Source: a virus
Taxonomy: Duplodnaviria; Caudoviricetes
Reading direction: 5' to 3' (one strand)
Virus record (IMG/VR): IMGVR_UViG_3300010162_000393
Coordinates: 1-64,000 of that record
Length of the DNA stretch: 64,000 nucleotides
Part shown: positions 1 through 64,000 of the stretch, piece by piece
Layout of the letters: every line of letters begins with the position of its first letter
Position numbering within the stretch: position 1 is the stretch's first letter
Notes under the pieces: model-generated
Told to the model about the DNA's origin: nothing
The model's database searches: none
What the model saw: only the letters and a program-made list of their open reading frames with translations
Made by a program: the position numbers and the translations under genes

Positions 1-102
1 CACCATATTTTTTAAGATTAGTTTCTCTTATTTTTTTTTGAATTTCTTCAGATTGTAGCGGGTGTTCAACACCATATTTTTTAAGATTAGTTTCTCTTAT
101 TT
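1..102. repeat. Direct repeat with a 69-bp period, encoding ETNLKKYG units
   Basis: caccatattttttaagattagtttctcttattt occurs at about 1 and again at 70. Confidence 0.9.
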
Positions 103-283
103 TAATTGTATATGCACATTTTCTACAAAAACAAGTTTTAAAGTAATCTAACCTTTTTATTGTTTTAAGAACAATATCAGCACATCCATCACATTTACAT
201 GGTAGTTTTGTGTGGATATTCTCATACCCATCCCAGTCCAATACCATTGGATAATCTTCTCTAACTATAATTCTTAACGGCAT
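1..283 (-). CDS. KYG-repeat protein with Cys-x2-Cys pairs (5' part only; probably a homing-endonuclease-like repeat protein)
   Basis: Not in the ORF track because it runs off the window. Manual translation from ATG at 283: MPLRIIVREDYPMVLDWDGYENIHTKLPCKCDGC...CFCRKCAYTIKIRETNLKKYGVEHPLQSEEIQKKIRETNLKKYG. It has a 69-bp/23-aa repeat period. Confidence 0.7.
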   Translation of the reverse strand, partial: MPLRIIVREDYPMVLDWDGYENIHTKLPCKCDGCADIVLKTIKRLDYFKTCFCRKCAYTIKIRETNLKKYGVEHPLQSEEIQKKIRETNLKKYG

Positions 284-288
284 AAATA

Positions 289-296
289 CAAATATA
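289..296 (-). promoter_or_regulatory. Bacteroidota-type -7 promoter element (TATATTTG)
   Basis: Matches TAnnTTTG, 5 nt upstream of the ATG at 283. No clear -33 box. Confidence 0.45.
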
Positions 297-328
297 CGAT
301 ATTATTCATAAATAAAACATGAAAATAA

Positions 329-338
329 TTTTCTGATC
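329..338 (-). promoter_or_regulatory. GATCAGAAAA recurrent upstream motif
   Basis: One of eight minus-strand copies noticed, each upstream of a minus-strand gene start. Confidence 0.5.
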
Positions 339-372
339 CTAAATCTTTGGGTTTGTTTTATTGAACTACACT

Positions 373-381
373 CTATTTATA
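373..381 (+). promoter_or_regulatory. CTATTTAT putative late-promoter motif
   Basis: The same octamer precedes plus-strand genes at 9539, 23498, 34372 and 51831. Confidence 0.55.
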
Positions 382-396
382 AAAAAATAAAATACT

Positions 397-519
397 ATGG
401 TAAAGATGCACAAATATTATAATGAATGGTATTATGGCGAATACGCCGTAAATAGTTCCATTTTTCGCTACGGAAATAGTGTAGATTTATATAGAATCCG
501 TCGCCATAGGTACGAATAA
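397..519 (+). CDS. Possible 40-aa small or leader ORF
   Basis: ATG at 397 to TAA at 519, directly after the CTATTTAT motif. It overlaps a structured GC-richer segment. Confidence 0.3.
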   Translation: MVKMHKYYNEWYYGEYAVNSSIFRYGNSVDLYRIRRHRYE

Positions 520-533
520 TTTAAAATATTGTC

Positions 534-2450
534 ATGAAAATAATACCAAAACTTGGTGGTAAGATTAATGAGTATGTACTGAATGAAGCGGAACTTGTAG
601 TTGGGGCAAAACCATCGGATAGTAGTGAGACAACAGAACCAATGGGACAAGAAATTTCACGTATCGTTCCAAAACTTGATAAGGATAAAGACACGATAAG
701 TGTTAGTACAGATGTATTTGAATCCAATATACAGGAGTATAAGATAAAGGATATGAACCGATATGATACTTGGAAAGATGTATTTACTAAAGGTGTTCAG
801 GATGAAAAATGGAGAAAAAGTGGATTCATAAAAGTTGATTCTTATTATCTATCTCAAAATGTACCATTTACTGATAGTGATTTAAAATTTATTGAAAAAA
901 CATATTTTACACCTGGTTTTATAACACAAGATGTGCTTGGTGCTTATGGTGTTATATTGAAAAACGCTATTGGTCGCCGTTCTATATTATCAGAAGAGAT
1001 GAAAGTAAAAATAACTGAATTTGATAAAAGGTTAAAGGCACTAGTTAGAGGAACAGATATTAATAAGAAAAAAGAAATAAGTACAACGTTTGATCCTGCT
1101 AAAATTGCACGTTATCTTGTATGGCAAGGTAAAGATTCTTGGGCAGGTAATTTAGGAAATACGATGCGACTTGAAGAAAATGAAAAAGTTATTGGTTTAA
1201 TGTTAAGAAAAGAAACAGATAATATTTTAAGAGGTGGAAGTGAAAACTCTGCTATAACAAACGAATTATACGAACTAATTAAAAAACAAAGTTTAACTAA
1301 AACAAAGGCAAAAAATAAGGGTCTAGATGAAATAGAAGTAAAAGATTATATTCCTGTTAATGAATTAATATTATATGCTGTTCTAATTAGAGATACTGAA
1401 CTTGTAAATATAGCAATTAGCGCGGAAAAACAAAAAATAGATTTACAAAAACAGGGTAGAATAAAGGGTAAATTTACCAAAGTATTAGGAACAATGTTAT
1501 CCGATTTAGTTAAGGAAGAAGGAATGGAAGAAATCAAAAGTATATTATCAAGTGCAGGTTTAATATCATCATCCGAAGAAAAAATAATTCCAAAATTAGA
1601 AAATAGAACTATGGGTAAAACAATAATAATATCCGAAAGGCAAGCACAAATATTATCCTTACTAAGATTAAGAGAAAACAGCAATGCTATAAATGCAACG
1701 AAAGGTTCTGGTTACACAACACCTAAAGTTGGTGGTTATACTGCTCAACCGGGAGGTGGAACAGACCATGCAGCAGATTTGGAAAAAAAACGTAATAAGG
1801 GAAGACCGGCAGTAGATGCTACTAAAGATCAATTCAAACCGACCGATAAAATAGAAAAATCATTGATAGTTGATAAGGATAAGGTTTGTGATACTAAAAA
1901 GTTGAATGATTATTTCGTTAAGGAAGGTGTTGATTATTACAAAATAGTAAGTAAAAAAGATTTACTAAAAGAGTTTTTTTTTGCTGACGCACCGCCACCA
2001 CCTGATACCTACAAAGATCCATATGCTGATGCGGAATATCGTTATATAAATCAATCACCACATGATAAAGCAGTAAAAGATAGTTCAAAACTTGCTGCTC
2101 CGTGGCCAACCTGTCAAACAGATACTGCGGGAATCGAAAATTTTGTAAAAACTAATATAATGGGTAGTGATAATTATGATAGGATAATACAAAAAAATAA
2201 AGAAACTAGAGAAAAAACTGATAGTATTACTAATTCAGTAATACAAAAATATATTGATAATAATGTTATTAAACCAACAAAAAGTACGAGACCTAATACT
2301 AAAAGTTTTACTTTAGTAGATGAACCTGAAACCAGAGAGGAATTTATGAAAATATCAGATGAAATTGAAAGTGAATTACCAAAACATATTAGTGTTGGAA
2401 GAACAAGAAGAGATGGTGCTTATATAATAACTTTTCATTTAAGTAATTAA
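534..2450 (+). CDS. Hypothetical protein, probably virion (head-internal); carries an internal IIISERQ motif
   Basis: 638-aa ORF. Internal MGKTIIISERQ matches the N-terminus of the next gene. IxPKL occurs three times. Confidence 0.75.
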   Translation: MKIIPKLGGKINEYVLNEAELVVGAKPSDSSETTEPMGQEISRIVPKLDKDKDTISVSTDVFESNIQEYKIKDMNRYDTWKDVFTKGVQDEKWRKSGFIKVDSYYLSQNVPFTDSDLKFIEKTYFTPGFITQDVLGAYGVILKNAIGRRSILSEEMKVKITEFDKRLKALVRGTDINKKKEISTTFDPAKIARYLVWQGKDSWAGNLGNTMRLEENEKVIGLMLRKETDNILRGGSENSAITNELYELIKKQSLTKTKAKNKGLDEIEVKDYIPVNELILYAVLIRDTELVNIAISAEKQKIDLQKQGRIKGKFTKVLGTMLSDLVKEEGMEEIKSILSSAGLISSSEEKIIPKLENRTMGKTIIISERQAQILSLLRLRENSNAINATKGSGYTTPKVGGYTAQPGGGTDHAADLEKKRNKGRPAVDATKDQFKPTDKIEKSLIVDKDKVCDTKKLNDYFVKEGVDYYKIVSKKDLLKEFFFADAPPPPDTYKDPYADAEYRYINQSPHDKAVKDSSKLAAPWPTCQTDTAGIENFVKTNIMGSDNYDRIIQKNKETREKTDSITNSVIQKYIDNNVIKPTKSTRPNTKSFTLVDEPETREEFMKISDEIESELPKHISVGRTRRDGAYIITFHLSN

Positions 2451-2452
2451 AT

Positions 2453-3631
2453 ATGAAAATAATAATATCCGAAAGACAATTAAAATTGATTGAGAAGAAT
2501 ATTCAATCTTCTATCAAAGAAGGGTTGCCAAAAGAACTGTTGAAGCAGATATACAGTGGTAAAACCTCTTTGGGTGATAATCCTGCTTTCCCACCGGAAG
2601 ATGAACTTAAATTTGAGGAGAAATTATTATTACCAACATACGAAAAAATAGTATCTGAAATAAATACTATGTATCCAGAAGTGGATTTGGATGATACAGA
2701 CAAATTTAAAACTATATTATCCAAACTATTAAAAACCTGTCAGGATATTGAAAAACCATTAAAAAGTCAATTGGAATTATTGGTAATGAAAATTACTCAA
2801 AAAATATTCAATGTAACTGAAGAAGATGTTGATTTAACTATTGAAATGGTAGATAAAGTAACTGCCGATGATATTAAAATATCGTTGTTACCTGAAGCAG
2901 ATGATACCGTTGAATTTGAAGGTATTGATGATTTGAAGGGTATAAATGACGACATTTACAAAAGACGTGTTGTTAATTGTTTAATGCAAGGTATTTCAAA
3001 TAGGTATATTCATGCTTATGAACTTTATTTAAAAGATATTTTTGTGTTAAATGATGTGTTATTAGGTGTATATAAACGTATAATACTATTAAACGAATAT
3101 CTTAATTTCGTTACTAATGCTAATAAAGTAGATGAAGATAACATAACATTTGGAAGCACATCTGATGTTATTGTTAGATCTAATGACAAATCTGTGGTTA
3201 CTGTAAAGGGTATGAACTTTATAGCGTTACTTCACGAAACAGTAAAGGCAATGTTAGATTTAATTTCTGTTAATGGGTTGCCAAAGAATGTTGAAAAAAT
3301 GAAATATGTGTTAAAGAAAGCAGATTTCAGATACGCCTCTTATTGGGATATGCGTTTTGGTATATCAATGTGGAATAAAATCGAAGATAAATTAGGGGAT
3401 AGTGAATACACGGACATAATACCATATCTATTTTATGTAATAGTATCTAAACCGACTGACGAATTTAATACTTTTATGCAAAACATATTTGCTAATACTA
3501 GACAAGGTAAAATAGAATTAAAATCTATGGTGGATGGTATTAGGTATAAACTTGATCAAGATAAGTTTGAAGAAGATTTAGAAATAAAAAGAAATGTGTT
3601 GCAAGACGATTCAGGAGAGTTTTTGGTATAA
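2453..3631 (+). CDS. Hypothetical phage protein with an MKIIISERQ N-terminus
   Basis: 392-aa ORF with KRRVVNCLMQG, LLHE and WDMRFG blocks that I recall from large-phage hypothetical proteins. Confidence 0.8.
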   Translation: MKIIISERQLKLIEKNIQSSIKEGLPKELLKQIYSGKTSLGDNPAFPPEDELKFEEKLLLPTYEKIVSEINTMYPEVDLDDTDKFKTILSKLLKTCQDIEKPLKSQLELLVMKITQKIFNVTEEDVDLTIEMVDKVTADDIKISLLPEADDTVEFEGIDDLKGINDDIYKRRVVNCLMQGISNRYIHAYELYLKDIFVLNDVLLGVYKRIILLNEYLNFVTNANKVDEDNITFGSTSDVIVRSNDKSVVTVKGMNFIALLHETVKAMLDLISVNGLPKNVEKMKYVLKKADFRYASYWDMRFGISMWNKIEDKLGDSEYTDIIPYLFYVIVSKPTDEFNTFMQNIFANTRQGKIELKSMVDGIRYKLDQDKFEEDLEIKRNVLQDDSGEFLV

Positions 3632-4117
3632 AAACAAATGTTTTGGATGAACAATATCTTCTAATTCTTCATATGTTGCCCACATAAATCCATCATTTTC
3701 TGGTATAATATGTTTAATATTATCCACCTCAACTTCAATAGTATTTGAATAACATTTTTCTGGGTTTAAATCCCATGTACATTCCAATGAAAAGGCGTGA
3801 ACTGTTTTATCTCTTCTTTGTGATATTTTACCAGAGTATTCTATGATATTAATTAGTGGATTAAGGTCTGTTTTATCACCTGTTTCCTCATGATATTCTC
3901 TAATTGCTGTATATAATGCTGCGTCACGTTCAGGTTTTCCTGTTACAGAATACGAAAACTTGTACCAGTCGCTTTCTTCTACATTTCCTTTCGGAAATCC
4001 CCAGAAACCTCCTTTGTCAATTGTCCTGTAGAATACACCACCAGGATGTACTAAAAAAAATTCTCTTTCTGATGATGTTCTGTCTCGATATAATATTAAT
4101 CCACTACTGTGATTCAA
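3611..4117 (-). CDS. NUDIX hydrolase (predicted NTP pyrophosphohydrolase type)
   Basis: SSGLILYR, LVHPGG and WGFPKG...REYHEETG Nudix box. TTG start. Confidence 0.85.
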   Translation of the reverse strand: MNHSSGLILYRDRTSSEREFFLVHPGGVFYRTIDKGGFWGFPKGNVEESDWYKFSYSVTGKPERDAALYTAIREYHEETGDKTDLNPLINIIEYSGKISQRRDKTVHAFSLECTWDLNPEKCYSNTIEVEVDNIKHIIPENDGFMWATYEELEDIVHPKHLFLYQKLS

Positions 4118-4163
4118 AACACTTCAATTATTACATTTATGTTTATAAATATAACGATATTCG

Positions 4164-5255
4164 TTATTTGAAAGATTTAGATAACTTTAATTCATCTATC
4201 TTCTTCCGATCAGACTTATCTAAACTGCTTGGAAATTTATAGTTAAAAACTATATACATATCACCGGATCTACTTTGATTTGCGATAGGTATTCCCTTAC
4301 CAGTGTATCTGATTGAGTGGTTTGGTGGACAATTCTGAGGAACATCTACTTTCATTTTATCTCCCATTGGGGATAGGATTTCGACTGTTGTTCCTGTAAT
4401 AATATCTAAAATAGGAATTTCTAAATGTCTTACCAGATTATATTGATCAACTTGGTATTCTCCGCTATTGATACTTCCTATTATAATTTTCAGGTCGCCA
4501 TTAACTCCGTTATATGCTTTGGGAAGTTCGTGTCCCATATTTTTGTTAAGTAACACAACGTCTTTTGTTACACCTCTTGGTATTTGTACAGTAACAACTT
4601 CTTCTTTTTCTTCCAATCCGCTACCGCCACAATTTCTACAATTACTTGACCCACTTTTTATTTTCCCAACGCCACCACAACTTGGACATGGTCCTGATTG
4701 TTGAAAGAACATATTTCCCATCCGTTGGGAACTCATTACCATGCCTGAACCACCACATGTGTTGCAGTTTTGAAGATTTCCGCCATCACAGTGTTTACAA
4801 ACTACTTTACGTTTATATTTGTATTTCTTTTCTGTTCCTCTGAAAACATCTTTAATATCTAATGTTATTCGGATAATAGCATCCTCTCCTTTGTATTGTT
4901 GTTGTCCTTGATGAAAACTATTAAATCCGGTGTTACCAAATCCACTGTTTCTGAAAAATGATTGTAGAACATCATCAAGATCAGCATGCATATTAAAATT
5001 ACTGTAATTGAAACCAGATGTACTACCTGTCATATCATATTGCATTCTTTTTTGAGGATCTGACAGAACATCTTTTGCTTCGGCAATTTTTTTGAATTTA
5101 TCTTCCGCAGTCTTTTTTTCATTCGGGTCCTGAAACTTATCCGGATGATATTGTACGGCGTATACTTTATATTGACGCTTAACCACTGCTTCAAAATCTT
5201 TTCCTTGTAATCTTTTTTCTTCTGGGGTTATACCCAGCACATCATATAAACTCAT
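4164..5255 (-). CDS. dnaJ: DnaJ/Hsp40 chaperone
   Basis: J-domain (YDVLG, HPD, VLSDPQKRMQYD), G/F region, four CxxC zinc motifs and a C-terminal domain. Start moved from 5342 to the ATG at 5255 (MSLYDVLG) because a terminator lies between them. Confidence 0.93.
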   Translation of the reverse strand: MSLYDVLGITPEEKRLQGKDFEAVVKRQYKVYAVQYHPDKFQDPNEKKTAEDKFKKIAEAKDVLSDPQKRMQYDMTGSTSGFNYSNFNMHADLDDVLQSFFRNSGFGNTGFNSFHQGQQQYKGEDAIIRITLDIKDVFRGTEKKYKYKRKVVCKHCDGGNLQNCNTCGGSGMVMSSQRMGNMFFQQSGPCPSCGGVGKIKSGSSNCRNCGGSGLEEKEEVVTVQIPRGVTKDVVLLNKNMGHELPKAYNGVNGDLKIIIGSINSGEYQVDQYNLVRHLEIPILDIITGTTVEILSPMGDKMKVDVPQNCPPNHSIRYTGKGIPIANQSRSGDMYIVFNYKFPSSLDKSDRKKIDELKLSKSFK

Positions 5256-5302
5256 ATTTAACTTTTTTAAATAATAAATATAATCAGTTATAAATATACA
5301 AT

Positions 5303-5333
5303 AAAAAAGGGTACCCCACAAGTGAGATACCCC
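5303..5333 (-). terminator. Rho-independent terminator after the parB-like gene
   Basis: Minus strand reads GGGTATCTCAC-TT-GTGGGGTACCC-TTTTTT: a stem with G-U pairs followed by a U tract. Confidence 0.75.
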
Positions 5334-5352
5334 ATTTTTCAACCTAATCGCT

Positions 5353-6357
5353 TTATACTTCTTCGTTTACCGCTACTTTTTCGTCGTCAAGTAATGACGA
5401 ACCAAAAATGTGGTTTATAGCGTTTTGCATAGATTGACCGGAACGCAAATCTTCTAACAAGTCGTTAAGTTGTTCGCGTGTGAAATTCCATCTGCTCAAT
5501 GTATCTGTTACCAAACTAATCGCGTTGATTAGGCGTTCTTCCGCTGTTTGTTTAATATCCAAATACTTTGTCACGTTCAACTTACCGCTTTTGCCGGTAT
5601 CACCTTCTTCTTCTTCCGCCATCATAATCGCCCTTTCCAAACGGTTGCTTACTTCCTTTTTACGTGTGTAATCGTCAAGCATACCTTCTTCTTTTACTTT
5701 TTTGTCAAGTTGTCGAACATTGTTGGCGGTGACGTTATTTTTTTCGTCTTTAACTGCTTCTATAACGCTTTCGTCATATTCTAACAATTCAAGACAACTT
5801 TTCACATGGTTAACGCTTTTACCCAATCTTTGGGCAATTTCATCTTCCGTCAATCCAATTCGCAAGAACTTTTTGTAAGCGGTACCAAGTTCAATCGGAG
5901 AAAAACGTAAACTTTCGTTGGCATTTAACATATCCGAAATTCTGTCTGCTTCGTTGTTACCGGTTCTTTCCAACATTACAGGAACTCTGCAAATTGCTTT
6001 ATCAGTTCCTTCGAGTGAAGTAACCGCCCTAAAGCGACACTCCCCATCAATAATAATGTATTTGTAAACAGGTTCTCCATTTTCGGGGTTTTTTCCAATA
6101 TGCTCCCTTCGACATTCCAACGGGGTTAAAACTCCGTTTACAGCAATGTTTGCTGCCAACATTTCAATATGTTCCTTAACTCTTGTGGTTTGAAAATCAC
6201 GAACATTATGATTTTCATCAATCGTAATAAATCTTGGGTCCACCTGGTAAACATCATTCCTTTTGGTTTTGTTTGCCACTGTAGCAACATTCAAAATGTC
6301 ATTACTACTCTTCAACACGACTACGTCGTTCACTAAATCTAAATTTGTATCTTCCAT
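5353..6357 (-). CDS. ParB/RepB/Spo0J-family protein
   Basis: NVR motif, GVLTPL, IIDGECRFRA (GxxRxxA CTP-binding motif), NE, and a downstream HTH (LTEDEIAQRLGKSVNHV). Confidence 0.88.
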   Translation of the reverse strand: MEDTNLDLVNDVVVLKSSNDILNVATVANKTKRNDVYQVDPRFITIDENHNVRDFQTTRVKEHIEMLAANIAVNGVLTPLECRREHIGKNPENGEPVYKYIIIDGECRFRAVTSLEGTDKAICRVPVMLERTGNNEADRISDMLNANESLRFSPIELGTAYKKFLRIGLTEDEIAQRLGKSVNHVKSCLELLEYDESVIEAVKDEKNNVTANNVRQLDKKVKEEGMLDDYTRKKEVSNRLERAIMMAEEEEGDTGKSGKLNVTKYLDIKQTAEERLINAISLVTDTLSRWNFTREQLNDLLEDLRSGQSMQNAINHIFGSSLLDDEKVAVNEEV

Positions 6358-6399
6358 TTTATTTATTAAATTAGGTTAAAAAAATTTTTTAATACGTTC

Positions 6400-7284
6400 T
6401 CAATAAAATTTCAATAATTTTTTCTGATCACTCTTATGCCCCGTCCTACGAAAAGCATTTCTCATTTTCCGCATAGACCTGTGGTAATAATTTGAAACTC
6501 GGTGATTTGGGATACCCAATTTTTCTGCTATATCACTGAATTTGGTCAAAGGTTCGTAGTCTATACCATAGTATAGTTTTACGATTTCTTGTTCTGTATA
6601 AGTAAGATATTCCAAATACCTTCCAACAAGATATTTGTTATAATCCTCATTAATAACATTTACAATTTCATTACAAGATGAGTATGCGCTGTTAAATTCG
6701 TTGATACCGGAAACATATTGTTCATCATCTGCTGGAATGTCGATTGAAATAGAAAAAATGTTTGATAAATCATTTTCATCTACCAATATGTTAAACATTT
6801 CTTCAAGTTTCTGTTTAACTATATTGTTATTTGCTTCGATACCTTCTACTGCGAGAATTTTTTCTATTTCTTTAATCCGCTTTTTCAGTTGCGGATCAAT
6901 TCGTTTATGTATCAAACATTTCTTATTGATATATTGTGAAATATATGAATATATCCAATTGACCGCATAACTTATGAATTTGAAACCATAGGTGACATCA
7001 AACCTTTCAAGGGCAATTAATAAACCGATATTACCCTCAGATATCATATCCATTAGTTCAATATCTGTAAAGGCAAATTTCTTAGCTACTGCCACAACAA
7101 AACGTTGATTACATTGAACGATTTTATCCCTACTTTTCATATCACCATTTCTGTAAGCGTGAAAAAGTTCTACTTCTTCATCCGGTGATAGAATAGGATA
7201 AGAACTAATATCATTATAATATTTGTTTAGAAGGTCGCTTCTATGAAAATTTTTTGGGGTTACTCTTGTGTTGATTCTACGCAT
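6400..7284 (-). CDS. Sigma70 (RpoD/SigA-like) RNA polymerase sigma factor, copy 2
   Basis: Region 1.2 (LNKYYNDI..LSPDEEVEL), NQRFVVAVAKK, DMISEGNIGL, FKFISYAV and a region-4 HTH. Likely start is the ATG at 7284, overlapping the upstream stop. Confidence 0.9.
   Translation of the reverse strand: MRRINTRVTPKNFHRSDLLNKYYNDISSYPILSPDEEVELFHAYRNGDMKSRDKIVQCNQRFVVAVAKKFAFTDIELMDMISEGNIGLLIALERFDVTYGFKFISYAVNWIYSYISQYINKKCLIHKRIDPQLKKRIKEIEKILAVEGIEANNNIVKQKLEEMFNILVDENDLSNIFSISIDIPADDEQYVSGINEFNSAYSSCNEIVNVINEDYNKYLVGRYLEYLTYTEQEIVKLYYGIDYEPLTKFSDIAEKLGIPNHRVSNYYHRSMRKMRNAFRRTGHKSDQKKLLKFY
6418..6430 (-). promoter_or_regulatory. TGATCAGAAAAAA recurrent upstream motif
   Basis: Lies inside the 3' end of sigma copy 2, about 60 nt upstream of the parB start. 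Confidence 0.55.
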
Positions 7285-8338
7285 TTTTTTTGTACGAATA
7301 ATACGTGTGAACAATTTCAATAGAATTACACAACGTGTCTTGGATACTTTCTGGACTAAATACCGTTATTTTTGAAATTTGCATTGGAGTCATTTTCTTA
7401 TTCAAATGGTATCCCAAAAGAATTATTTCTACCTTATTCAGTAGTGTCACATATTTCTTTATGTCGGTTATTTCGCTTATTTTTGATCTTATCCGTAATA
7501 TTTCAAGCGCATTTTTTTGTATTTGTCTAATTCTTTCGGTGGTATATGAATATTTTTCTGCAATATCATCTAATGTATATTGTGAAAAAGAGTTAATACC
7601 ATGTGTTAATTCGATAATTCTCCTTTCAAATGGTAATAATATTGTTATATATTCATTTATCATCGATTTATTATCTTCATCTTCCATTAAAACATTCGCT
7701 CTATTTTCCGTATAAAACAAGTTATTGAAGTCATTTTCTGTTGGGGAAAAGTCTGAATGGTCGTCATAACCACCTATCGGTATATCAATAGAATTAATGG
7801 ATAAATCATACAAATCACTTTTTTCTATTATCTTAATATTGTATTGAGAATCCAATTCTTCCATCATTTCAATATCACTGATTTCTCTACCTTCAACGTT
7901 TCTGAATTTTTCCTTAATTTTATCAACATAAAATGTTGTCTTTTGTAAATTAGTTTTGGTTACTAATTCATTACCCATTAAAAATGCTTTGATTTCTCTT
8001 TGGATATACCATACAGCAAATGTTATGAACTTGTAACCGCTGTTGATATCAAATTTATCAATAGCTATTATTAATCCGATATTTCCCTCGCTGATTAAAT
8101 CAAGCAAATTTGTGTTGTTTGCAAATTTTTTCGCAACAGAAACAACAAATCTCTGATTTGATACTATTATTTTATTCTTAGCACTAAGATCGTTATTCTC
8201 TTTATATGCTTTGAATAACTCAACTTCCTGTTCTCTTGATAAAACTTGTTTACCTCGTATATCATTATAATAAGCGTTTAGTATATGAGAATTTTCGGTG
8301 AAAAAACCGACTTTTTTGGTATTGATTCGTCCTTTCAT
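7277..8338 (-). CDS. Sigma70 (RpoD/SigA-like) RNA polymerase sigma factor, copy 1
   Basis: SNQRFVVSVAKK, DLISEGNIGLIIAIDKFD, YKFITFAVW, region 4 TLDDIA...TTERIRQI, and a C-terminal extension. Confidence 0.92.
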   Translation of the reverse strand: MKGRINTKKVGFFTENSHILNAYYNDIRGKQVLSREQEVELFKAYKENNDLSAKNKIIVSNQRFVVSVAKKFANNTNLLDLISEGNIGLIIAIDKFDINSGYKFITFAVWYIQREIKAFLMGNELVTKTNLQKTTFYVDKIKEKFRNVEGREISDIEMMEELDSQYNIKIIEKSDLYDLSINSIDIPIGGYDDHSDFSPTENDFNNLFYTENRANVLMEDEDNKSMINEYITILLPFERRIIELTHGINSFSQYTLDDIAEKYSYTTERIRQIQKNALEILRIRSKISEITDIKKYVTLLNKVEIILLGYHLNKKMTPMQISKITVFSPESIQDTLCNSIEIVHTYYSYKKNA

Positions 8339-8404
8339 GTTGTTATATTTTTGATTAGGTTTGAAATTTCAAGATAAGAAAAGAGACAATAAAGAAAGTA
8401 AAAA

Positions 8405-8416
8405 TTTTTCTGATCA
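8405..8416 (-). promoter_or_regulatory. TGATCAGAAAAA recurrent upstream motif
   Basis: Intergenic, about 67 nt upstream of sigma copy 1. Shares AAGAGTGATCAGAAAAA with the 6418 copy. Confidence 0.6.
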
Positions 8417-8445
8417 CTCTTTTTTTGGTATGGTTCTATTCATGG

Positions 8446-8892
8446 TTAATGTCTTTTGAAATCTAAATACTTTGGTTTTGTAGGTTTATAATCAGTATCC
8501 CACAAACTACTTGTTATCATCAAGTCTGCGCTGTGTCTGTTACACGCCACAGGAACATTATGAATACGACATTGCCTTAACAACGCCTGTATGTCGGATT
8601 CGTGTGGGTTTGGATTCAAGTCGTCAATTAGGAAAATACAGAAATTGATATTCCCATTTACAACTTGAGCACCAAGTTCCAAGTCACCACCGATTGGACC
8701 TGATTTATAGAGGATAACATTTGTATTCGTACAACCTTCCTCTTCAAACATTTTTTTAACTAACCTGCCGGTTGTTCCGGTACAATATAGGTTGTGTTTA
8801 CAAAGAAATTTTACATTGTGTCTTGCCCATTCTATCATATCTACTTTTCTTCTGTCGTGTGATACAATGGCGATGTTTAATATTTTTTCCAT
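8446..8892 (-). CDS. mgsA: Methylglyoxal synthase
   Basis: IAIVSHDRRK, TGTTG, SGPIGGD, FLIDDLNPNPHESDIQALLR, NVPVACN: all hallmark MgsA motifs. Confidence 0.93.
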   Translation of the reverse strand: MEKILNIAIVSHDRRKVDMIEWARHNVKFLCKHNLYCTGTTGRLVKKMFEEEGCTNTNVILYKSGPIGGDLELGAQVVNGNINFCIFLIDDLNPNPHESDIQALLRQCRIHNVPVACNRHSADLMITSSLWDTDYKPTKPKYLDFKRH

Positions 8893-9488
8893 TATTGATT
8901 TGGTTCTATAATTTCTACTTCGTTTTGTTTGAGCATATTTTCATATTCGGTAATATCGAGTTTAGAATGTTTTCTGATCCATTCCTCTTTTAACCTTCTC
9001 GTTACTTCCGTATTAGGAACAATTCTTTTTCCATATTGAAATCTAAACGTTGCTTTATCCGCCCAACCATAAAAATCTGTTATGAATTGACCGACCGCAC
9101 CAGAACGTGATATTCCTGCATGACAATGAATGATATAGTTTTTCTTTTGATTTACTTCAATGAAATCTATTAACCTTTTCGCTTGTTCTGGATTAAAAGG
9201 ATGATAGGTTTTTCCATTAAACTCCTCCACCTTGTCAATGTCGTAGAATTTCATATTCAAAACGTTTGCGTGATTTTGTTTGAAATAATGTTCATCACCG
9301 ACACCATGTTTAAATGGCATGAAACTACTATCATCACATATTATTGAGATGATAGCAAGGTCTTTATAATCCTCGATATTGTAATCAGTGAATTTGTTTG
9401 TTTTCATTACCCTAACAAATTCACTTACCCCCATTACATGAATCAGGTATTTTTCCTTGACTGAAATGTCTTGCGTATTTATCTTCAT
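8892..9488 (-). CDS. Protein-tyrosine/dual-specificity phosphatase superfamily (CX5R)
   Basis: IHCHAGISRS P-loop, FYDI acid loop and a PN motif. Start placed at the ATG at 9488 because a promoter lies just upstream. Confidence 0.85.
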   Translation of the reverse strand: MKINTQDISVKEKYLIHVMGVSEFVRVMKTNKFTDYNIEDYKDLAIISIICDDSSFMPFKHGVGDEHYFKQNHANVLNMKFYDIDKVEEFNGKTYHPFNPEQAKRLIDFIEVNQKKNYIIHCHAGISRSGAVGQFITDFYGWADKATFRFQYGKRIVPNTEVTRRLKEEWIRKHSKLDITEYENMLKQNEVEIIEPNQ

Positions 9489-9506
9489 TTCCTTAAATTT
9501 TTGGGA

Positions 9507-9538
9507 CAAAAGTACTATAACAAAATATAATTTCCAAA
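9507..9538 (-). promoter_or_regulatory. Canonical Bacteroidota sigmaA promoter (TTTG-N20-TACTTTTG)
   Basis: -33 TTTG at 9538-9535, 20-nt spacer, -7 TACTTTTG at 9514-9507. It lies upstream of the phosphatase-mgsA pair. Confidence 0.7.
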
Positions 9539-9552
9539 CTATTTATGGATAT

Positions 9553-10359
9553 ATGTTAAGAATTTTAAATGAAGCAGCAAATCGTAAGGATATTTTAAGA
9601 GCATTAAATGGTAATCATCTCTGTGCTGTAACAACTTACGAATCCGAAGTCCCGAATTACGGTAGTGTAACAAACACACGCTACGGAGTTGTGTTATGTT
9701 TTGGTACAGGTCGGTATCAAAATGAACCTGCTATTCGTTTTTTTCAAATCAGACCAAAAAATGCTTCTTGGGGACAAACCCAGAATCCAAAATTAGGATC
9801 AGATTATAAAATTCTATACTTAAAAGATATTGTTGAATTTAATGTTTTATCTAATACTGTAACAAATCCACCACCGCTATTCAATCCTCAGGATGATAGG
9901 TGGTTTAAAAGCGATGCGAAAAAGATTATTGCAAATTTTAAAGACCCGTATAAACCAATAGTGGTTGGTGGTACAGCATTAGACGACAAAACAGAAATTG
10001 AAAAAGATTTCAAAGATATTGAGGGAACACCAATACAATCGGTTAAAACAAGATATGACGATTTAAGAAAAACAACCAATGAGTTGAAAGGAACATATAC
10101 CATTGTCAATAATATGCTTAATAAGATTCTGAATGACGAAAAAGCAGGTAAAAAGGTTAATGCTTTCCGAAAGAAAACTATTATGGCAATGTTGGAAAGA
10201 ACAAAAGAATTGTTTACAAAATCACAGACACTAACGAATAAATATTGGGGTATTTATAGAACTGAAACCGGAAAACAAAATGTGTCAATATCAAACAGAG
10301 GTAAAACTTCTACTGAAAAGAAAATTAAACCCAAATTAGAGTTGAATAATACAGTATAA
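9553..10359 (+). CDS. Hypothetical protein with a WYL-like N-terminal domain
   Basis: ATG at 9553 (MLRILNEAA) follows CTATTTAT. The pattern R..V.CFG...N.PAIRFFQ...YKILYLKDI...PPLFNPQDD resembles phage WYL-like domains. Confidence 0.6.
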   Translation: MLRILNEAANRKDILRALNGNHLCAVTTYESEVPNYGSVTNTRYGVVLCFGTGRYQNEPAIRFFQIRPKNASWGQTQNPKLGSDYKILYLKDIVEFNVLSNTVTNPPPLFNPQDDRWFKSDAKKIIANFKDPYKPIVVGGTALDDKTEIEKDFKDIEGTPIQSVKTRYDDLRKTTNELKGTYTIVNNMLNKILNDEKAGKKVNAFRKKTIMAMLERTKELFTKSQTLTNKYWGIYRTETGKQNVSISNRGKTSTEKKIKPKLELNNTV

Positions 10360-10388
10360 TTTCTATATTATTAAAAAAAATTCAAGTT

Positions 10389-10940
10389 ATGCCTAATTAT
10401 GACAACGCATCCAGTGAACAGATAATGCAACAACTCTTTAGAACAAATGATCCAAAGGGGTTGTTTAGAGATGTGTATAATAAAAGTGTTGATATTAGTG
10501 GTGGTAAAAAAAATATTTCTGAAGGTGTAGAAGAAGAATATGAAACTGGTTATCTTCCACCTGTTCATTTATCTAAAACAACACCTCAAAATACTGGAAA
10601 TAGGATTCCAAAGATGATGCCAGAGAATAAACAAAACAACATGTTAAAAAGTTTGCTTGGTGAGCAATATTTTAATAATCTGGTTAAGACACCAGAGGGT
10701 GGTGGAAGTATATTAGAAAGCGTTGCTGATAAAATGTATTCAGGAAGATCCTACTCGGAAGATTATGAAGTTGTTAATGATCCACCTAAACAAGATAATA
10801 AAATATCATTAATAATAGAAGGTAAATCTTATAGTGGAAAAATTGTTCAGAATAAGAGTGGACAAATATTATATCTAGTTGGTAACAATAGGGCGTTTGT
10901 TCTCACACCTTCAACAATTAAAACGGTATCTAAAAAATGA
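10389..10940 (+). CDS. Hypothetical protein
   Basis: 183-aa ORF co-oriented with the upstream gene. Confidence 0.7.
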   Translation: MPNYDNASSEQIMQQLFRTNDPKGLFRDVYNKSVDISGGKKNISEGVEEEYETGYLPPVHLSKTTPQNTGNRIPKMMPENKQNNMLKSLLGEQYFNNLVKTPEGGGSILESVADKMYSGRSYSEDYEVVNDPPKQDNKISLIIEGKSYSGKIVQNKSGQILYLVGNNRAFVLTPSTIKTVSKK

Positions 10941-10942
10941 TT

Positions 10943-11200
10943 TTAGTAGGTGGTTTCGTTCCATCTTTTTCGTAAGGAGTTTTGATGGTTTTTATCACTA
11001 TTTTTTCTCATTATTCTATCAGTTTTAAAAATACTGAGAATTTCATACAAACAACCTTCTATAGCACTACGTAAAGTATCGAACTTATAAAATTTACCTG
11101 TTTTTTTGTCAAGTGCTAACCACCCAAAATCTAACACCTCTACGTAATAATACTTTAACACATAGTATTTACGTATTTTCCTAAGTAATTTTGTTCTCAT
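10943..11200 (-). CDS. Hypothetical basic protein
   Basis: 85-aa ORF coupled (TGATG) to the methyltransferase stop. Confidence 0.7.
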   Translation of the reverse strand: MRTKLLRKIRKYYVLKYYYVEVLDFGWLALDKKTGKFYKFDTLRSAIEGCLYEILSIFKTDRIMRKNSDKNHQNSLRKRWNETTY

Positions 11201-12036
11201 CAGTAGTTCATATATAATGATTCGACCTTTGTTTTCGCTTTATTTGTACCACTAATGGTATTAACATTGAAATCAACTCTTTTCCACCCATTTCCTAAAA
11301 GAACATCATCATACAATTCACAACGATATCCGGAAACAAGGTATTTTGATTTTCCGTTTACAAGCAAATTGATGTATTTTTCTTGTGTTTCATCATCCAT
11401 ATCTACCGGATAACGACATTTTGTTCGAGTACAATGCGCATAAGGACTATCACAATAAAAGAAGTAGTCTGAATTATTATAATTTTCTATTATATCAAGA
11501 GCATCTCTGTTTAATATAATAAATCTCTGTATTTTTTCGTGTATTTCATACATTCCGTCAATAGAACTTAACATATCTGATACAGATTTAGAAGTTGTTC
11601 TTCTGATCGACATATTTTTACCAAAGGAAGCGTTATTACCACTGTAACTCATGCGATTCACGATGAAAAAGTGGTACGCACGTTCTTCAATAGAATACCC
11701 ATCTTTTTGTCCAGCTTCTTTTAACCATTCCAACGATTCATCAAAAATATCTTCTGAGTAAAATAGCAATTCTAGTTTTGATTTCAATTCTTCAAACGTT
11801 TCCTTATTTTGTAACACTTTGAAAAACGAATATATATTCTTATTTAAGTCATTGACTATGCAAGAACATTTCTTATTTGGTAGGTTTAATCCAACAACCA
11901 ATGACCCCATGAATGGTTCTACATAACTTACATAACTTTCAACCGGTGGAAAATGTTCGTATAAACTTGCTAACATATTTGATTTTCCGCCAAACGATCT
12001 GATACTTGAATTGATTTTCTTATCCTCCTTTGCCAT
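11200..12036 (-). CDS. D12-class (Dam-like) DNA adenine methyltransferase
   Basis: FGGKS, YVEPFMGS, NDLN, NRMSYSG. The catalytic motif reads DSPY instead of DPPY. Confidence 0.85.
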   Translation of the reverse strand: MAKEDKKINSSIRSFGGKSNMLASLYEHFPPVESYVSYVEPFMGSLVVGLNLPNKKCSCIVNDLNKNIYSFFKVLQNKETFEELKSKLELLFYSEDIFDESLEWLKEAGQKDGYSIEERAYHFFIVNRMSYSGNNASFGKNMSIRRTTSKSVSDMLSSIDGMYEIHEKIQRFIILNRDALDIIENYNNSDYFFYCDSPYAHCTRTKCRYPVDMDDETQEKYINLLVNGKSKYLVSGYRCELYDDVLLGNGWKRVDFNVNTISGTNKAKTKVESLYMNY

Positions 12037-12631
12037 AAAATACGGGTATTAAATATAGGTTATTATTTATAATTTCTAAAATTTCTTTATTAATAAAATC
12101 TGCTTTGTAAAATATACTGTTATTAGAATTACCATAAAAATATTTTAGAATTTTATTCTTCGGTATTCCAATGTATTCAATGTCTTCGATATTAAATCCA
12201 TACACTTGGTTATTAAAATAAACATACATAAAACCATAATGTACATAACATATTACATGTGTATTAGAATTTAATATAAATATAAATTCTTTTATATTGG
12301 TTATATTCATATTGAATATGTTAATAAAATTATATGGTGTATTATCTTTTATTGTGTTAATTATATTTCGATAAAATTCTCCTACACATTCAATATGTTT
12401 TGTATTTTTTTCCATAGGACTAAAACACCACCATGTTTTTTCATTAACTTTGTCTTTCAAAATTGACAATGGTGTGTTGGGGTATAATGTTTTTACATAA
12501 TTCCAACCGATTATAAGTGTTGGTATATCTTCGATAACATTTGACATATCATTAGCGTAATGAATAAAATCAACTTTATTCATCAAGCGTAAATCAGATT
12601 TTTGACCGACAATATTACCGAGTTTTTTCAC
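12020..12631 (-). CDS. Hypothetical phage protein
   Basis: ORF with a PTLIIGW block. Likely GTG start at 12631, overlapping the upstream TGA (GTGA coupling). Confidence 0.65.
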   Translation of the reverse strand: MKKLGNIVGQKSDLRLMNKVDFIHYANDMSNVIEDIPTLIIGWNYVKTLYPNTPLSILKDKVNEKTWWCFSPMEKNTKHIECVGEFYRNIINTIKDNTPYNFINIFNMNITNIKEFIFILNSNTHVICYVHYGFMYVYFNNQVYGFNIEDIEYIGIPKNKILKYFYGNSNNSIFYKADFINKEILEIINNNLYLIPVFYGKGG

Positions 12632-12867
12632 AGCGGTGAAAACGTTTTTTCGGTAAGGAGTACGGCAGACTGCTCTTCCGCTTCGTCTGTTTTTATTCGC
12701 CAACCAATAGTCACAAATTTAACATAAAATTCACATTCAACTTCGGTTAAGTTTTTGTGTCTTTTACATTCTCTACTGTATTTTAGGTATAAAACAAGAA
12801 TTGATATACCTATCATGACTGATATTGTTACGAATACTATTCCTAATATGAATAATAGTGTTTGCAT
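12628..12867 (-). CDS. Small protein with an N-terminal transmembrane helix
   Basis: Hydrophobic stretch LLFILGIVFVTISVMIGISILVLYL. Confidence 0.6.
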   Translation of the reverse strand: MQTLLFILGIVFVTISVMIGISILVLYLKYSRECKRHKNLTEVECEFYVKFVTIGWRIKTDEAEEQSAVLLTEKTFSPL

Positions 12868-12873
12868 AATATT

Positions 12874-13218
12874 TTAAATTAAAGTGGTTACATCTAAATC
12901 ATCAAGTCTCTCATAATCATATATTTTGATATGGCGATTGAAGGATTTTCCATGCGAGGATTTGTCTTCTCTATTAAGTGTACCAACAAATGATTCATAA
13001 TCATGTATTTCAACACCTTTGTATAAATATTGTGCTCCGCGGTTAAATACTATTATAACATCTACTGTTGGTACATCAAATTGTATTCCTTCCACCAATG
13101 TTTTTTTCTTTATTTCTTTTTTACCAAGATCTACTTTTGAATAATATATGTTACTCGATTGGTACCATATTTCTTCAATTTCTCCTATCTTTTTTATTTT
13201 CATATTAATTACCGCCAT
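12874..13218 (-). CDS. KTSC-domain protein
   Basis: SSNI...IVFNRGAQYLYKGV...SHGKSFNRHIK pattern. Confidence 0.75.
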   Translation of the reverse strand: MAVINMKIKKIGEIEEIWYQSSNIYYSKVDLGKKEIKKKTLVEGIQFDVPTVDVIIVFNRGAQYLYKGVEIHDYESFVGTLNREDKSSHGKSFNRHIKIYDYERLDDLDVTTLI

Positions 13219-13919
13219 ATATTTAAACGTTTTTTTGATATTTCACAATATTCCGGATCAATTTCAATACCAATAAAATCATACCCAAGATTAGCACAAG
13301 CAATTCCTGTACTTCCGGACCCTGAAAATGGATCAATTATAATTGAATCTTTAGGTAATACTCCTATTATTTTTTCACAGACCGCTATTGGAATTTGACA
13401 TGGGTGTTCAACTTTTTCTTTTGAAACGTTCTTGACCTGTTGTATTTCTATCCAATCCGTATCTTCGTTTTCTACTTTAAACCAGTCATACATTGGTGGA
13501 AATTTACCCTTCTCAATCATACCCTTGATACGTTTATCGTTTGGGTTTTTATACTCACCAGGAACTTGTTTTAAGTTTGGTTTTATACCATAATAACATA
13601 TTGAACGATGTTGTTTAGGTAAATGATTATTAAAAATCCAAACAATCTCTTTCGTTGGTGCCTGTCCTATTTCAATAGAATATCTATGTAATGATTCTGG
13701 ATAATGTAAAAGAACATGTGGAATCATATTACCATTATATTGACGATAAAATACGTTCTTAAGAAAATTCATATAATCATTTTCTTTCATATTATCACCA
13801 TATGATCTGTAAGAATATTTTACATTGTATGGAGGATCGCTGACATAAACCACACGACTATGATCGACATCTAATGTTGGTAATATATCTAAACAATGAC
13901 CTTCTATTATTTTAAGCAT
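13209..13919 (-). CDS. Beta-class N4-cytosine/N6-adenine DNA methyltransferase
   Basis: SDPPY near the N-terminus, HPCQIP, DPFSGSGST and GIEID. Confidence 0.9.
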   Translation of the reverse strand: MLKIIEGHCLDILPTLDVDHSRVVYVSDPPYNVKYSYRSYGDNMKENDYMNFLKNVFYRQYNGNMIPHVLLHYPESLHRYSIEIGQAPTKEIVWIFNNHLPKQHRSICYYGIKPNLKQVPGEYKNPNDKRIKGMIEKGKFPPMYDWFKVENEDTDWIEIQQVKNVSKEKVEHPCQIPIAVCEKIIGVLPKDSIIIDPFSGSGSTGIACANLGYDFIGIEIDPEYCEISKKRLNIWR

Positions 13920-14001
13920 AAAAAAAATGTGTTACTATTCTTACAATAATACATTTTATTTTTTTTAATTAGAAATAAATGATTTTCCGCAAAAATACCC
14001 C

Positions 14002-15240
14002 TTAATTGTGACATAATTTTGGAAATTTATTAGTTAATAATAACTTAATCGGGTTACATCCAAACCCTATACTGGCTGTCTGAAATACAGAATCACCAGA
14101 TGCCTTTCGCAATATGTTGAACGCAGCATTTACATCAGCATTTAACAGAATACCTTTCGAGGTTCTGAATAAACCCCGATTTACCCTTTTGCCAACATAA
14201 ACATCATGATGCCCAACCTCCTCCAAATCCAAAGAACTGCATTTTGACGTGTGAGATTCGTTGAAATCAACCAATCTTAGTCCTTGTCTTTCAGATTTGT
14301 ATCGCAACTGATTTATAAAAGGTTCAAATGGAATATTAACAAAATTTTGGTTTGTCTTTTTTCCAAGATTCACTTCCTGTTTCCAACCACTGTTGTAACC
14401 AACAATAATTGTGTTAATGTCGTGTTCAACACATTTGGAAACTATATTTTTGCTTGCCTTGTGTAAGTAATCCTTAACCTTGTTGTTGCGTTTCAAGGTT
14501 AGTTTTCTGATTTTTTTACTTGTTTTTCTACGGTGACATTTTTCTAAATTTGATTTTAATTTTGATAATTTCTTGTTATAAAACTGATTGATTGATTTCA
14601 ACGGTCTGCCGTTGATAATAAATGGTTTGGTTTCTGTGGAAATACAGGTTGCCAAATTATTGACACCAATGTCAATGGAAAGGTATTTTCCATTGTTTTC
14701 TTTTGGTTGTATAACAGATGTTTCGTAAACAACCTCTGCGACATAATATTCCGATTTTGGGATAAATCTAACTTGTTTGATTTGTTCTCTAGGGATATTG
14801 GTTTTCAATGGGGTAATACCCTCTTTTTTGGGAAATGTGATATAACCGTTTTTATACCCAAACTGACAATATGTATATATCAAAACGTTTCTTCCTTCAG
14901 TTTTGTGTTTATATTTTGGAAATTTTGGTTTTCCGTTAAAACCTGTTTTATTAGTTTTCCACTTTTTGATAGATTCAAAGTAAGATTTAAAATCTTTGTC
15001 AAGCAACATCAAGGTTTGTTGAGATGAGTGGTTGCTTATTGCTTTATAATCAACCTGATTTTCTGTTTTGAATTTTTTTTCTAATTCAGTGTATCTTATC
15101 CATTTACCGGTTTTTAGGAATTCTTGTTTTACAACATATAAAGCGGCGTTGTATAAGTTTTTCGACTTAAAACATGCTTCGTCTATCCGTTTATAAGACG
15201 GATGATTTTGTTTGATAATATGTTGTTCAACCAACTTCAT
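14002..15240 (-). CDS. tnpB: RNA-guided endonuclease TnpB family protein
   Basis: SKNLYNAALY N-terminus, RuvC-I SIDIGVNNL, IIVGYNSGWKQ, NESHTSK and RuvC-III NADVNAAFNI. Confidence 0.93.
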   Translation of the reverse strand: MKLVEQHIIKQNHPSYKRIDEACFKSKNLYNAALYVVKQEFLKTGKWIRYTELEKKFKTENQVDYKAISNHSSQQTLMLLDKDFKSYFESIKKWKTNKTGFNGKPKFPKYKHKTEGRNVLIYTYCQFGYKNGYITFPKKEGITPLKTNIPREQIKQVRFIPKSEYYVAEVVYETSVIQPKENNGKYLSIDIGVNNLATCISTETKPFIINGRPLKSINQFYNKKLSKLKSNLEKCHRRKTSKKIRKLTLKRNNKVKDYLHKASKNIVSKCVEHDINTIIVGYNSGWKQEVNLGKKTNQNFVNIPFEPFINQLRYKSERQGLRLVDFNESHTSKCSSLDLEEVGHHDVYVGKRVNRGLFRTSKGILLNADVNAAFNILRKASGDSVFQTASIGFGCNPIKLLLTNKFPKLCHN

Positions 15241-15262
15241 TTTAACAAGATGATTTTAAGAA

Positions 15263-15275
15263 TTTTTTCTGATCA
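15263..15275 (-). promoter_or_regulatory. TGATCAGAAAAAA recurrent upstream motif inside the TnpB element
   Basis: Lies between the inverted repeat and the tnpB ATG. Confidence 0.55.
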
Positions 15276-15317
15276 TCATTTATCAGGGGTATTCTTGCGG
15301 AAAATCATTTAGAAATA

Positions 15318-16235
15318 TCACGAATTACTAATCCTCGTACATGCTTCATTACCACCTTTCATAAAAAGATGTGCAAAACTACCTCTACCGTGACACATGT
15401 TTATAAACCTATCTAGTGTTACAAACAGTTTTTTTGGATCAGAATAGTTTCTATCAAACTCTGCTGTTAGATTAAAAAATCCATCCAACGGTGAGTCAGT
15501 TTCAAATGCACCGCTACCATCTTCGCTATCACCGAAATTGCTTTCAATATATCTTGTGAATGGTATCCAATACGTTCTATTAAAATATCTTGATCTTTCA
15601 TCGGTACATTCTTCTTTGGTAACAGGTATTTTTTCATCTCCTGTTAGATCTCGCCACATACGATTAAGGGTTAATTCACCTTTTGAGTTTGTAATTCTTG
15701 GATCTAAACTAGGACCACTTGTCAGGTATGAATTTGCTGCTAATTGTGATAGGTTATCTTTTGCATTTGCAACCCAATCCATAATTCTCGGAACCCAATA
15801 ATCGTCATAAGCGCCGGATTGTGGTTTCATATAACTGTACTGTTGAATACACCTTAAATATTCATCAGGATCTATTAATTTCCAACGTTGTTTTCTACCG
15901 CTTTTGAAACCCTCATATACCTGTCGCACTACGTTGTTCGGATTGTGAAGAGATAAGGTGTCGGTCTTCAAATTTGACATAAATTCTGAAAACGTGTTAT
16001 ACGCCTCAGTCAAAAGAATATCGGTAACGTTATGTAAAATTTCAAAAATCGGATGATTTCTATCAATTTTACCTTTACGCATTTCAATCAAAAGATCATG
16101 ATTGAATACGGTTTTATCACCTCTTTTTATTTCCAACAATGTTTGTGGTTTATAGTTTGTTGGTTTAGCCGGATCGTATCCCATTAAAAACTTGAAACGT
16201 CTTGTCGCTTCATTAATAACTTCTTGTTTATTCAT
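15318..16235 (-). CDS. Hypothetical protein, tandem paralogue 1 of 3
   Basis: EVINEATRRFKFLMGY N-terminus, LIDPDEYLRCIQQYSYMKPQSGAYDDYW core and a CHxRG..MKGGNEA C-terminus shared with its neighbours. Confidence 0.88.
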   Translation of the reverse strand: MNKQEVINEATRRFKFLMGYDPAKPTNYKPQTLLEIKRGDKTVFNHDLLIEMRKGKIDRNHPIFEILHNVTDILLTEAYNTFSEFMSNLKTDTLSLHNPNNVVRQVYEGFKSGRKQRWKLIDPDEYLRCIQQYSYMKPQSGAYDDYWVPRIMDWVANAKDNLSQLAANSYLTSGPSLDPRITNSKGELTLNRMWRDLTGDEKIPVTKEECTDERSRYFNRTYWIPFTRYIESNFGDSEDGSGAFETDSPLDGFFNLTAEFDRNYSDPKKLFVTLDRFINMCHGRGSFAHLFMKGGNEACTRISNS

Positions 16236-16277
16236 TTTTAATTTTTTTATTAAAATAATTTTGATAAAATTTTCTGA

Positions 16278-17192
16278 TCAAGAGTTGCTAATCCTTGAAC
16301 ACGCTTCGTTTCCACCTTTCATAAATATATGTCCTAAACCACCTCTGTTGTGACACATGTTTTTCAATCTATCCAACGTTACAAACAGTTTTTTTGGATC
16401 TGAGTAATTTTTATCAAAATCGGCAACAATATTAAATAGACCATCTAATGGTGAATCTGTTTCGTAACTTTCAGAACCTTCACCATATCTTGTTTGAATA
16501 TATTTTGTGAATGGTCTCCAATAATTATCAAAAAACTCTCTTTCGGCGATAGAATCGTTACCACACTGACCCGGTCTGTATGGTATTTCTTCATCACCTG
16601 TTAGATTATACCACATTAATGCAAGAAGATTTTCTCCTTTTGCATTTTCATTATCCTGTTCAAGAGTTGGACCACTACATAAGTATGAATTTGCAGCAAA
16701 TTGTGCAACATTATCTTTTGCATTTGCTACCCATTCCATGATTATACGTGCCCAATAATCGTCATATGCACCAGACTGTGGTTTCATATAAGAGTATTGT
16801 TGGATACACCTTAAGTATTCATCAGGATCTATCAATTTCCAACGTTGCGCTCTACCACTTTTGAAACCTTCATACGTTTGTCGAATCACATTATTTGGGT
16901 TTCGTAGGGAATCTCTGTCTGTCTTCAACTTTGACATAAATTCTGAGAACGTATCGTATGCTTCGGTTAGAAGAATATCATTCACATTGTGTAAAACCTC
17001 AAAAATAACATGTTTTTTATCAATTTTACCTTCACGCATTTCTACCAAAACGTCATGGTTGAACACGGTTTTATCACCCATCTTGATTTCCATCAGAGAT
17101 TGTGTTTTGTAATTTCTTGGTTTAGCAGGATCATATCCCATTAAAAACCTGAAACGTCTTGTTACTTCATTAATTACTTCTTCTCTACTCAT
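16278..17192 (-). CDS. Hypothetical protein, tandem paralogue 2 of 3
   Basis: Same conserved blocks. Its TGA stop overlaps a TGATCAGAAAA motif. Confidence 0.88.
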   Translation of the reverse strand: MSREEVINEVTRRFRFLMGYDPAKPRNYKTQSLMEIKMGDKTVFNHDVLVEMREGKIDKKHVIFEVLHNVNDILLTEAYDTFSEFMSKLKTDRDSLRNPNNVIRQTYEGFKSGRAQRWKLIDPDEYLRCIQQYSYMKPQSGAYDDYWARIIMEWVANAKDNVAQFAANSYLCSGPTLEQDNENAKGENLLALMWYNLTGDEEIPYRPGQCGNDSIAEREFFDNYWRPFTKYIQTRYGEGSESYETDSPLDGLFNIVADFDKNYSDPKKLFVTLDRLKNMCHNRGGLGHIFMKGGNEACSRISNS

Positions 17193-17237
17193 TTTAAATA
17201 ATTTTTATATCAAAATAATTTTAATAAATTTTTCTGA

Positions 17238-18140
17238 TCAAGAGTTGCTAATCATTTTACTAGCTTCATTTCCTCCTTTCATAAAAATATGTGCAAAACC
17301 ACCTCTTGAATGACACATGTTTTTCAATCTGTCCAATGTTACAAACAATTTTTTAGGGTCAGTGTAATTTTTATCAAATGCAGCAACAATATTGAATAAA
17401 CCATCTAACGCTGAATCTGTTTCATAGGCTTCAGCATAATTGGAACCAATATATCTAAAAAATGCACCCCAGTGTTCTTTGAAAAACACCTTTTCTGCTT
17501 CTGAACTATCGGTACATTCTCCTGGTCTGTATGGTATTTTTTCATCACCGGTTAAATTATACCACAATAAAGCATGAAGATTTTGATTATTTGAATTTCC
17601 CTCATATCGTTTAAGTGTTGGACCGTTGCATAGATATGAATTTGCTGCCAACTGTGCAACATTATCCTTTGCGTTTGCAACCCACTCCATAATTCTTGGA
17701 ACCCAATAATCGTCGTATGCCCCGGATTGTGGTTTCATATAAGAGTATTGTTGGATACATCTTAAATATTCATCCGGGTCGATTAATATCCAACGTTGTT
17801 TTCTACCGCTTTTGAAACCTTCGTAAACCTGTCGAACAATGTTATTTGAATTTGAAATAGATTGTTTATCTGTTTTCAAATCCTCCATAAATTCTGAAAA
17901 GGTATTGTACGCCTCAGTCAAAAGAATATCCGTAACATTATCTAAAATCTCATAAATAATATGATTTTTACTAATATTGCCGTTACGCATTTCAACTAAA
18001 AGAGAGTGATCAAATACAGTTTTATCACCTCTCTTAATTTCGTCTAATGTTTGTGGTGCGTAGTTCGTTGGGTTAGCGGGATTATATCCCATCAAAAACC
18101 TGAAACGCCTTGTTGCCTCATTGATAACTTCTCTTTCCAC
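17238..18140 (-). CDS. Hypothetical protein, tandem paralogue 3 of 3
   Basis: Same conserved blocks. GTG start preceded by TTATTTATA on the minus strand. Its TGA stop overlaps a TGATCAGAAAA motif. Confidence 0.88.
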   Translation of the reverse strand: MEREVINEATRRFRFLMGYNPANPTNYAPQTLDEIKRGDKTVFDHSLLVEMRNGNISKNHIIYEILDNVTDILLTEAYNTFSEFMEDLKTDKQSISNSNNIVRQVYEGFKSGRKQRWILIDPDEYLRCIQQYSYMKPQSGAYDDYWVPRIMEWVANAKDNVAQLAANSYLCNGPTLKRYEGNSNNQNLHALLWYNLTGDEKIPYRPGECTDSSEAEKVFFKEHWGAFFRYIGSNYAEAYETDSALDGLFNIVAAFDKNYTDPKKLFVTLDRLKNMCHSRGGFAHIFMKGGNEASKMISNS

Positions 18141-18164
18141 GTCATATTTTTCTTATAAATAACA

Positions 18165-21100
18165 CTAAAAGGGAAAAAGATCTTCATCTCTATATACTTT
18201 TCTAGTTAGTTTTTCTTCACTAACATCTTCATCCACTTTTTCTATAAGGTCTTCATAAGAGTTTTCGCAGATATCAGCAAGACTACCGATTTTTACATCA
18301 TATTTTTTAGAATAGAAGAAACCATTTTTTGAGTTGAAGTTTTCAACGAGTTTTTCGACTATAGTTTCTTGTTCTACATCAGAAGATAATATTTGATTAT
18401 ATAATTCTACCTCTGATTTAATATGTTCTTGTTTTAAAATTTCTTGTCTTTCTAAATATTCGGTTTTAATTGTTTCCCAAGTACCCATTACTTCTATAAG
18501 TTCCGGTGTATTCAAGAATGGTGGAACATTTTCTGGTAATTTTTCTAAAACATCTGGTACAGATAACCAAAACCTAATCTCCTTATCTTCCATAGTGTAT
18601 AACTCTTCCAAAGAATCTTGGTCGGTTGGTTTTTTGGGCATCCCTGATACTAATTGTGCTTTAATTTTATCATAACATCTAATATCTTTTGGGTCTGTTA
18701 TTAGAATTTCATTACGAATATCAGGGTTGAAGCAAACTAATAATCCACTAATACGTTTATTGAATTGTTCAATGTATTTTGGAATATTATATAAAATAGG
18801 ATTTTCATCAAATATATCCTCATTACCATAATATTCTATATCACTGTCTAATATTTTTTCATCAATTCTAATACAATTTAACTCATGTTTATAATGTAAT
18901 ATTTCTTTATCTTGAAGTGGTTGTCCTCTTTTACCATAAACAATATTACCAGTTTTTTTATCAATTCTATCTACTTTTATGGGATTGCCTTCACCATCTA
19001 AATTGTAAACAGGGGTTTTTACAACATCCCCTGTTCCCTTTTTATCACCAATATTGATATAATAAATGGTATCACCAGGGTTTACGTTAATATTCTCTCT
19101 AATAGCGAGTTCATACCATGCTTGTTTCGCCTTATCATTTCCCAATTTGTTTTTTCCGCTAACAGTTTCTTTATACTGTTTCAAAGAAACTTTTATTTTA
19201 CCAATAGAGGCAATTTGTTTTAATGGTATTCTACGATTAAATATTTTTGTGATATAATCATAGTAATTTTTTAAAAATTGATAACCATTTTCTTCTAATA
19301 ATAGTGGTAAGTTTGTGTCAATGAAGGATTCGATAAACTTCGGCATTTTCTTTGATTTGATTGAATTACCAACAAGTTTTATTTTACCGTTATCCAATAA
19401 GTCTGCATAGTTTTTTCGACTGAAATATATTGAACTTGGTACGATTTCATCTAAACCTAAACCCATTTTTTCACGCATAAATAAATCATTAAATTCTGAA
19501 CAATATGCGTCAATTCCCTTTGTTTCTTTACCTTCTTTTGTGTTTCTGTTTAACCCCTTTTCAATGTATGTATATTCTTTATTTATATTTCGATAAGTGA
19601 AGTTCACGCCGTCTGTATCAGCAATAATTGGTTCAAATCCCCTATCCATCATCCATTTTATCATTAATCGTAAACATTGTCTTGCAGTACAGGTAATTCT
19701 CTCACCACAGGAAACATCGCCCCATGGGAAAATATTCTCAGCGGAGTAAGATCCGAAAAATCCATTTGCGCATATCTTTAAAGGAAGTTGTAACTTATCA
19801 TATCTATTTTCTAATATTACCAAATTTCTAATTTCATTTTCACTAACATTTTCTTCCTTTAATTTTTTGATTTCTTTTCCGGTGTTTTTTTTCAATCCTT
19901 TATATCTTTCGCGTTCTGATAAAACATGATCTAATAATGCTTTGAATACACCACTAACATCTAATTTTGGAAAAATATCCCATGTTAGTGTTATTGCAGG
20001 ATAAAGTGAATTAAAATCGTATTTTACCACATCCTTTACAAATCCGGTCTTCCATAATCTTGACAAACCGCCTGTAAATGGTCTGAGTTTTCCTGTTAAT
20101 GGTATTGCAATATTATTTTCATACGAATATGCTAATAACATACTTTTCCAAACTGCGCTAGTCCCCATAGTACTAGTTCGTTGATAGGTTACAGGTAATA
20201 ATTTACATAAAAAATAGTTTGGTGAATTATAGATATATTCAACTCTATCACCCTCATATAAGTCATCTAATAAATATCTATCTGATAGATATTCTCCGGT
20301 AACAATATGTTCATCTTTGTTTAATATTTCGGTTTCTGATTTCAATCTCCATTCGCCATTTTCTTCATTCAAAACATAGTTTTCTTCTTTGTCATTGTAA
20401 ATTTCTGCAACTCTATTACCGGGAATATATACGCGATTAGGTTTTTTGACTTTTGCGTATTCGGCAGCATATTTCAAACTACCTGATTTGAAGTTACTGT
20501 CTATTGCTTGCGCTCGTCTTACTGCATGAAGTGAATCTATAATAGTATGATTAGGAAATACAGTAGGAAAGTAATATTCCATTTCACCACCAAGTTTTAA
20601 AACCTGTTGTTTTTGTTTTTTATATATTTTCTCACCGGTGTATATCAACGACATCATACCAAACCAATCGTCATAGGTATCAACATTTTTATAACGTTTT
20701 TTGATGTTGATTAGTTTTGAATCTAAATCTTTAATATGTTGAGTATTTTCTGTCCATGAATACCAATCAAAATCCTTTGATAATATTCTACTTCGCTTTA
20801 ACAAAAATTCCCAATCGAAGTTTTCACTATTATGTCCTGATATACAATCCGGATTTATTTGTCCAAGATAATATAAAAAATATTCTATTGCTTTTAGTTC
20901 GGATATATTTTCATTAACATGAATAATTTTTTCAAATCCTCGATTGGTTCTCATACCGATTTGGGTTATTTGACAATATTCCGGATTTAAACCTGTTGTT
21001 TCAATATCCCAAGTAAATCTTAACAGATCATCATAGTCGTCATAACCTTTGAAAAATCGTTTTCCTGTGTGTATTAGAAACATTTCCACAGGGGAAACTG

Positions 21101-21557
21101 ATAGAAAATGTCTTCTACCTTCAATTTCAGAATAAAAAACAGATGCTTTTAGATTCCAATTCAACGCTGTTTCAAAAAACTTTTGAAATGCGGTGTATGA
21201 CATCGCTTTATTGGCATAGAATAAAACGCGGTATCCTTCCGACATTCTTTCATGTTCAAAACCATCTGCATCTTTTGTTTGTAATCCTTTACAAGAGATA
21301 TGTTTTTTCCTCATTTCATCTTGTAATGTACTTCTATCCCCGTCAAATAATTTTTTGGATATGGTTGCGGTTGCCCAAACAAATGGATATAACTCAACTT
21401 CGCTACACATTACCCTATTGTTATCATCACGAGAATATACTCTTACAACATTATCGTTATAACCACACTCTACATTTGATATTCGTTTTTGAGGATCTCT
21501 TCCATTTAAAAATTTGTCTATTTTGTCTTGTTCTATCATTTTAATTTGTGTCTTCAA
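18165..21557 (-). CDS. Family B DNA polymerase with 3'-5' exonuclease
   Basis: ExoI WDIETTG, ExoII HNSENFDW, motif A YDFNSLYP, motif B KICANGFFG, motif C ADTDG and KNYA. Confidence 0.95.
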   Translation of the reverse strand: MKTQIKMIEQDKIDKFLNGRDPQKRISNVECGYNDNVVRVYSRDDNNRVMCSEVELYPFVWATATISKKLFDGDRSTLQDEMRKKHISCKGLQTKDADGFEHERMSEGYRVLFYANKAMSYTAFQKFFETALNWNLKASVFYSEIEGRRHFLSVSPVEMFLIHTGKRFFKGYDDYDDLLRFTWDIETTGLNPEYCQITQIGMRTNRGFEKIIHVNENISELKAIEYFLYYLGQINPDCISGHNSENFDWEFLLKRSRILSKDFDWYSWTENTQHIKDLDSKLINIKKRYKNVDTYDDWFGMMSLIYTGEKIYKKQKQQVLKLGGEMEYYFPTVFPNHTIIDSLHAVRRAQAIDSNFKSGSLKYAAEYAKVKKPNRVYIPGNRVAEIYNDKEENYVLNEENGEWRLKSETEILNKDEHIVTGEYLSDRYLLDDLYEGDRVEYIYNSPNYFLCKLLPVTYQRTSTMGTSAVWKSMLLAYSYENNIAIPLTGKLRPFTGGLSRLWKTGFVKDVVKYDFNSLYPAITLTWDIFPKLDVSGVFKALLDHVLSERERYKGLKKNTGKEIKKLKEENVSENEIRNLVILENRYDKLQLPLKICANGFFGSYSAENIFPWGDVSCGERITCTARQCLRLMIKWMMDRGFEPIIADTDGVNFTYRNINKEYTYIEKGLNRNTKEGKETKGIDAYCSEFNDLFMREKMGLGLDEIVPSSIYFSRKNYADLLDNGKIKLVGNSIKSKKMPKFIESFIDTNLPLLLEENGYQFLKNYYDYITKIFNRRIPLKQIASIGKIKVSLKQYKETVSGKNKLGNDKAKQAWYELAIRENINVNPGDTIYYINIGDKKGTGDVVKTPVYNLDGEGNPIKVDRIDKKTGNIVYGKRGQPLQDKEILHYKHELNCIRIDEKILDSDIEYYGNEDIFDENPILYNIPKYIEQFNKRISGLLVCFNPDIRNEILITDPKDIRCYDKIKAQLVSGMPKKPTDQDSLEELYTMEDKEIRFWLSVPDVLEKLPENVPPFLNTPELIEVMGTWETIKTEYLERQEILKQEHIKSEVELYNQILSSDVEQETIVEKLVENFNSKNGFFYSKKYDVKIGSLADICENSYEDLIEKVDEDVSEEKLTRKVYRDEDLFPF

Positions 21558-22887
21558 TATTTACTTCTTCACTATCATTCGCCTTAGATTCCATACCAAG
21601 AAACGAAAAACATTTCAATTTGTATACTTCTATACCAACAGTTTCTTTGCGAATAACAATTCCCTCAAACGGAACTTTGTTTTCACAATCTGGGTCATCC
21701 ATTTCCATATTCCATGTTTTTTCATTCCTTAATCTATAAAGTAAATTACTACCCCAATGTTCAGAAACTTCAATCAAATCCGGATATAAATCTTTCAATT
21801 TACCATAATACAATTCTTTAACGGAAGTTAATCCGTTTTGTTTGCACCATTCCTTTACCCATTGTGTGGGAAATTCATATGTTTTTCCGGATGGTGTTGT
21901 TAATGTGATTCGGTATATGATAATTTTAAACTCACCTTCCGAACACCCATAATCATAATTTTTTTGAATGAATTTATAACTACCAGGTAAATAACCACAC
22001 AATTCACAATAAACTGTCATTCCTTCAAGTAAATGTGGAAGTAATATCTCATTTGCCTTACCCCAAACATCCACATTATAGAATCCTGCACCAACATCTT
22101 TGTTGATAAATCTATTTTTAACAACAGTTCTGGAAGAATATACATTACCGTATTCACTTTCTTGTACTTTTACACCAAACCATTTTGCAATTTTTTCTTT
22201 CAATGACAATTTACGATTAACCAATACCTTTCCGATACAAGCAGAAGTGCCGTGTATCTTTGAACTGATTTGTACAATATCATCCGGATTCAATTTATGA
22301 ATATTCCGCTGTAATTGTTCGGTATCAATATGAAATTTCCACTGATTTTCGACTAACCTGTCAAATTGTCTTAATTTTTTATCGTGTTTACTTCTCTTGG
22401 TTGTTGGGCCAGACTTTTCCTGCGATCTAACAACATATTTGTTAGAAAACAACACCCCATTAATGGTATCAAAATCACAGTCTAAATAATCTTCAATATT
22501 ATCAATAACTAATTTTGATTGCCAATAATATAACCAGTGAATTGGAAATATGAATCCTTCCGAAGGGACTTCACGCAACTTCACCGCACGAACTCTACCT
22601 TTTTTATTGAAAAAACCTCTTTCCTTGTTGTCGGCGTTTAATTCGGTATCTTCAAACTGGTTGTTCAAACTAAGAAAATCGCTATTAATTTGAGATTCAA
22701 CTGGACAATAAATCGCAATATCACCAAAACGGAAGGTTTCCTTTCTGGTGATAACGTTGAATCCCATTATAGATATTATTTCTAACCTATCTGCATTTTC
22801 GTGGTTACGAATATTATCTATTTTTATAACCCGACAAGCGTAGTTCGGATTAAACTTTTCAGACTGTGAAAAAATACTCTTTGCCAT
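21541..22887 (-). CDS. RNA ligase, DRB0094-like (N-terminal OB-fold plus nucleotidyltransferase domain)
   Basis: HENADRLE and RVRAVKLREVPSEG OB-fold; SKIHGTS motif I, YCEL, and EGIVIR motif IV. Confidence 0.85.
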   Translation of the reverse strand: MAKSIFSQSEKFNPNYACRVIKIDNIRNHENADRLEIISIMGFNVITRKETFRFGDIAIYCPVESQINSDFLSLNNQFEDTELNADNKERGFFNKKGRVRAVKLREVPSEGFIFPIHWLYYWQSKLVIDNIEDYLDCDFDTINGVLFSNKYVVRSQEKSGPTTKRSKHDKKLRQFDRLVENQWKFHIDTEQLQRNIHKLNPDDIVQISSKIHGTSACIGKVLVNRKLSLKEKIAKWFGVKVQESEYGNVYSSRTVVKNRFINKDVGAGFYNVDVWGKANEILLPHLLEGMTVYCELCGYLPGSYKFIQKNYDYGCSEGEFKIIIYRITLTTPSGKTYEFPTQWVKEWCKQNGLTSVKELYYGKLKDLYPDLIEVSEHWGSNLLYRLRNEKTWNMEMDDPDCENKVPFEGIVIRKETVGIEVYKLKCFSFLGMESKANDSEEVNIEDTN

Positions 22888-23146
22888 TCTTTACTTTTTT
22901 AACTAATGTTATTCTACCCTTTGTTGCCATTGCGAACACCTCTTCTTTTGTGTACCCTTTTTTCAAAAGTTCTTTTGCTTCGTCATTTGAAGTGTTGAAC
23001 TTTGCAATACAAACATACCCTTTTTGTATGTATTTAAACTTCTGCCGGGATGCTACCACAACAATTCTTCCCTCTGGGGATTTTATCACAAAATCAATCA
23101 TGTTATTAATATTTAAACGTTTTAAACCTTGCTTTTCCTGCTTCAA
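22859..23146 (-). CDS. Hypothetical protein
   Basis: 95-aa ORF in the minus-strand operon. The true start may be the downstream MIDFV. Confidence 0.55.
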   Translation of the reverse strand: MKQEKQGLKRLNINNMIDFVIKSPEGRIVVVASRQKFKYIQKGYVCIAKFNTSNDEAKELLKKGYTKEEVFAMATKGRITLVKKVKNGKEYFFTV

Positions 23147-23384
23147 TCACTCTTTGAATCATTGTGTCAAAGTCTAATTGAAATACATCGCTTCTCCATT
23201 CACCTTTCCACACACCTATTAGTGTTCTGTTATCCACCGGGATTAAATTGTCTTCGACAAAACTTTCAAAGTCTGTTTTACCACCTAAATTGTACGCCTT
23301 TTGAACTATCTTACCGTCAACAATTTTTGTTACGATAACAGGATTCAATGGCGTGATTGGAAATTTTTCGTTATCCGTCCGCAT
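23106..23384 (-). CDS. Hypothetical protein
   Basis: 92-aa ORF with a GVWKGEWRSDVF block. First gene downstream of the 23436 motif. Confidence 0.7.
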   Translation of the reverse strand: MRTDNEKFPITPLNPVIVTKIVDGKIVQKAYNLGGKTDFESFVEDNLIPVDNRTLIGVWKGEWRSDVFQLDFDTMIQRVIEAGKARFKTFKY

Positions 23385-23435
23385 AATATTTTTATTTTAA
23401 AATTTAACATTTGGATAACAATAAAATTTTAACAA

Positions 23436-23448
23436 TTTTTTCTGATCA
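23436..23448 (-). promoter_or_regulatory. TGATCAGAAAAAA recurrent upstream motif
   Basis: Lies in the divergent intergenic region, about 52 nt upstream of the operon leading to RNA ligase and DNA polymerase. Confidence 0.6.
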
Positions 23449-23521
23449 CGTAACTCTTGTATTAGCAACCGATTTTTCTAAATTTACTATAAAAACACTA
23501 TTTATAAAAAAATTATTTAAT

Positions 23522-26149
23522 ATGATAACAAATGAATGGATCAAGGTTGATAAAAATCTGATTACAGAAAGAAATAAGGATAACGAAGAAGATATAAAAA
23601 ATAAAGCGCGTTTACCTATAACTCATTTCAGCAGTGCATTTGAAGCAGATGATATTGATTTAGAAAATAATAAGTTGGTAAATGTTAGATTGCGACCAGG
23701 TCTAAATAGTGCTTTTGATAGACCAGCGCAAGGAGGTCAATATAAAGGGGAAAAATCACCACATTACAGGGGTGAACCGGTTTTTACTGTAACTATATCT
23801 GGCGAAAAATCTAATCCAGAAATTAGGGGTCATCAATATTATGTGGATAGTGATGGAAATTTGATTATAACATCAAGAAAGGGTGGAGAACCTGGTCCTA
23901 TTAGAAATCATGGTGTACATGTTGATACTGCTAAACAATATAGAGACCAAAATCTATCTAGAAAACAAGTAGAAAAACTAAATTCTATTTCAGATGATTC
24001 TCCAAATCAAAATACGGTATCAAAAGCAAGTGAAGCGACAACTCGTGTTGCGCTTGAAAAATATATAGAAGAACGTCTTAATGAACGTGGGATAAAAACA
24101 GATTCTTCTAAAATAGAGGGTACTAAAAAAGCAAATAATATTATAACATCTGTTTTTAAAAAAATATTTTATGAAACTCCTGATACTATGGAGAGAAATA
24201 CTGGAAGTTTCGTTGGTAAGGTTAGACAAGTATTTAAAGATAATCATTTTAATTATAATGATATTGTTAATTCAGATTTATTAGATAAATTATATATTAC
24301 ATACAATGATGATGATTCTGAAGATGGTAGTGGAGAAGAGTTATATAGTTATATTAGATATGGTATATATGGTAAAAAAGATAGAGTATTAACAAACGAT
24401 GGTAAATATTGGACACCTGAAGAAGTTAAGAAACTTGTGAGTACGCGACCTGAATTAGAAGAAGATGGGTATTTTAAATTGTTTAGTGGAGTATCAAGCA
24501 ATACTCTATCTGTTGCAGAAGCAATAGATATAGAAGTTAAGTTAATGGCAGAAGATTTAGGTGTAGAAAATGAGGAAGATATTAAGGGTAAATTTGATAT
24601 GTTGTTTGGTACAAATAAATCCGACATTTCTGATTTAAAACACGGATCTACTAATCATCCATTTAATCCGGATAGAAGCGCAAAAAGAAATTTTATACCA
24701 ACCCCTGAATTTAGTACTATTATTGATAATCTTATTGGTGGTTTTGAAAAAAAGGGTTATTTCCTTAATGATTTAGAAGATAATAAAAAGAAACAATTTT
24801 ATAGTACTGTTAAGTTTTTAAAAACTCTTAACTATATGGAATTTACTGATGGTTATTATTATAAAGAAAGGGGTGGTGATTTAAAAGTGGTAAATCTTCA
24901 TCCTATTGATATGTCTGAAAAAGAGTGGAACAAGTTATCTAAAAAAGAACAAGAAAAGGTTATAAAAGATGTGTCTTGGAGAAATGCTTTGGAATATATT
25001 TATAACACACTTTTTTCAAAAATAACAGGAGAAAAAGAAGAGGAAGAGCGTAAAAACACTCCAGAAGAAGATAATGAAATAAAAAACCATATTAAAAATA
25101 TTGTTTCTAAATATAAAACAATTATAATGGATCATTATAAAGTGGACGAAAAAACTTTAAATAGAGCGGTAAATAACATATCTAAACTTAAAAGTGTAAC
25201 AAATACTGATTTTAAGCAAGAAAAACTTCCTTTTGATTATAACTACACATCTGAAAAAAATAAAGAAGACGTTATAAATTCGATTCCAATTGTTACACCA
25301 AGTGAAAAAAAAGTTAAAAAACTAGAAACAAGAAATATTAAACATAACCAAATGTTAGGTGAAGATTATCAGGAAAGATTACCAGATCCGGAAAGAACAT
25401 CCGAAGATTTAGAAAGGACATTACAAAACAAATTAGATAAAATGTTCAGTTACAATGTTTCGGATTTCACTAGTATGACTTTATTAAAAATGGAAATAAA
25501 AAATCAATTACTACCTGAAACCCACCCCGTAAAAATAGGTAAAATAAAAAAAGAAATTGAATTAATTAATTTTAAAGAATTTCCTAATGCGATATTAGAA
25601 GAAGAAGATTTGGGTAGATGGGCAAGAAATTATGAATTTGCTTCTCTATCTGGTGAAAGTTTAAAATCTGCTATAAGAAAAGTGGTATTTGGTGGAAAAT
25701 CAAAAATTGGAAATGATAAACAAACCCCTAATCCTACAGAAAAACCGGAAATTGGAAATGATAAACAAACCCCTAATCCTACAGAAAAACCGGAAATTGG
25801 AAATGATAAACAAACCCCTAATCCTACAGAAAAACCGAAAAGATTAGAGGATTTACTTAAAGAATTGGTTCCAAGCGGTACGAAAATAAGAGATTTTGAT
25901 ATGGATATGTTAGAAACCGCTTATGGTGGAAGGGTATTAAGAGATTATCCTGACATTGATCATGTTACAGGTGAACCTAAACTTAAAAAGAATGGTGAAC
26001 CAAGAATGATAAATGATCTTACAAATGCAATTAGAAGTATAAATAGTTTAGTTAATTCTTATATAACACAAACAAAATCAACAAAAAATCAAGATGAAGA
26101 GGATGAAGAATATTACAAATCTCTTGGTTTAGGAACAATTGAAGTATAA
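23522..26149 (+). CDS. Large hypothetical protein, possibly virion-associated
   Basis: ATG at 23522 (MITNEW) follows CTATTTATA at 23498. The ORF-track TTG start at 23411 overlaps the promoter region. Confidence 0.8.
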   Translation: MITNEWIKVDKNLITERNKDNEEDIKNKARLPITHFSSAFEADDIDLENNKLVNVRLRPGLNSAFDRPAQGGQYKGEKSPHYRGEPVFTVTISGEKSNPEIRGHQYYVDSDGNLIITSRKGGEPGPIRNHGVHVDTAKQYRDQNLSRKQVEKLNSISDDSPNQNTVSKASEATTRVALEKYIEERLNERGIKTDSSKIEGTKKANNIITSVFKKIFYETPDTMERNTGSFVGKVRQVFKDNHFNYNDIVNSDLLDKLYITYNDDDSEDGSGEELYSYIRYGIYGKKDRVLTNDGKYWTPEEVKKLVSTRPELEEDGYFKLFSGVSSNTLSVAEAIDIEVKLMAEDLGVENEEDIKGKFDMLFGTNKSDISDLKHGSTNHPFNPDRSAKRNFIPTPEFSTIIDNLIGGFEKKGYFLNDLEDNKKKQFYSTVKFLKTLNYMEFTDGYYYKERGGDLKVVNLHPIDMSEKEWNKLSKKEQEKVIKDVSWRNALEYIYNTLFSKITGEKEEEERKNTPEEDNEIKNHIKNIVSKYKTIIMDHYKVDEKTLNRAVNNISKLKSVTNTDFKQEKLPFDYNYTSEKNKEDVINSIPIVTPSEKKVKKLETRNIKHNQMLGEDYQERLPDPERTSEDLERTLQNKLDKMFSYNVSDFTSMTLLKMEIKNQLLPETHPVKIGKIKKEIELINFKEFPNAILEEEDLGRWARNYEFASLSGESLKSAIRKVVFGGKSKIGNDKQTPNPTEKPEIGNDKQTPNPTEKPEIGNDKQTPNPTEKPKRLEDLLKELVPSGTKIRDFDMDMLETAYGGRVLRDYPDIDHVTGEPKLKKNGEPRMINDLTNAIRSINSLVNSYITQTKSTKNQDEEDEEYYKSLGLGTIEV
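25704..25837 (+). repeat. Three exact 45-bp tandem repeats encoding (E/K)IGNDKQTPNPTEKP
   Basis: Units start at 25704, 25749 and 25794. Confidence 0.95.
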
Positions 26150-26150
26150 T

Positions 26151-28115
26151 ATGATTAGTCAAGAACAACAAGTAGAAGAATATATAAAATGTTTTCAGGA
26201 TAAAAGTAGAATATATTTTATTGAGAACTATCTACAAACATACGATGCGACACAAGAGCGCGACGTACAATTTAAATTATTTCCAAAACAAAAAGAATTT
26301 TTAATTAACGTATCTGAAAACACAAACTCGATTGTTTTGAAACCAAGACAATCTGGTTATTCTACTGTCACATGTGCGTGGATTGCCGCTACTTTGGTAT
26401 TAGCACCAGATGAAAAGAGAGAAACTGCCGTAATTGTTACCAACAAATTGGGTATGTCAAAAGACGACTTGAGTAAAGTACGTGTTTTTCTTGAACAAAC
26501 CCCGCGTTGGTTTTTCGGACCAGAATATTATCACCCTGACGAAGATTATGAAAACGCTAATGGTGAAAAAGTAAATAAAAAACCAATTTTTAAACGTGCC
26601 ACACTTGAAGAATTGGAATTATTTAATGATTGTAAGGTGTATGCGAGAAGTTCTGGACCAAATGCTGCTCGTGGTATATCCGCTGCTTCTATTGTTATGC
26701 TTGATGAGGCGGCATTTATTGAACGCGGTGCAGATGTTGCTGCTTCTGTAATAAGAACAACCGGTACAGTAAAGGATAAGCGCATTATAATGATATCCAC
26801 CCCTAATCTTAAAGATGAATTATATTATAAGACATATCATAATGCTGAATTAGGTAAAAATAATTACAAAATTACCTATTTGAAGTGGTATCATGACCCG
26901 CGTTTTAATAAATTTCTTAAATGGTGGAAAGAAGTTCCTTCTGTTAATAAAAAAGGTGAGGAAATAGTAAAGAAAATATGGGATGAAGATGAGGTATTGA
27001 ATAAAAACGGCGATGTTAAATATGATCCCGATAGGTGGTTAGAATTAGAAGGTGATGGTTGGAGAGCAATATCACCATGGTACATATCCGAATGTAATTC
27101 TTCAAATAATGATTCTATTAAAATAGCACAGGAATTAGAATGTTCGTTTTTAGGATCGGGAAATACTGCAATTAAACCAGAAGTTATTGAAATGCAACGT
27201 AATAAAAATGTTTCTTCTGATTACAAAACTGACCCGTTATATTCAGAAATGAGAATATGGAAATATCCTATCGAAGGGCATAGATATATTCTTACCGCAG
27301 ATTTATCTCGTGGTGATGCTGGGGATAATTCCGCCATTGAGATAATGGATTTGGATGCTGTTGATGAAGACACCGGAGAATGTTACATTGAACAGGTTGC
27401 TGAATTTGAGGGTAGAATGACAGGTGATATAGTAGCAGACATTTGTTTTAAATATGGTTTAATATATAATAATGCTCTGATTGTTAGTGATAATACCAAT
27501 GGTTACGGAGAAGTTGTTAGTTTAGCACTGGTTGCAAGAAAATATCCTAACATATATTATGGTATAAATGTTCAAAAAGAATATTTAAAAGATAATAGTA
27601 AAAAAGAATTTGAAACACCGCAGGATGAAAAGGTTCCTGGTATGCACATAAGATCCCAAAGAACATTTATGATAGCAAAATTCATTGAAATGTTAAGTAA
27701 TAATTCTCTACGAATTAGAAGTGTTAGAACTATCGCTGAAATGGAGACTTGGATAATCAAAAACGGTAAAGTTGATCACGCTAACGGATGTCATGACGAC
27801 ACCCTAATAGCATTAGCAATGGGAGTATATGTTTTTGAGAATTATATTTTGAAGGGTGAGAGTCAAAAAAATAAAGTGAAAACTGCGTTGGGTTTAATGG
27901 CAAGGGATTGGGCAAACTCATTAAGAGATAATAATAGTGCAGATGTAAATCCAAGAAACCCATTAGTAAAAAAACCACCTGTTGGATTTTTCACCAGTAC
28001 TGTTGTAAGGAAAATTAAAGAACAACCAAAAAGATTTTACGCTGCTCCTAGAGGTAGTAGTGCGGAATTTTATACTTATAACCCTTTTGATCCTACAAAT
28101 AAAAATCGCTTCTAA
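26151..28115 (+). CDS. Terminase large subunit
   Basis: KPRQSGYST Walker A, MLDEAAF Walker B, ISTPN, QELECSF, nuclease ADLSRGDAGD and HDDTLIALA. Confidence 0.93.
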   Translation: MISQEQQVEEYIKCFQDKSRIYFIENYLQTYDATQERDVQFKLFPKQKEFLINVSENTNSIVLKPRQSGYSTVTCAWIAATLVLAPDEKRETAVIVTNKLGMSKDDLSKVRVFLEQTPRWFFGPEYYHPDEDYENANGEKVNKKPIFKRATLEELELFNDCKVYARSSGPNAARGISAASIVMLDEAAFIERGADVAASVIRTTGTVKDKRIIMISTPNLKDELYYKTYHNAELGKNNYKITYLKWYHDPRFNKFLKWWKEVPSVNKKGEEIVKKIWDEDEVLNKNGDVKYDPDRWLELEGDGWRAISPWYISECNSSNNDSIKIAQELECSFLGSGNTAIKPEVIEMQRNKNVSSDYKTDPLYSEMRIWKYPIEGHRYILTADLSRGDAGDNSAIEIMDLDAVDEDTGECYIEQVAEFEGRMTGDIVADICFKYGLIYNNALIVSDNTNGYGEVVSLALVARKYPNIYYGINVQKEYLKDNSKKEFETPQDEKVPGMHIRSQRTFMIAKFIEMLSNNSLRIRSVRTIAEMETWIIKNGKVDHANGCHDDTLIALAMGVYVFENYILKGESQKNKVKTALGLMARDWANSLRDNNSADVNPRNPLVKKPPVGFFTSTVVRKIKEQPKRFYAAPRGSSAEFYTYNPFDPTNKNRF

Positions 28116-28948
28116 AAGTTGTAGGTTAGATTATATTTTTCGTTGAATAGTTTGATATCCTCGTCGGTTTCAAATTTATATTTTGCGCAACCACCAAATT
28201 TAACACATTTTTCTGTGAAATCAAATCTATCTAATTTGAACGAATAACCTCGTGCGCATACATTTATCAATTCAGCACTGCTGATTTCTCCATTACGTTC
28301 ATCCCGATATTTTTCAAGATTACATCTTTGGGACCAATATTGAATACCGTGTTTATCACGAGGATCTATTCCCAACCCATATAAAAATTTTATCTCTTTG
28401 AATAAATCAGAAAATAATGCAATACTGATTCGTTTGTCTGGTGCGGAATTATCAAATTCAACGTTACCCAATATATGATAACCAACCCCACCGTCTTTGT
28501 GTAATGAGGTTACTTTGTTCATACCGGTCATTGCATCGCTGAACAAAATAAAATGAAGATTTGGGTTTCTTTTTTTAGCACTTAACAAACTTCGCATTAC
28601 GTTAGTTGACCCAGAGAAGGGCGGGTTATCAAATACCAATACCTTTTGAGTAAGAATCATTCGTACAAATTCCTTGTCATTGTACCATTCCCAAAAATCA
28701 TAACAACCCAACTCTTCGTTATACCATTCAGGTTTTTTTGGATTGGTTATTACCTGTTTTCCGTATCCATTTCCATAAATATCTAACAATATTTTATAGA
28801 TGGGTTTATCTTCACTGTTAAAAGGCAACCATATAATATCAGATTCCATAAAATGGTTTCTGTATTCACGTTCTATTCTTCTAACAGTATCTTCTTTAGT
28901 GAAGTATTCAAACCCGGAACGATCATTACTGGACGGTTTTAGAGGCAT
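28112..28948 (-). CDS. Putative N6-adenine methyltransferase (NPPF type)
   Basis: EYFTK...IIWLPFN N-terminal block and a DNPPFS catalytic motif. Confidence 0.65.
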   Translation of the reverse strand: MPLKPSSNDRSGFEYFTKEDTVRRIEREYRNHFMESDIIWLPFNSEDKPIYKILLDIYGNGYGKQVITNPKKPEWYNEELGCYDFWEWYNDKEFVRMILTQKVLVFDNPPFSGSTNVMRSLLSAKKRNPNLHFILFSDAMTGMNKVTSLHKDGGVGYHILGNVEFDNSAPDKRISIALFSDLFKEIKFLYGLGIDPRDKHGIQYWSQRCNLEKYRDERNGEISSAELINVCARGYSFKLDRFDFTEKCVKFGGCAKYKFETDEDIKLFNEKYNLTYNF

Positions 28949-28952
28949 TGTT

Positions 28953-29249
28953 CTACTCTGATTTTAAAAAGGATTTTGGACTACAACCAAGATAAATGGT
29001 TGTCTTGTATTTACCTCTTTGGTCTTTCCTTACCCTGTTTTCTTTCAGAACAGTTTCAATAATGTTATCCATAACATCATTATCAATTTCATAATCCATG
29101 AAATTTATGACTCTCTTACCTTCTTCGTTTATTTTTGCATTGGCAACCAATTCTTCAAAATCTGCTGAAGGACTTGATGCTTTGTATAGACGAGAATAAA
29201 TTTCGTATAGGATTTTATCTTCTTTTTTCGTTAAATTTAATACTGACAT
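28953..29249 (-). CDS. Hypothetical protein
   Basis: 98-aa ORF with PSADF and YLGCSP blocks. Confidence 0.7.
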   Translation of the reverse strand: MSVLNLTKKEDKILYEIYSRLYKASSPSADFEELVANAKINEEGKRVINFMDYEIDNDVMDNIIETVLKENRVRKDQRGKYKTTIYLGCSPKSFLKSE

Positions 29250-29281
29250 AACATTTTATTTTTATTAAAAATACGATTTTT

Positions 29282-30100
29282 TTAGTGATTTTTCAAAATT
29301 TCTTTATCATTTTCAATATCATCCAAACTATCAATTGAAAATGAATATAATTTATATGGATTTTCCACTTCAACATGTTCTATTTTAAAATCTGGTAATG
29401 ATATGATCGAATATCCGTGTCCGTCTATTTTCTCCCCAAATGTTTGACCTATAACAGAACCACTATAATGAAATTTCACTTTATTTTTCAATAATATTGT
29501 TTGTGGCATGTGAATATCTCCTGCTAACACAATATTACAGTCTTTGAATATATCCGATTGGATACCCTTGTCCATTGTAAACCCGATTGGTGTTTTACTT
29601 CCTATGAGCGCACCGTGAAATAATCCTATTACAATCTTATTTGGATTATCTTTTTTATATGATTCTATATCAGGTTCTCTGTATCCATCAAAAATACTGT
29701 ACAGAGCAAAAGAATATTTTTCATTATACTCTATAATACCAGAATTATACCCTAATTCCATATCCAGATACCTTGTTTGTTTGAATGGCACCATTTTGAA
29801 TATTGGTGTCAAGGTATCCATTTTGGTTAAATTAGAACGTGTTAGATCATGGTTTCCTGCAATTACTATTGTAGGTGCAATTCTATCTAATTCTTTTAAA
29901 AACCAAGATGCCTTGATAAGTAATTCGTTGCTGATGTTGATAAAATTGTCAAAAGTGTCTCCAGCAAGATATATTAACGTTTTATCATCACATATTGGTT
30001 TGATATCGTTTATGAAGTTTGTTAATACCTCTTCATACTCATCGTGTAAGCGGTTACATTTTATATGTATGTCCGCTATCATTATAATCTTATTTATCAT
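29282..30100 (-). CDS. SbcD/Mre11-like (T4 gp47-like) metallophosphoesterase nuclease
   Basis: ADIH, AGDTFD, AGNHD, FHG, GDIH and YSGS motifs; adjacent to the SMC ATPase. Confidence 0.92.
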   Translation of the reverse strand: MINKIIMIADIHIKCNRLHDEYEEVLTNFINDIKPICDDKTLIYLAGDTFDNFINISNELLIKASWFLKELDRIAPTIVIAGNHDLTRSNLTKMDTLTPIFKMVPFKQTRYLDMELGYNSGIIEYNEKYSFALYSIFDGYREPDIESYKKDNPNKIVIGLFHGALIGSKTPIGFTMDKGIQSDIFKDCNIVLAGDIHMPQTILLKNKVKFHYSGSVIGQTFGEKIDGHGYSIISLPDFKIEHVEVENPYKLYSFSIDSLDDIENDKEILKNH

Positions 30101-30101
30101 A

Positions 30102-32795
30102 TCATTTTACTATTTTACTGATATTGTTTACTTTTTCTATTGTTATTATTTTTTCAAAGAAACTGTTAAAATCATCTGAGTGTGATATAACAAAAACTAT
30201 TGAATAGTTATCATTAAATCTTTTGAAAAGTTCATATAAGAGATGATAATTAGTTATTGACACACAGGCAGTTATCTCATCAAGAACACAAAAATCTATT
30301 AGTGGAATGCTTCCATATTTAACTAATGTAGAACGTAGTGCTAATGAACTCATAGTTCTTTCAAATCCACTTGCGCTTCGTAAATCACCGACTTCCAATT
30401 CACCGTTTTCATCTTCTTTAAGGATATTGAAATTAACATTATTTTTATCATCAATTTCAATCTCTACTTTAAAGTCTGTAATATCATTTAAAAGATTATT
30501 CAAATTACTATTAATTAATGGTATTATATTTCGTAATACTATTTTTTTAATACCATCTTTTGATAGCAGTGATATTAACAGTTGGTGGTGTTTTATATAT
30601 TCGTTTTCTATGTAAAGTTTACCTATTAACTCATTGTTTGTTTTAATAAGTTTTTCTAATTCGGTAATATTATTTTGTTCTTTAGAAACATCTTTAATCA
30701 AACTTTCTTTCACACCCTGTTCGGTTTGTATTCTAGTATTAATATTACCAACTTGTATATCAAGATCCATATTTTTTTGAATAGTTTCTTTGTTAGCAAT
30801 ATAATCTTTGATTAATTTATCAACCTCATTGTAACTATTTAATGACCTTTGAATTTCAACCCTTGTTTGAGATAATTTTAACTCCCATTTGTTGCGTTCT
30901 TCAATTTGTTTTGTTTCTAGTTCCAATTTATCAATTAATGTTTGATTTTCTTTTGTCAGTTTATCAATGGTTTCTTTTTGTTGTTTTTGAATTTTCTCAA
31001 CAGCGTTTTTTGATTCAGTTTCAAGTTTTTCTACCGCCGTATTTAATTCCAATTCAAGTTTTGCAACCGTATCTGTACACAATTTTTCGGTTTCTTCTTT
31101 TGTTTTATTTTTAATAATACCATCATCCTTTAATTTTTGCATTTTTGCTTTATTAGCGGTAATAGTATCATTAATATTTTTTAAAACACTATCATCATAA
31201 GGTCTATTGCAGGTTGGGCAAATTCTACTACCATCCAATTTAACGTTTTCTTCCCTTAAAGTGTTATAGGTTGTTTTAATGGTCGCTATATCACTAACTA
31301 AAGGAAGAATTTTATCATTTGCTTCTTTTTTTACCTTTGCAATTTCCGCATTAGATTTATCTTTTTTGGTAGAAATGTCTTTATTGTATTTTTCCTTTGT
31401 ATCGGATATATCCTTATTGAATTTATCGTTGGTTTGAGTGATATTTTGTCGGTTATTTTCGATAACCTTTTTATCTACTGTGATAACAACATCCTTCAAT
31501 TCTGTAATATTATCTGAATATTCTTTTTCTTGTAATCTAAGATTTTTACCTTGTTCTACAATTTCAGTTTTTCGTTTTTCCTGTGTTTCAAAATCAAGTT
31601 TAACAATCTTTTCATCGACTACTCCCTTGCTTGCTATCAACAATTCTTTAGATTTTGTATATCCTTCAATAAGACTTGTTTGAGACGCTATCTTTTTATT
31701 TAATTCTTCTGATAACGTTTTACTTGTGTCTATTTTTTCTTTTGATTCTATGTTAGAATTTTGGAGTTCGTCTGTTGAATATTTATTACATAAGAAATTT
31801 TTAGATTTTTCTTTAAATATTGATTTTGCAACAAGTTCTTTATCGTCAATAACAGATAAACCAATCCAACGAGAAAACAATTTTGATAATCCCGCTTCTC
31901 CGGTATCAATTAAACTATCTAATGTTTTTGAATTTGCGGTTGAAATAAGATTAAAATCTTCTTCTTTCATAATAGATTCTTTGATAATTTTATTGGTATT
32001 TCTAACATCACCAGATTTGTTATCAAATGTTTCAGGATCGTAGTCTTCCAGTGGGTTTTCAGGATCCCAAAATTTATCAATGACTTTGAAATATTGAACA
32101 GTTCCGCTTGCTTTTGAGGTTTTTGTTCTTTTCTTTGGTCTAGTTAACTTTCTTTCTATAACATAATCTTCTTTGTTAATGGTAATACAACCTCGAACAA
32201 TTACTTCTGTTTCGTTTTTAAGAAACCTGTTGAATATTTTATCTTGTGAATTTGTTCTATTTGTTTTTCCATATAAAAGATAACGAATTGCATCGCCTGT
32301 TAACACGGATTTTCCAGCTTGATTTGGTGGTGAACCGCTTATAAGAACCAAACCATTTAGTTCACTCAAATCAAAACGTGTTATTTCGCTTCCGAATGAC
32401 AGGAAATTTTTAACTTCTATCCATTTTATTGAAATTTTATTAAACTTATCGTATTGATTATAGTCAATATTTTGGTTAACTTCATCATCAATTTCGTTAA
32501 TTTGTTCAAAGTTTATATTTTCAATATTGTTTATTTTAATATAATCTTGAAATAATTTTTTCTGAAAGTTTGGGTCGTGAATATTATCAATAACTTCTGT
32601 TTTTACAGAAATTTCCCTACCTTCTTCGTCAACAACCTTAATATTTGGTTCAACCTTAATATTTTGTTTAGGAACGTTATATTTGCGACTAAAGGAATTT
32701 ATAATTTGTCTTTCCAAATCCTTTGTGTATAAGTGTGAGAATGTATTCCACACTATTTTAATCTTCGATGTTCTTGAAATCTCCATATTATTCAA
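30102..32795 (-). CDS. SbcC/Rad50-like (T4 gp46-like) SMC ATPase
   Basis: KNFLSFG, Walker A NQAGKS, long coiled coil with a CPTC zinc hook, SASGFE signature, VLDE and VISH. Confidence 0.93.
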   Translation of the reverse strand: MNNMEISRTSKIKIVWNTFSHLYTKDLERQIINSFSRKYNVPKQNIKVEPNIKVVDEEGREISVKTEVIDNIHDPNFQKKLFQDYIKINNIENINFEQINEIDDEVNQNIDYNQYDKFNKISIKWIEVKNFLSFGSEITRFDLSELNGLVLISGSPPNQAGKSVLTGDAIRYLLYGKTNRTNSQDKIFNRFLKNETEVIVRGCITINKEDYVIERKLTRPKKRTKTSKASGTVQYFKVIDKFWDPENPLEDYDPETFDNKSGDVRNTNKIIKESIMKEEDFNLISTANSKTLDSLIDTGEAGLSKLFSRWIGLSVIDDKELVAKSIFKEKSKNFLCNKYSTDELQNSNIESKEKIDTSKTLSEELNKKIASQTSLIEGYTKSKELLIASKGVVDEKIVKLDFETQEKRKTEIVEQGKNLRLQEKEYSDNITELKDVVITVDKKVIENNRQNITQTNDKFNKDISDTKEKYNKDISTKKDKSNAEIAKVKKEANDKILPLVSDIATIKTTYNTLREENVKLDGSRICPTCNRPYDDSVLKNINDTITANKAKMQKLKDDGIIKNKTKEETEKLCTDTVAKLELELNTAVEKLETESKNAVEKIQKQQKETIDKLTKENQTLIDKLELETKQIEERNKWELKLSQTRVEIQRSLNSYNEVDKLIKDYIANKETIQKNMDLDIQVGNINTRIQTEQGVKESLIKDVSKEQNNITELEKLIKTNNELIGKLYIENEYIKHHQLLISLLSKDGIKKIVLRNIIPLINSNLNNLLNDITDFKVEIEIDDKNNVNFNILKEDENGELEVGDLRSASGFERTMSSLALRSTLVKYGSIPLIDFCVLDEITACVSITNYHLLYELFKRFNDNYSIVFVISHSDDFNSFFEKIITIEKVNNISKIVK

Positions 32796-34254
32796 AATTA
32801 TTTTCTTTCTTGTTATTTCTATTATTTAATAAATCAAATGCCGGTGTTGGTGGTGGCATATTGTTTAATATATCATATCCAGATTGTTTTTGTTTTGCTT
32901 TGAGTTGGTCAATACTATCACAAACACCATCTACCATCAATTTTGGTATACCATTATTTAAATGTATACTAAATACTCTACCGGATTTTCCTTCACGATT
33001 TTTTGGTATAAAAAGTTCTGCTCTATTTTCTTCCGCATCTTTTTGTGTTCTATTTAAAGTCATTAACATGTGAGCAACTTGGTACTTACCTGCCGACCCC
33101 CCAATCTTGTCAAGTGTTAATAACATACCTTCAGCACTTTGTTTTGTACCTTGTGTGAAAACAATTGTAGTACAACCAAAATCTTTACATAGATTTTCTA
33201 ATTCTCTCATTTTTTGTGTTTCCAACTTCCATTCATTTTGTATATTTCTGTTTGTTGGGTTTGCCAAACACTCAAAATAATCTATTAAAACCATATCCGG
33301 CGTAAAACCACTATTTACTAATTTATGTATATATTGTTTGATCATTGAAGGTGTTACTTCACCATTTCTTAATCTGCATAACTTTAAATTATCTTTTATA
33401 AGTTCTTTGTGTTCGTAATCAACGGCAATTTTTTTCGCAATTTCGGAATATTCCATTGTGTTAATAAATCTCGCCTCAATTTCTGTTATCGTACCAAAAT
33501 GTTTTCGTCTAATAGCAGGAACATTATCTTCAAAGAATATTTGTAATGCTTTAAACCCGGAAATTGCTGCGCTATGCGCTAAGGATGTGGATATTGTAGT
33601 TTTTCCCACCCCGCTGCTGGCCGCCACCAGTACAAGATTCGTCTTAATTATACCCCCCTGTAAATACTCATCAATTTCCGGACATAGTGTTGGGATTCTA
33701 ATAATATTTTCTGGTGAAAATGTTTCTTCAAATTCGTCATATACTCCTGTAAAAACATCATCATGTGTTCCGATAGACATTATTTTTGAAATATCGCCTT
33801 GAAGATCTTTTGATGCAACGTCAATACCATTTCTAATATCTTCTAATTGCATATTAAAGAATTTTATTAACTCTTGTCTTTTAAAAAATTCTATTGATTC
33901 TTTCTTTACCCACTCTAGACCTTCTGAATTGAGATTTTTAATTTCATTTAGTGATGCTTGTGCTAATTGTAGGTCAATATCATCTGATATTCTTGCTAAC
34001 ATCAGAGAATTTAACAAATCATATGAAGGAATATATTCATATTCTATGGTATAATCTTTTATTATACCGGAAATAATTTTATATGTTGGGTCTGTAAAAG
34101 CATTTTGATTAATATATTGAATATCATTCTTAAATTTATCTCTATCTTCTATTAGGATTTTGATAAGTCTTTTTTGAAATTCGTTATCATACAAACCTCT
34201 TTCTGTCTTCGCAACTGTTTTTTTATTTTGAAAGGATCGTGGATATTGTTCCAT
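32788..34254 (-). CDS. DnaB-like replicative helicase
   Basis: AASSGVGKTT Walker A, FFED, LIDYFE, FTQ and KNREG. Confidence 0.92.
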   Translation of the reverse strand: MEQYPRSFQNKKTVAKTERGLYDNEFQKRLIKILIEDRDKFKNDIQYINQNAFTDPTYKIISGIIKDYTIEYEYIPSYDLLNSLMLARISDDIDLQLAQASLNEIKNLNSEGLEWVKKESIEFFKRQELIKFFNMQLEDIRNGIDVASKDLQGDISKIMSIGTHDDVFTGVYDEFEETFSPENIIRIPTLCPEIDEYLQGGIIKTNLVLVAASSGVGKTTISTSLAHSAAISGFKALQIFFEDNVPAIRRKHFGTITEIEARFINTMEYSEIAKKIAVDYEHKELIKDNLKLCRLRNGEVTPSMIKQYIHKLVNSGFTPDMVLIDYFECLANPTNRNIQNEWKLETQKMRELENLCKDFGCTTIVFTQGTKQSAEGMLLTLDKIGGSAGKYQVAHMLMTLNRTQKDAEENRAELFIPKNREGKSGRVFSIHLNNGIPKLMVDGVCDSIDQLKAKQKQSGYDILNNMPPPTPAFDLLNNRNNKKENNFE

Positions 34255-34371
34255 TATTTTTTTGAAATATTTATTTGAAATATACCTCTACTTTTAGTTA
34301 TAATGAAAAATTACTCTCATTTTCTCATTAAATCTTTTGATAAGTTTGATTGTTCAAATGGAAATTATACA

Positions 34372-34379
34372 CTATTTAT
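34372..34379 (+). promoter_or_regulatory. CTATTTAT putative late-promoter motif
   Basis: Upstream of the giant fibre gene. Confidence 0.55.
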
Positions 34380-34436
34380 TATAAAAATAAAATAATAGGT
34401 TAGTTAATGACTCTAAAAAATAAATAATATATAATT

Positions 34437-37400
34437 ATGGCATCAAAATTTTCTGTCAATCGTCATGCGACGCAAAAATACAGTGTGTATTCTCGCGTTG
34501 TTAATGATATTTCGCCCGTTGTTGTTGCAAGTACCGCTAAAAGTCCTAACGACATAATCTTCACGATAACATTTTACGTGACTGACTTCAATGATAAAAA
34601 AATTCCAGACGCTTCTGTTTCGATTGTATCACATGATTTCAAGATAATTAACCATTTCGATGGTAGTTATAAAGTTATAGATGTTCCGAATGGTAAATAT
34701 GAATACGTTGTTGAAAAAACGGGTTTTGTTGCGGTTGAAGGAGTAGTAACCGTAAGTGGAAGTGATTTAGAAGTACATGTAAAACTATGTGAGGTTCCAA
34801 GTAAAATCGTTAATGGTAATCTGAATTTCGTAATGAATGAGGAAATGTACCAGAAGTTTGGTTATGTTGGTAGCACACCGGGTACTTGGTCTGTTGTCAA
34901 AGGAGAACTTCCTAATGGTATTACATTTGATCATGATGGTATTCTTAGTGGTACGCCGAGAGCATTTGGTAAATTTGAAGTTACCGTAATGGTAGAAAAC
35001 TCTTGCGGTTCTGTAACAAAAGATTTACTAATTCAAGTATGTGCTGTTCCTGAAATTACAACTGTTGATTTTGTTCTACCTCACAAACAAACTGTGTCTG
35101 AACAATTAAGTTTTTATGGTAGTGAACCGGCAACATGGTCAGTAGAAGATGGTTTGTTACCAAAAGGTTTGTTACTTAATGGGCAAACTGGTGTTATTTC
35201 TGGTACTACAAAAGATTATGGAGATTTTGACGTTACGTTTAAGGTTGCCAATGCTTGTGGGGAAGATGTTAAAGAATTAAAAATAACAATATGTGCTAAA
35301 CCTAAAATTACGAGTAATGATGATACAAAATTCACTATGGGTGAAGAAGGTAGTGTACAATTAACTTCATACGGAAATCCTGGTGTATGGACTCTTTATA
35401 GCGGAAATTTACCTAATGGTTTAACATTATCAGAAGATGGTATTCTAAGTGGTACGCCGACAACTTTCGGAAAATTTGATTTTACTGTAAAAGTTGAAAA
35501 TGCTTGTGGTGAAGATAGACAATTTATGAAAGTTTGGATCTGCGGTAAACCTGAGGTGGTATCCGGTGATATGAGTTTTGTAATGGGGCAACCTGTGTCG
35601 CATCAATTACAATTTTCCGGTAGCAGACCTGGAACATGGTCAATTGTTGAAGGCGTATTACCAAAAGGATTAACATTGAACGCAGAAACAGGTGTAATTA
35701 GTGGAACACCGAAGGAATTTGGTGAAAGTAGTTTCACAGTAATGGTTGTTAACCCTTGTGGTGAAGCGACAAAGGTAGTAAACGCATCTTTGTGTGCTAA
35801 ACCAACCATTATGTCTTGTTGCAGCGGTTGTGACACAAACTTCGTTAAAGGACAAGAAGCGTCAATGCAATATGAAGCGTCTGGTTCTGCCGGTACATGG
35901 TCAGTTTTAGGTGGAATATTACCAACTGGTTTAACATTAGATCCTAACACAGGTATTATTAGTGGTACACCAACAGTAGGTGGTTACTATGAATTTACGT
36001 TGAAATTTACTAACCCTTGCGGCGAGGTAGAGAAATGTATGAGTTTATTCGTGTGTGCTGAACCTTCAATTAAAGGTAGTGGCGAAATTAGTTTTGCAAT
36101 GGGGCAACCCGGATCACATGAATTACATTTTGAAGGTAGTAGACCTGGTATATGGTCAGTATCAGAAGGTGTTTTACCGGCAGGAGTATCATTAAACGCT
36201 GAATTGGGAGTAATTAGTGGAACACCAACTGAATTTGGTGATTTTGATTTCACTTTAAAGGTTACTAACCATTGTGGTGAGTCAACAAAAGAAATGAATA
36301 TATCAATTTGTGGACAACCACAAATTACAAGTGCAGGAAATATCAATATATTGACGGGTGAATCTGTAAATATTCAATTAGAATCAAACGGAACACCTGG
36401 TGTATGGTCTGCCGAATACGGATTACCGGAAGGGTTATCTTTATCTGCCGACGGACTTATATCCGGTGAACCAACAGAATCTGGTAATTTTAATGTTTTA
36501 ATTACATTAACAAATGATTGCGGTGAAGCAAGTAGAAATTTCAACATTTTTGTATGCGCTGAACCGGAAATTTTAACAGGTGATTTTGATGTATTGCAAA
36601 ATACCCCAATGTCGAAACAATTACAGTTTGCTGGTAGCAGACCAGGAACTTGGAGTATTGAAGAAGGTTCTTTACCATGGGAATTGAAAATGGATTCTAA
36701 AGGGGTTGTTAGTGGTACACCTAAAAAAGTTGGATCGTTTAGCGTTCTTCTTAAAGTTAAAAATTATTGCGGTGAAGTAACTAAACCAATAGTTGTAACA
36801 TCGAAAAAAACATATAAAGCAACTTTCATTGTTAAAATGGAAGATGGTACAATGGTTCCGGATGCTAGTGTTGTTGTTGGTGGTTTTATTGTAACCAATA
36901 ATAATAACGGAACTTATGAAAGTTATCTAACTGACGGCGCACATGGTTTTACTGTTACAAAAGAAGGATACGAAGTAGAAGAAGGTGTTGTAGAAATAGA
37001 CGGAGAAGATGTAGTAGTAACTATAATATTATGTGTATTTCCAGAAATATTAAATGGGGATATGAGTTTTGTAATGGGAGTTGCTAAAGTTGTTCAATTG
37101 GAATCAACAGGTTCTGCCGGTGAATGGTCAATTCAAGGTGATTTACCGGAGGGTTTAACCTTTAATGCTACAACAGGTGTAATTAGTGGAACACCAGAAG
37201 AATTTGGTGAATTTGAGATTACATTAATAATGACAAATCCTTGCGGAAGCGTAAGTAAAGATATAGAAATTGTTATATGTGGCGCACCTGAAATTACAAG
37301 TTCAGACGAAATAGAGTTTGTAAAAGGTGAAAAATCTTCATATGAATTAGAATTTTTTGGAACAGACCCGGCAACTTGGGAAGTTTCAGAAGGAAGTTTA

Positions 37401-40400
37401 CCTGCTGGTCTAACGTTAGACGCTGCAACAGGTGAAATTAAAGGAACGCCGACAGTATTTGGTGATTTTGTATTTACTGTTAAGGTTACTAATGAATGTG
37501 GTTTTGACGAACAAGAAATTAGCATGTTTATATGTGCTGAACCGGAAGTTACAAGCAGTGGTACATTAAGTTTCGTAATGACAGAAGAACATTCGGAACA
37601 ATTAACATCTTCTGGAACACCAGGTGTTTGGTCAATCGTTACCGGTAATTTACCTGATGGTTTGTCTTTGAATGTAGCAACAGGTGTGATTAGTGGTACA
37701 GCAACCGAATTTGGTGATTTTACAGTAGTTGTGAGAGTTGTAAATGAATGTGGTGAAGCAACAAAAGAAACTGTTATTTCTGTTTGCGGATTACCTGTCG
37801 TTACAAGCGGTGATATGGAATTCGTAATGAATGAACCGGTATCACATCAATTAACTGCTGAAGGAACAGAAGGAACTTGGAGATTATTGTCAGGTAAATT
37901 ACCATTAGGATTAACATTAGATTCCGAAACAGGAATAATTAGTGGTACACCTACTGAATTTGGCGACTTCTCTATTGTATTGAGATTTACAAACGTTTGC
38001 GGTGTAGCAAGAAAAATACTGAACATATTCGTATGTGCAAAACCACAAATTACCAGTGCTAATAATATTAACTTTGCACTAAGCGATGAAGCATCATTCC
38101 AATTAGAATATACTGGTACACCAGGAACTTGGTCAGTAGTAGATGGTGATTTACCAGAAGGTGTTACATTGAAACCAACAACAGGTGTAATTAGTGGTAC
38201 TCCAGTAGAAGCAGGTAACTATTATGTTACACTAAAAATTGAAAATGCTTGCGGTGATGCAACTAAAAGCGTTAATATTTTTGTATGCGCTGAACCTGTT
38301 ATAATCGTTAGTAATATAGAATTTTTACAAAACGTATATGTATCGAAACAATTAGATTTTACCGGAAGTAGACCAGGAAAATGGGAAGTAGTTAGTGGTA
38401 GTTTCCCTGCTGGTATTACTTTGGCAACAAACGGTGTTGTTAGCGGAATTCCTACCGAAATGGGTAACTTTGAAGTTGTAGTAAAAGTTAAGAATCCTTG
38501 CGGTGAAGATACAAAAGAAATAAGTTTATTCTCTTGTGCAAAACCTGTTATTATTAATGATAATAATATAGCATTTGTAAAAGGTGAAGAATCTGCTGTT
38601 CAAATAGAAGCTATAGGAACAGAAGGAACATGGTCAATCGTAAGCGGTGCATTACCTAACGGTTTATCTCTCGACCCAAGTGGAGAAATTAGCGGTACTC
38701 CAACCGAAGGTGGAACATTTAAAGTAACTGTACAACTTGAAAATCCTTGCGGAGTAACCACCAAAATGATGGTTATCAACGTATGTGCAAAACCAATTAT
38801 CGTAAGCGGTGATTTGGACTTTGTACAAAATACTCCTGTATCTCACCAATTACGTTTTATTGGTAGCAGACCCGGAAAATGGTCAATAAGTGCAGGAAAT
38901 TTACCGGCAGGATTAAGTTTAGATCCTAATACAGGTATTATTAGTGGTTCAACACACGAATTTGGTGAATACAATCTAACAATTTCGGTTGAAAATGAAT
39001 GTGGTGTTGCAAATAAAGATATTATAATGAGCACCTGTTCTAAACCGGGAATTGTAAGCGGAGATATGAATTTTGTTATAAATGAAGAAGGATCTTCGTT
39101 GTTAGAAAATTCAGGGACAGCGGGTACTTGGTCAATTATAAGTGGTTCTCTACCTAATGGTTTAGAATTAGATGAAATTACCGGAGAAATTAGTGGTACA
39201 CCAACTGTATCTGGTATCTATACATTTACCGTAAAAGTAGTTAACTCTTGTGGTGAAGCAACCAAAGTAGTTAATTTATATGTTTGTGCAAAACCCGTAA
39301 TTTCGACTGGAGATTTATCCTTCGTGATGGGTGAAGCGGTATCACAAAAATTACAATATACTGGAACAAGACCTGGTGAATGGTCAATCGAAGGAGAGTT
39401 ACCTAATGGTTTAACTTTCAACGCAGAAACCGAAACTATCAGCGGAATTCCGAGTGAATTTGGTGAATTTGAAGTTATTTTAATAGTAAAGAATCCTTGT
39501 GGAGAAGCAAGTAAAACGATAGAAATTGTTATTTGTGCAAAACCGGTTATTACAAGCGACCATGCTGACTTTGTAATGGGAGAAGAATCTTCTGTTGAGT
39601 TGGAAGGAAATGGAACTGAAGGTGTATGGACAGTTGATAGCGGAGTATTACCTGAGGGATTGTCATTAAGTTCTGACGGTATTTTAAGTGGTACACCGGC
39701 GGTATCTGGAAACCATAGTTTTACTGTTAAATTCAAAAATGCTTGTGGTGAATCTATTAAAACTATCCTTATATACATTTGTGCTAAACCAACAATAGTT
39801 AGCGGAGATTTGAATATTGTGATGGGAACACCAATGTCACAACAACTAATATTTTCAGGAACAAGACCTGGAACTTGGAGTATCGAAAGTGGTAATTTAC
39901 CTACCGGTATAACATTAAGTGAAGATGGTGTTTTAAGCGGAACTACAACTGAATTTGGTGATTTTGATGTCGTTATAAGGGTGGAGAATCCTTGCGGCAT
40001 AGCATTGAAACCTATAACAATAGACACATGTGCTAAACCTACTATTACAAATAATAGTGATCTAACATTTGTAATGAATGAATATAGTAGCGATGAATTA
40101 ACCGCTTCTGGAACAGCAGGTGTTTGGTCAGTTATTGGTGGTAGTGTTTTACCGGATGGTTTAGAATTAGACGAAGAAACCGGTATAATTAGCGGAACAC
40201 CAACCGTTTCAGGTACATTCAATATAGTGGTAAAAATAGAAAACCATTGCGGTGAAGATATAAGATCAATTGCTATTCAAATATGTGCAAAACCTACTAT
40301 TACAAGCGGCGAATTAGATTTTGAAGTTGGAGTACATGGTTCTGAAACATTGACATTCACTGGTAGCAGACCCGGAACGTGGTCAATTGTAGAAGGTGCT

Positions 40401-43400
40401 TTACCTGCCGGATTGACATTGAATGGTGCAACTGGTGTGATTAGTGGAACACCTACCGAATTTGGTGAATTTTTTGTTGAAGTAAAAGTAGAAAACCATT
40501 GTGGTGAAGAAACAAAAGAAATTGAAATATTTGTTTGTTCAAAACCAGCTGTTACAAGTGGTAGTAATATGAACTTTGTAATGGGTGAAGCTGGTTCAGC
40601 ACAATTAACTTCTTCTGGAACAGAAGGTGAATGGGAAATATTCGCAGGAGAATTACCAGCAGGTTTAGAATTAGACGAAGAAACCGGTTTGATTTACGGT
40701 AATCCAACCGTATTTGGTAACTTCGCTTTCACTGTTATGGTTGTTAATCCTTGCGGATCGGCAACTCAAGAAATTAACATGTTCATTTGCGGAAAACCTG
40801 CCGTTATAAGCGGTGATATGGAATTTGTAATGGGTGAAGAATCAGAAGAACAACTAATGTTCTCTGGTAGCAGACCCGGAACATGGTCAGTCGTAGAAGG
40901 TGATTTACCAGAAGGATTAACATTAGACGCTGAAACTGGTGTAATTAGTGGAACGCCTACTGAATTTGGAGATATTGTATTCACGGTTAAGGTTGAAAAT
41001 CCTTGCGGTGAAGCAACAAAAGAAATAACCGCCGTTGTTTGTGGAAAACCTGTCGTTACGAGTGGAACTAATATGACTTTTGTAATGAACGAACATAGTT
41101 CAGAACAATTAACTTCTTCCGGAACCGAAGGTATTTGGTCAATCGACGATGGTGAACTCCCAATGGGATTAATATTAGATCCTGAAACAGGTGTAATTAG
41201 TGGAACACCATTGGTATTCGGAAACTTTGTTTTCACAGTAAAAGTTGAAAATCCTTGTGGAGAAGCAACCGAAGAAATTAACATGTTCATTTGCGGAAAA
41301 CCAGCTGTTTTGAATAGTACACATCCTAATTTTGTAATGGGTGAAGAAAATGAATTGCAGTTATTATTCTCTGGTAGCAGACCAGGAACATGGTCAATTG
41401 AAGAAGGTGAATTACCAGAAGGGGTAACGTTGGATCCTGAAACAGGTATAATTAGTGGTATTCCTACTGAATTTGGTGACTTTGAATTTACTGTAAAAGT
41501 TGAGAATCCTTGCGGTGAAGCAACAAAAGACTTTGAAATGTTTGTTTGTGCTAAACCTGAAATTATAAGTCCAGACAAATATGATTCTGTATTCGATGAA
41601 GAAATATTATTTCAATTAGAAAATACAGGTACTGAAGGTATATGGGAAATTACAGAGGGTGAATTACCTCTCGGATTAGAATTAGATGAAGAAGGTTTGA
41701 TTGTTGGTACACCAAGAGTATTTGGACACTTCAAGTTCAAGGTAATGGTTGTTAATCCTTGTGGAGAAGACGAAATGGAAATTGATATGTTCATTTGTAA
41801 GCTACCTGAAATTGTAAGTGAAGAATTTGATTTTGTATTAGGCGAAGAAAGTTCTGAAGAATTAACATTTATCGGTAGCAGACCAGGATCTTGGTCAGTT
41901 GTTGAAGGTGATTTACCGGCTGGGTTGGTATTAGACTCGGTAGAAGGAACAATCAGCGGAACAGCAACTGAAAAGGGTGATTTTAATATTACGCTAAAAG
42001 TTATTAACCCTTGTGGTGAAGATACAAAAGAAATAAAAATATTTGTTTGTGAAGAACCGGAGGTTACAAGCGGAGGATACTTTGAATTTGTAATGGGTAA
42101 TGAAGTTGAATTGCAATTAGAACATACTGGAACAGATGGTGAATGGTCGCTTGTTGAAGGTGATTATTTACCAGAGGGTTTAGAATTAAATTCTGAAACC
42201 GGATTAATTAGTGGAATAGCAACAGAATTTGGTAATTTCTACTTCACAGTAAAATTAACTAATTATTGTGGCGAAGCATATAAGGTAATTCAGATATTTA
42301 TGTGCGGATTACCTGAAATCCTAACAGAGTCTATGGGGTTTGTAATGGGTGAAGAAGATGATCATCAAATAGTAGCAACAGGTAGTATGCCTGGAACATG
42401 GTCAATTATAGAAGGTGTATTGCCAAATAGTTTTGTATTAAATACGAGCACAGGTATTATAAGTGGGACACTAACCGAACATGGAGAATTTCCTATAACA
42501 GTTAAACTTGTTAATTCTTGTGGTGAAACAACAAAAGAAATTATTATAACGGTTTGTCAAACTCCAACTATTACAAGCGAAAATGATCTTGAATTTGTAA
42601 TGGGTGAAAGAGTAACATTCCAGTTAACAAATGACGGAACAGCAGGTGAATGGGAAATTATAGACGGTGAATTACCAGAAGGTTTGAGATTAAACCCTTT
42701 AACGGGTGTAATTAGCGGAAGAGCAAGAGAATTTGGTAACTTTACTTTTACAGTGAAAATTGATAACCATTGTGGTTCAGACACACAAGTAATAGAAATG
42801 TTTATGTGTGGATTACCGGTTATTTTACACGGTAATATGAATTTCCAAATAAACGAACCGGGTTCTGATACATTTATTGGTGACGGAACACCAGGTACAT
42901 GGTCTATAGTTGGTGGTGGTTTATTACCAACAGGGTTAACATTGAATCCAACAACAGGTGAAGTTAGTGGAACTCCAACAGTAGCAGGGCATTTTGAACT
43001 TGTCGTAAAACTTGAAAATGATTGTGGAAGTATAATGCGCGATGTTGTGATATTTGTTTGCGCACCACCTGAAATTATTGGTGAAATTGATGATTTCTAT
43101 GTAATGGGTAGCGAAATATCACAAGAATTTCAATTTAGTGGTAGCAGACCTGGAGAATGGAGTGTTGTAGGTGGTGACTTACCAGAAGGTGTAACATTTG
43201 ATCCTGAAACAGGTATTTTGAGTGGTATTCCAACTGAACATGGTGAATTTATATTCACTGTTAAAGTAGAAAATCCTTGCGGTGAAGCAACAAAAGAAAT
43301 AAATATATTTATATGTCTTGAACCGGAAATTATAACAGGAGGGCTTGAATTTGATTTTAACGAATATGGAGAATTTGAGTTAGAGGTTATTGGTTCAGAA

Positions 43401-46400
43401 GGGGCATGGTCAATAGTAGACGGTGATTTACCAATTGGTTTATCGTTGAATGAAGAAACCGGTGTGATTAGTGGAACACCAACCGAAAACGGAGTATTCC
43501 CAATAACTGTAAAATTTGAAAACGATTGCGGTAGTGATGAAACGGAAATATTAATTGTTATTTGTAAAGAGCCGGAAATCACAACTGAAGAAATGACACC
43601 ATCATTAAATAACCCATATTCCCAAAACATAGAATATACCGGTACGGAACCTCATACATGGGCAATAGTAGGCGGTGACTTACCATTGGGATTAGTATTG
43701 AATGAATTTACAGGTGAAATTAGCGGAACGCCATTAGAATTTGGAGATTTTATAATCACTGTTAAAGCAGAAAATGACTGCGGTGAAGATGAAAAAAGTA
43801 TTTTAATATCTGTGTGCGCCGCACCAACTGTTATAACCACCGGTCTTGAATTTGTGGTGGGTCAAGAAGGTTCAGAAGTGTTAGAATCTTTTGGAACACC
43901 AGGAACATGGTCAATAGAAGATGGTGATTTACCAGAGGGGTTGCTATTAGACCCAGATACTGGTGAAATTAGCGGAACACCTACTGATTTAGATGTGTTT
44001 GGTGAAATAAAAATAACAGTTAAGGTTGAAAATGATTGTGGTGATGACGAAAAAGAAATAACCTTATTCATTTGTAGAGAACCTGAAATCACAACAGAAG
44101 ATATGTATGCTTTCGTAGACGAAGAATTTTCAGAATTTATTGTTTATGAAGGTAGTGAACCACATTCGTGGGAAATAGTAGACGGAGATTTGCCTGATGG
44201 TTTAGATTTAGACCCTGAAACAGGTGAAATTAGTGGAACACCAACCGAGTTTGGAGATTTTATATTCACCGTAAAAGTAGAAAATTACTGCGGTGAAGAT
44301 GAAAAAGAAATTCATATGTTCGTATGTGCTCCACCAGAAATTGAAATAGAAGATGACGAATATGATGCCGTAATGGGAGAAGAGTTCTCAATGCAACTAA
44401 CCGCTTACGGAACAGGAGGTGAGTGGTCAATCGAAGATGGTGATTTACCGGAAGGATTGACCTTGAACTCTGAAACAGGTGAAATTAGTGGAACCCCAAC
44501 AGAGTTTGGGGTTTTTACTATCACTTTTAAAATAGAAAATAATTGTGGTGAACAAAATGTTGAAGTCACTATATATGTTTGTGGAGAACCGGAAATTTCA
44601 ACCGGACAATATATCCACCTTGTACAATTAGAAGAATTTGAATTACAATTAGAATTTACTGGTACTCAACCAGGAACATGGTCTGCCGTTAATTTACCAG
44701 ACGGATTAGTATTATCAGAAGATGGTTTATTAAGCGGAATACCAACAGGACATGAAGATGTTACATCACAAATAACTGTTACCAACGACTGCGGTACAGA
44801 CACAAAATCTTTTTTTTTTGATGTAGATGATGTTCATCGACTTATATTTGAAGTAAAAGATATAAGAACTGGTGATCATATACCTGACGCAACTGTTTTA
44901 TGTCCAGGTCTCGATGCGGTAGAAAATGTTGGATCGGGATTTTACATAACAATATTAAATGACGGTACATATACTTGGAGTGTATCAAAAGAGGGGTATT
45001 ACCCAAAGAGTGGAACGGTCATAGTAGAAGGAGATGAAGCGGAAGATATTCACGTATTGGTAGAGCTTCAACCATTAACACATGAAATTAAATTTATCGT
45101 TACAGATGAAGATAGCGGCGACCCGATTATTGGTGCAACCATTGATGTTGTAAATAAAGAAAGTGGTGATACTGTATCTTTAACAGATAACGGTGACGGA
45201 ACATATACTGCATTTATAATCAACGGTGAATATGATTATGATGTGTCAAAAGAAAAATATATCCCAGCAGACGGAGAATTTGAAATCGACCATGATGATG
45301 AAGTGGTTGAAGTACAACTTAAACTTGCTTGCGTAGTTCCAACTATTACAAGTGGAGATAGTATGTATTTCGTAATGGATGAAGAAGGTTTTGAACTCTT
45401 AGAATATACCGGAACAGAAGGAGAGTGGTCAATAGTTGAAGGTGATTTACCTGACGGATTAGATTTAGATCCTGAAACAGGTGAAGTTAGCGGAACGCCA
45501 ACCGAATATGGAAACTTTATATTCACAGCGAAAATAATAAATGAGTGTGGTGAAGATGAAATAGAAATTGATTTATTCGTTTGTGCACCAGAAACAGAAA
45601 TAATAAGCGATGATGAATATGAGATTGTAAGCGGATCGCCTGTTTCGATACAATTAACCACATCGGCAACATTGGGTACGTGGGAAATTGTAGATGGTGG
45701 TTTACCAGCAGGTTTAACGTTAAGTGAAACTGGTTTGATTAGCGGTACAGCAACTGAAATTGGTGAGTTTTGGTTCACAGTAAAAATGGAGGCACCATGT
45801 TGTGAAGACGAAATGGAAATTTATATGTTTGTCTGCGGAACACCAACTATTACAAGTAGTAATAATATGTACTTTGTAATGGGTGAAGAAGACGACTTTC
45901 AATTAACTGCTACCGGATCAGAAGGTCTTTGGTCTATATCAACAGGTTCATTACCATCTGGATTAACATTAGATGCTGGAACTGGTGAGATTAGCGGAAC
46001 ACCTACTGTATATGGTAACTTTACATTCACGGTTAAAATTGTAAATCCTTGTGGTGAAGCAACTCAAAACGTTAATATGAGCATTTGCGGTAAGCCTGAA
46101 ATTACAAGTGCTAATCTTGGATTTGTAATGGATGAAGTTGGAGCGCGACAATTACAATATGACGGTAGTAGACCAGGAACATGGGCAATTGTAGACGGTG
46201 ATTTACCTGCCGGATTAGCATTGAATGCTTCAACAGGTATAATTATTGGTGTACCAACCGAATTTGGGGTATTTGAAGTAACAGTAAAAGTTACCAATGT
46301 TTGTGATGAAGATACAAAAGAAATTATTATAACGGTTTGCGCATCGCCTGAAATTACAAATGAAAATACAATGGAATTCACAATAGGCGAATCAGGTTCT

Positions 46401-49400
46401 GAACAATTAACATCTTCTGGAACAGCGGGAACTTGGTCAATCGAAACAGGTACATTACCTGCCGGATTGACATTAAACGGAACAACCGGTGTAATTAGTG
46501 GAACACCTACCGAATTTGGTGATAGTTTCAAGTTCACGGTGAAAGTTACTAATCCTTGTGGTAGTGATACAATGGAGATTGATATGTTTGTTTGTGGAAA
46601 ACCAGAAGTTACAACTACCGAAATGGAATTTGTAATGGGGGAAGAGAAAACTGAACACTTAACATTCACAGGGACTACACCAGGAACATGGACAATCGAA
46701 GACGGTGATTTACCGGAAGGGTTGGAATTAGATGAAGAAACTGGTGAAATTAGCGGTACACCGACCGAATTTGGCGAATTTTCAATAAGTGTAAAGGTTG
46801 AAAACCATTGCGGTGACGATATAAAAGAAATTGATATAATAGTATGTGGAGAACCGGAAATTACAAGTAGTAATACTATGGAATTTACAATGGGTGAACC
46901 GGGTTCTGAACAATTAACACATACAGGAACAGAAGGTACATGGTCAATTGTTAGCGGAGAAAGCGATGGAAGTTTTGATGACGACTTTGATGATGACTTC
47001 GATATTGGAGAAGAAGCAAGTGAATTACCAGATGGATTATCATTAAATCCGGAAACCGGTGTTATCAGCGGAACCCCAACTGAATTTGGAAACTTTACAA
47101 TTACGGTTAAAGTTGAAAATGATTGCGGTGAAGATGAAATGGAGGTTGAAATAATAATATGTGGTAAACCGGGAATTATAAGTGACGAATTTGACATTGT
47201 AATGGGTGAACCAGAATCTATCTTATTATTACACGAAGGTAGTGCTCCCGGAACTTGGAATATAGAAGATGGTGATCTACCAGATGGTTTAACATTGAAC
47301 GAGGCAACTGGTGAGATTAGCGGAACAGCAAGTGAATTTGGGGTATTTTCATTCACGGTTAAAGTAGTTAATGCTTGTGGTAGTGATACAAAAGAAATAG
47401 AAATAACTGTTTGTGCGGAACCAGAAATTACAAGTGACGATACGACAGATTTTGTAATGGGAAAACCGGGTTCTAAACAATTAACATATTCAGGTACAGA
47501 AGGTATTTGGTCAATATCAAATGGTATATTACCAAATGGGTTGGCGTTGAATACCATAACAGGTTTAATTAGCGGCACACCTACCGAATTTGGTGATTTT
47601 TCAGTTACAGTAAGAATAGTAAATGATTGTAACGAAGATAGTCAAGTAATTAATATGTTTGTTTGTGGAGAACCAGAAATTACAAGCGACGATGAAATGT
47701 TTTTTGTAATGGATGAAGAAGGTTCTAAACAATTAACATATGTTGGTTCACCTGGTGTTTGGTCAATATCAAATGGTGATTTACCAGAAGGTTTAGATCT
47801 AAACGGAGAAACAGGTTTAATTAGCGGAACAGCGACTGAATTTGGTGAATTTATGTTCACTGTAAAAATAACAAACGACTGTGGGGAAGACGAAATGGAG
47901 ATCGAACTATTCGTTTGTGCAACAGATTCTGAAATAACAAGTGATAATGAGTATGAAATTGAAACCGGAAAAACTGTTTCAATACAATTAACTGCTTCTA
48001 AAACATTAGGTGAGTGGGTAATCGTAGATGGTGGATTACCTATTGGGCTGACATTAAATAAAGAAACCGGTTTGATTAGCGGAACAGCAACAGAATTTGG
48101 TGATTTCAAATTCACTGTAAAAATGGAAACAATTTGCGGTGAAGATGAAATGGAAATTGATATATTTGTTTGCGGTGCACCCGTTATTACAAGTGGTAAT
48201 AGTATGAGTTTCGTAATTGATGAACCCGGTTCTGAAACATTAACATACACAGGAACAGAAGGTACATGGTCAATATCAGTTGGTTCATTACCAAACGGTT
48301 TATCACTAAACACTACAACCGGAGTTGTTAGTGGAACGCCCACTGTATACGGTAACTTTATGTTTACGGTAAAAATAACAAATCCTTGTGGTGAGGCATC
48401 TAGAAATATTAATATGTTCATTTGCGGAACACCTGAAATAACAAGTGGTGATAACATGTTTTTCGTAATGGGCGAGTCCAGTTCAGAAACATTAACATTT
48501 GACGGTAGTAGACCTGGAACATGGGCAATAGAAGAAGGGATATTACCAGGTGGTTTATTGTTAAACGGAACAACTGGTGTGATTACTGGAACTCCGACAG
48601 AGTATGGAGATTATGTTTTCACGGTGAAAATTACAAACCCTTGTGGTTGGGCAACAAAACAAATTAATATGTTGGTGTGCACCGAACCAGAAATAACAAC
48701 AAGTATTAATGAATATGATGGTGTAAAAGGTAATCCTATTTCAATAGAATTAGAATCAATCGGAACAGACGGTGTTTGGTCAGTATCAGCGGGTAAATTA
48801 CCTACAGGATTATTGTTAGATGATGAAACCGGAATAATTAGCGGAACACCAACAGAATTTGGTGACTTCACATTTACAGTAAAAATTACTAACCCTTGTG
48901 GAGTAGATACATTAGAGATAGAATTATTTATTTGTGGTCCAGCGGAAATTATAACAGGTCAGTATTTCCATTTTATACAAGAAGAAGAGGTTGAAGAAAC
49001 ATTAGAGTTTGAAGGAACTCATCCCGGTGTTTGGACAGCAGAAGATTTACCAGAAGGATTAGTGTTGTCAGAAGAAGGTAAATTAAGTGGCTCCCCAACA
49101 GAATTTGGTGAATTTAGAACACAAATAACTGTTAACAATGATTGTGGTGGAGATACAAAAGAATTTTTATTTGAAATAGATGATATTCATCGAATTATAT
49201 TTGAAGTAAAAGATATAAGGACTGGTGATCATATACCTGATGCAACTGTTGTTTGCCCTGATTTAGAAATAGAAAACGTTGGTTATGGTTTTTATGTGAC
49301 AAAATTGGTTGACGGAACGTATGATTGGACAGTTTCAAAAGAAGGTTATTATACTGAAACAGGTACGGTTATTGTAGAAGGAGATGAAGCAGAAGATATT

Positions 49401-51827
49401 CATGTATTAGTCTTACTCCAACCTTTGACACACGAAATTAAATTCATAGTAACAGATGAAGACAGTGGTGAACCGATTATTGGCGCAACCATTGATGTTG
49501 TAAATTCAATAAGTGAACAAGTTGTGTCTTTAACTGATAACGGCGATGGAACATACACGGCGTTTATAGTAAATGGAGATTATGATTATGATGTTTCAAA
49601 AGAAAAATATATACCAAAAGATGGTAGATTCAACATTAATCGTGATGATAAAGTAATTGAAGTACAACTTAAACTTGCATGTGAAATACCTGTTATTACA
49701 AGTAGTAATGAGATATTTTCCCTAATAGGTGAAGAAATTTTCTTACAATTGGAACAAGATGGTACACCGGGTGTATGGACATTGGTTGAGGTAACAGGTT
49801 ATGGTGGTGATTTTAATAACGATTTTAGTAACGATTTCAGTATCGGTAAAAACACTGGTAAATTACCTATTGGGGTAACATTTGATTCTGAAAACGCTAT
49901 TATTGGCGGTATACCAAATGAGTTTGGTATCTTTACCGTTACTGTAAAGTTGGAAAACGACTGTGGTGAAGATGAAATGGAAATTGAAATCTTTGTCTGT
50001 GCTGAATCCGAGATAACAAGTACTAATGAAATTATTAACGAAGAAGAGACTCTTCATACAGTAACACTTCTTACAACTATAGAGCGACGCACAAGTCAAA
50101 TTTTCAACGGAAAGTTGTATATGCCACAAGAACAAGGTACCACCCTTGAAATTTTTGATTTGATAACTGAATCTAGTCGCACGGTAACACTTACAAATAT
50201 GGGGCGATACACAAGTCAAATTTTCAACGGAAAGTTGTATATGCCACGAGCACATCAGTTTCCTACCGGTATCGGCACCCTTGAAATTTTTGATTTGGTA
50301 ACTGAAGTTAATCGCACGGTAACGCTTCCTACAAATAATATGATGCGATACACAAGTCATATTTTCAATGGAAAGTTATATATGCCACAAAGTTGGGGTA
50401 CAACCCTTGAGATTTTTGATTTGATAGAAGAAACTACTCGGACGATAACACTTCCTACAAGTATGGAACGATACACAAGTCAAATTTTCAACGGAAAGTT
50501 ATATATGCCACAAAGTTTGGGTACAACCCTTGAGATCTTTGATTTGGTGACAGAAACTACTCGGACGGTAGCACTTCCTACAAATATGTGGCGAAACACA
50601 AGTCAAATTTTCAATGGAAAGTTATATATGCCACAAAATAACGGTACCACCCTTGAGATTTTTGATTTAACGACAGAAACCACACGCACGGTAACACTCC
50701 CTATAGAAGTGTCTCAGGCAAGTCAAATTTACAATGGAAAGTTATGTATGCCACGTTCTGGTGGTGGAACCACCCTTGTGATTTTTGATTTGATAGAAGA
50801 AACCACTAACATGGTAACACTTTCAACTACAAATACGTTCCTATTAACAAGTCAAATTTACAATGGAAAGTTATATATGCCACAAACCAATGGTACCACC
50901 CTTGTGATTTTTACCACCACAATTATAAAATCAAGTTTATTTGAAATAGAAACAAATAAATATGTTTCAATACAATTAACCGCTTCTGCAACTCCTGGAA
51001 CATGGGTAATTACAGAAGGTGTATTACCACTTGGTTTAGTGTTAAATAATAAAACTGGGTTGATAAGTGGTATTGCAACCGAATTTGGAGAGTTTACATT
51101 TACGGTTGAATTGGAAACACCTTGTAGTATTGATACAACGGAAATTAACATGTTTGTTTGCGGCGCACCTGTTATTACAAGCGGTAATAGTATGTATTTC
51201 GTAATGGGAGAAGGTGACTATAGTGAACAATTAGAATATGTTGGCACAGAAGGTGAATGGTCGGTTTCAACAGGAACATTACCTAGTGGTTTATATTTAA
51301 ATCCAATAACCGGTGTTGTAGATGGTACCCCGAATGTATATGGTAACTTTACTTTCACAATTAAAATTGAAAACCCTTGTGGAGAAGCAACTAAAAACAT
51401 TAGTATGTTCATTTGCGGAAAACCAACCGTTATAACTAATCAGTTAAATTTTGTTAGAGGTGAATTTGGTTCAGAAGAATTAATATTTGCTGGTAGTAGA
51501 CCTGGATATTGGTCAATATTTGGTGGTAGTTTTGACGATGAGGATTTTGATGAATCCTTTGAGACAGAAGACGCTGAATTACCATATGGTTTATCATTAG
51601 ATCCAAATACCGGTATTATTAGCGGAACACCGATTGAAATAGGAAACTATGCAATTCTTGTTAAAGTTGTTAATCCTTGTGGTGAAGCAACAAAAGAAAT
51701 TAATATATTAATATGCGATGAATTTGATATAACAAATGATAATCAATATGATATTATAAAAGGTGATCCTATTTTAATACAATTAACAACTACTTTTGGT
51801 AAAAAAGATGAACCAATAGCACATTAA
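34437..51827 (+). CDS. Giant (5796 aa) putative-Ig (He_PIG-like) repeat protein with carboxypeptidase-regulatory-like domains and an inserted beta-propeller; probable virion fibre
   Basis: Roughly 60 units of about 81 aa, consensus C-x-x-P-x-I...W-S-I-x-x-G-x-LP-x-GL-x-L...G-x-ISGTPT...F-x-V-x-V-x-NxCG. Also I-x-DA-x-V...NG-x-Y...V-x-KEGY domains. No signal peptide seen. Confidence 0.9.
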   Translation: MASKFSVNRHATQKYSVYSRVVNDISPVVVASTAKSPNDIIFTITFYVTDFNDKKIPDASVSIVSHDFKIINHFDGSYKVIDVPNGKYEYVVEKTGFVAVEGVVTVSGSDLEVHVKLCEVPSKIVNGNLNFVMNEEMYQKFGYVGSTPGTWSVVKGELPNGITFDHDGILSGTPRAFGKFEVTVMVENSCGSVTKDLLIQVCAVPEITTVDFVLPHKQTVSEQLSFYGSEPATWSVEDGLLPKGLLLNGQTGVISGTTKDYGDFDVTFKVANACGEDVKELKITICAKPKITSNDDTKFTMGEEGSVQLTSYGNPGVWTLYSGNLPNGLTLSEDGILSGTPTTFGKFDFTVKVENACGEDRQFMKVWICGKPEVVSGDMSFVMGQPVSHQLQFSGSRPGTWSIVEGVLPKGLTLNAETGVISGTPKEFGESSFTVMVVNPCGEATKVVNASLCAKPTIMSCCSGCDTNFVKGQEASMQYEASGSAGTWSVLGGILPTGLTLDPNTGIISGTPTVGGYYEFTLKFTNPCGEVEKCMSLFVCAEPSIKGSGEISFAMGQPGSHELHFEGSRPGIWSVSEGVLPAGVSLNAELGVISGTPTEFGDFDFTLKVTNHCGESTKEMNISICGQPQITSAGNINILTGESVNIQLESNGTPGVWSAEYGLPEGLSLSADGLISGEPTESGNFNVLITLTNDCGEASRNFNIFVCAEPEILTGDFDVLQNTPMSKQLQFAGSRPGTWSIEEGSLPWELKMDSKGVVSGTPKKVGSFSVLLKVKNYCGEVTKPIVVTSKKTYKATFIVKMEDGTMVPDASVVVGGFIVTNNNNGTYESYLTDGAHGFTVTKEGYEVEEGVVEIDGEDVVVTIILCVFPEILNGDMSFVMGVAKVVQLESTGSAGEWSIQGDLPEGLTFNATTGVISGTPEEFGEFEITLIMTNPCGSVSKDIEIVICGAPEITSSDEIEFVKGEKSSYELEFFGTDPATWEVSEGSLPAGLTLDAATGEIKGTPTVFGDFVFTVKVTNECGFDEQEISMFICAEPEVTSSGTLSFVMTEEHSEQLTSSGTPGVWSIVTGNLPDGLSLNVATGVISGTATEFGDFTVVVRVVNECGEATKETVISVCGLPVVTSGDMEFVMNEPVSHQLTAEGTEGTWRLLSGKLPLGLTLDSETGIISGTPTEFGDFSIVLRFTNVCGVARKILNIFVCAKPQITSANNINFALSDEASFQLEYTGTPGTWSVVDGDLPEGVTLKPTTGVISGTPVEAGNYYVTLKIENACGDATKSVNIFVCAEPVIIVSNIEFLQNVYVSKQLDFTGSRPGKWEVVSGSFPAGITLATNGVVSGIPTEMGNFEVVVKVKNPCGEDTKEISLFSCAKPVIINDNNIAFVKGEESAVQIEAIGTEGTWSIVSGALPNGLSLDPSGEISGTPTEGGTFKVTVQLENPCGVTTKMMVINVCAKPIIVSGDLDFVQNTPVSHQLRFIGSRPGKWSISAGNLPAGLSLDPNTGIISGSTHEFGEYNLTISVENECGVANKDIIMSTCSKPGIVSGDMNFVINEEGSSLLENSGTAGTWSIISGSLPNGLELDEITGEISGTPTVSGIYTFTVKVVNSCGEATKVVNLYVCAKPVISTGDLSFVMGEAVSQKLQYTGTRPGEWSIEGELPNGLTFNAETETISGIPSEFGEFEVILIVKNPCGEASKTIEIVICAKPVITSDHADFVMGEESSVELEGNGTEGVWTVDSGVLPEGLSLSSDGILSGTPAVSGNHSFTVKFKNACGESIKTILIYICAKPTIVSGDLNIVMGTPMSQQLIFSGTRPGTWSIESGNLPTGITLSEDGVLSGTTTEFGDFDVVIRVENPCGIALKPITIDTCAKPTITNNSDLTFVMNEYSSDELTASGTAGVWSVIGGSVLPDGLELDEETGIISGTPTVSGTFNIVVKIENHCGEDIRSIAIQICAKPTITSGELDFEVGVHGSETLTFTGSRPGTWSIVEGALPAGLTLNGATGVISGTPTEFGEFFVEVKVENHCGEETKEIEIFVCSKPAVTSGSNMNFVMGEAGSAQLTSSGTEGEWEIFAGELPAGLELDEETGLIYGNPTVFGNFAFTVMVVNPCGSATQEINMFICGKPAVISGDMEFVMGEESEEQLMFSGSRPGTWSVVEGDLPEGLTLDAETGVISGTPTEFGDIVFTVKVENPCGEATKEITAVVCGKPVVTSGTNMTFVMNEHSSEQLTSSGTEGIWSIDDGELPMGLILDPETGVISGTPLVFGNFVFTVKVENPCGEATEEINMFICGKPAVLNSTHPNFVMGEENELQLLFSGSRPGTWSIEEGELPEGVTLDPETGIISGIPTEFGDFEFTVKVENPCGEATKDFEMFVCAKPEIISPDKYDSVFDEEILFQLENTGTEGIWEITEGELPLGLELDEEGLIVGTPRVFGHFKFKVMVVNPCGEDEMEIDMFICKLPEIVSEEFDFVLGEESSEELTFIGSRPGSWSVVEGDLPAGLVLDSVEGTISGTATEKGDFNITLKVINPCGEDTKEIKIFVCEEPEVTSGGYFEFVMGNEVELQLEHTGTDGEWSLVEGDYLPEGLELNSETGLISGIATEFGNFYFTVKLTNYCGEAYKVIQIFMCGLPEILTESMGFVMGEEDDHQIVATGSMPGTWSIIEGVLPNSFVLNTSTGIISGTLTEHGEFPITVKLVNSCGETTKEIIITVCQTPTITSENDLEFVMGERVTFQLTNDGTAGEWEIIDGELPEGLRLNPLTGVISGRAREFGNFTFTVKIDNHCGSDTQVIEMFMCGLPVILHGNMNFQINEPGSDTFIGDGTPGTWSIVGGGLLPTGLTLNPTTGEVSGTPTVAGHFELVVKLENDCGSIMRDVVIFVCAPPEIIGEIDDFYVMGSEISQEFQFSGSRPGEWSVVGGDLPEGVTFDPETGILSGIPTEHGEFIFTVKVENPCGEATKEINIFICLEPEIITGGLEFDFNEYGEFELEVIGSEGAWSIVDGDLPIGLSLNEETGVISGTPTENGVFPITVKFENDCGSDETEILIVICKEPEITTEEMTPSLNNPYSQNIEYTGTEPHTWAIVGGDLPLGLVLNEFTGEISGTPLEFGDFIITVKAENDCGEDEKSILISVCAAPTVITTGLEFVVGQEGSEVLESFGTPGTWSIEDGDLPEGLLLDPDTGEISGTPTDLDVFGEIKITVKVENDCGDDEKEITLFICREPEITTEDMYAFVDEEFSEFIVYEGSEPHSWEIVDGDLPDGLDLDPETGEISGTPTEFGDFIFTVKVENYCGEDEKEIHMFVCAPPEIEIEDDEYDAVMGEEFSMQLTAYGTGGEWSIEDGDLPEGLTLNSETGEISGTPTEFGVFTITFKIENNCGEQNVEVTIYVCGEPEISTGQYIHLVQLEEFELQLEFTGTQPGTWSAVNLPDGLVLSEDGLLSGIPTGHEDVTSQITVTNDCGTDTKSFFFDVDDVHRLIFEVKDIRTGDHIPDATVLCPGLDAVENVGSGFYITILNDGTYTWSVSKEGYYPKSGTVIVEGDEAEDIHVLVELQPLTHEIKFIVTDEDSGDPIIGATIDVVNKESGDTVSLTDNGDGTYTAFIINGEYDYDVSKEKYIPADGEFEIDHDDEVVEVQLKLACVVPTITSGDSMYFVMDEEGFELLEYTGTEGEWSIVEGDLPDGLDLDPETGEVSGTPTEYGNFIFTAKIINECGEDEIEIDLFVCAPETEIISDDEYEIVSGSPVSIQLTTSATLGTWEIVDGGLPAGLTLSETGLISGTATEIGEFWFTVKMEAPCCEDEMEIYMFVCGTPTITSSNNMYFVMGEEDDFQLTATGSEGLWSISTGSLPSGLTLDAGTGEISGTPTVYGNFTFTVKIVNPCGEATQNVNMSICGKPEITSANLGFVMDEVGARQLQYDGSRPGTWAIVDGDLPAGLALNASTGIIIGVPTEFGVFEVTVKVTNVCDEDTKEIIITVCASPEITNENTMEFTIGESGSEQLTSSGTAGTWSIETGTLPAGLTLNGTTGVISGTPTEFGDSFKFTVKVTNPCGSDTMEIDMFVCGKPEVTTTEMEFVMGEEKTEHLTFTGTTPGTWTIEDGDLPEGLELDEETGEISGTPTEFGEFSISVKVENHCGDDIKEIDIIVCGEPEITSSNTMEFTMGEPGSEQLTHTGTEGTWSIVSGESDGSFDDDFDDDFDIGEEASELPDGLSLNPETGVISGTPTEFGNFTITVKVENDCGEDEMEVEIIICGKPGIISDEFDIVMGEPESILLLHEGSAPGTWNIEDGDLPDGLTLNEATGEISGTASEFGVFSFTVKVVNACGSDTKEIEITVCAEPEITSDDTTDFVMGKPGSKQLTYSGTEGIWSISNGILPNGLALNTITGLISGTPTEFGDFSVTVRIVNDCNEDSQVINMFVCGEPEITSDDEMFFVMDEEGSKQLTYVGSPGVWSISNGDLPEGLDLNGETGLISGTATEFGEFMFTVKITNDCGEDEMEIELFVCATDSEITSDNEYEIETGKTVSIQLTASKTLGEWVIVDGGLPIGLTLNKETGLISGTATEFGDFKFTVKMETICGEDEMEIDIFVCGAPVITSGNSMSFVIDEPGSETLTYTGTEGTWSISVGSLPNGLSLNTTTGVVSGTPTVYGNFMFTVKITNPCGEASRNINMFICGTPEITSGDNMFFVMGESSSETLTFDGSRPGTWAIEEGILPGGLLLNGTTGVITGTPTEYGDYVFTVKITNPCGWATKQINMLVCTEPEITTSINEYDGVKGNPISIELESIGTDGVWSVSAGKLPTGLLLDDETGIISGTPTEFGDFTFTVKITNPCGVDTLEIELFICGPAEIITGQYFHFIQEEEVEETLEFEGTHPGVWTAEDLPEGLVLSEEGKLSGSPTEFGEFRTQITVNNDCGGDTKEFLFEIDDIHRIIFEVKDIRTGDHIPDATVVCPDLEIENVGYGFYVTKLVDGTYDWTVSKEGYYTETGTVIVEGDEAEDIHVLVLLQPLTHEIKFIVTDEDSGEPIIGATIDVVNSISEQVVSLTDNGDGTYTAFIVNGDYDYDVSKEKYIPKDGRFNINRDDKVIEVQLKLACEIPVITSSNEIFSLIGEEIFLQLEQDGTPGVWTLVEVTGYGGDFNNDFSNDFSIGKNTGKLPIGVTFDSENAIIGGIPNEFGIFTVTVKLENDCGEDEMEIEIFVCAESEITSTNEIINEEETLHTVTLLTTIERRTSQIFNGKLYMPQEQGTTLEIFDLITESSRTVTLTNMGRYTSQIFNGKLYMPRAHQFPTGIGTLEIFDLVTEVNRTVTLPTNNMMRYTSHIFNGKLYMPQSWGTTLEIFDLIEETTRTITLPTSMERYTSQIFNGKLYMPQSLGTTLEIFDLVTETTRTVALPTNMWRNTSQIFNGKLYMPQNNGTTLEIFDLTTETTRTVTLPIEVSQASQIYNGKLCMPRSGGGTTLVIFDLIEETTNMVTLSTTNTFLLTSQIYNGKLYMPQTNGTTLVIFTTTIIKSSLFEIETNKYVSIQLTASATPGTWVITEGVLPLGLVLNNKTGLISGIATEFGEFTFTVELETPCSIDTTEINMFVCGAPVITSGNSMYFVMGEGDYSEQLEYVGTEGEWSVSTGTLPSGLYLNPITGVVDGTPNVYGNFTFTIKIENPCGEATKNISMFICGKPTVITNQLNFVRGEFGSEELIFAGSRPGYWSIFGGSFDDEDFDESFETEDAELPYGLSLDPNTGIISGTPIEIGNYAILVKVVNPCGEATKEINILICDEFDITNDNQYDIIKGDPILIQLTTTFGKKDEPIAH
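50050..50920 (+). repeat. Seven repeats of about 39 aa (about 117 bp), a predicted 7-bladed beta-propeller
   Basis: Unit TSQIFNGKLYMPQxxGTTLEIFDLxxETTRTVTLP repeated seven times, highly similar at the DNA level. Confidence 0.85.
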
Positions 51828-51830
51828 TAT

Positions 51831-51838
51831 CTATTTAT
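51831..51838 (+). promoter_or_regulatory. CTATTTAT motif in the 47-nt gap that splits an Ig domain
   Basis: Starts 4 nt after the giant gene's stop and precedes the ATG at 51875. Confidence 0.55.
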
Positions 51839-51874
51839 GAATAAAAGAAAAATAATATTTAAATATAAAAAATT

Positions 51875-54664
51875 ATGGATTCAAAATTAATAAACGAATG
51901 GACAATTATATACGGTAGATTACCAAATGGTTTGTTGTTGGATAAGGAAACCGGTGAAATAAGCGGTATCCCAACCGAAACAGGTAACTTCACATTTACT
52001 GTAAAGGTTGTAAATCTTTGTGGAGAAGAAACAATGGAGATAGAATTGTTTGTTTGCGCAATGCCTGAAATTACGACCGCACCATATTTTCATTTTATAC
52101 AATTAGAAGAAATTGAAGAAAAAATATTAGAGTTTGAAGGAACTCAACCAGGAGTATGGTCTGCTGTTAATTTGCCAGACGGGTTAATATTATCGGAAGA
52201 CGGAAAACTAACAGGAACACCAACCGGATATGGTGAAATAAAATCAGAAATAACTGTTACCAATGCCTGTGGAGCAGATACTGTAGAATTTCTTTTTGAT
52301 TTAGATGATGTTCATCAAATTATATTTGAAGTAAAAGATAAACGAACCGGTGAACATATACCTGACGCAACAGTTATTTGCCCTGATTTGGAAATAGAAA
52401 ATCATGATAATGGTTTTTATACAACAATACTGAATGACGGGGAGCATCCTTGGCATGTTTCAAAAGAAGGGTATTTTCCAGAAGAAGGGACCGTTGTAGT
52501 AGAAGGAGATGAGGGGGAAGATATTTATGTGTTGGTGGAACTTCAACCAACAACATATGAATTAAAGTTTATTGTTACATATGAAGATACAGGAAATCCG
52601 GTAACAGATGCTACTATTGGGGTTATAAATTCTGAAACTGAACAAATTATTTCTTTAACAAATAAAGGTGGTGGTGTGTACTCTACATTTGTTGAAAATG
52701 GTAAATATGATTGGGGCGTTTCAAAAGAAAGTTATATTCCAGTAGATGGTGACGTTACTATTAATTATGCGGACGAGGTAATTGAGGTTGCGCTTATCCA
52801 AACTACAAAAGAATTAATATTTAAGGTAATAAATAATGGTGGTAGTTTTAGTGAACTACATTTTGATAATTCTTTTGATGTTGGCGGAAGGTTAATTAAT
52901 GATGCGACGGTTGTTTCTGGTAATTCACTGATTGATTTAGATATAACAAACAACAATGACGGTACTTATAAAACAGAAGTGTTTTCTGGTACATATAACT
53001 ATGCAATATCAAAAGAGGGATTCATAACCGAAAAAGGTAGTGTAGTGGTGCAAAGTGAAAATGTTGAAGTTTCTGTCCCACTTTCTGAAATAGTTGGTAT
53101 TATAACAGTAAATGCGACTGTTGCCCTGAGTAATGCTACTTGTAGTGCAACAATATCAGCATCTCCTGTATTATCTGGTTATACATATGATTGGTCTTTA
53201 TGGAATATGGATACAGAAACTTTAATTTCACAATCTCTTAATCAAACAGGTACTACATGGAATATGGGAGCAATGAGTAGTGGAAATCAAAATGTACCTC
53301 TTGAAGTACGCTGTACTGTAAAAGAACCTGTTTCGTCCGGCACCGCTTCGTTTGTTTGTACCCCACTTCCTTTGTGGAGAGTAACACAATTAAACCCTAC
53401 TTTGACGGTAAATAGAGCAAATATAATAACAGGTGAAACATTTATTGCCACATGTACAAACACCGTCGGAATGTCGCCGTTTGAATATGTATTTGAGGTG
53501 ATTAACCGCAGTAACGGTGAAGTAATACACGGTCCAATAAATCAAGATGTGTTAAATATATTTGAATATACACCAGCGACATTAGGAAATTATGGTGTTC
53601 GTTGTAGAGTGAATGTAAAAAATATACCTGTTGAATTTTATGATCAAACAGATGGGTTAGCAACAAGACTCGCTACCGTTAGTGGTCAAACTGATAACAT
53701 TGCTAGGGTTGATGTATACGATCCTATTGTTGCGACAATATCAACACCAAAATTAGGTCTGATGGAAGATGAACCGTTTGTTGTAACATGTACTTGGTCT
53801 GGTGGTTTAAGTCCATTTAGTTTTATTTGGAGTATGTGGCGAAAAGATGGTAGTACTTATACACAAATTGGAGCAAATACCACTACTACATCTTTTCAAT
53901 ATGGTAATGGTACATCAGCTTTATTTCCTACTCAATTTGCAACGCTCTTTACAAGTGGTGAAGCGAGTGGAATTAAAGAGGTTGAATTTAGATGTAGAGT
54001 AGAGAGTACTTCAACTTTATTTAACCCTCGTTTATCATGTGATGTGGTTCCAATTGTTGTTCAAATAGAACGACCACCATTTCAGTTTGTTTCAATAACA
54101 TTGGAAGGTACTGAACCTGGAGATGGTGACGATGGGAAAAGTCCTAGTCATTTTTTTGGAACAACCATAAAGGCAACTATTAATTTTACTGGTGGTACAC
54201 TACCAATAACACGTTACCAAAGAAGATTATCAACCCTTACAAATACAAATGGAAATTTAATTGCACTTGGTGATATTACACCGCTATCACCAACATTTGA
54301 GTTTATATGGCCGGTGTCAAACGGATCAACAAGTGGTAATGTTGATCATGTTACCTTGTATTGTACAGTAAGAGATAATAAGAATAGAGAAATAAATGGT
54401 AGTATAATAATATATAATTATATGTTTGGTAAACTATCTGGTATTATCACTTACAATCAGAAAAAACCAACAGGTGATGAAACGCTACCATACGTTATAA
54501 CACCATATGGTGGTGTTGGAACAGTTTATTATAGTTGGAAAATATACGATAATGAAACCAATGAATTAGTTGCAACGATTCCATCAATTGGTACCCAAAC
54601 CGGTACAACTATTAATTATGCAATTCCCTCAAGTCTTGCTCATTATGATGCTTTGATAAAATAA
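51875..54664 (+). CDS. Ig-repeat fibre continuation protein (929 aa)
   Basis: Begins with the second half of an Ig repeat. Then carboxypeptidase-regulatory-like domains and PKD/Ig-like units (GG-x-x-P...Y-x-W...V-R-C-x-V). Confidence 0.88.
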   Translation: MDSKLINEWTIIYGRLPNGLLLDKETGEISGIPTETGNFTFTVKVVNLCGEETMEIELFVCAMPEITTAPYFHFIQLEEIEEKILEFEGTQPGVWSAVNLPDGLILSEDGKLTGTPTGYGEIKSEITVTNACGADTVEFLFDLDDVHQIIFEVKDKRTGEHIPDATVICPDLEIENHDNGFYTTILNDGEHPWHVSKEGYFPEEGTVVVEGDEGEDIYVLVELQPTTYELKFIVTYEDTGNPVTDATIGVINSETEQIISLTNKGGGVYSTFVENGKYDWGVSKESYIPVDGDVTINYADEVIEVALIQTTKELIFKVINNGGSFSELHFDNSFDVGGRLINDATVVSGNSLIDLDITNNNDGTYKTEVFSGTYNYAISKEGFITEKGSVVVQSENVEVSVPLSEIVGIITVNATVALSNATCSATISASPVLSGYTYDWSLWNMDTETLISQSLNQTGTTWNMGAMSSGNQNVPLEVRCTVKEPVSSGTASFVCTPLPLWRVTQLNPTLTVNRANIITGETFIATCTNTVGMSPFEYVFEVINRSNGEVIHGPINQDVLNIFEYTPATLGNYGVRCRVNVKNIPVEFYDQTDGLATRLATVSGQTDNIARVDVYDPIVATISTPKLGLMEDEPFVVTCTWSGGLSPFSFIWSMWRKDGSTYTQIGANTTTTSFQYGNGTSALFPTQFATLFTSGEASGIKEVEFRCRVESTSTLFNPRLSCDVVPIVVQIERPPFQFVSITLEGTEPGDGDDGKSPSHFFGTTIKATINFTGGTLPITRYQRRLSTLTNTNGNLIALGDITPLSPTFEFIWPVSNGSTSGNVDHVTLYCTVRDNKNREINGSIIIYNYMFGKLSGIITYNQKKPTGDETLPYVITPYGGVGTVYYSWKIYDNETNELVATIPSIGTQTGTTINYAIPSSLAHYDALIK

Positions 54665-54695
54665 TATAAAAATAATATAAAAAAATAATAATAAA

Positions 54696-57600
54696 ATGGC
54701 ACATTATCCATACAATGATTTACGTTTAGAATGTACAATAACCAATAGCGGAAATTCAAATGAATTTGTTGCAAAAGAGTGGGTTACACCAGCCGTACCG
54801 GTTGCAGCATGGGAGGGGACAAAAGAACCTATGTTAACTGGTTTAGCATTTCCCAAACCAACAAATTTGAGATATGCTAATATAACCAACCATGTCTATT
54901 CGCCAACAAGAAATACCGCATATTATTATAATAACCAAGTTATTCAATATTCAAGTGTATTAAGTCCAATTCGGTTAGTATATATATTGAAAATTACCGA
55001 TTTTATTATGACAAGTTGTACGGTTGGGTGTTTGCACCCAGACGGGGTAATATTTTTATGTAATAATAACACTAGTTCTTCAAGAGCAATATTAGTAAAG
55101 GAAATAAGTGAAGAACCATTTGCTGATTATGAAACAATACATAATTATCCGGGTGCTTTACCGGATACTAATGGTAATAGGAGACTTCATTTTGTTCATT
55201 ATTATGATAATAAATTCTATGCGCAAAATGGTGTAGTATATGATATGAATTATAACGAAATTGCTACCCATTTAGTTGATAACACAGCAAAAGTAGCACC
55301 CGTTAATCCAAAACTTCAACCAAATAGATGGTGGATTGGTACAGCTACTGCAAATGGTGGAACAAAATCGTGTTATATTTCAAATAATGATAGTGCGAAT
55401 AGTTATACAAATTCTTTATCTGTTTCCCATTTTTATCGTGATGTTGAAATTAATTCAACAACAACTGATCCAGCATCAATATCGTTTAATTGGAAAGGTG
55501 TTGGTGATACGACTTGGGGTTATTTACAGTTTCGTGTTATAGAAACTAGTGAAACGCCGGTACCAGGTACACTACCTTCAGGATCCTCTCTTGTTGGTAA
55601 TTTATTTAATAGTTCAGTGTGGATAAATAGAGTTGTTACTCTAGGTGAAATGTCTGGTGTAAAACGTATTGTGTTTACATGGCGTAATACCGCAAATACT
55701 ACTTACCAACCACCTGCTGCCGTAGATAACATTATTATTAAGACGAATGTTGGTCCAGATATTATTGAGGATTTTGAGAGCGGTGATGGTACAACACTTG
55801 ATAATTGGGTGTTTCCGGATCCTCTAGTTATATTACCACCAAATATATCATATTACGGTTTTAATACAGAAAGAGATATATTATATGGTTATAATGCTAA
55901 TCTATTGAATACAAATAATGGGGATGGAAAATTTCTTTGTAATATTCGTATTAATAATACCGGAAATTTAATTCTAGCTGTTTATGATGTTGTAAGTAAT
56001 AATGTTAAAGTGTTAAATAGCATAGTAACAAATAATATATCATATTTTGGTTATTATTTTGCGAATAATTGTGTTGTTGTATTAATGCATGATATTTTGG
56101 ACTCCCAAACACCAAGAATGGCAAAGGTTAAAATATATGATTTAATTTCCGATAATATAACGGAATTAGATATTAAACGATCAACCACTTTCACAACTTT
56201 TTATGTTAGACCAACATTTGATAAAAGATATGTAAACATTGCAACAAATCTTACTGTTGCTACTACACCACGCATATATGAAACATATTTTACATTTGTT
56301 GATACTATTGATAAGCGAATAATAACCAGAAACGGATCATATTCTTATAATAATAATTCTGGTAGTAACGATACTGCTCTTTCTTTTCATATGACTTATG
56401 CGTATGCTTTTATTGAATATGAAGGTGAATTTGTTGGTATCCATACAAAATTGAGTGATGGTAATGCGCTACATTCATTATGTGATGTTCCGGTAGTTCT
56501 TGGTGATAGAATATATTCATACGGACATACTTCAGCAAACCATCCTGTTTATTTTGTGGATAAAACGAATCAATTAACATTATTATCAACAAATGATAAT
56601 ACATATCAAGAACTTAATCCAACAACCACACCTGTATGGTTTTTACCTACTTCTAATCTTGTTTATTTACAATATAATAATAATATATATAAAATAGGTA
56701 TTTCTAATTTTTATGTTGGAACTAATAATTATAGCGTTTCGTTGGTTGTTTCGGTTTATGATGTTGCTTCTTATTCATGGAGTGTTGTTAATAAATTGAA
56801 TTTATCTAGTGGTAATAATAATAGTGATTTTAGAATTATTCGCGCATGTTTTGATGAAGATTATGTGTATTTATTAGTAAACTATGCAAATAGTACCGCA
56901 TTAAGAATAATTATATTTAATAAAATAACATACGAGTTAATATCAAATACTGATGCTCAACGTAATCAACCATTTTATATTAGTTTTAATAATACTCAAA
57001 CTGCTCTTTGGAATTTTAGTAGTAGATATGGAAATGGTAGTAGTAATTTGCGACCAACAATATCAACATCTAATATGTTTTATAACAATTTTTATCTTTT
57101 CTTTGACATTAGTTATACACCAGTCCCATTTATGATATATGATATGAAAACACGTATAATTCATCAAATGATGTGGGATGGTTGTAATAGTACAACCTCT
57201 GGACTATCTATACCAAGTAATACGGCTAGTAATTATACAATTACATTCGTTGAGTTGGATAATAATAAAATATTAGCTTCAGCGTTTTTTAATAATAATT
57301 TTAGTTTAATATTAGAACATGATTTATCTACAAGATCAACTATTTTGTTAAACCATTCAAACTGGAATGATAGTACTATGGGGCGTGAAAGAAAACTTGT
57401 ACTTGGTAATATTTATAGGGTTGCTGATCGTATATATATTAATACCACAGCAACCACAGGTGGTGTGGCATTTGATCTTGATTATAACCCTGTTTCTTTT
57501 AGTGGTATTACACCAACTCAAGATTATTCAGATTATTATCGTCTTAATTATAATAACATTACACCTCATTATTTTGTAAATTCAGATAACACAATAATAA

Positions 57601-60008
57601 AAGATAATGATGTTATAACTGTAACAAATATTGATTCCGGATATGTTTTAAGAACACATCTTTATGTGGATGGTATGTCATGTGTGTTATGTGGAAGAAC
57701 TAACGATAAACCAAGATTATATCTTTTAAATGAAGATTTTTCAGTTACATTTTTACGTGAATATAATGAAAGTAGTATTTCTCATACCAGTAATAATAAT
57801 ATTATTAATAGAAATGTTTGGAATATTGGAAAAAATGTTTTATATTCCGGTAGGATACCGAATACATTGCCTTTGAAAAGGATACCTTCAAACGTTTCCT
57901 CAATGAGTTATATCAACCCAATGAGAAATCATGATTCATTTTATCTTGTTTCATTCGCTAATGGTGGTATTATGAAACAAACTGGTCCAACAACATTTAC
58001 ATTAACTACTGCGCCTGTTGAATATACATATAGCGCATTTGGTATAAGCACAAATACAATACTTTTACGTGGAAGATATGCTGGTACTAGTAACGATTTG
58101 TGGTATAAATGGGATGAATTTAACACTCCTGCATGGGTTCAATGTGGTGGTACTAATCCATCTTCTCCAACACTTGTTACACAAAATACTTGTACTGATA
58201 GGATTTATATTATGAATAGTAGTCAAATATTTAAATATGATCGTAATACAAATACTATTAATTTATTTCAAACTTTGGGTGGTTTTATTGCTACTGATTT
58301 GTATATACAACATAAAGATCACAAAGAAGGTAGAATGTATTTTGTTAGAAATAATATACTATATAGAGAATCAGATGATTTATTATCAATAGTAGAAGTG
58401 TTAAGAAGCGAAACTAATATTGTTAATGTTATTATTTGTCCCGGAGATTTGTTGTATTATGCTAATACAAGGGATGTGTTTTCATTTAATGGAGTAACAC
58501 AAAATAGAATTGGTACAACAGGGTCAACGACTAATATTGTTGATATAGCAATTGATGGTGATGGAGTGATTTGGGGTATAACAGGTAGCACAACATTTAA
58601 TATTAAAAATGGTGTTATAAGTGAAAGTATTACAATGTGTAGATATATAACTGTATCAAGTCAAACTAATCAAAGAGAATTATCAGCGACTTATGGTGCA
58701 CTAACAAGACTTATAATTGAACCAGAACATAATAGAAGGTTTATGTTTAATACTAATTATCAATTTTATTGGTCTGATTTATACAATATTAATATAACAC
58801 GTACTCAACGAACTATTGATACCGGAAGGATAAGATTATTTTTATATAATAATTATATATTTAGTATTAGTGATACTGAAGTAGTGGTTTGGTTCGTAGA
58901 TGTCTACGGGAATCTCGTGTCTTCAGAATTTGATTGGCAAATGGGTAACGATAAAAGACATCTCGTTTGTTATAAACCGTTTGCGGTTGGTGCTGATACA
59001 CATATATGGGATAACCCTAACCCAAGTGGTGTAATTGAAAATATGCACACCAGTGATATAACTGATGTGATAACCGACCAGTATTCTGGTTGGATGCAAA
59101 TAGCTGGTAATTGGGAATCTTTTAATGCAATTGTACCTAGAAAGTCTAATGAATATTCATATAATAGTAGACCAAGATTTTGGGATCAAAATATTAAAAT
59201 TAATAATATGGAAGTTGCTAGCAGAGTTTCGATATGGACAGGAACTGAAAGTATATATTTACCACTTAATATTATTGCTGTAACAAATAAACTTGTTGGT
59301 TCAGGAAATGATTTAAGGATTTCATTGACTGTAAAGGGAAGTGGGTATATGTACCTTAGTTGGGGTGTAGATTCACCAATACAAGTAGAATTGACCGGTT
59401 CTGAACAAACATTCGATTATCAATACACAGCAAAAAATTTTCATACAATAACTATCTATGCAAATGATGTTACATACTTTAAATGTACTAAAGCTAAATT
59501 AATGCAGGTGGATATATCGAAAAATAAAACATTAACACGTATAGATGTTCAGGATAATTTATTATGGGAATATGAATTAAATCATATTATTGAACATCTA
59601 CCACCAGTAACAGGAGGAACAATTAAAATTTGTGATAATCCTGCTTCAGATACTTGTGATAGATTTAGTGTTATTGAAAAAGGATGGGATTTTGATGCAT
59701 ATCAGGATAATATTGATATCACAGAAGTCAATAATTCTATTGTAAATATTTATGATACACATGGTGATATAGATGATAATGAAAATAATGTTAAAACCAT
59801 TGAACAAGCAAGAGCAAGTGTTATGCGCATTCTTGCAACCACATATCCTGTGGATTTTAATGATGTGAAACCAACGTTAGAAGACATTGCGTTTGTTCCT
59901 GCCGGAGGTGGTGTAAACGGTTATTATGATTTTTATATGAAACTCAATAAGTGTGAGGGAGCAGAACAGATCGTAGGACCATTAAGATTAGATATTTGGG
60001 CAGTTTAA
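54696..60008 (+). CDS. Large N/T/Y-rich beta-structure protein (1770 aa), probable distal receptor-binding component
   Basis: Contains a WWIGTA...PPAAVDNI beta-sandwich, propeller-like strands and a short C-terminal LRR-like segment (VDISKNKTLTRIDVQDNLL). Confidence 0.8.
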   Translation: MAHYPYNDLRLECTITNSGNSNEFVAKEWVTPAVPVAAWEGTKEPMLTGLAFPKPTNLRYANITNHVYSPTRNTAYYYNNQVIQYSSVLSPIRLVYILKITDFIMTSCTVGCLHPDGVIFLCNNNTSSSRAILVKEISEEPFADYETIHNYPGALPDTNGNRRLHFVHYYDNKFYAQNGVVYDMNYNEIATHLVDNTAKVAPVNPKLQPNRWWIGTATANGGTKSCYISNNDSANSYTNSLSVSHFYRDVEINSTTTDPASISFNWKGVGDTTWGYLQFRVIETSETPVPGTLPSGSSLVGNLFNSSVWINRVVTLGEMSGVKRIVFTWRNTANTTYQPPAAVDNIIIKTNVGPDIIEDFESGDGTTLDNWVFPDPLVILPPNISYYGFNTERDILYGYNANLLNTNNGDGKFLCNIRINNTGNLILAVYDVVSNNVKVLNSIVTNNISYFGYYFANNCVVVLMHDILDSQTPRMAKVKIYDLISDNITELDIKRSTTFTTFYVRPTFDKRYVNIATNLTVATTPRIYETYFTFVDTIDKRIITRNGSYSYNNNSGSNDTALSFHMTYAYAFIEYEGEFVGIHTKLSDGNALHSLCDVPVVLGDRIYSYGHTSANHPVYFVDKTNQLTLLSTNDNTYQELNPTTTPVWFLPTSNLVYLQYNNNIYKIGISNFYVGTNNYSVSLVVSVYDVASYSWSVVNKLNLSSGNNNSDFRIIRACFDEDYVYLLVNYANSTALRIIIFNKITYELISNTDAQRNQPFYISFNNTQTALWNFSSRYGNGSSNLRPTISTSNMFYNNFYLFFDISYTPVPFMIYDMKTRIIHQMMWDGCNSTTSGLSIPSNTASNYTITFVELDNNKILASAFFNNNFSLILEHDLSTRSTILLNHSNWNDSTMGRERKLVLGNIYRVADRIYINTTATTGGVAFDLDYNPVSFSGITPTQDYSDYYRLNYNNITPHYFVNSDNTIIKDNDVITVTNIDSGYVLRTHLYVDGMSCVLCGRTNDKPRLYLLNEDFSVTFLREYNESSISHTSNNNIINRNVWNIGKNVLYSGRIPNTLPLKRIPSNVSSMSYINPMRNHDSFYLVSFANGGIMKQTGPTTFTLTTAPVEYTYSAFGISTNTILLRGRYAGTSNDLWYKWDEFNTPAWVQCGGTNPSSPTLVTQNTCTDRIYIMNSSQIFKYDRNTNTINLFQTLGGFIATDLYIQHKDHKEGRMYFVRNNILYRESDDLLSIVEVLRSETNIVNVIICPGDLLYYANTRDVFSFNGVTQNRIGTTGSTTNIVDIAIDGDGVIWGITGSTTFNIKNGVISESITMCRYITVSSQTNQRELSATYGALTRLIIEPEHNRRFMFNTNYQFYWSDLYNINITRTQRTIDTGRIRLFLYNNYIFSISDTEVVVWFVDVYGNLVSSEFDWQMGNDKRHLVCYKPFAVGADTHIWDNPNPSGVIENMHTSDITDVITDQYSGWMQIAGNWESFNAIVPRKSNEYSYNSRPRFWDQNIKINNMEVASRVSIWTGTESIYLPLNIIAVTNKLVGSGNDLRISLTVKGSGYMYLSWGVDSPIQVELTGSEQTFDYQYTAKNFHTITIYANDVTYFKCTKAKLMQVDISKNKTLTRIDVQDNLLWEYELNHIIEHLPPVTGGTIKICDNPASDTCDRFSVIEKGWDFDAYQDNIDITEVNNSIVNIYDTHGDIDDNENNVKTIEQARASVMRILATTYPVDFNDVKPTLEDIAFVPAGGGVNGYYDFYMKLNKCEGAEQIVGPLRLDIWAV

Positions 60009-60041
60009 ATTTAAAAATAATACAATAAAAATATAATAAAA

Positions 60042-63000
60042 ATGATAAAACAGGATTTAATAGAATTTATTGAAACCAGAGTATTTCAAAATACAGATAA
60101 TACAATAAGAGCACAAGCTGTACAGGAAGCGTTATACGAAATTGTTAAAAATGTGTGTGGAAAAGCAAAATCACGCGAACCATACCTGATTACCAAAATC
60201 AATGAGTATATTTATCCAAATTTGACTTCTGATATTACAGATATTGTGTTGCAGGATATTCTTGTATTAATGGTTGATGAATTATGGTTTCATGAAGACT
60301 CAAAAAATGACCTTATAACATACATTCAAGAAAATGTTGTAGCAGAGATAACCGGTGATATTTTGAGCGTTGTGTTGGTTAAAATGGTTAACGATCTGTG
60401 GTATGATCCGGCAGAGTTTTGTTCTTGTGAAATACCGTTGGCAGCAGGAACCGTTGGGGATAATATTAGTTGGAAAATATGTTCTACATATAAAGCATTG
60501 TGTTTGGAAGGTGCCGGTGATATGTTAAATCTTGAACACGGACAATACGGGTGGGAGAGTTATAATAACGATATTAAAATAGTTGTTATTGATAATGGAA
60601 TTACTTCCATTGGAAATTCTGCCTTTTCGTTTAATACAAATCTAATTGATGTTGTTATTGGAAATTCTGTTAGAATAATAGGTGAGAAGGTTTTTCAAGG
60701 TTGTAATAAATTACCTTTAATAATTTTTCCGAATTCGGTTACTTCTCTTGGTCAATATATTTTTGATGGATGTAGTGAATTATCAATGATTGAAATGAGT
60801 GGTTCGATTAGATTTATTGGGGATTCTGCATTCCGTAATTGTATAAATTTAAGTGAAATAACCTTACCAAACTCAGTGACAACTATTGAATCATTTGCAT
60901 TCAAAGGTTGTATAAATTTAAGTGAAATAACCTTACCAAACTCAGTGACAACTATTGAAGACGGTGTTTTTGATGGTTGTAGCGGTTTGCTTGATGTTTA
61001 TATGGGATTTTCGACTACAAAAATTGGTGATTTTGCTTTTAATAATTGTATAAATTTAAGTAAAATTATAATACCGGATTTTGTAACCTATATTGGAACA
61101 TCATCTTTTCAAAATTGTGCTAATTTAATTGAAGTAATTATACCATTTTTAACGGAAGTAATAGGGGAATATGCCTTTATGGGTTGTGGTAAATTAACCA
61201 GATTAACTATTGGGGATTCGGTAACAACAATTGCTAATAATGCTTTCAGCGGTTGTGTAAATGTAGAAAGAATCGCAAATTATGCTATGGTACCACAAAT
61301 AATTAATATTAATGTGTTTGATGGTATAAATAAAAACACTTGTTTATTATTGGTTCCTGGGGAAGCATTTGATTTGTATAAAGAAACTGATGTTTGGAAA
61401 GATTTTATAAATATTGAAAAATTTGACGTTGAAGAAGAATTTTGTACATGTAATAACCCAATAGTAGAAAATATTCTTGGTTCACAATCCAATAAATGGT
61501 GGATTGGTACATCTACTGCAAATGGTGGAACAAAGTCATGTTATATTTCAGATAATAATAGTACAAATACTTATAATTCCACAACATCTATTTCACATTT
61601 TTATCGCGATGTTGAAATTAATTCAACAACAACAAATCAAGCAGTACTATCGTTTGATTGGAAGTGTGCCGGATGGTCATCTAGTAACGGTTACTTAAGT
61701 GTTCGTGTTATAGAGACTACTGAAACACCTATTCCCGGTGTGTTTCCTTCAGGGACATCAATTGTTGGTAATTTATGGAATAATCGGTCAACATGGTTAA
61801 ATAGGGTTGTTAATTTAGGTAATATGTCTGGTGTAAAACGTATTGTGTTTACATGGTATAATACTTCTGGTGTTGATAACCCACCTGCTGCCGTAGATAA
61901 CATTATTATTAAGACGAATGTTGGTCCAGATATTGTTGAGGATTTTGAGAGCGGTGATGGTACTACACTTGATAATTGGGTTATTAATGGGGAAACTGGA
62001 CCAAAATGGAAAATATGTCCAAATAATACTTTGTGTATCACTGGTAATGGTATTATACCCAATATACCAAATGGTACACTTTGGAAATCCACAAGTAATT
62101 CTGCTATTATTCAAAGAATTGTTATTGGAAAAAATATCACTTCTATTGCCGCTAATGCTTTTGAAAATCTTAAAAATGTAATGAGCGTAAGTATTGGAAA
62201 TTCTGTTACTGTTATCGGTAACTATGCTTTCAGTGGTTGTGATAATTTAAATGATGTGAATATTGGAAATTCTGTTATAAATATTAGTCAATATGCTTTT
62301 CAGAACTGTTTTAATTTACAGAGAATAATTATACCGAATTTGGTTATTACTATAGATAACTATGCTTTTAGTGGTTGTAGTAGTTTGATGAATGTAATTA
62401 TTGGTAACTCTGTTGCAAGTATTGGTAACTATGCTTTTAGTGGTTGTAGTAATTTACCAAGAGTAGTAATCCCTAATTCAGTAATAACTATTGGTAATTA
62501 TGCGTTTTCTAATTGTAGAAAATTAACAGAAATAACAATACCAGATTCTGTAACATCAATTGGTAGCAACACATTTTCTTATTGTACTAGTTTAACTAAT
62601 GCTATTATTGGAAATTCTGTAACATCAATTGGTAATTTGGTTTTTGAGGCATGTCGTGATTTAACAGAAATTACAATTGGAAGTTCTGTTAGTTCGATTG
62701 CATCAAACGCATTTTCAGGTGGTTCTAATTTAATATCTAATAGATGGCATGTTGGTACAGCAATAAATAATGGCGGTAATAAATCGTGTTACATTAGTAA
62801 TAATAATAAAGATAATACTACTTCAGGTATTTCATCTAGCGGAATGGTATATTTTTATCGAGACATTAATATTAATTCAACAGAACAAAATCGTGCAACA
62901 ATTTCATTTGATTGGATGTGCGTTGGACCAAATTGGGGTATAGATTTTGACGCATTGAGAGTGTATCTCGTAGATACCAATATAACCCCTGTGGCGAACA

Positions 63001-64000
63001 CCTTATTAACTAATGAATTTATTCTTCTAAATGGAAATCAACAAGGTACTAATAATACTTCATGGCAGAACTATAATTATGTGACACCAATAATGCAAAA
63101 GGAGATGCGCCTTATATTTGGTTGGAGAAAAAATAGTGGTTTAACTAGTAATTATACAGCAGCAATAGATAATGTTCGTATCAAAACAAATATCGGAGCA
63201 GATATTTTTGAAGATTTTGAAAATGGAAACGGTGATAGATTAGATGGTTGGGAAATTGTAAACGGTGGGTTTATGATGAATTTGAAAAAAATTACTATAG
63301 TAGATGGTGATAACCCTTTAACACTTAATAATATATTTCCGAATACAGTTGAAGAAGTATATATAGGTAGAAATATATATAATTCTTCAGCATCACCTTT
63401 TGGTGTCGGCGTTAAAAAAGTTACTATAAATAATAATGTTGCTGTACTTGGTGATTCTCTTTTTTCTAATTGTGTTAATTTATCTGAAATCACTCTTCCT
63501 AATTCACTTATATTAATTAATAGTTATACATTTAGCGGTTGTACTTCTTTATCTAGTATTATTATACCTAATTTAGTTGAGTATATTAATCCTAGTGCAT
63601 TCCAAAATTGTACTTCTTTATCTAGTGTTACCATTGGAAATTCGGTAAAAACTATTAGTACTTCTGCTTTTAGCGGTTGTACTTCTTTATCTAGTGTTAC
63701 CATTGGAAATTCGGTAGAAACTATTGGTACTTCTGCTTTTAGCGGTTGTACTTATTTATTTAGTGTTATCATTCCAAATTCGGTAGAAACTATTGGTACT
63801 TCTGCTTTTAGCGGTTGTACTTCTTTATCTAGTGTTACCATTGGAAATTCAGTAAAAACTATTAGTGCTTCTGCTTTTAACAATTGTAATAGTTTAGTAG
63901 AAATAACAATCCCTAGTTCCGTTTTATTAATTGAAAATAATTGTTTTAACGGGTGTACTAATTTGAAAAAACTAACTATAGATGGTACTAATAGCAGTGA
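60042..64000 (+). CDS. BspA-type leucine-rich-repeat (LRR_5) protein, truncated by the window end
   Basis: ATG at 60042 (MIKQDLIEFIE). Absent from the ORF track, consistent with a frame open to the window end. Many 23-aa I-x-IPNSVT-x-IG-x-x-AF-x-GC-x-x-L units, two caps, and two inserted WxxGTA...AAxDN modules. Confidence 0.9.
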   Translation, partial: MIKQDLIEFIETRVFQNTDNTIRAQAVQEALYEIVKNVCGKAKSREPYLITKINEYIYPNLTSDITDIVLQDILVLMVDELWFHEDSKNDLITYIQENVVAEITGDILSVVLVKMVNDLWYDPAEFCSCEIPLAAGTVGDNISWKICSTYKALCLEGAGDMLNLEHGQYGWESYNNDIKIVVIDNGITSIGNSAFSFNTNLIDVVIGNSVRIIGEKVFQGCNKLPLIIFPNSVTSLGQYIFDGCSELSMIEMSGSIRFIGDSAFRNCINLSEITLPNSVTTIESFAFKGCINLSEITLPNSVTTIEDGVFDGCSGLLDVYMGFSTTKIGDFAFNNCINLSKIIIPDFVTYIGTSSFQNCANLIEVIIPFLTEVIGEYAFMGCGKLTRLTIGDSVTTIANNAFSGCVNVERIANYAMVPQIININVFDGINKNTCLLLVPGEAFDLYKETDVWKDFINIEKFDVEEEFCTCNNPIVENILGSQSNKWWIGTSTANGGTKSCYISDNNSTNTYNSTTSISHFYRDVEINSTTTNQAVLSFDWKCAGWSSSNGYLSVRVIETTETPIPGVFPSGTSIVGNLWNNRSTWLNRVVNLGNMSGVKRIVFTWYNTSGVDNPPAAVDNIIIKTNVGPDIVEDFESGDGTTLDNWVINGETGPKWKICPNNTLCITGNGIIPNIPNGTLWKSTSNSAIIQRIVIGKNITSIAANAFENLKNVMSVSIGNSVTVIGNYAFSGCDNLNDVNIGNSVINISQYAFQNCFNLQRIIIPNLVITIDNYAFSGCSSLMNVIIGNSVASIGNYAFSGCSNLPRVVIPNSVITIGNYAFSNCRKLTEITIPDSVTSIGSNTFSYCTSLTNAIIGNSVTSIGNLVFEACRDLTEITIGSSVSSIASNAFSGGSNLISNRWHVGTAINNGGNKSCYISNNNKDNTTSGISSSGMVYFYRDININSTEQNRATISFDWMCVGPNWGIDFDALRVYLVDTNITPVANTLLTNEFILLNGNQQGTNNTSWQNYNYVTPIMQKEMRLIFGWRKNSGLTSNYTAAIDNVRIKTNIGADIFEDFENGNGDRLDGWEIVNGGFMMNLKKITIVDGDNPLTLNNIFPNTVEEVYIGRNIYNSSASPFGVGVKKVTINNNVAVLGDSLFSNCVNLSEITLPNSLILINSYTFSGCTSLSSIIIPNLVEYINPSAFQNCTSLSSVTIGNSVKTISTSAFSGCTSLSSVTIGNSVETIGTSAFSGCTYLFSVIIPNSVETIGTSAFSGCTSLSSVTIGNSVKTISASAFNNCNSLVEITIPSSVLLIENNCFNGCTNLKKLTIDGTNSS
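63590..63880 (+). repeat. Near-identical 69-bp tandem LRR-coding repeats
   Basis: The tgtacttctttatctagtgttaccattggaaattc...actatt.gtacttctgcttttagcggt unit is repeated. A second near-exact pair occurs at about 60840-60960. Confidence 0.85.

Follow-up and report, generated by a model that had tools for sequence, protein, structure and literature searches.

We propose that a giant repeat gene of this phage was split by an insertion and that its two products are rejoined through one rebuilt Ig-like domain, a reading to which we assign a probability of roughly 0.65. The window, the whole 64,000-nt stretch analysed, covers the initial 64 kb of a fragment of 136.9 kb that belongs to a huge termite-gut phage, with a genome expected to reach ~360 kb. 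The split, which is real and probably functional, falls inside a single He_PIG (PF05345) Ig-like unit.

One Ig-like unit divided between two genes

The upstream ORF (34437-51827, + strand) encodes a giant protein of 5796 aa with 58 He_PIG units together with CarboxypepD_reg-like and propeller-like inserts, and its translation ends ...ILICDEFDITNDNQYDIIKGDPILIQLTTTFGKKDEPIAH ahead of a TAA at 51825-51827. It stops after the first third of one unit, and the next ORF (51875-54664, + strand), which lies in a different frame and begins MDSKLINEWTIIYGRLPNGLLLDKETGEISGIPTETGNFTFTVKVVNLCGEETMEIELFVC, opens with the remainder. The first part, Cys5760-Gly5788 of the giant protein (51714-51800, + strand), corresponds to strands A, A' and B, a putative 'socket-filling' tail, and is followed by an extra C-terminal tail, KKDEPIAH, and the stop codon (51801-51827, + strand). 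An AT-rich spacer of 47 nt (51828-51874, + strand) contains stop codons in all three frames and therefore a single indel cannot join the two ORFs; within this spacer neither RNA structure nor a terminator is predicted (fold z = 0.47). The downstream gene starts with an ATG and an extra N-terminal peptide, MDSKLINE (51875-51898, + strand), proceeds through the second part of the unit, Trp9-Cys61 or strands C to G (51899-52057, + strand), and continues through one full He_PIG unit and CarboxypepD_reg-like repeats to a conserved C-terminal region, giving a protein of 929 aa.

A repeat profile made from the giant protein's own repeats, which detects 58 units, places the giant's tail at profile positions 9-40 and the head of the 929-aa protein at positions 44-102, and the halves are therefore exactly complementary. 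The sequence-only reading had claimed that an Ig domain is divided over two genes, the downstream head being the exact remainder of the unit begun upstream, and this is borne out by the translation, by these profile positions and by the Pfam match, in which the head matches the He_PIG profile at positions 46-81 only. The head scores 86.8 bits, close to the 87.6-bit median of second halves in intact units. The giant's first half is unusually diverged, at 10.3 bits against a median of 27.5 (second lowest of 54), which could reflect relaxed constraint.

The closest intact paralogous unit (Cys4748-Cys4833; 48678-48935, + strand) lies within a module of the giant gene at ~48660-49663. This module shares ~73% DNA identity with the split-spanning region at ~51700-52788 and can be aligned both before and after the gap at ~73-75% identity, the sole large indel being a ~90-nt stretch that holds the stop, the spacer and the ATG, with the KKDEPIAH and MDSKLINE codons at its left and right ends. 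Judged by this alignment, the split arose by insertion. The He_PIG-repeat gene, fibre- or adhesin-like, was formerly continuous through the split unit until the insertion entered the turn between strands B and C, bringing a stop codon, an A-rich leader, an ATG and, within its spacer, CTATTTAT. As these elements came with the insertion, the last 929 residues would now form a product of their own, for which a dedicated promoter is probably also in use.

The promoter-like CTATTTAT at 51831-51838 (+ strand) stands 36 nt ahead of the start codon of the 929-aa gene, a codon immediately preceded by an A6 run, and a further copy at 34372-34379 (+ strand) stands 57 nt before the ATG of the giant ORF. 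Over the 136.9-kb record, 16 of the 22 copies lie just upstream of ORF starts, compared with 3.3% for controls, which were 167 8-mers of the same composition (binomial p about 1e-19); copy number shows no excess over chance, and it is placement rather than count that is non-random. The gap does, as was first suggested, carry its own motif and an A-rich leader, and the 929-aa gene would be expressed from this motif.

Fused and multi-split relatives

The comparison of relatives rests on the four lineages found, in which the gene exists as one fused ORF (5195 aa), as two pieces (this phage) and as three pieces (contig L013), and both fused and split homologues, for which a search had been proposed, are thus on hand. 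The fused orthologue, P0113, is encoded in a complete 367,155-bp genome with conserved downstream gene order. Its N-terminus is 59% identical to the giant's first 118 residues, its residues 4213-5191 are orthologous to the 929-aa protein at 37% identity, and its unit equivalent to the split one is continuous. The closest relative, P0002/L012 (43-49% identity), reads through both the equivalent unit and the preceding one. In L013 the first boundary lies between a giant protein ending ...FTGTAPQI and a protein starting MEGW..., and the second between a 291-aa protein ending ...FTGTAPIVDEEDPEEPEEEPEE and a 938-aa protein starting MANNNGW.... The half units at these boundaries score like intact halves (23-24 and 76-83 bits), and the gaps measure 80 and 134 nt, one with a long hairpin. 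A fourth gene at this turn, P0130, starts MKGW with CTATTTAT 19 nt upstream and opens with a half unit, yet the gene upstream of it is on the opposite strand, so a half domain can exist without an adjacent partner gene.

Every cut falls in one turn of the 84-residue unit, directly before an invariant Trp. The spacers of the split lineages are unrelated in sequence, which is no proof of independent splits as the lineages are only ~40% identical, and the number of independent events is uncertain. The like cuts in relatives, the near-intact score of the second half and the presence of a motif, leader and ATG support the earlier view that the split is maintained rather than decayed.

Predicted reassembly and rival explanations

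Prediction of the giant tail with the 929-aa head, the check that the sequence-only reading had put forward, returned a complex with ipSAE values of 0.62, 0.63 and 0.62, the best of three controls reaching 0.00; among 80 solved complexes 58 attain this mark, and among 110 mismatched pairs 2 do, a rough guide only as own alignments were used. The runs share at least 95% of contacts, with a partner pLDDT of 85, and the predicted interface joins giant residues 5758-5787 to residues 3-63 of the 929-aa protein through A'-G and B-E strand pairings. Such a prediction should succeed easily for two halves of one known fold, and paralogue alignments cut at the same place as the split were supplied, so the prediction speaks for compatibility and not for binding. 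The intact unit is modelled as a cadherin-like Ig sandwich (pLDDT 96.9, TM 0.81 to 4nzj), in which the cut position is a turn between two strands. Reassembly in trans is thereby modelled as one rebuilt domain, at the level of prediction; the strand complementation first envisaged is refined in the model, being no donation of a single strand: the five-strand partial sandwich of the 929-aa head would receive about three strands from the giant tail.

Giant Cys5760 and Cys49 of the 929-aa protein are both on the predicted interface list. In the predicted parallel register Ile5765 pairs with Met54, each five residues after its Cys, which would set the two cysteines side by side, and an inter-chain disulfide between them may form, although virion assembly takes place in the reducing cytoplasm.

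We regard as unlikely a genuine, tolerated split whose half domains are unfolded or partly folded leftovers, the 929-aa protein acting alone or docking elsewhere and the gain being only an extra promoter and start. The weak first half and the N-terminal half unit of P0130, with no adjacent first half, would suit this explanation, as would the confident AlphaFold2 model of the 929-aa half domain in isolation, although such a model says little about real stability. However, this phage keeps both halves and L013 does so at two more boundaries, their profile scores being near normal, random truncation would not be expected to place all cuts in one turn, and an exposed half sandwich would tend to aggregate and should soon be lost.

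It is very improbable that the gene is a pseudogene or chimera, broken by a recent inactivating mutation or by an error of assembly or sequencing. A highly repetitive gene favours misassembly, and the contigs with the split, which differ at one site in 8.8 kb, could all represent one strain; however, three other assemblies match the junction at 100% identity (ENA ERZ27257295, JGI 3300010882 and Logan SRR5215140), the inserted stretch has a proper start, leader and CTATTTAT, the 929-aa ORF is intact and conserved, and the diverged L013 shows a like boundary twice. No indel or joined form was found at the junction in the covering termite-gut contigs, which come from runs of three studies, some of these runs being possibly the window's own source. 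Joining of the ORFs in translation, whether through bypassing of the T4 gene 60 type or through read-through combined with a frameshift, would still yield one giant protein and is less probable still: the 47-nt gap is near the 50 nt bypassed in T4 gene 60 and the A6 run precedes the ATG, but no landing codon matches the take-off codon CAT, the gap has no stem-loop, two successive recoding events would be required, the downstream ORF has its own start signals, and the L013 gaps are of other lengths.

Known systems and the proposed joint

The nearest known cases are the 'genes-in-pieces' of T4-like phages and the composite Ig domain of Tuc2009 BppU-BppA. The former include nrdA of Aeh1 (mobE), T4 genes 39/60 (mobA) and gene 43 of phages 25 and 44RR, which is divided by intercistronic untranslated sequence (PMC2988022). 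There, as here, a gene contiguous in relatives became two cistrons by insertion and the polypeptides must reassemble, and the 47-nt gap has its nearest analogue in the short untranslated spacer of 44RR gene 43. The T4-like cases concern enzymes, divided between or within large catalytic regions, in most instances by a homing-endonuclease gene. The protein divided in the present phage is a structural repeat protein, the break lies within a single beta-sandwich of 84 residues, no ORF occupies the gap, and cuts are found repeatedly at one and the same turn. In the baseplate tripod of Lactococcus phage Tuc2009, the C-terminal beta-hairpin of BppU completes BppA domain 2 to give a titin-like Ig domain (PMC4742702). 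This is a solved likeness, two phage structural proteins forming one Ig-like domain as a C-terminal tail completes the partner's sheet, with no sequence relationship to the window proteins. In our case about three N-terminal strands of the fold would be given to an N-terminal partial domain of the next gene product, and the fused orthologue shows that the domain was formerly in one chain.

Donor-strand complementation and exchange in chaperone-usher pili (Fim, Pap, Caf1), and strand exchange in the type V pili of Bacteroidia, likewise fill an incomplete Ig-like fold with strands of another polypeptide, giving very stable non-covalent fibre joints. A pilin is missing a single C-terminal strand, takes up one N-terminal extension and depends on a periplasmic chaperone and usher, or on a protease; the joint proposed here would instead involve three donated strands and cytoplasmic assembly, with a different polarity and no evident chaperone. 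SpyTag/SpyCatcher, engineered from a split CnaB2 domain, is also a small beta-sandwich cut in a loop whose pieces reassemble with a possible covalent lock, but it is man-made and uses an isopeptide bond, whereas the split He_PIG unit occurs in nature and could at most be locked by a disulfide.

Given the one-, two- and three-piece states in relatives, the pieces most likely rejoin by rebuilding the split domain. Strands A, A' and B of the ~30-residue giant tail and strands C to G of the 60-residue head on the 929-aa protein would form one Ig-like domain that ties the distal module non-covalently to the fibre end, a joint that Cys5760 and Cys49 may later lock.

The broken repeat and its two halves

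The giant ORF (34437-51827 on the + strand, 5796 aa) ends ...ILICDEFDITNDNQYDIIKGDPILIQLTTTFGKKDEPIAH followed by TAA, and the 929-aa ORF begins 47 nt on at 51875, in a different frame, as MDSKLINEWTIIYGRLPNGLLL...NLCGEETMEIELFVC. Pfam assigns the repeats to He_PIG (PF05345), a cadherin-like 'putative Ig' family, with membership judged by the gathering score at a cut-off of 24 bits. The C-terminal 675 aa of the giant protein score well beyond this (E 7.6e-29, 100.4 bits), as does the 929-aa protein (E 4.9e-11, 43.4 bits), whose first match covers profile positions 46-81 only. A custom profile made from the giant's own repeats detects 58 units; in each, a boundary Cys is followed 32 residues later by an invariant Trp, and a further Cys lies in an NxCG turn. 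On this profile the giant tail occupies positions 9-40 and the 929-aa head positions 44-102, which bears out the claim of the sequence-only reading that the next gene starts with the remainder of the giant's broken repeat. With 86.8 bits the head is close to the median of 53 intact second halves (87.6); the tail, at 10.3 bits against a median of 27.5, is diverged yet recognisable. Elsewhere in the giant's Ig array, at window ~50040-50940, lie about eight near-identical 40-residue repeats (RYTSQIFNGKLYMPQ...TTLEIFDL) that match F-box-associated beta-propeller profiles.

The closest paralogue of the sequence across the break is a module inside the giant gene at ~48660-49663, with ~73% identity over 875 nt right of the break and similar identity on the left. 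The only large difference in this alignment is a block of ~90 nt found in the split copy, comprising the KKDEPIAH tail, TAA, the 47-nt spacer, ATG and MDSKLINE, which indicates that the unit was formerly continuous and was then broken by an insertion. No second copy of the block is present in the 136.9-kb record, and the untranslated spacer, with no ORF, is not of the homing-endonuclease type.

Predicted reassembly and the cysteine pair

AlphaFold2 models the intact paralogous unit (48678-48935) at a pLDDT of 96.9, and the nearest solved folds found by Foldseek are 4nzj, a He_PIG-type domain (TM 0.81), and the SraP cadherin-like modules 4m03 and 4m02 (TM 0.78). The predicted model is a seven-strand beta-sandwich like the solved He_PIG members. 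The break maps to the turn that links the strand of model residues 23-30 to the Trp strand (35-41), which gives strands A, A' and B to the giant tail and strands C to G to the 929-aa protein. When residues 5660-5796 of the giant and 1-140 of the 929-aa protein are predicted as a complex, each with an alignment of paralogous segments, the ipSAE is 0.62, 0.63 and 0.62, and 0.00 in the best of three controls. Of 80 solved complexes 58 reach this ipSAE mark, as do 2 of 110 mismatched pairs, a calibration that is approximate here since our own alignments were supplied. The runs share at least 95% of contacts at a partner pLDDT of 85, and the confident interface joins giant residues 5758-5787 to residues 3-63 of the 929-aa protein, with the A' strand of the tail beside strand G and the B strand beside the strand at residues 27-33. 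Exchanging chain 1 for another lowers the partner pLDDT from 85 to 68, which we take as a hint only.

The reassembly in trans proposed from the sequence, as one rebuilt domain, is supported at the level of prediction. The model speaks for compatibility of the halves rather than for binding as such, because likeness alone should let two halves of a known fold pass such a test; it supports binding of the two halves without showing it. The 929-aa N-terminus modelled alone is confident along its whole length, with a pLDDT of 96-98 over the half domain, which says nothing on the need for a partner since AlphaFold2 draws native-like partial folds. The two parts may instead be leftover halves with no binding role, a reading that we consider unlikely. 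The split appears to have been kept rather than decayed, as the sequence-only reading had supposed: the 929-aa head scores as an intact half, and cuts recur in relatives.

The same model bears on the inter-chain disulfide that was proposed along with reassembly. Within a unit, the whole of strand G separates the NxCG Cys from the boundary Cys after it, so that these two cannot pair; the boundary Cys before a unit and that unit's own NxCG Cys are both at one end of the sandwich. In the complex model Ile5765 of the giant contacts Met54 of the 929-aa protein, each five residues past its Cys (5760 and 49), and both Cys5760 and Cys49 are on the predicted interface list. This register, with both cysteines in the interface, makes a Cys5760-Cys49 inter-chain disulfide geometrically reasonable in the model. 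Virion assembly would place the candidate disulfide in a reducing cytoplasm, within an anoxic gut, and none of the He_PIG structures returned by a PDB sequence search (4nzj, SraP) has a matching Cys pair.

Fused, continuous and multiply split relatives

Residues 150-929 of the 929-aa protein, used as the query of an exhaustive profile-free search, returned three informative relatives, which allow fused and split states to be compared among homologues. P0113 (5195 aa), from a complete genome of 367,155 bp with terminal repeats, is a fused ORF that spans both window proteins and leaves the equivalent unit unbroken. Identity is 59% between its residues 1-118 and the N-terminus of the window giant, and 37% between its residues 4213-5191 and the 929-aa protein; downstream lie orthologues of the window's 1770-aa gene and of the gene that follows. 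For P0113 and loci L014/L015, the fused gene being in L014, a single ORF corresponds to both window proteins; the orthologue is contiguous in related phages. P0002 (43-49% identity), on a 3.7-kb contig where its ORF runs open to the contig end, is continuous through two intact units at the position of the window's break. In the third relative, P0114 (938 aa, about 39-44% identity), the gene is broken twice. The giant gene of its contig, L013, ends ...EEDSKQIDFTGTAPQI before the stop codon; 80 nt on is a 291-aa gene that starts MEGWKVIS..LPKGL and ends ...YEQLGFTGTAPIVDEEDPEEPEEEPEE before its own stop codon; and P0114 starts MANNNGWSIIDGVLPDG 134 nt past that gene, with a long hairpin in the gap. 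At both L013 boundaries the cut in the unit lies between profile positions 43 and 44-46, in the turn that is also broken in the window, and the half units have profile scores like those of intact halves. The 134-nt gap (L013:5867-6000) contains a perfect 13-bp inverted repeat (GGATTCATCATCA aat TTGATGATGAATCC); its terminator-like sequence suggests that the L013 pieces may be transcribed separately.

With units numbered from the CarboxypepD_reg-like region, the break lies in the second unit in the window and in the third and sixth units in L013, and P0002 is unbroken at the second and third. The different broken units, together with the continuity of P0002, favour separate split events, with gain or loss of units also possible. 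The three spacers (that of the window and the two in L013) are not more alike than shuffles, which cannot prove independent events because the lineages are only ~40% identical in protein. Both readings lead in one direction: if the cuts are independent, one turn has been picked among ~84 positions each time; if they are inherited, both halves have been retained through ~60% protein divergence.

Further incomplete units occur within the clade. P0130 (1228 aa, L018:586-4272) starts MKGWSILSGKLP (MKGW...), the second half of a He_PIG unit, with the 8-nt motif CTATTTAT 19 nt upstream and its upstream neighbour on the opposite strand; with this arrangement it counts as an 'orphan' half domain, and any partner would be encoded elsewhere. 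In the complete 367-kb relative, a 95-aa protein (G001:C1 ~7384-7100, - strand, locus L021) is a He_PIG unit lacking the N-terminal strands A/A', with strands A/A' of the next unit and an acidic tail at its C-terminal end, a pilin-like layout. A second protein there (G001:C1 ~22946-22263, - strand, locus L022), with a probable GTG start, likewise begins at strand B, and both may be further strand-complementation partners. The boundary between the 929-aa and 1770-aa genes (window 54665-54695; ...SSLAHYDALIK, stop, then MAHYPYNDLRLECTI...) is kept in all relatives, the fused one included, the equivalent in L014 being ...ADFETQLI, stop, then MAHYPYKNLKFECTL.

Other searches added little to this set. 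Region 50800-53200 had no blastn match in deposited phage genomes, a single-protein scan across viral contigs gave no pattern match, and alignments of the next gene and the C-terminal region, run against viral and metagenome contigs, found no lineages beyond those known. A word-indexed search for longer fused forms was empty, yet the exhaustive search recovered the 5195-aa P0113, which makes that blank uninformative.

The 300 nt round the junction are identical in contigs ENA ERZ27257295, JGI 3300010882 and Logan SRR5215140, which show no more than one base difference from the window over 4.8-8.8 kb. In four termite-gut runs, the contigs that span the junction have no difference, indel or alternative joint, and three of these runs may be where this DNA came from. 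The gap has stop codons in all three frames, and a single indel therefore cannot fuse the two ORFs. That an artefact or a fresh pseudogene accounts for the split is very unlikely.

The motif within the gap, which the sequence-only reading had singled out, proves to be real and placed as a gene-upstream element. Copies of CTATTTAT in the 136.9-kb record are not more numerous than chance, but their positions are far from random: 16 of the 22 are followed, at no more than 70 nt, by the first ATG of an ORF of 100 codons or more, against 3.3% for 167 same-composition 8-letter words (p about 1e-19). The window copies, all on the + strand, are at 373, 9539, 23498, 34372, which is upstream of the giant gene, and 51831, which is inside the gap and 36 nt ahead of the 929-aa ATG; the next two intergenic gaps (54665-54695 and 60009-60041) have none. 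It also stands upstream of genes in related phages (L018, L021). We read it as a promoter-like element of this phage clade, and the insertion would supply the 929-aa gene, probably also the next two genes, with their own transcription start. A scan of the gap for sigma-70 promoters and terminators found nothing exceeding shuffles. Joining of the two ORFs during translation is most improbable, given that the CAT before TAA has no downstream copy and hence take-off and landing codons are unmatched, that the gap RNA folds no better than shuffles (z-score 0.47), and that the 929-aa gene has a proper start. Bypassing of the T4 gene 60 type was rejected for want of matched codons and a stem-loop, and read-through plus frameshifting was also considered and rejected.

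Precedents, source phage and implications

Genes cut in two whose products reassemble are described in T4-like phages, one of them being gene 43 of phage 44RR, where the interruption is a short untranslated spacer (PMC2988022). Our case resembles these in having a contiguous orthologue in relatives and an untranslated spacer in the gap. In phage Tuc2009 the C-terminal hairpin of BppU and domain 2 of BppA together form a composite Ig-like domain that has been solved (PMC4742702); completion of a partner's Ig-like sheet by a C-terminal tail, solved there, is a prediction for our case. Chaperone-usher pili differ in that the pilin fold lacks its C-terminal G strand, which is filled by the N-terminal extension of another subunit, whereas here strands A, A' and B are missing and would be given by the C-terminal tail of the upstream protein; no periplasmic chaperone or usher was seen among Pfam and PHROG matches of neighbouring genes. 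New features are the use of a He_PIG fold, a cut placed after three strands, a clear origin by insertion that brought a promoter-like motif, and a natural series in which the gene is in one, two or three pieces.

The window is the first 64,000 bases of an IMG/VR virus record of 136,864 bp. CheckV puts the record at 38% completeness, from which a full genome of about 360 kb would be expected. Among the genes are those for a family-B DNA polymerase, an RNA ligase, a large terminase, a DnaB-like helicase and an SbcC-like protein, and the GC content is 32%. The stretch is present in five sequencing runs from three studies, every one a termite gut metagenome, and no RNA run was listed for it. A TnpB-like protein (OrfB_IS605 / Cas12f1-like TNB, 412 aa) lies amid phage replication genes at window 14002-15240 on the - strand. 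The N-terminal part of the 1770-aa protein (window 54696-55900) contains a module of ~150 aa with 35-49% identity to Bacteroidota cell-surface proteins, many of which are T9SS cargo. Used as a query, this N-terminus returned one true orthologue, the remaining matches being Bacteroidota surface proteins with the module. The likeness hints at a host that is perhaps a member of the Bacteroidota, consistent with A-rich leaders without a Shine-Dalgarno sequence.

The same fibre occurs naturally as one, two or three polypeptides, cut always in one turn of an 84-residue domain, and this series is a direct testable case of giant virion proteins turning modular. A cut into complementary halves permits separate promoters, parallel translation of a fibre of ~6700 residues and, possibly, the swapping of distal modules. 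The two halves would also be a small split-domain pair of natural origin, perhaps disulfide-lockable, like those that protein engineers build by hand. For annotation, the case is a warning that 'truncated' Ig domains where neighbouring phage genes end are not necessarily mistakes or pseudogenes. More broadly, and as a tentative proposal that we regard as possible but doubtful, incomplete He_PIG domains would form a general plug-and-socket code in this termite-gut huge-phage clade, clipping or chaining fibre segments and alternative distal modules that each have a gene and promoter of their own, with the conserved Cys pair perhaps locking the joints after release. Candidates may include the proteins of 929 and 938 aa, the 291-aa linker, which has half a domain at either end, the stand-alone P0130 and the 95-aa protein. 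Were this true, the fibre would be combinatorial or branched, and not one fixed polypeptide.
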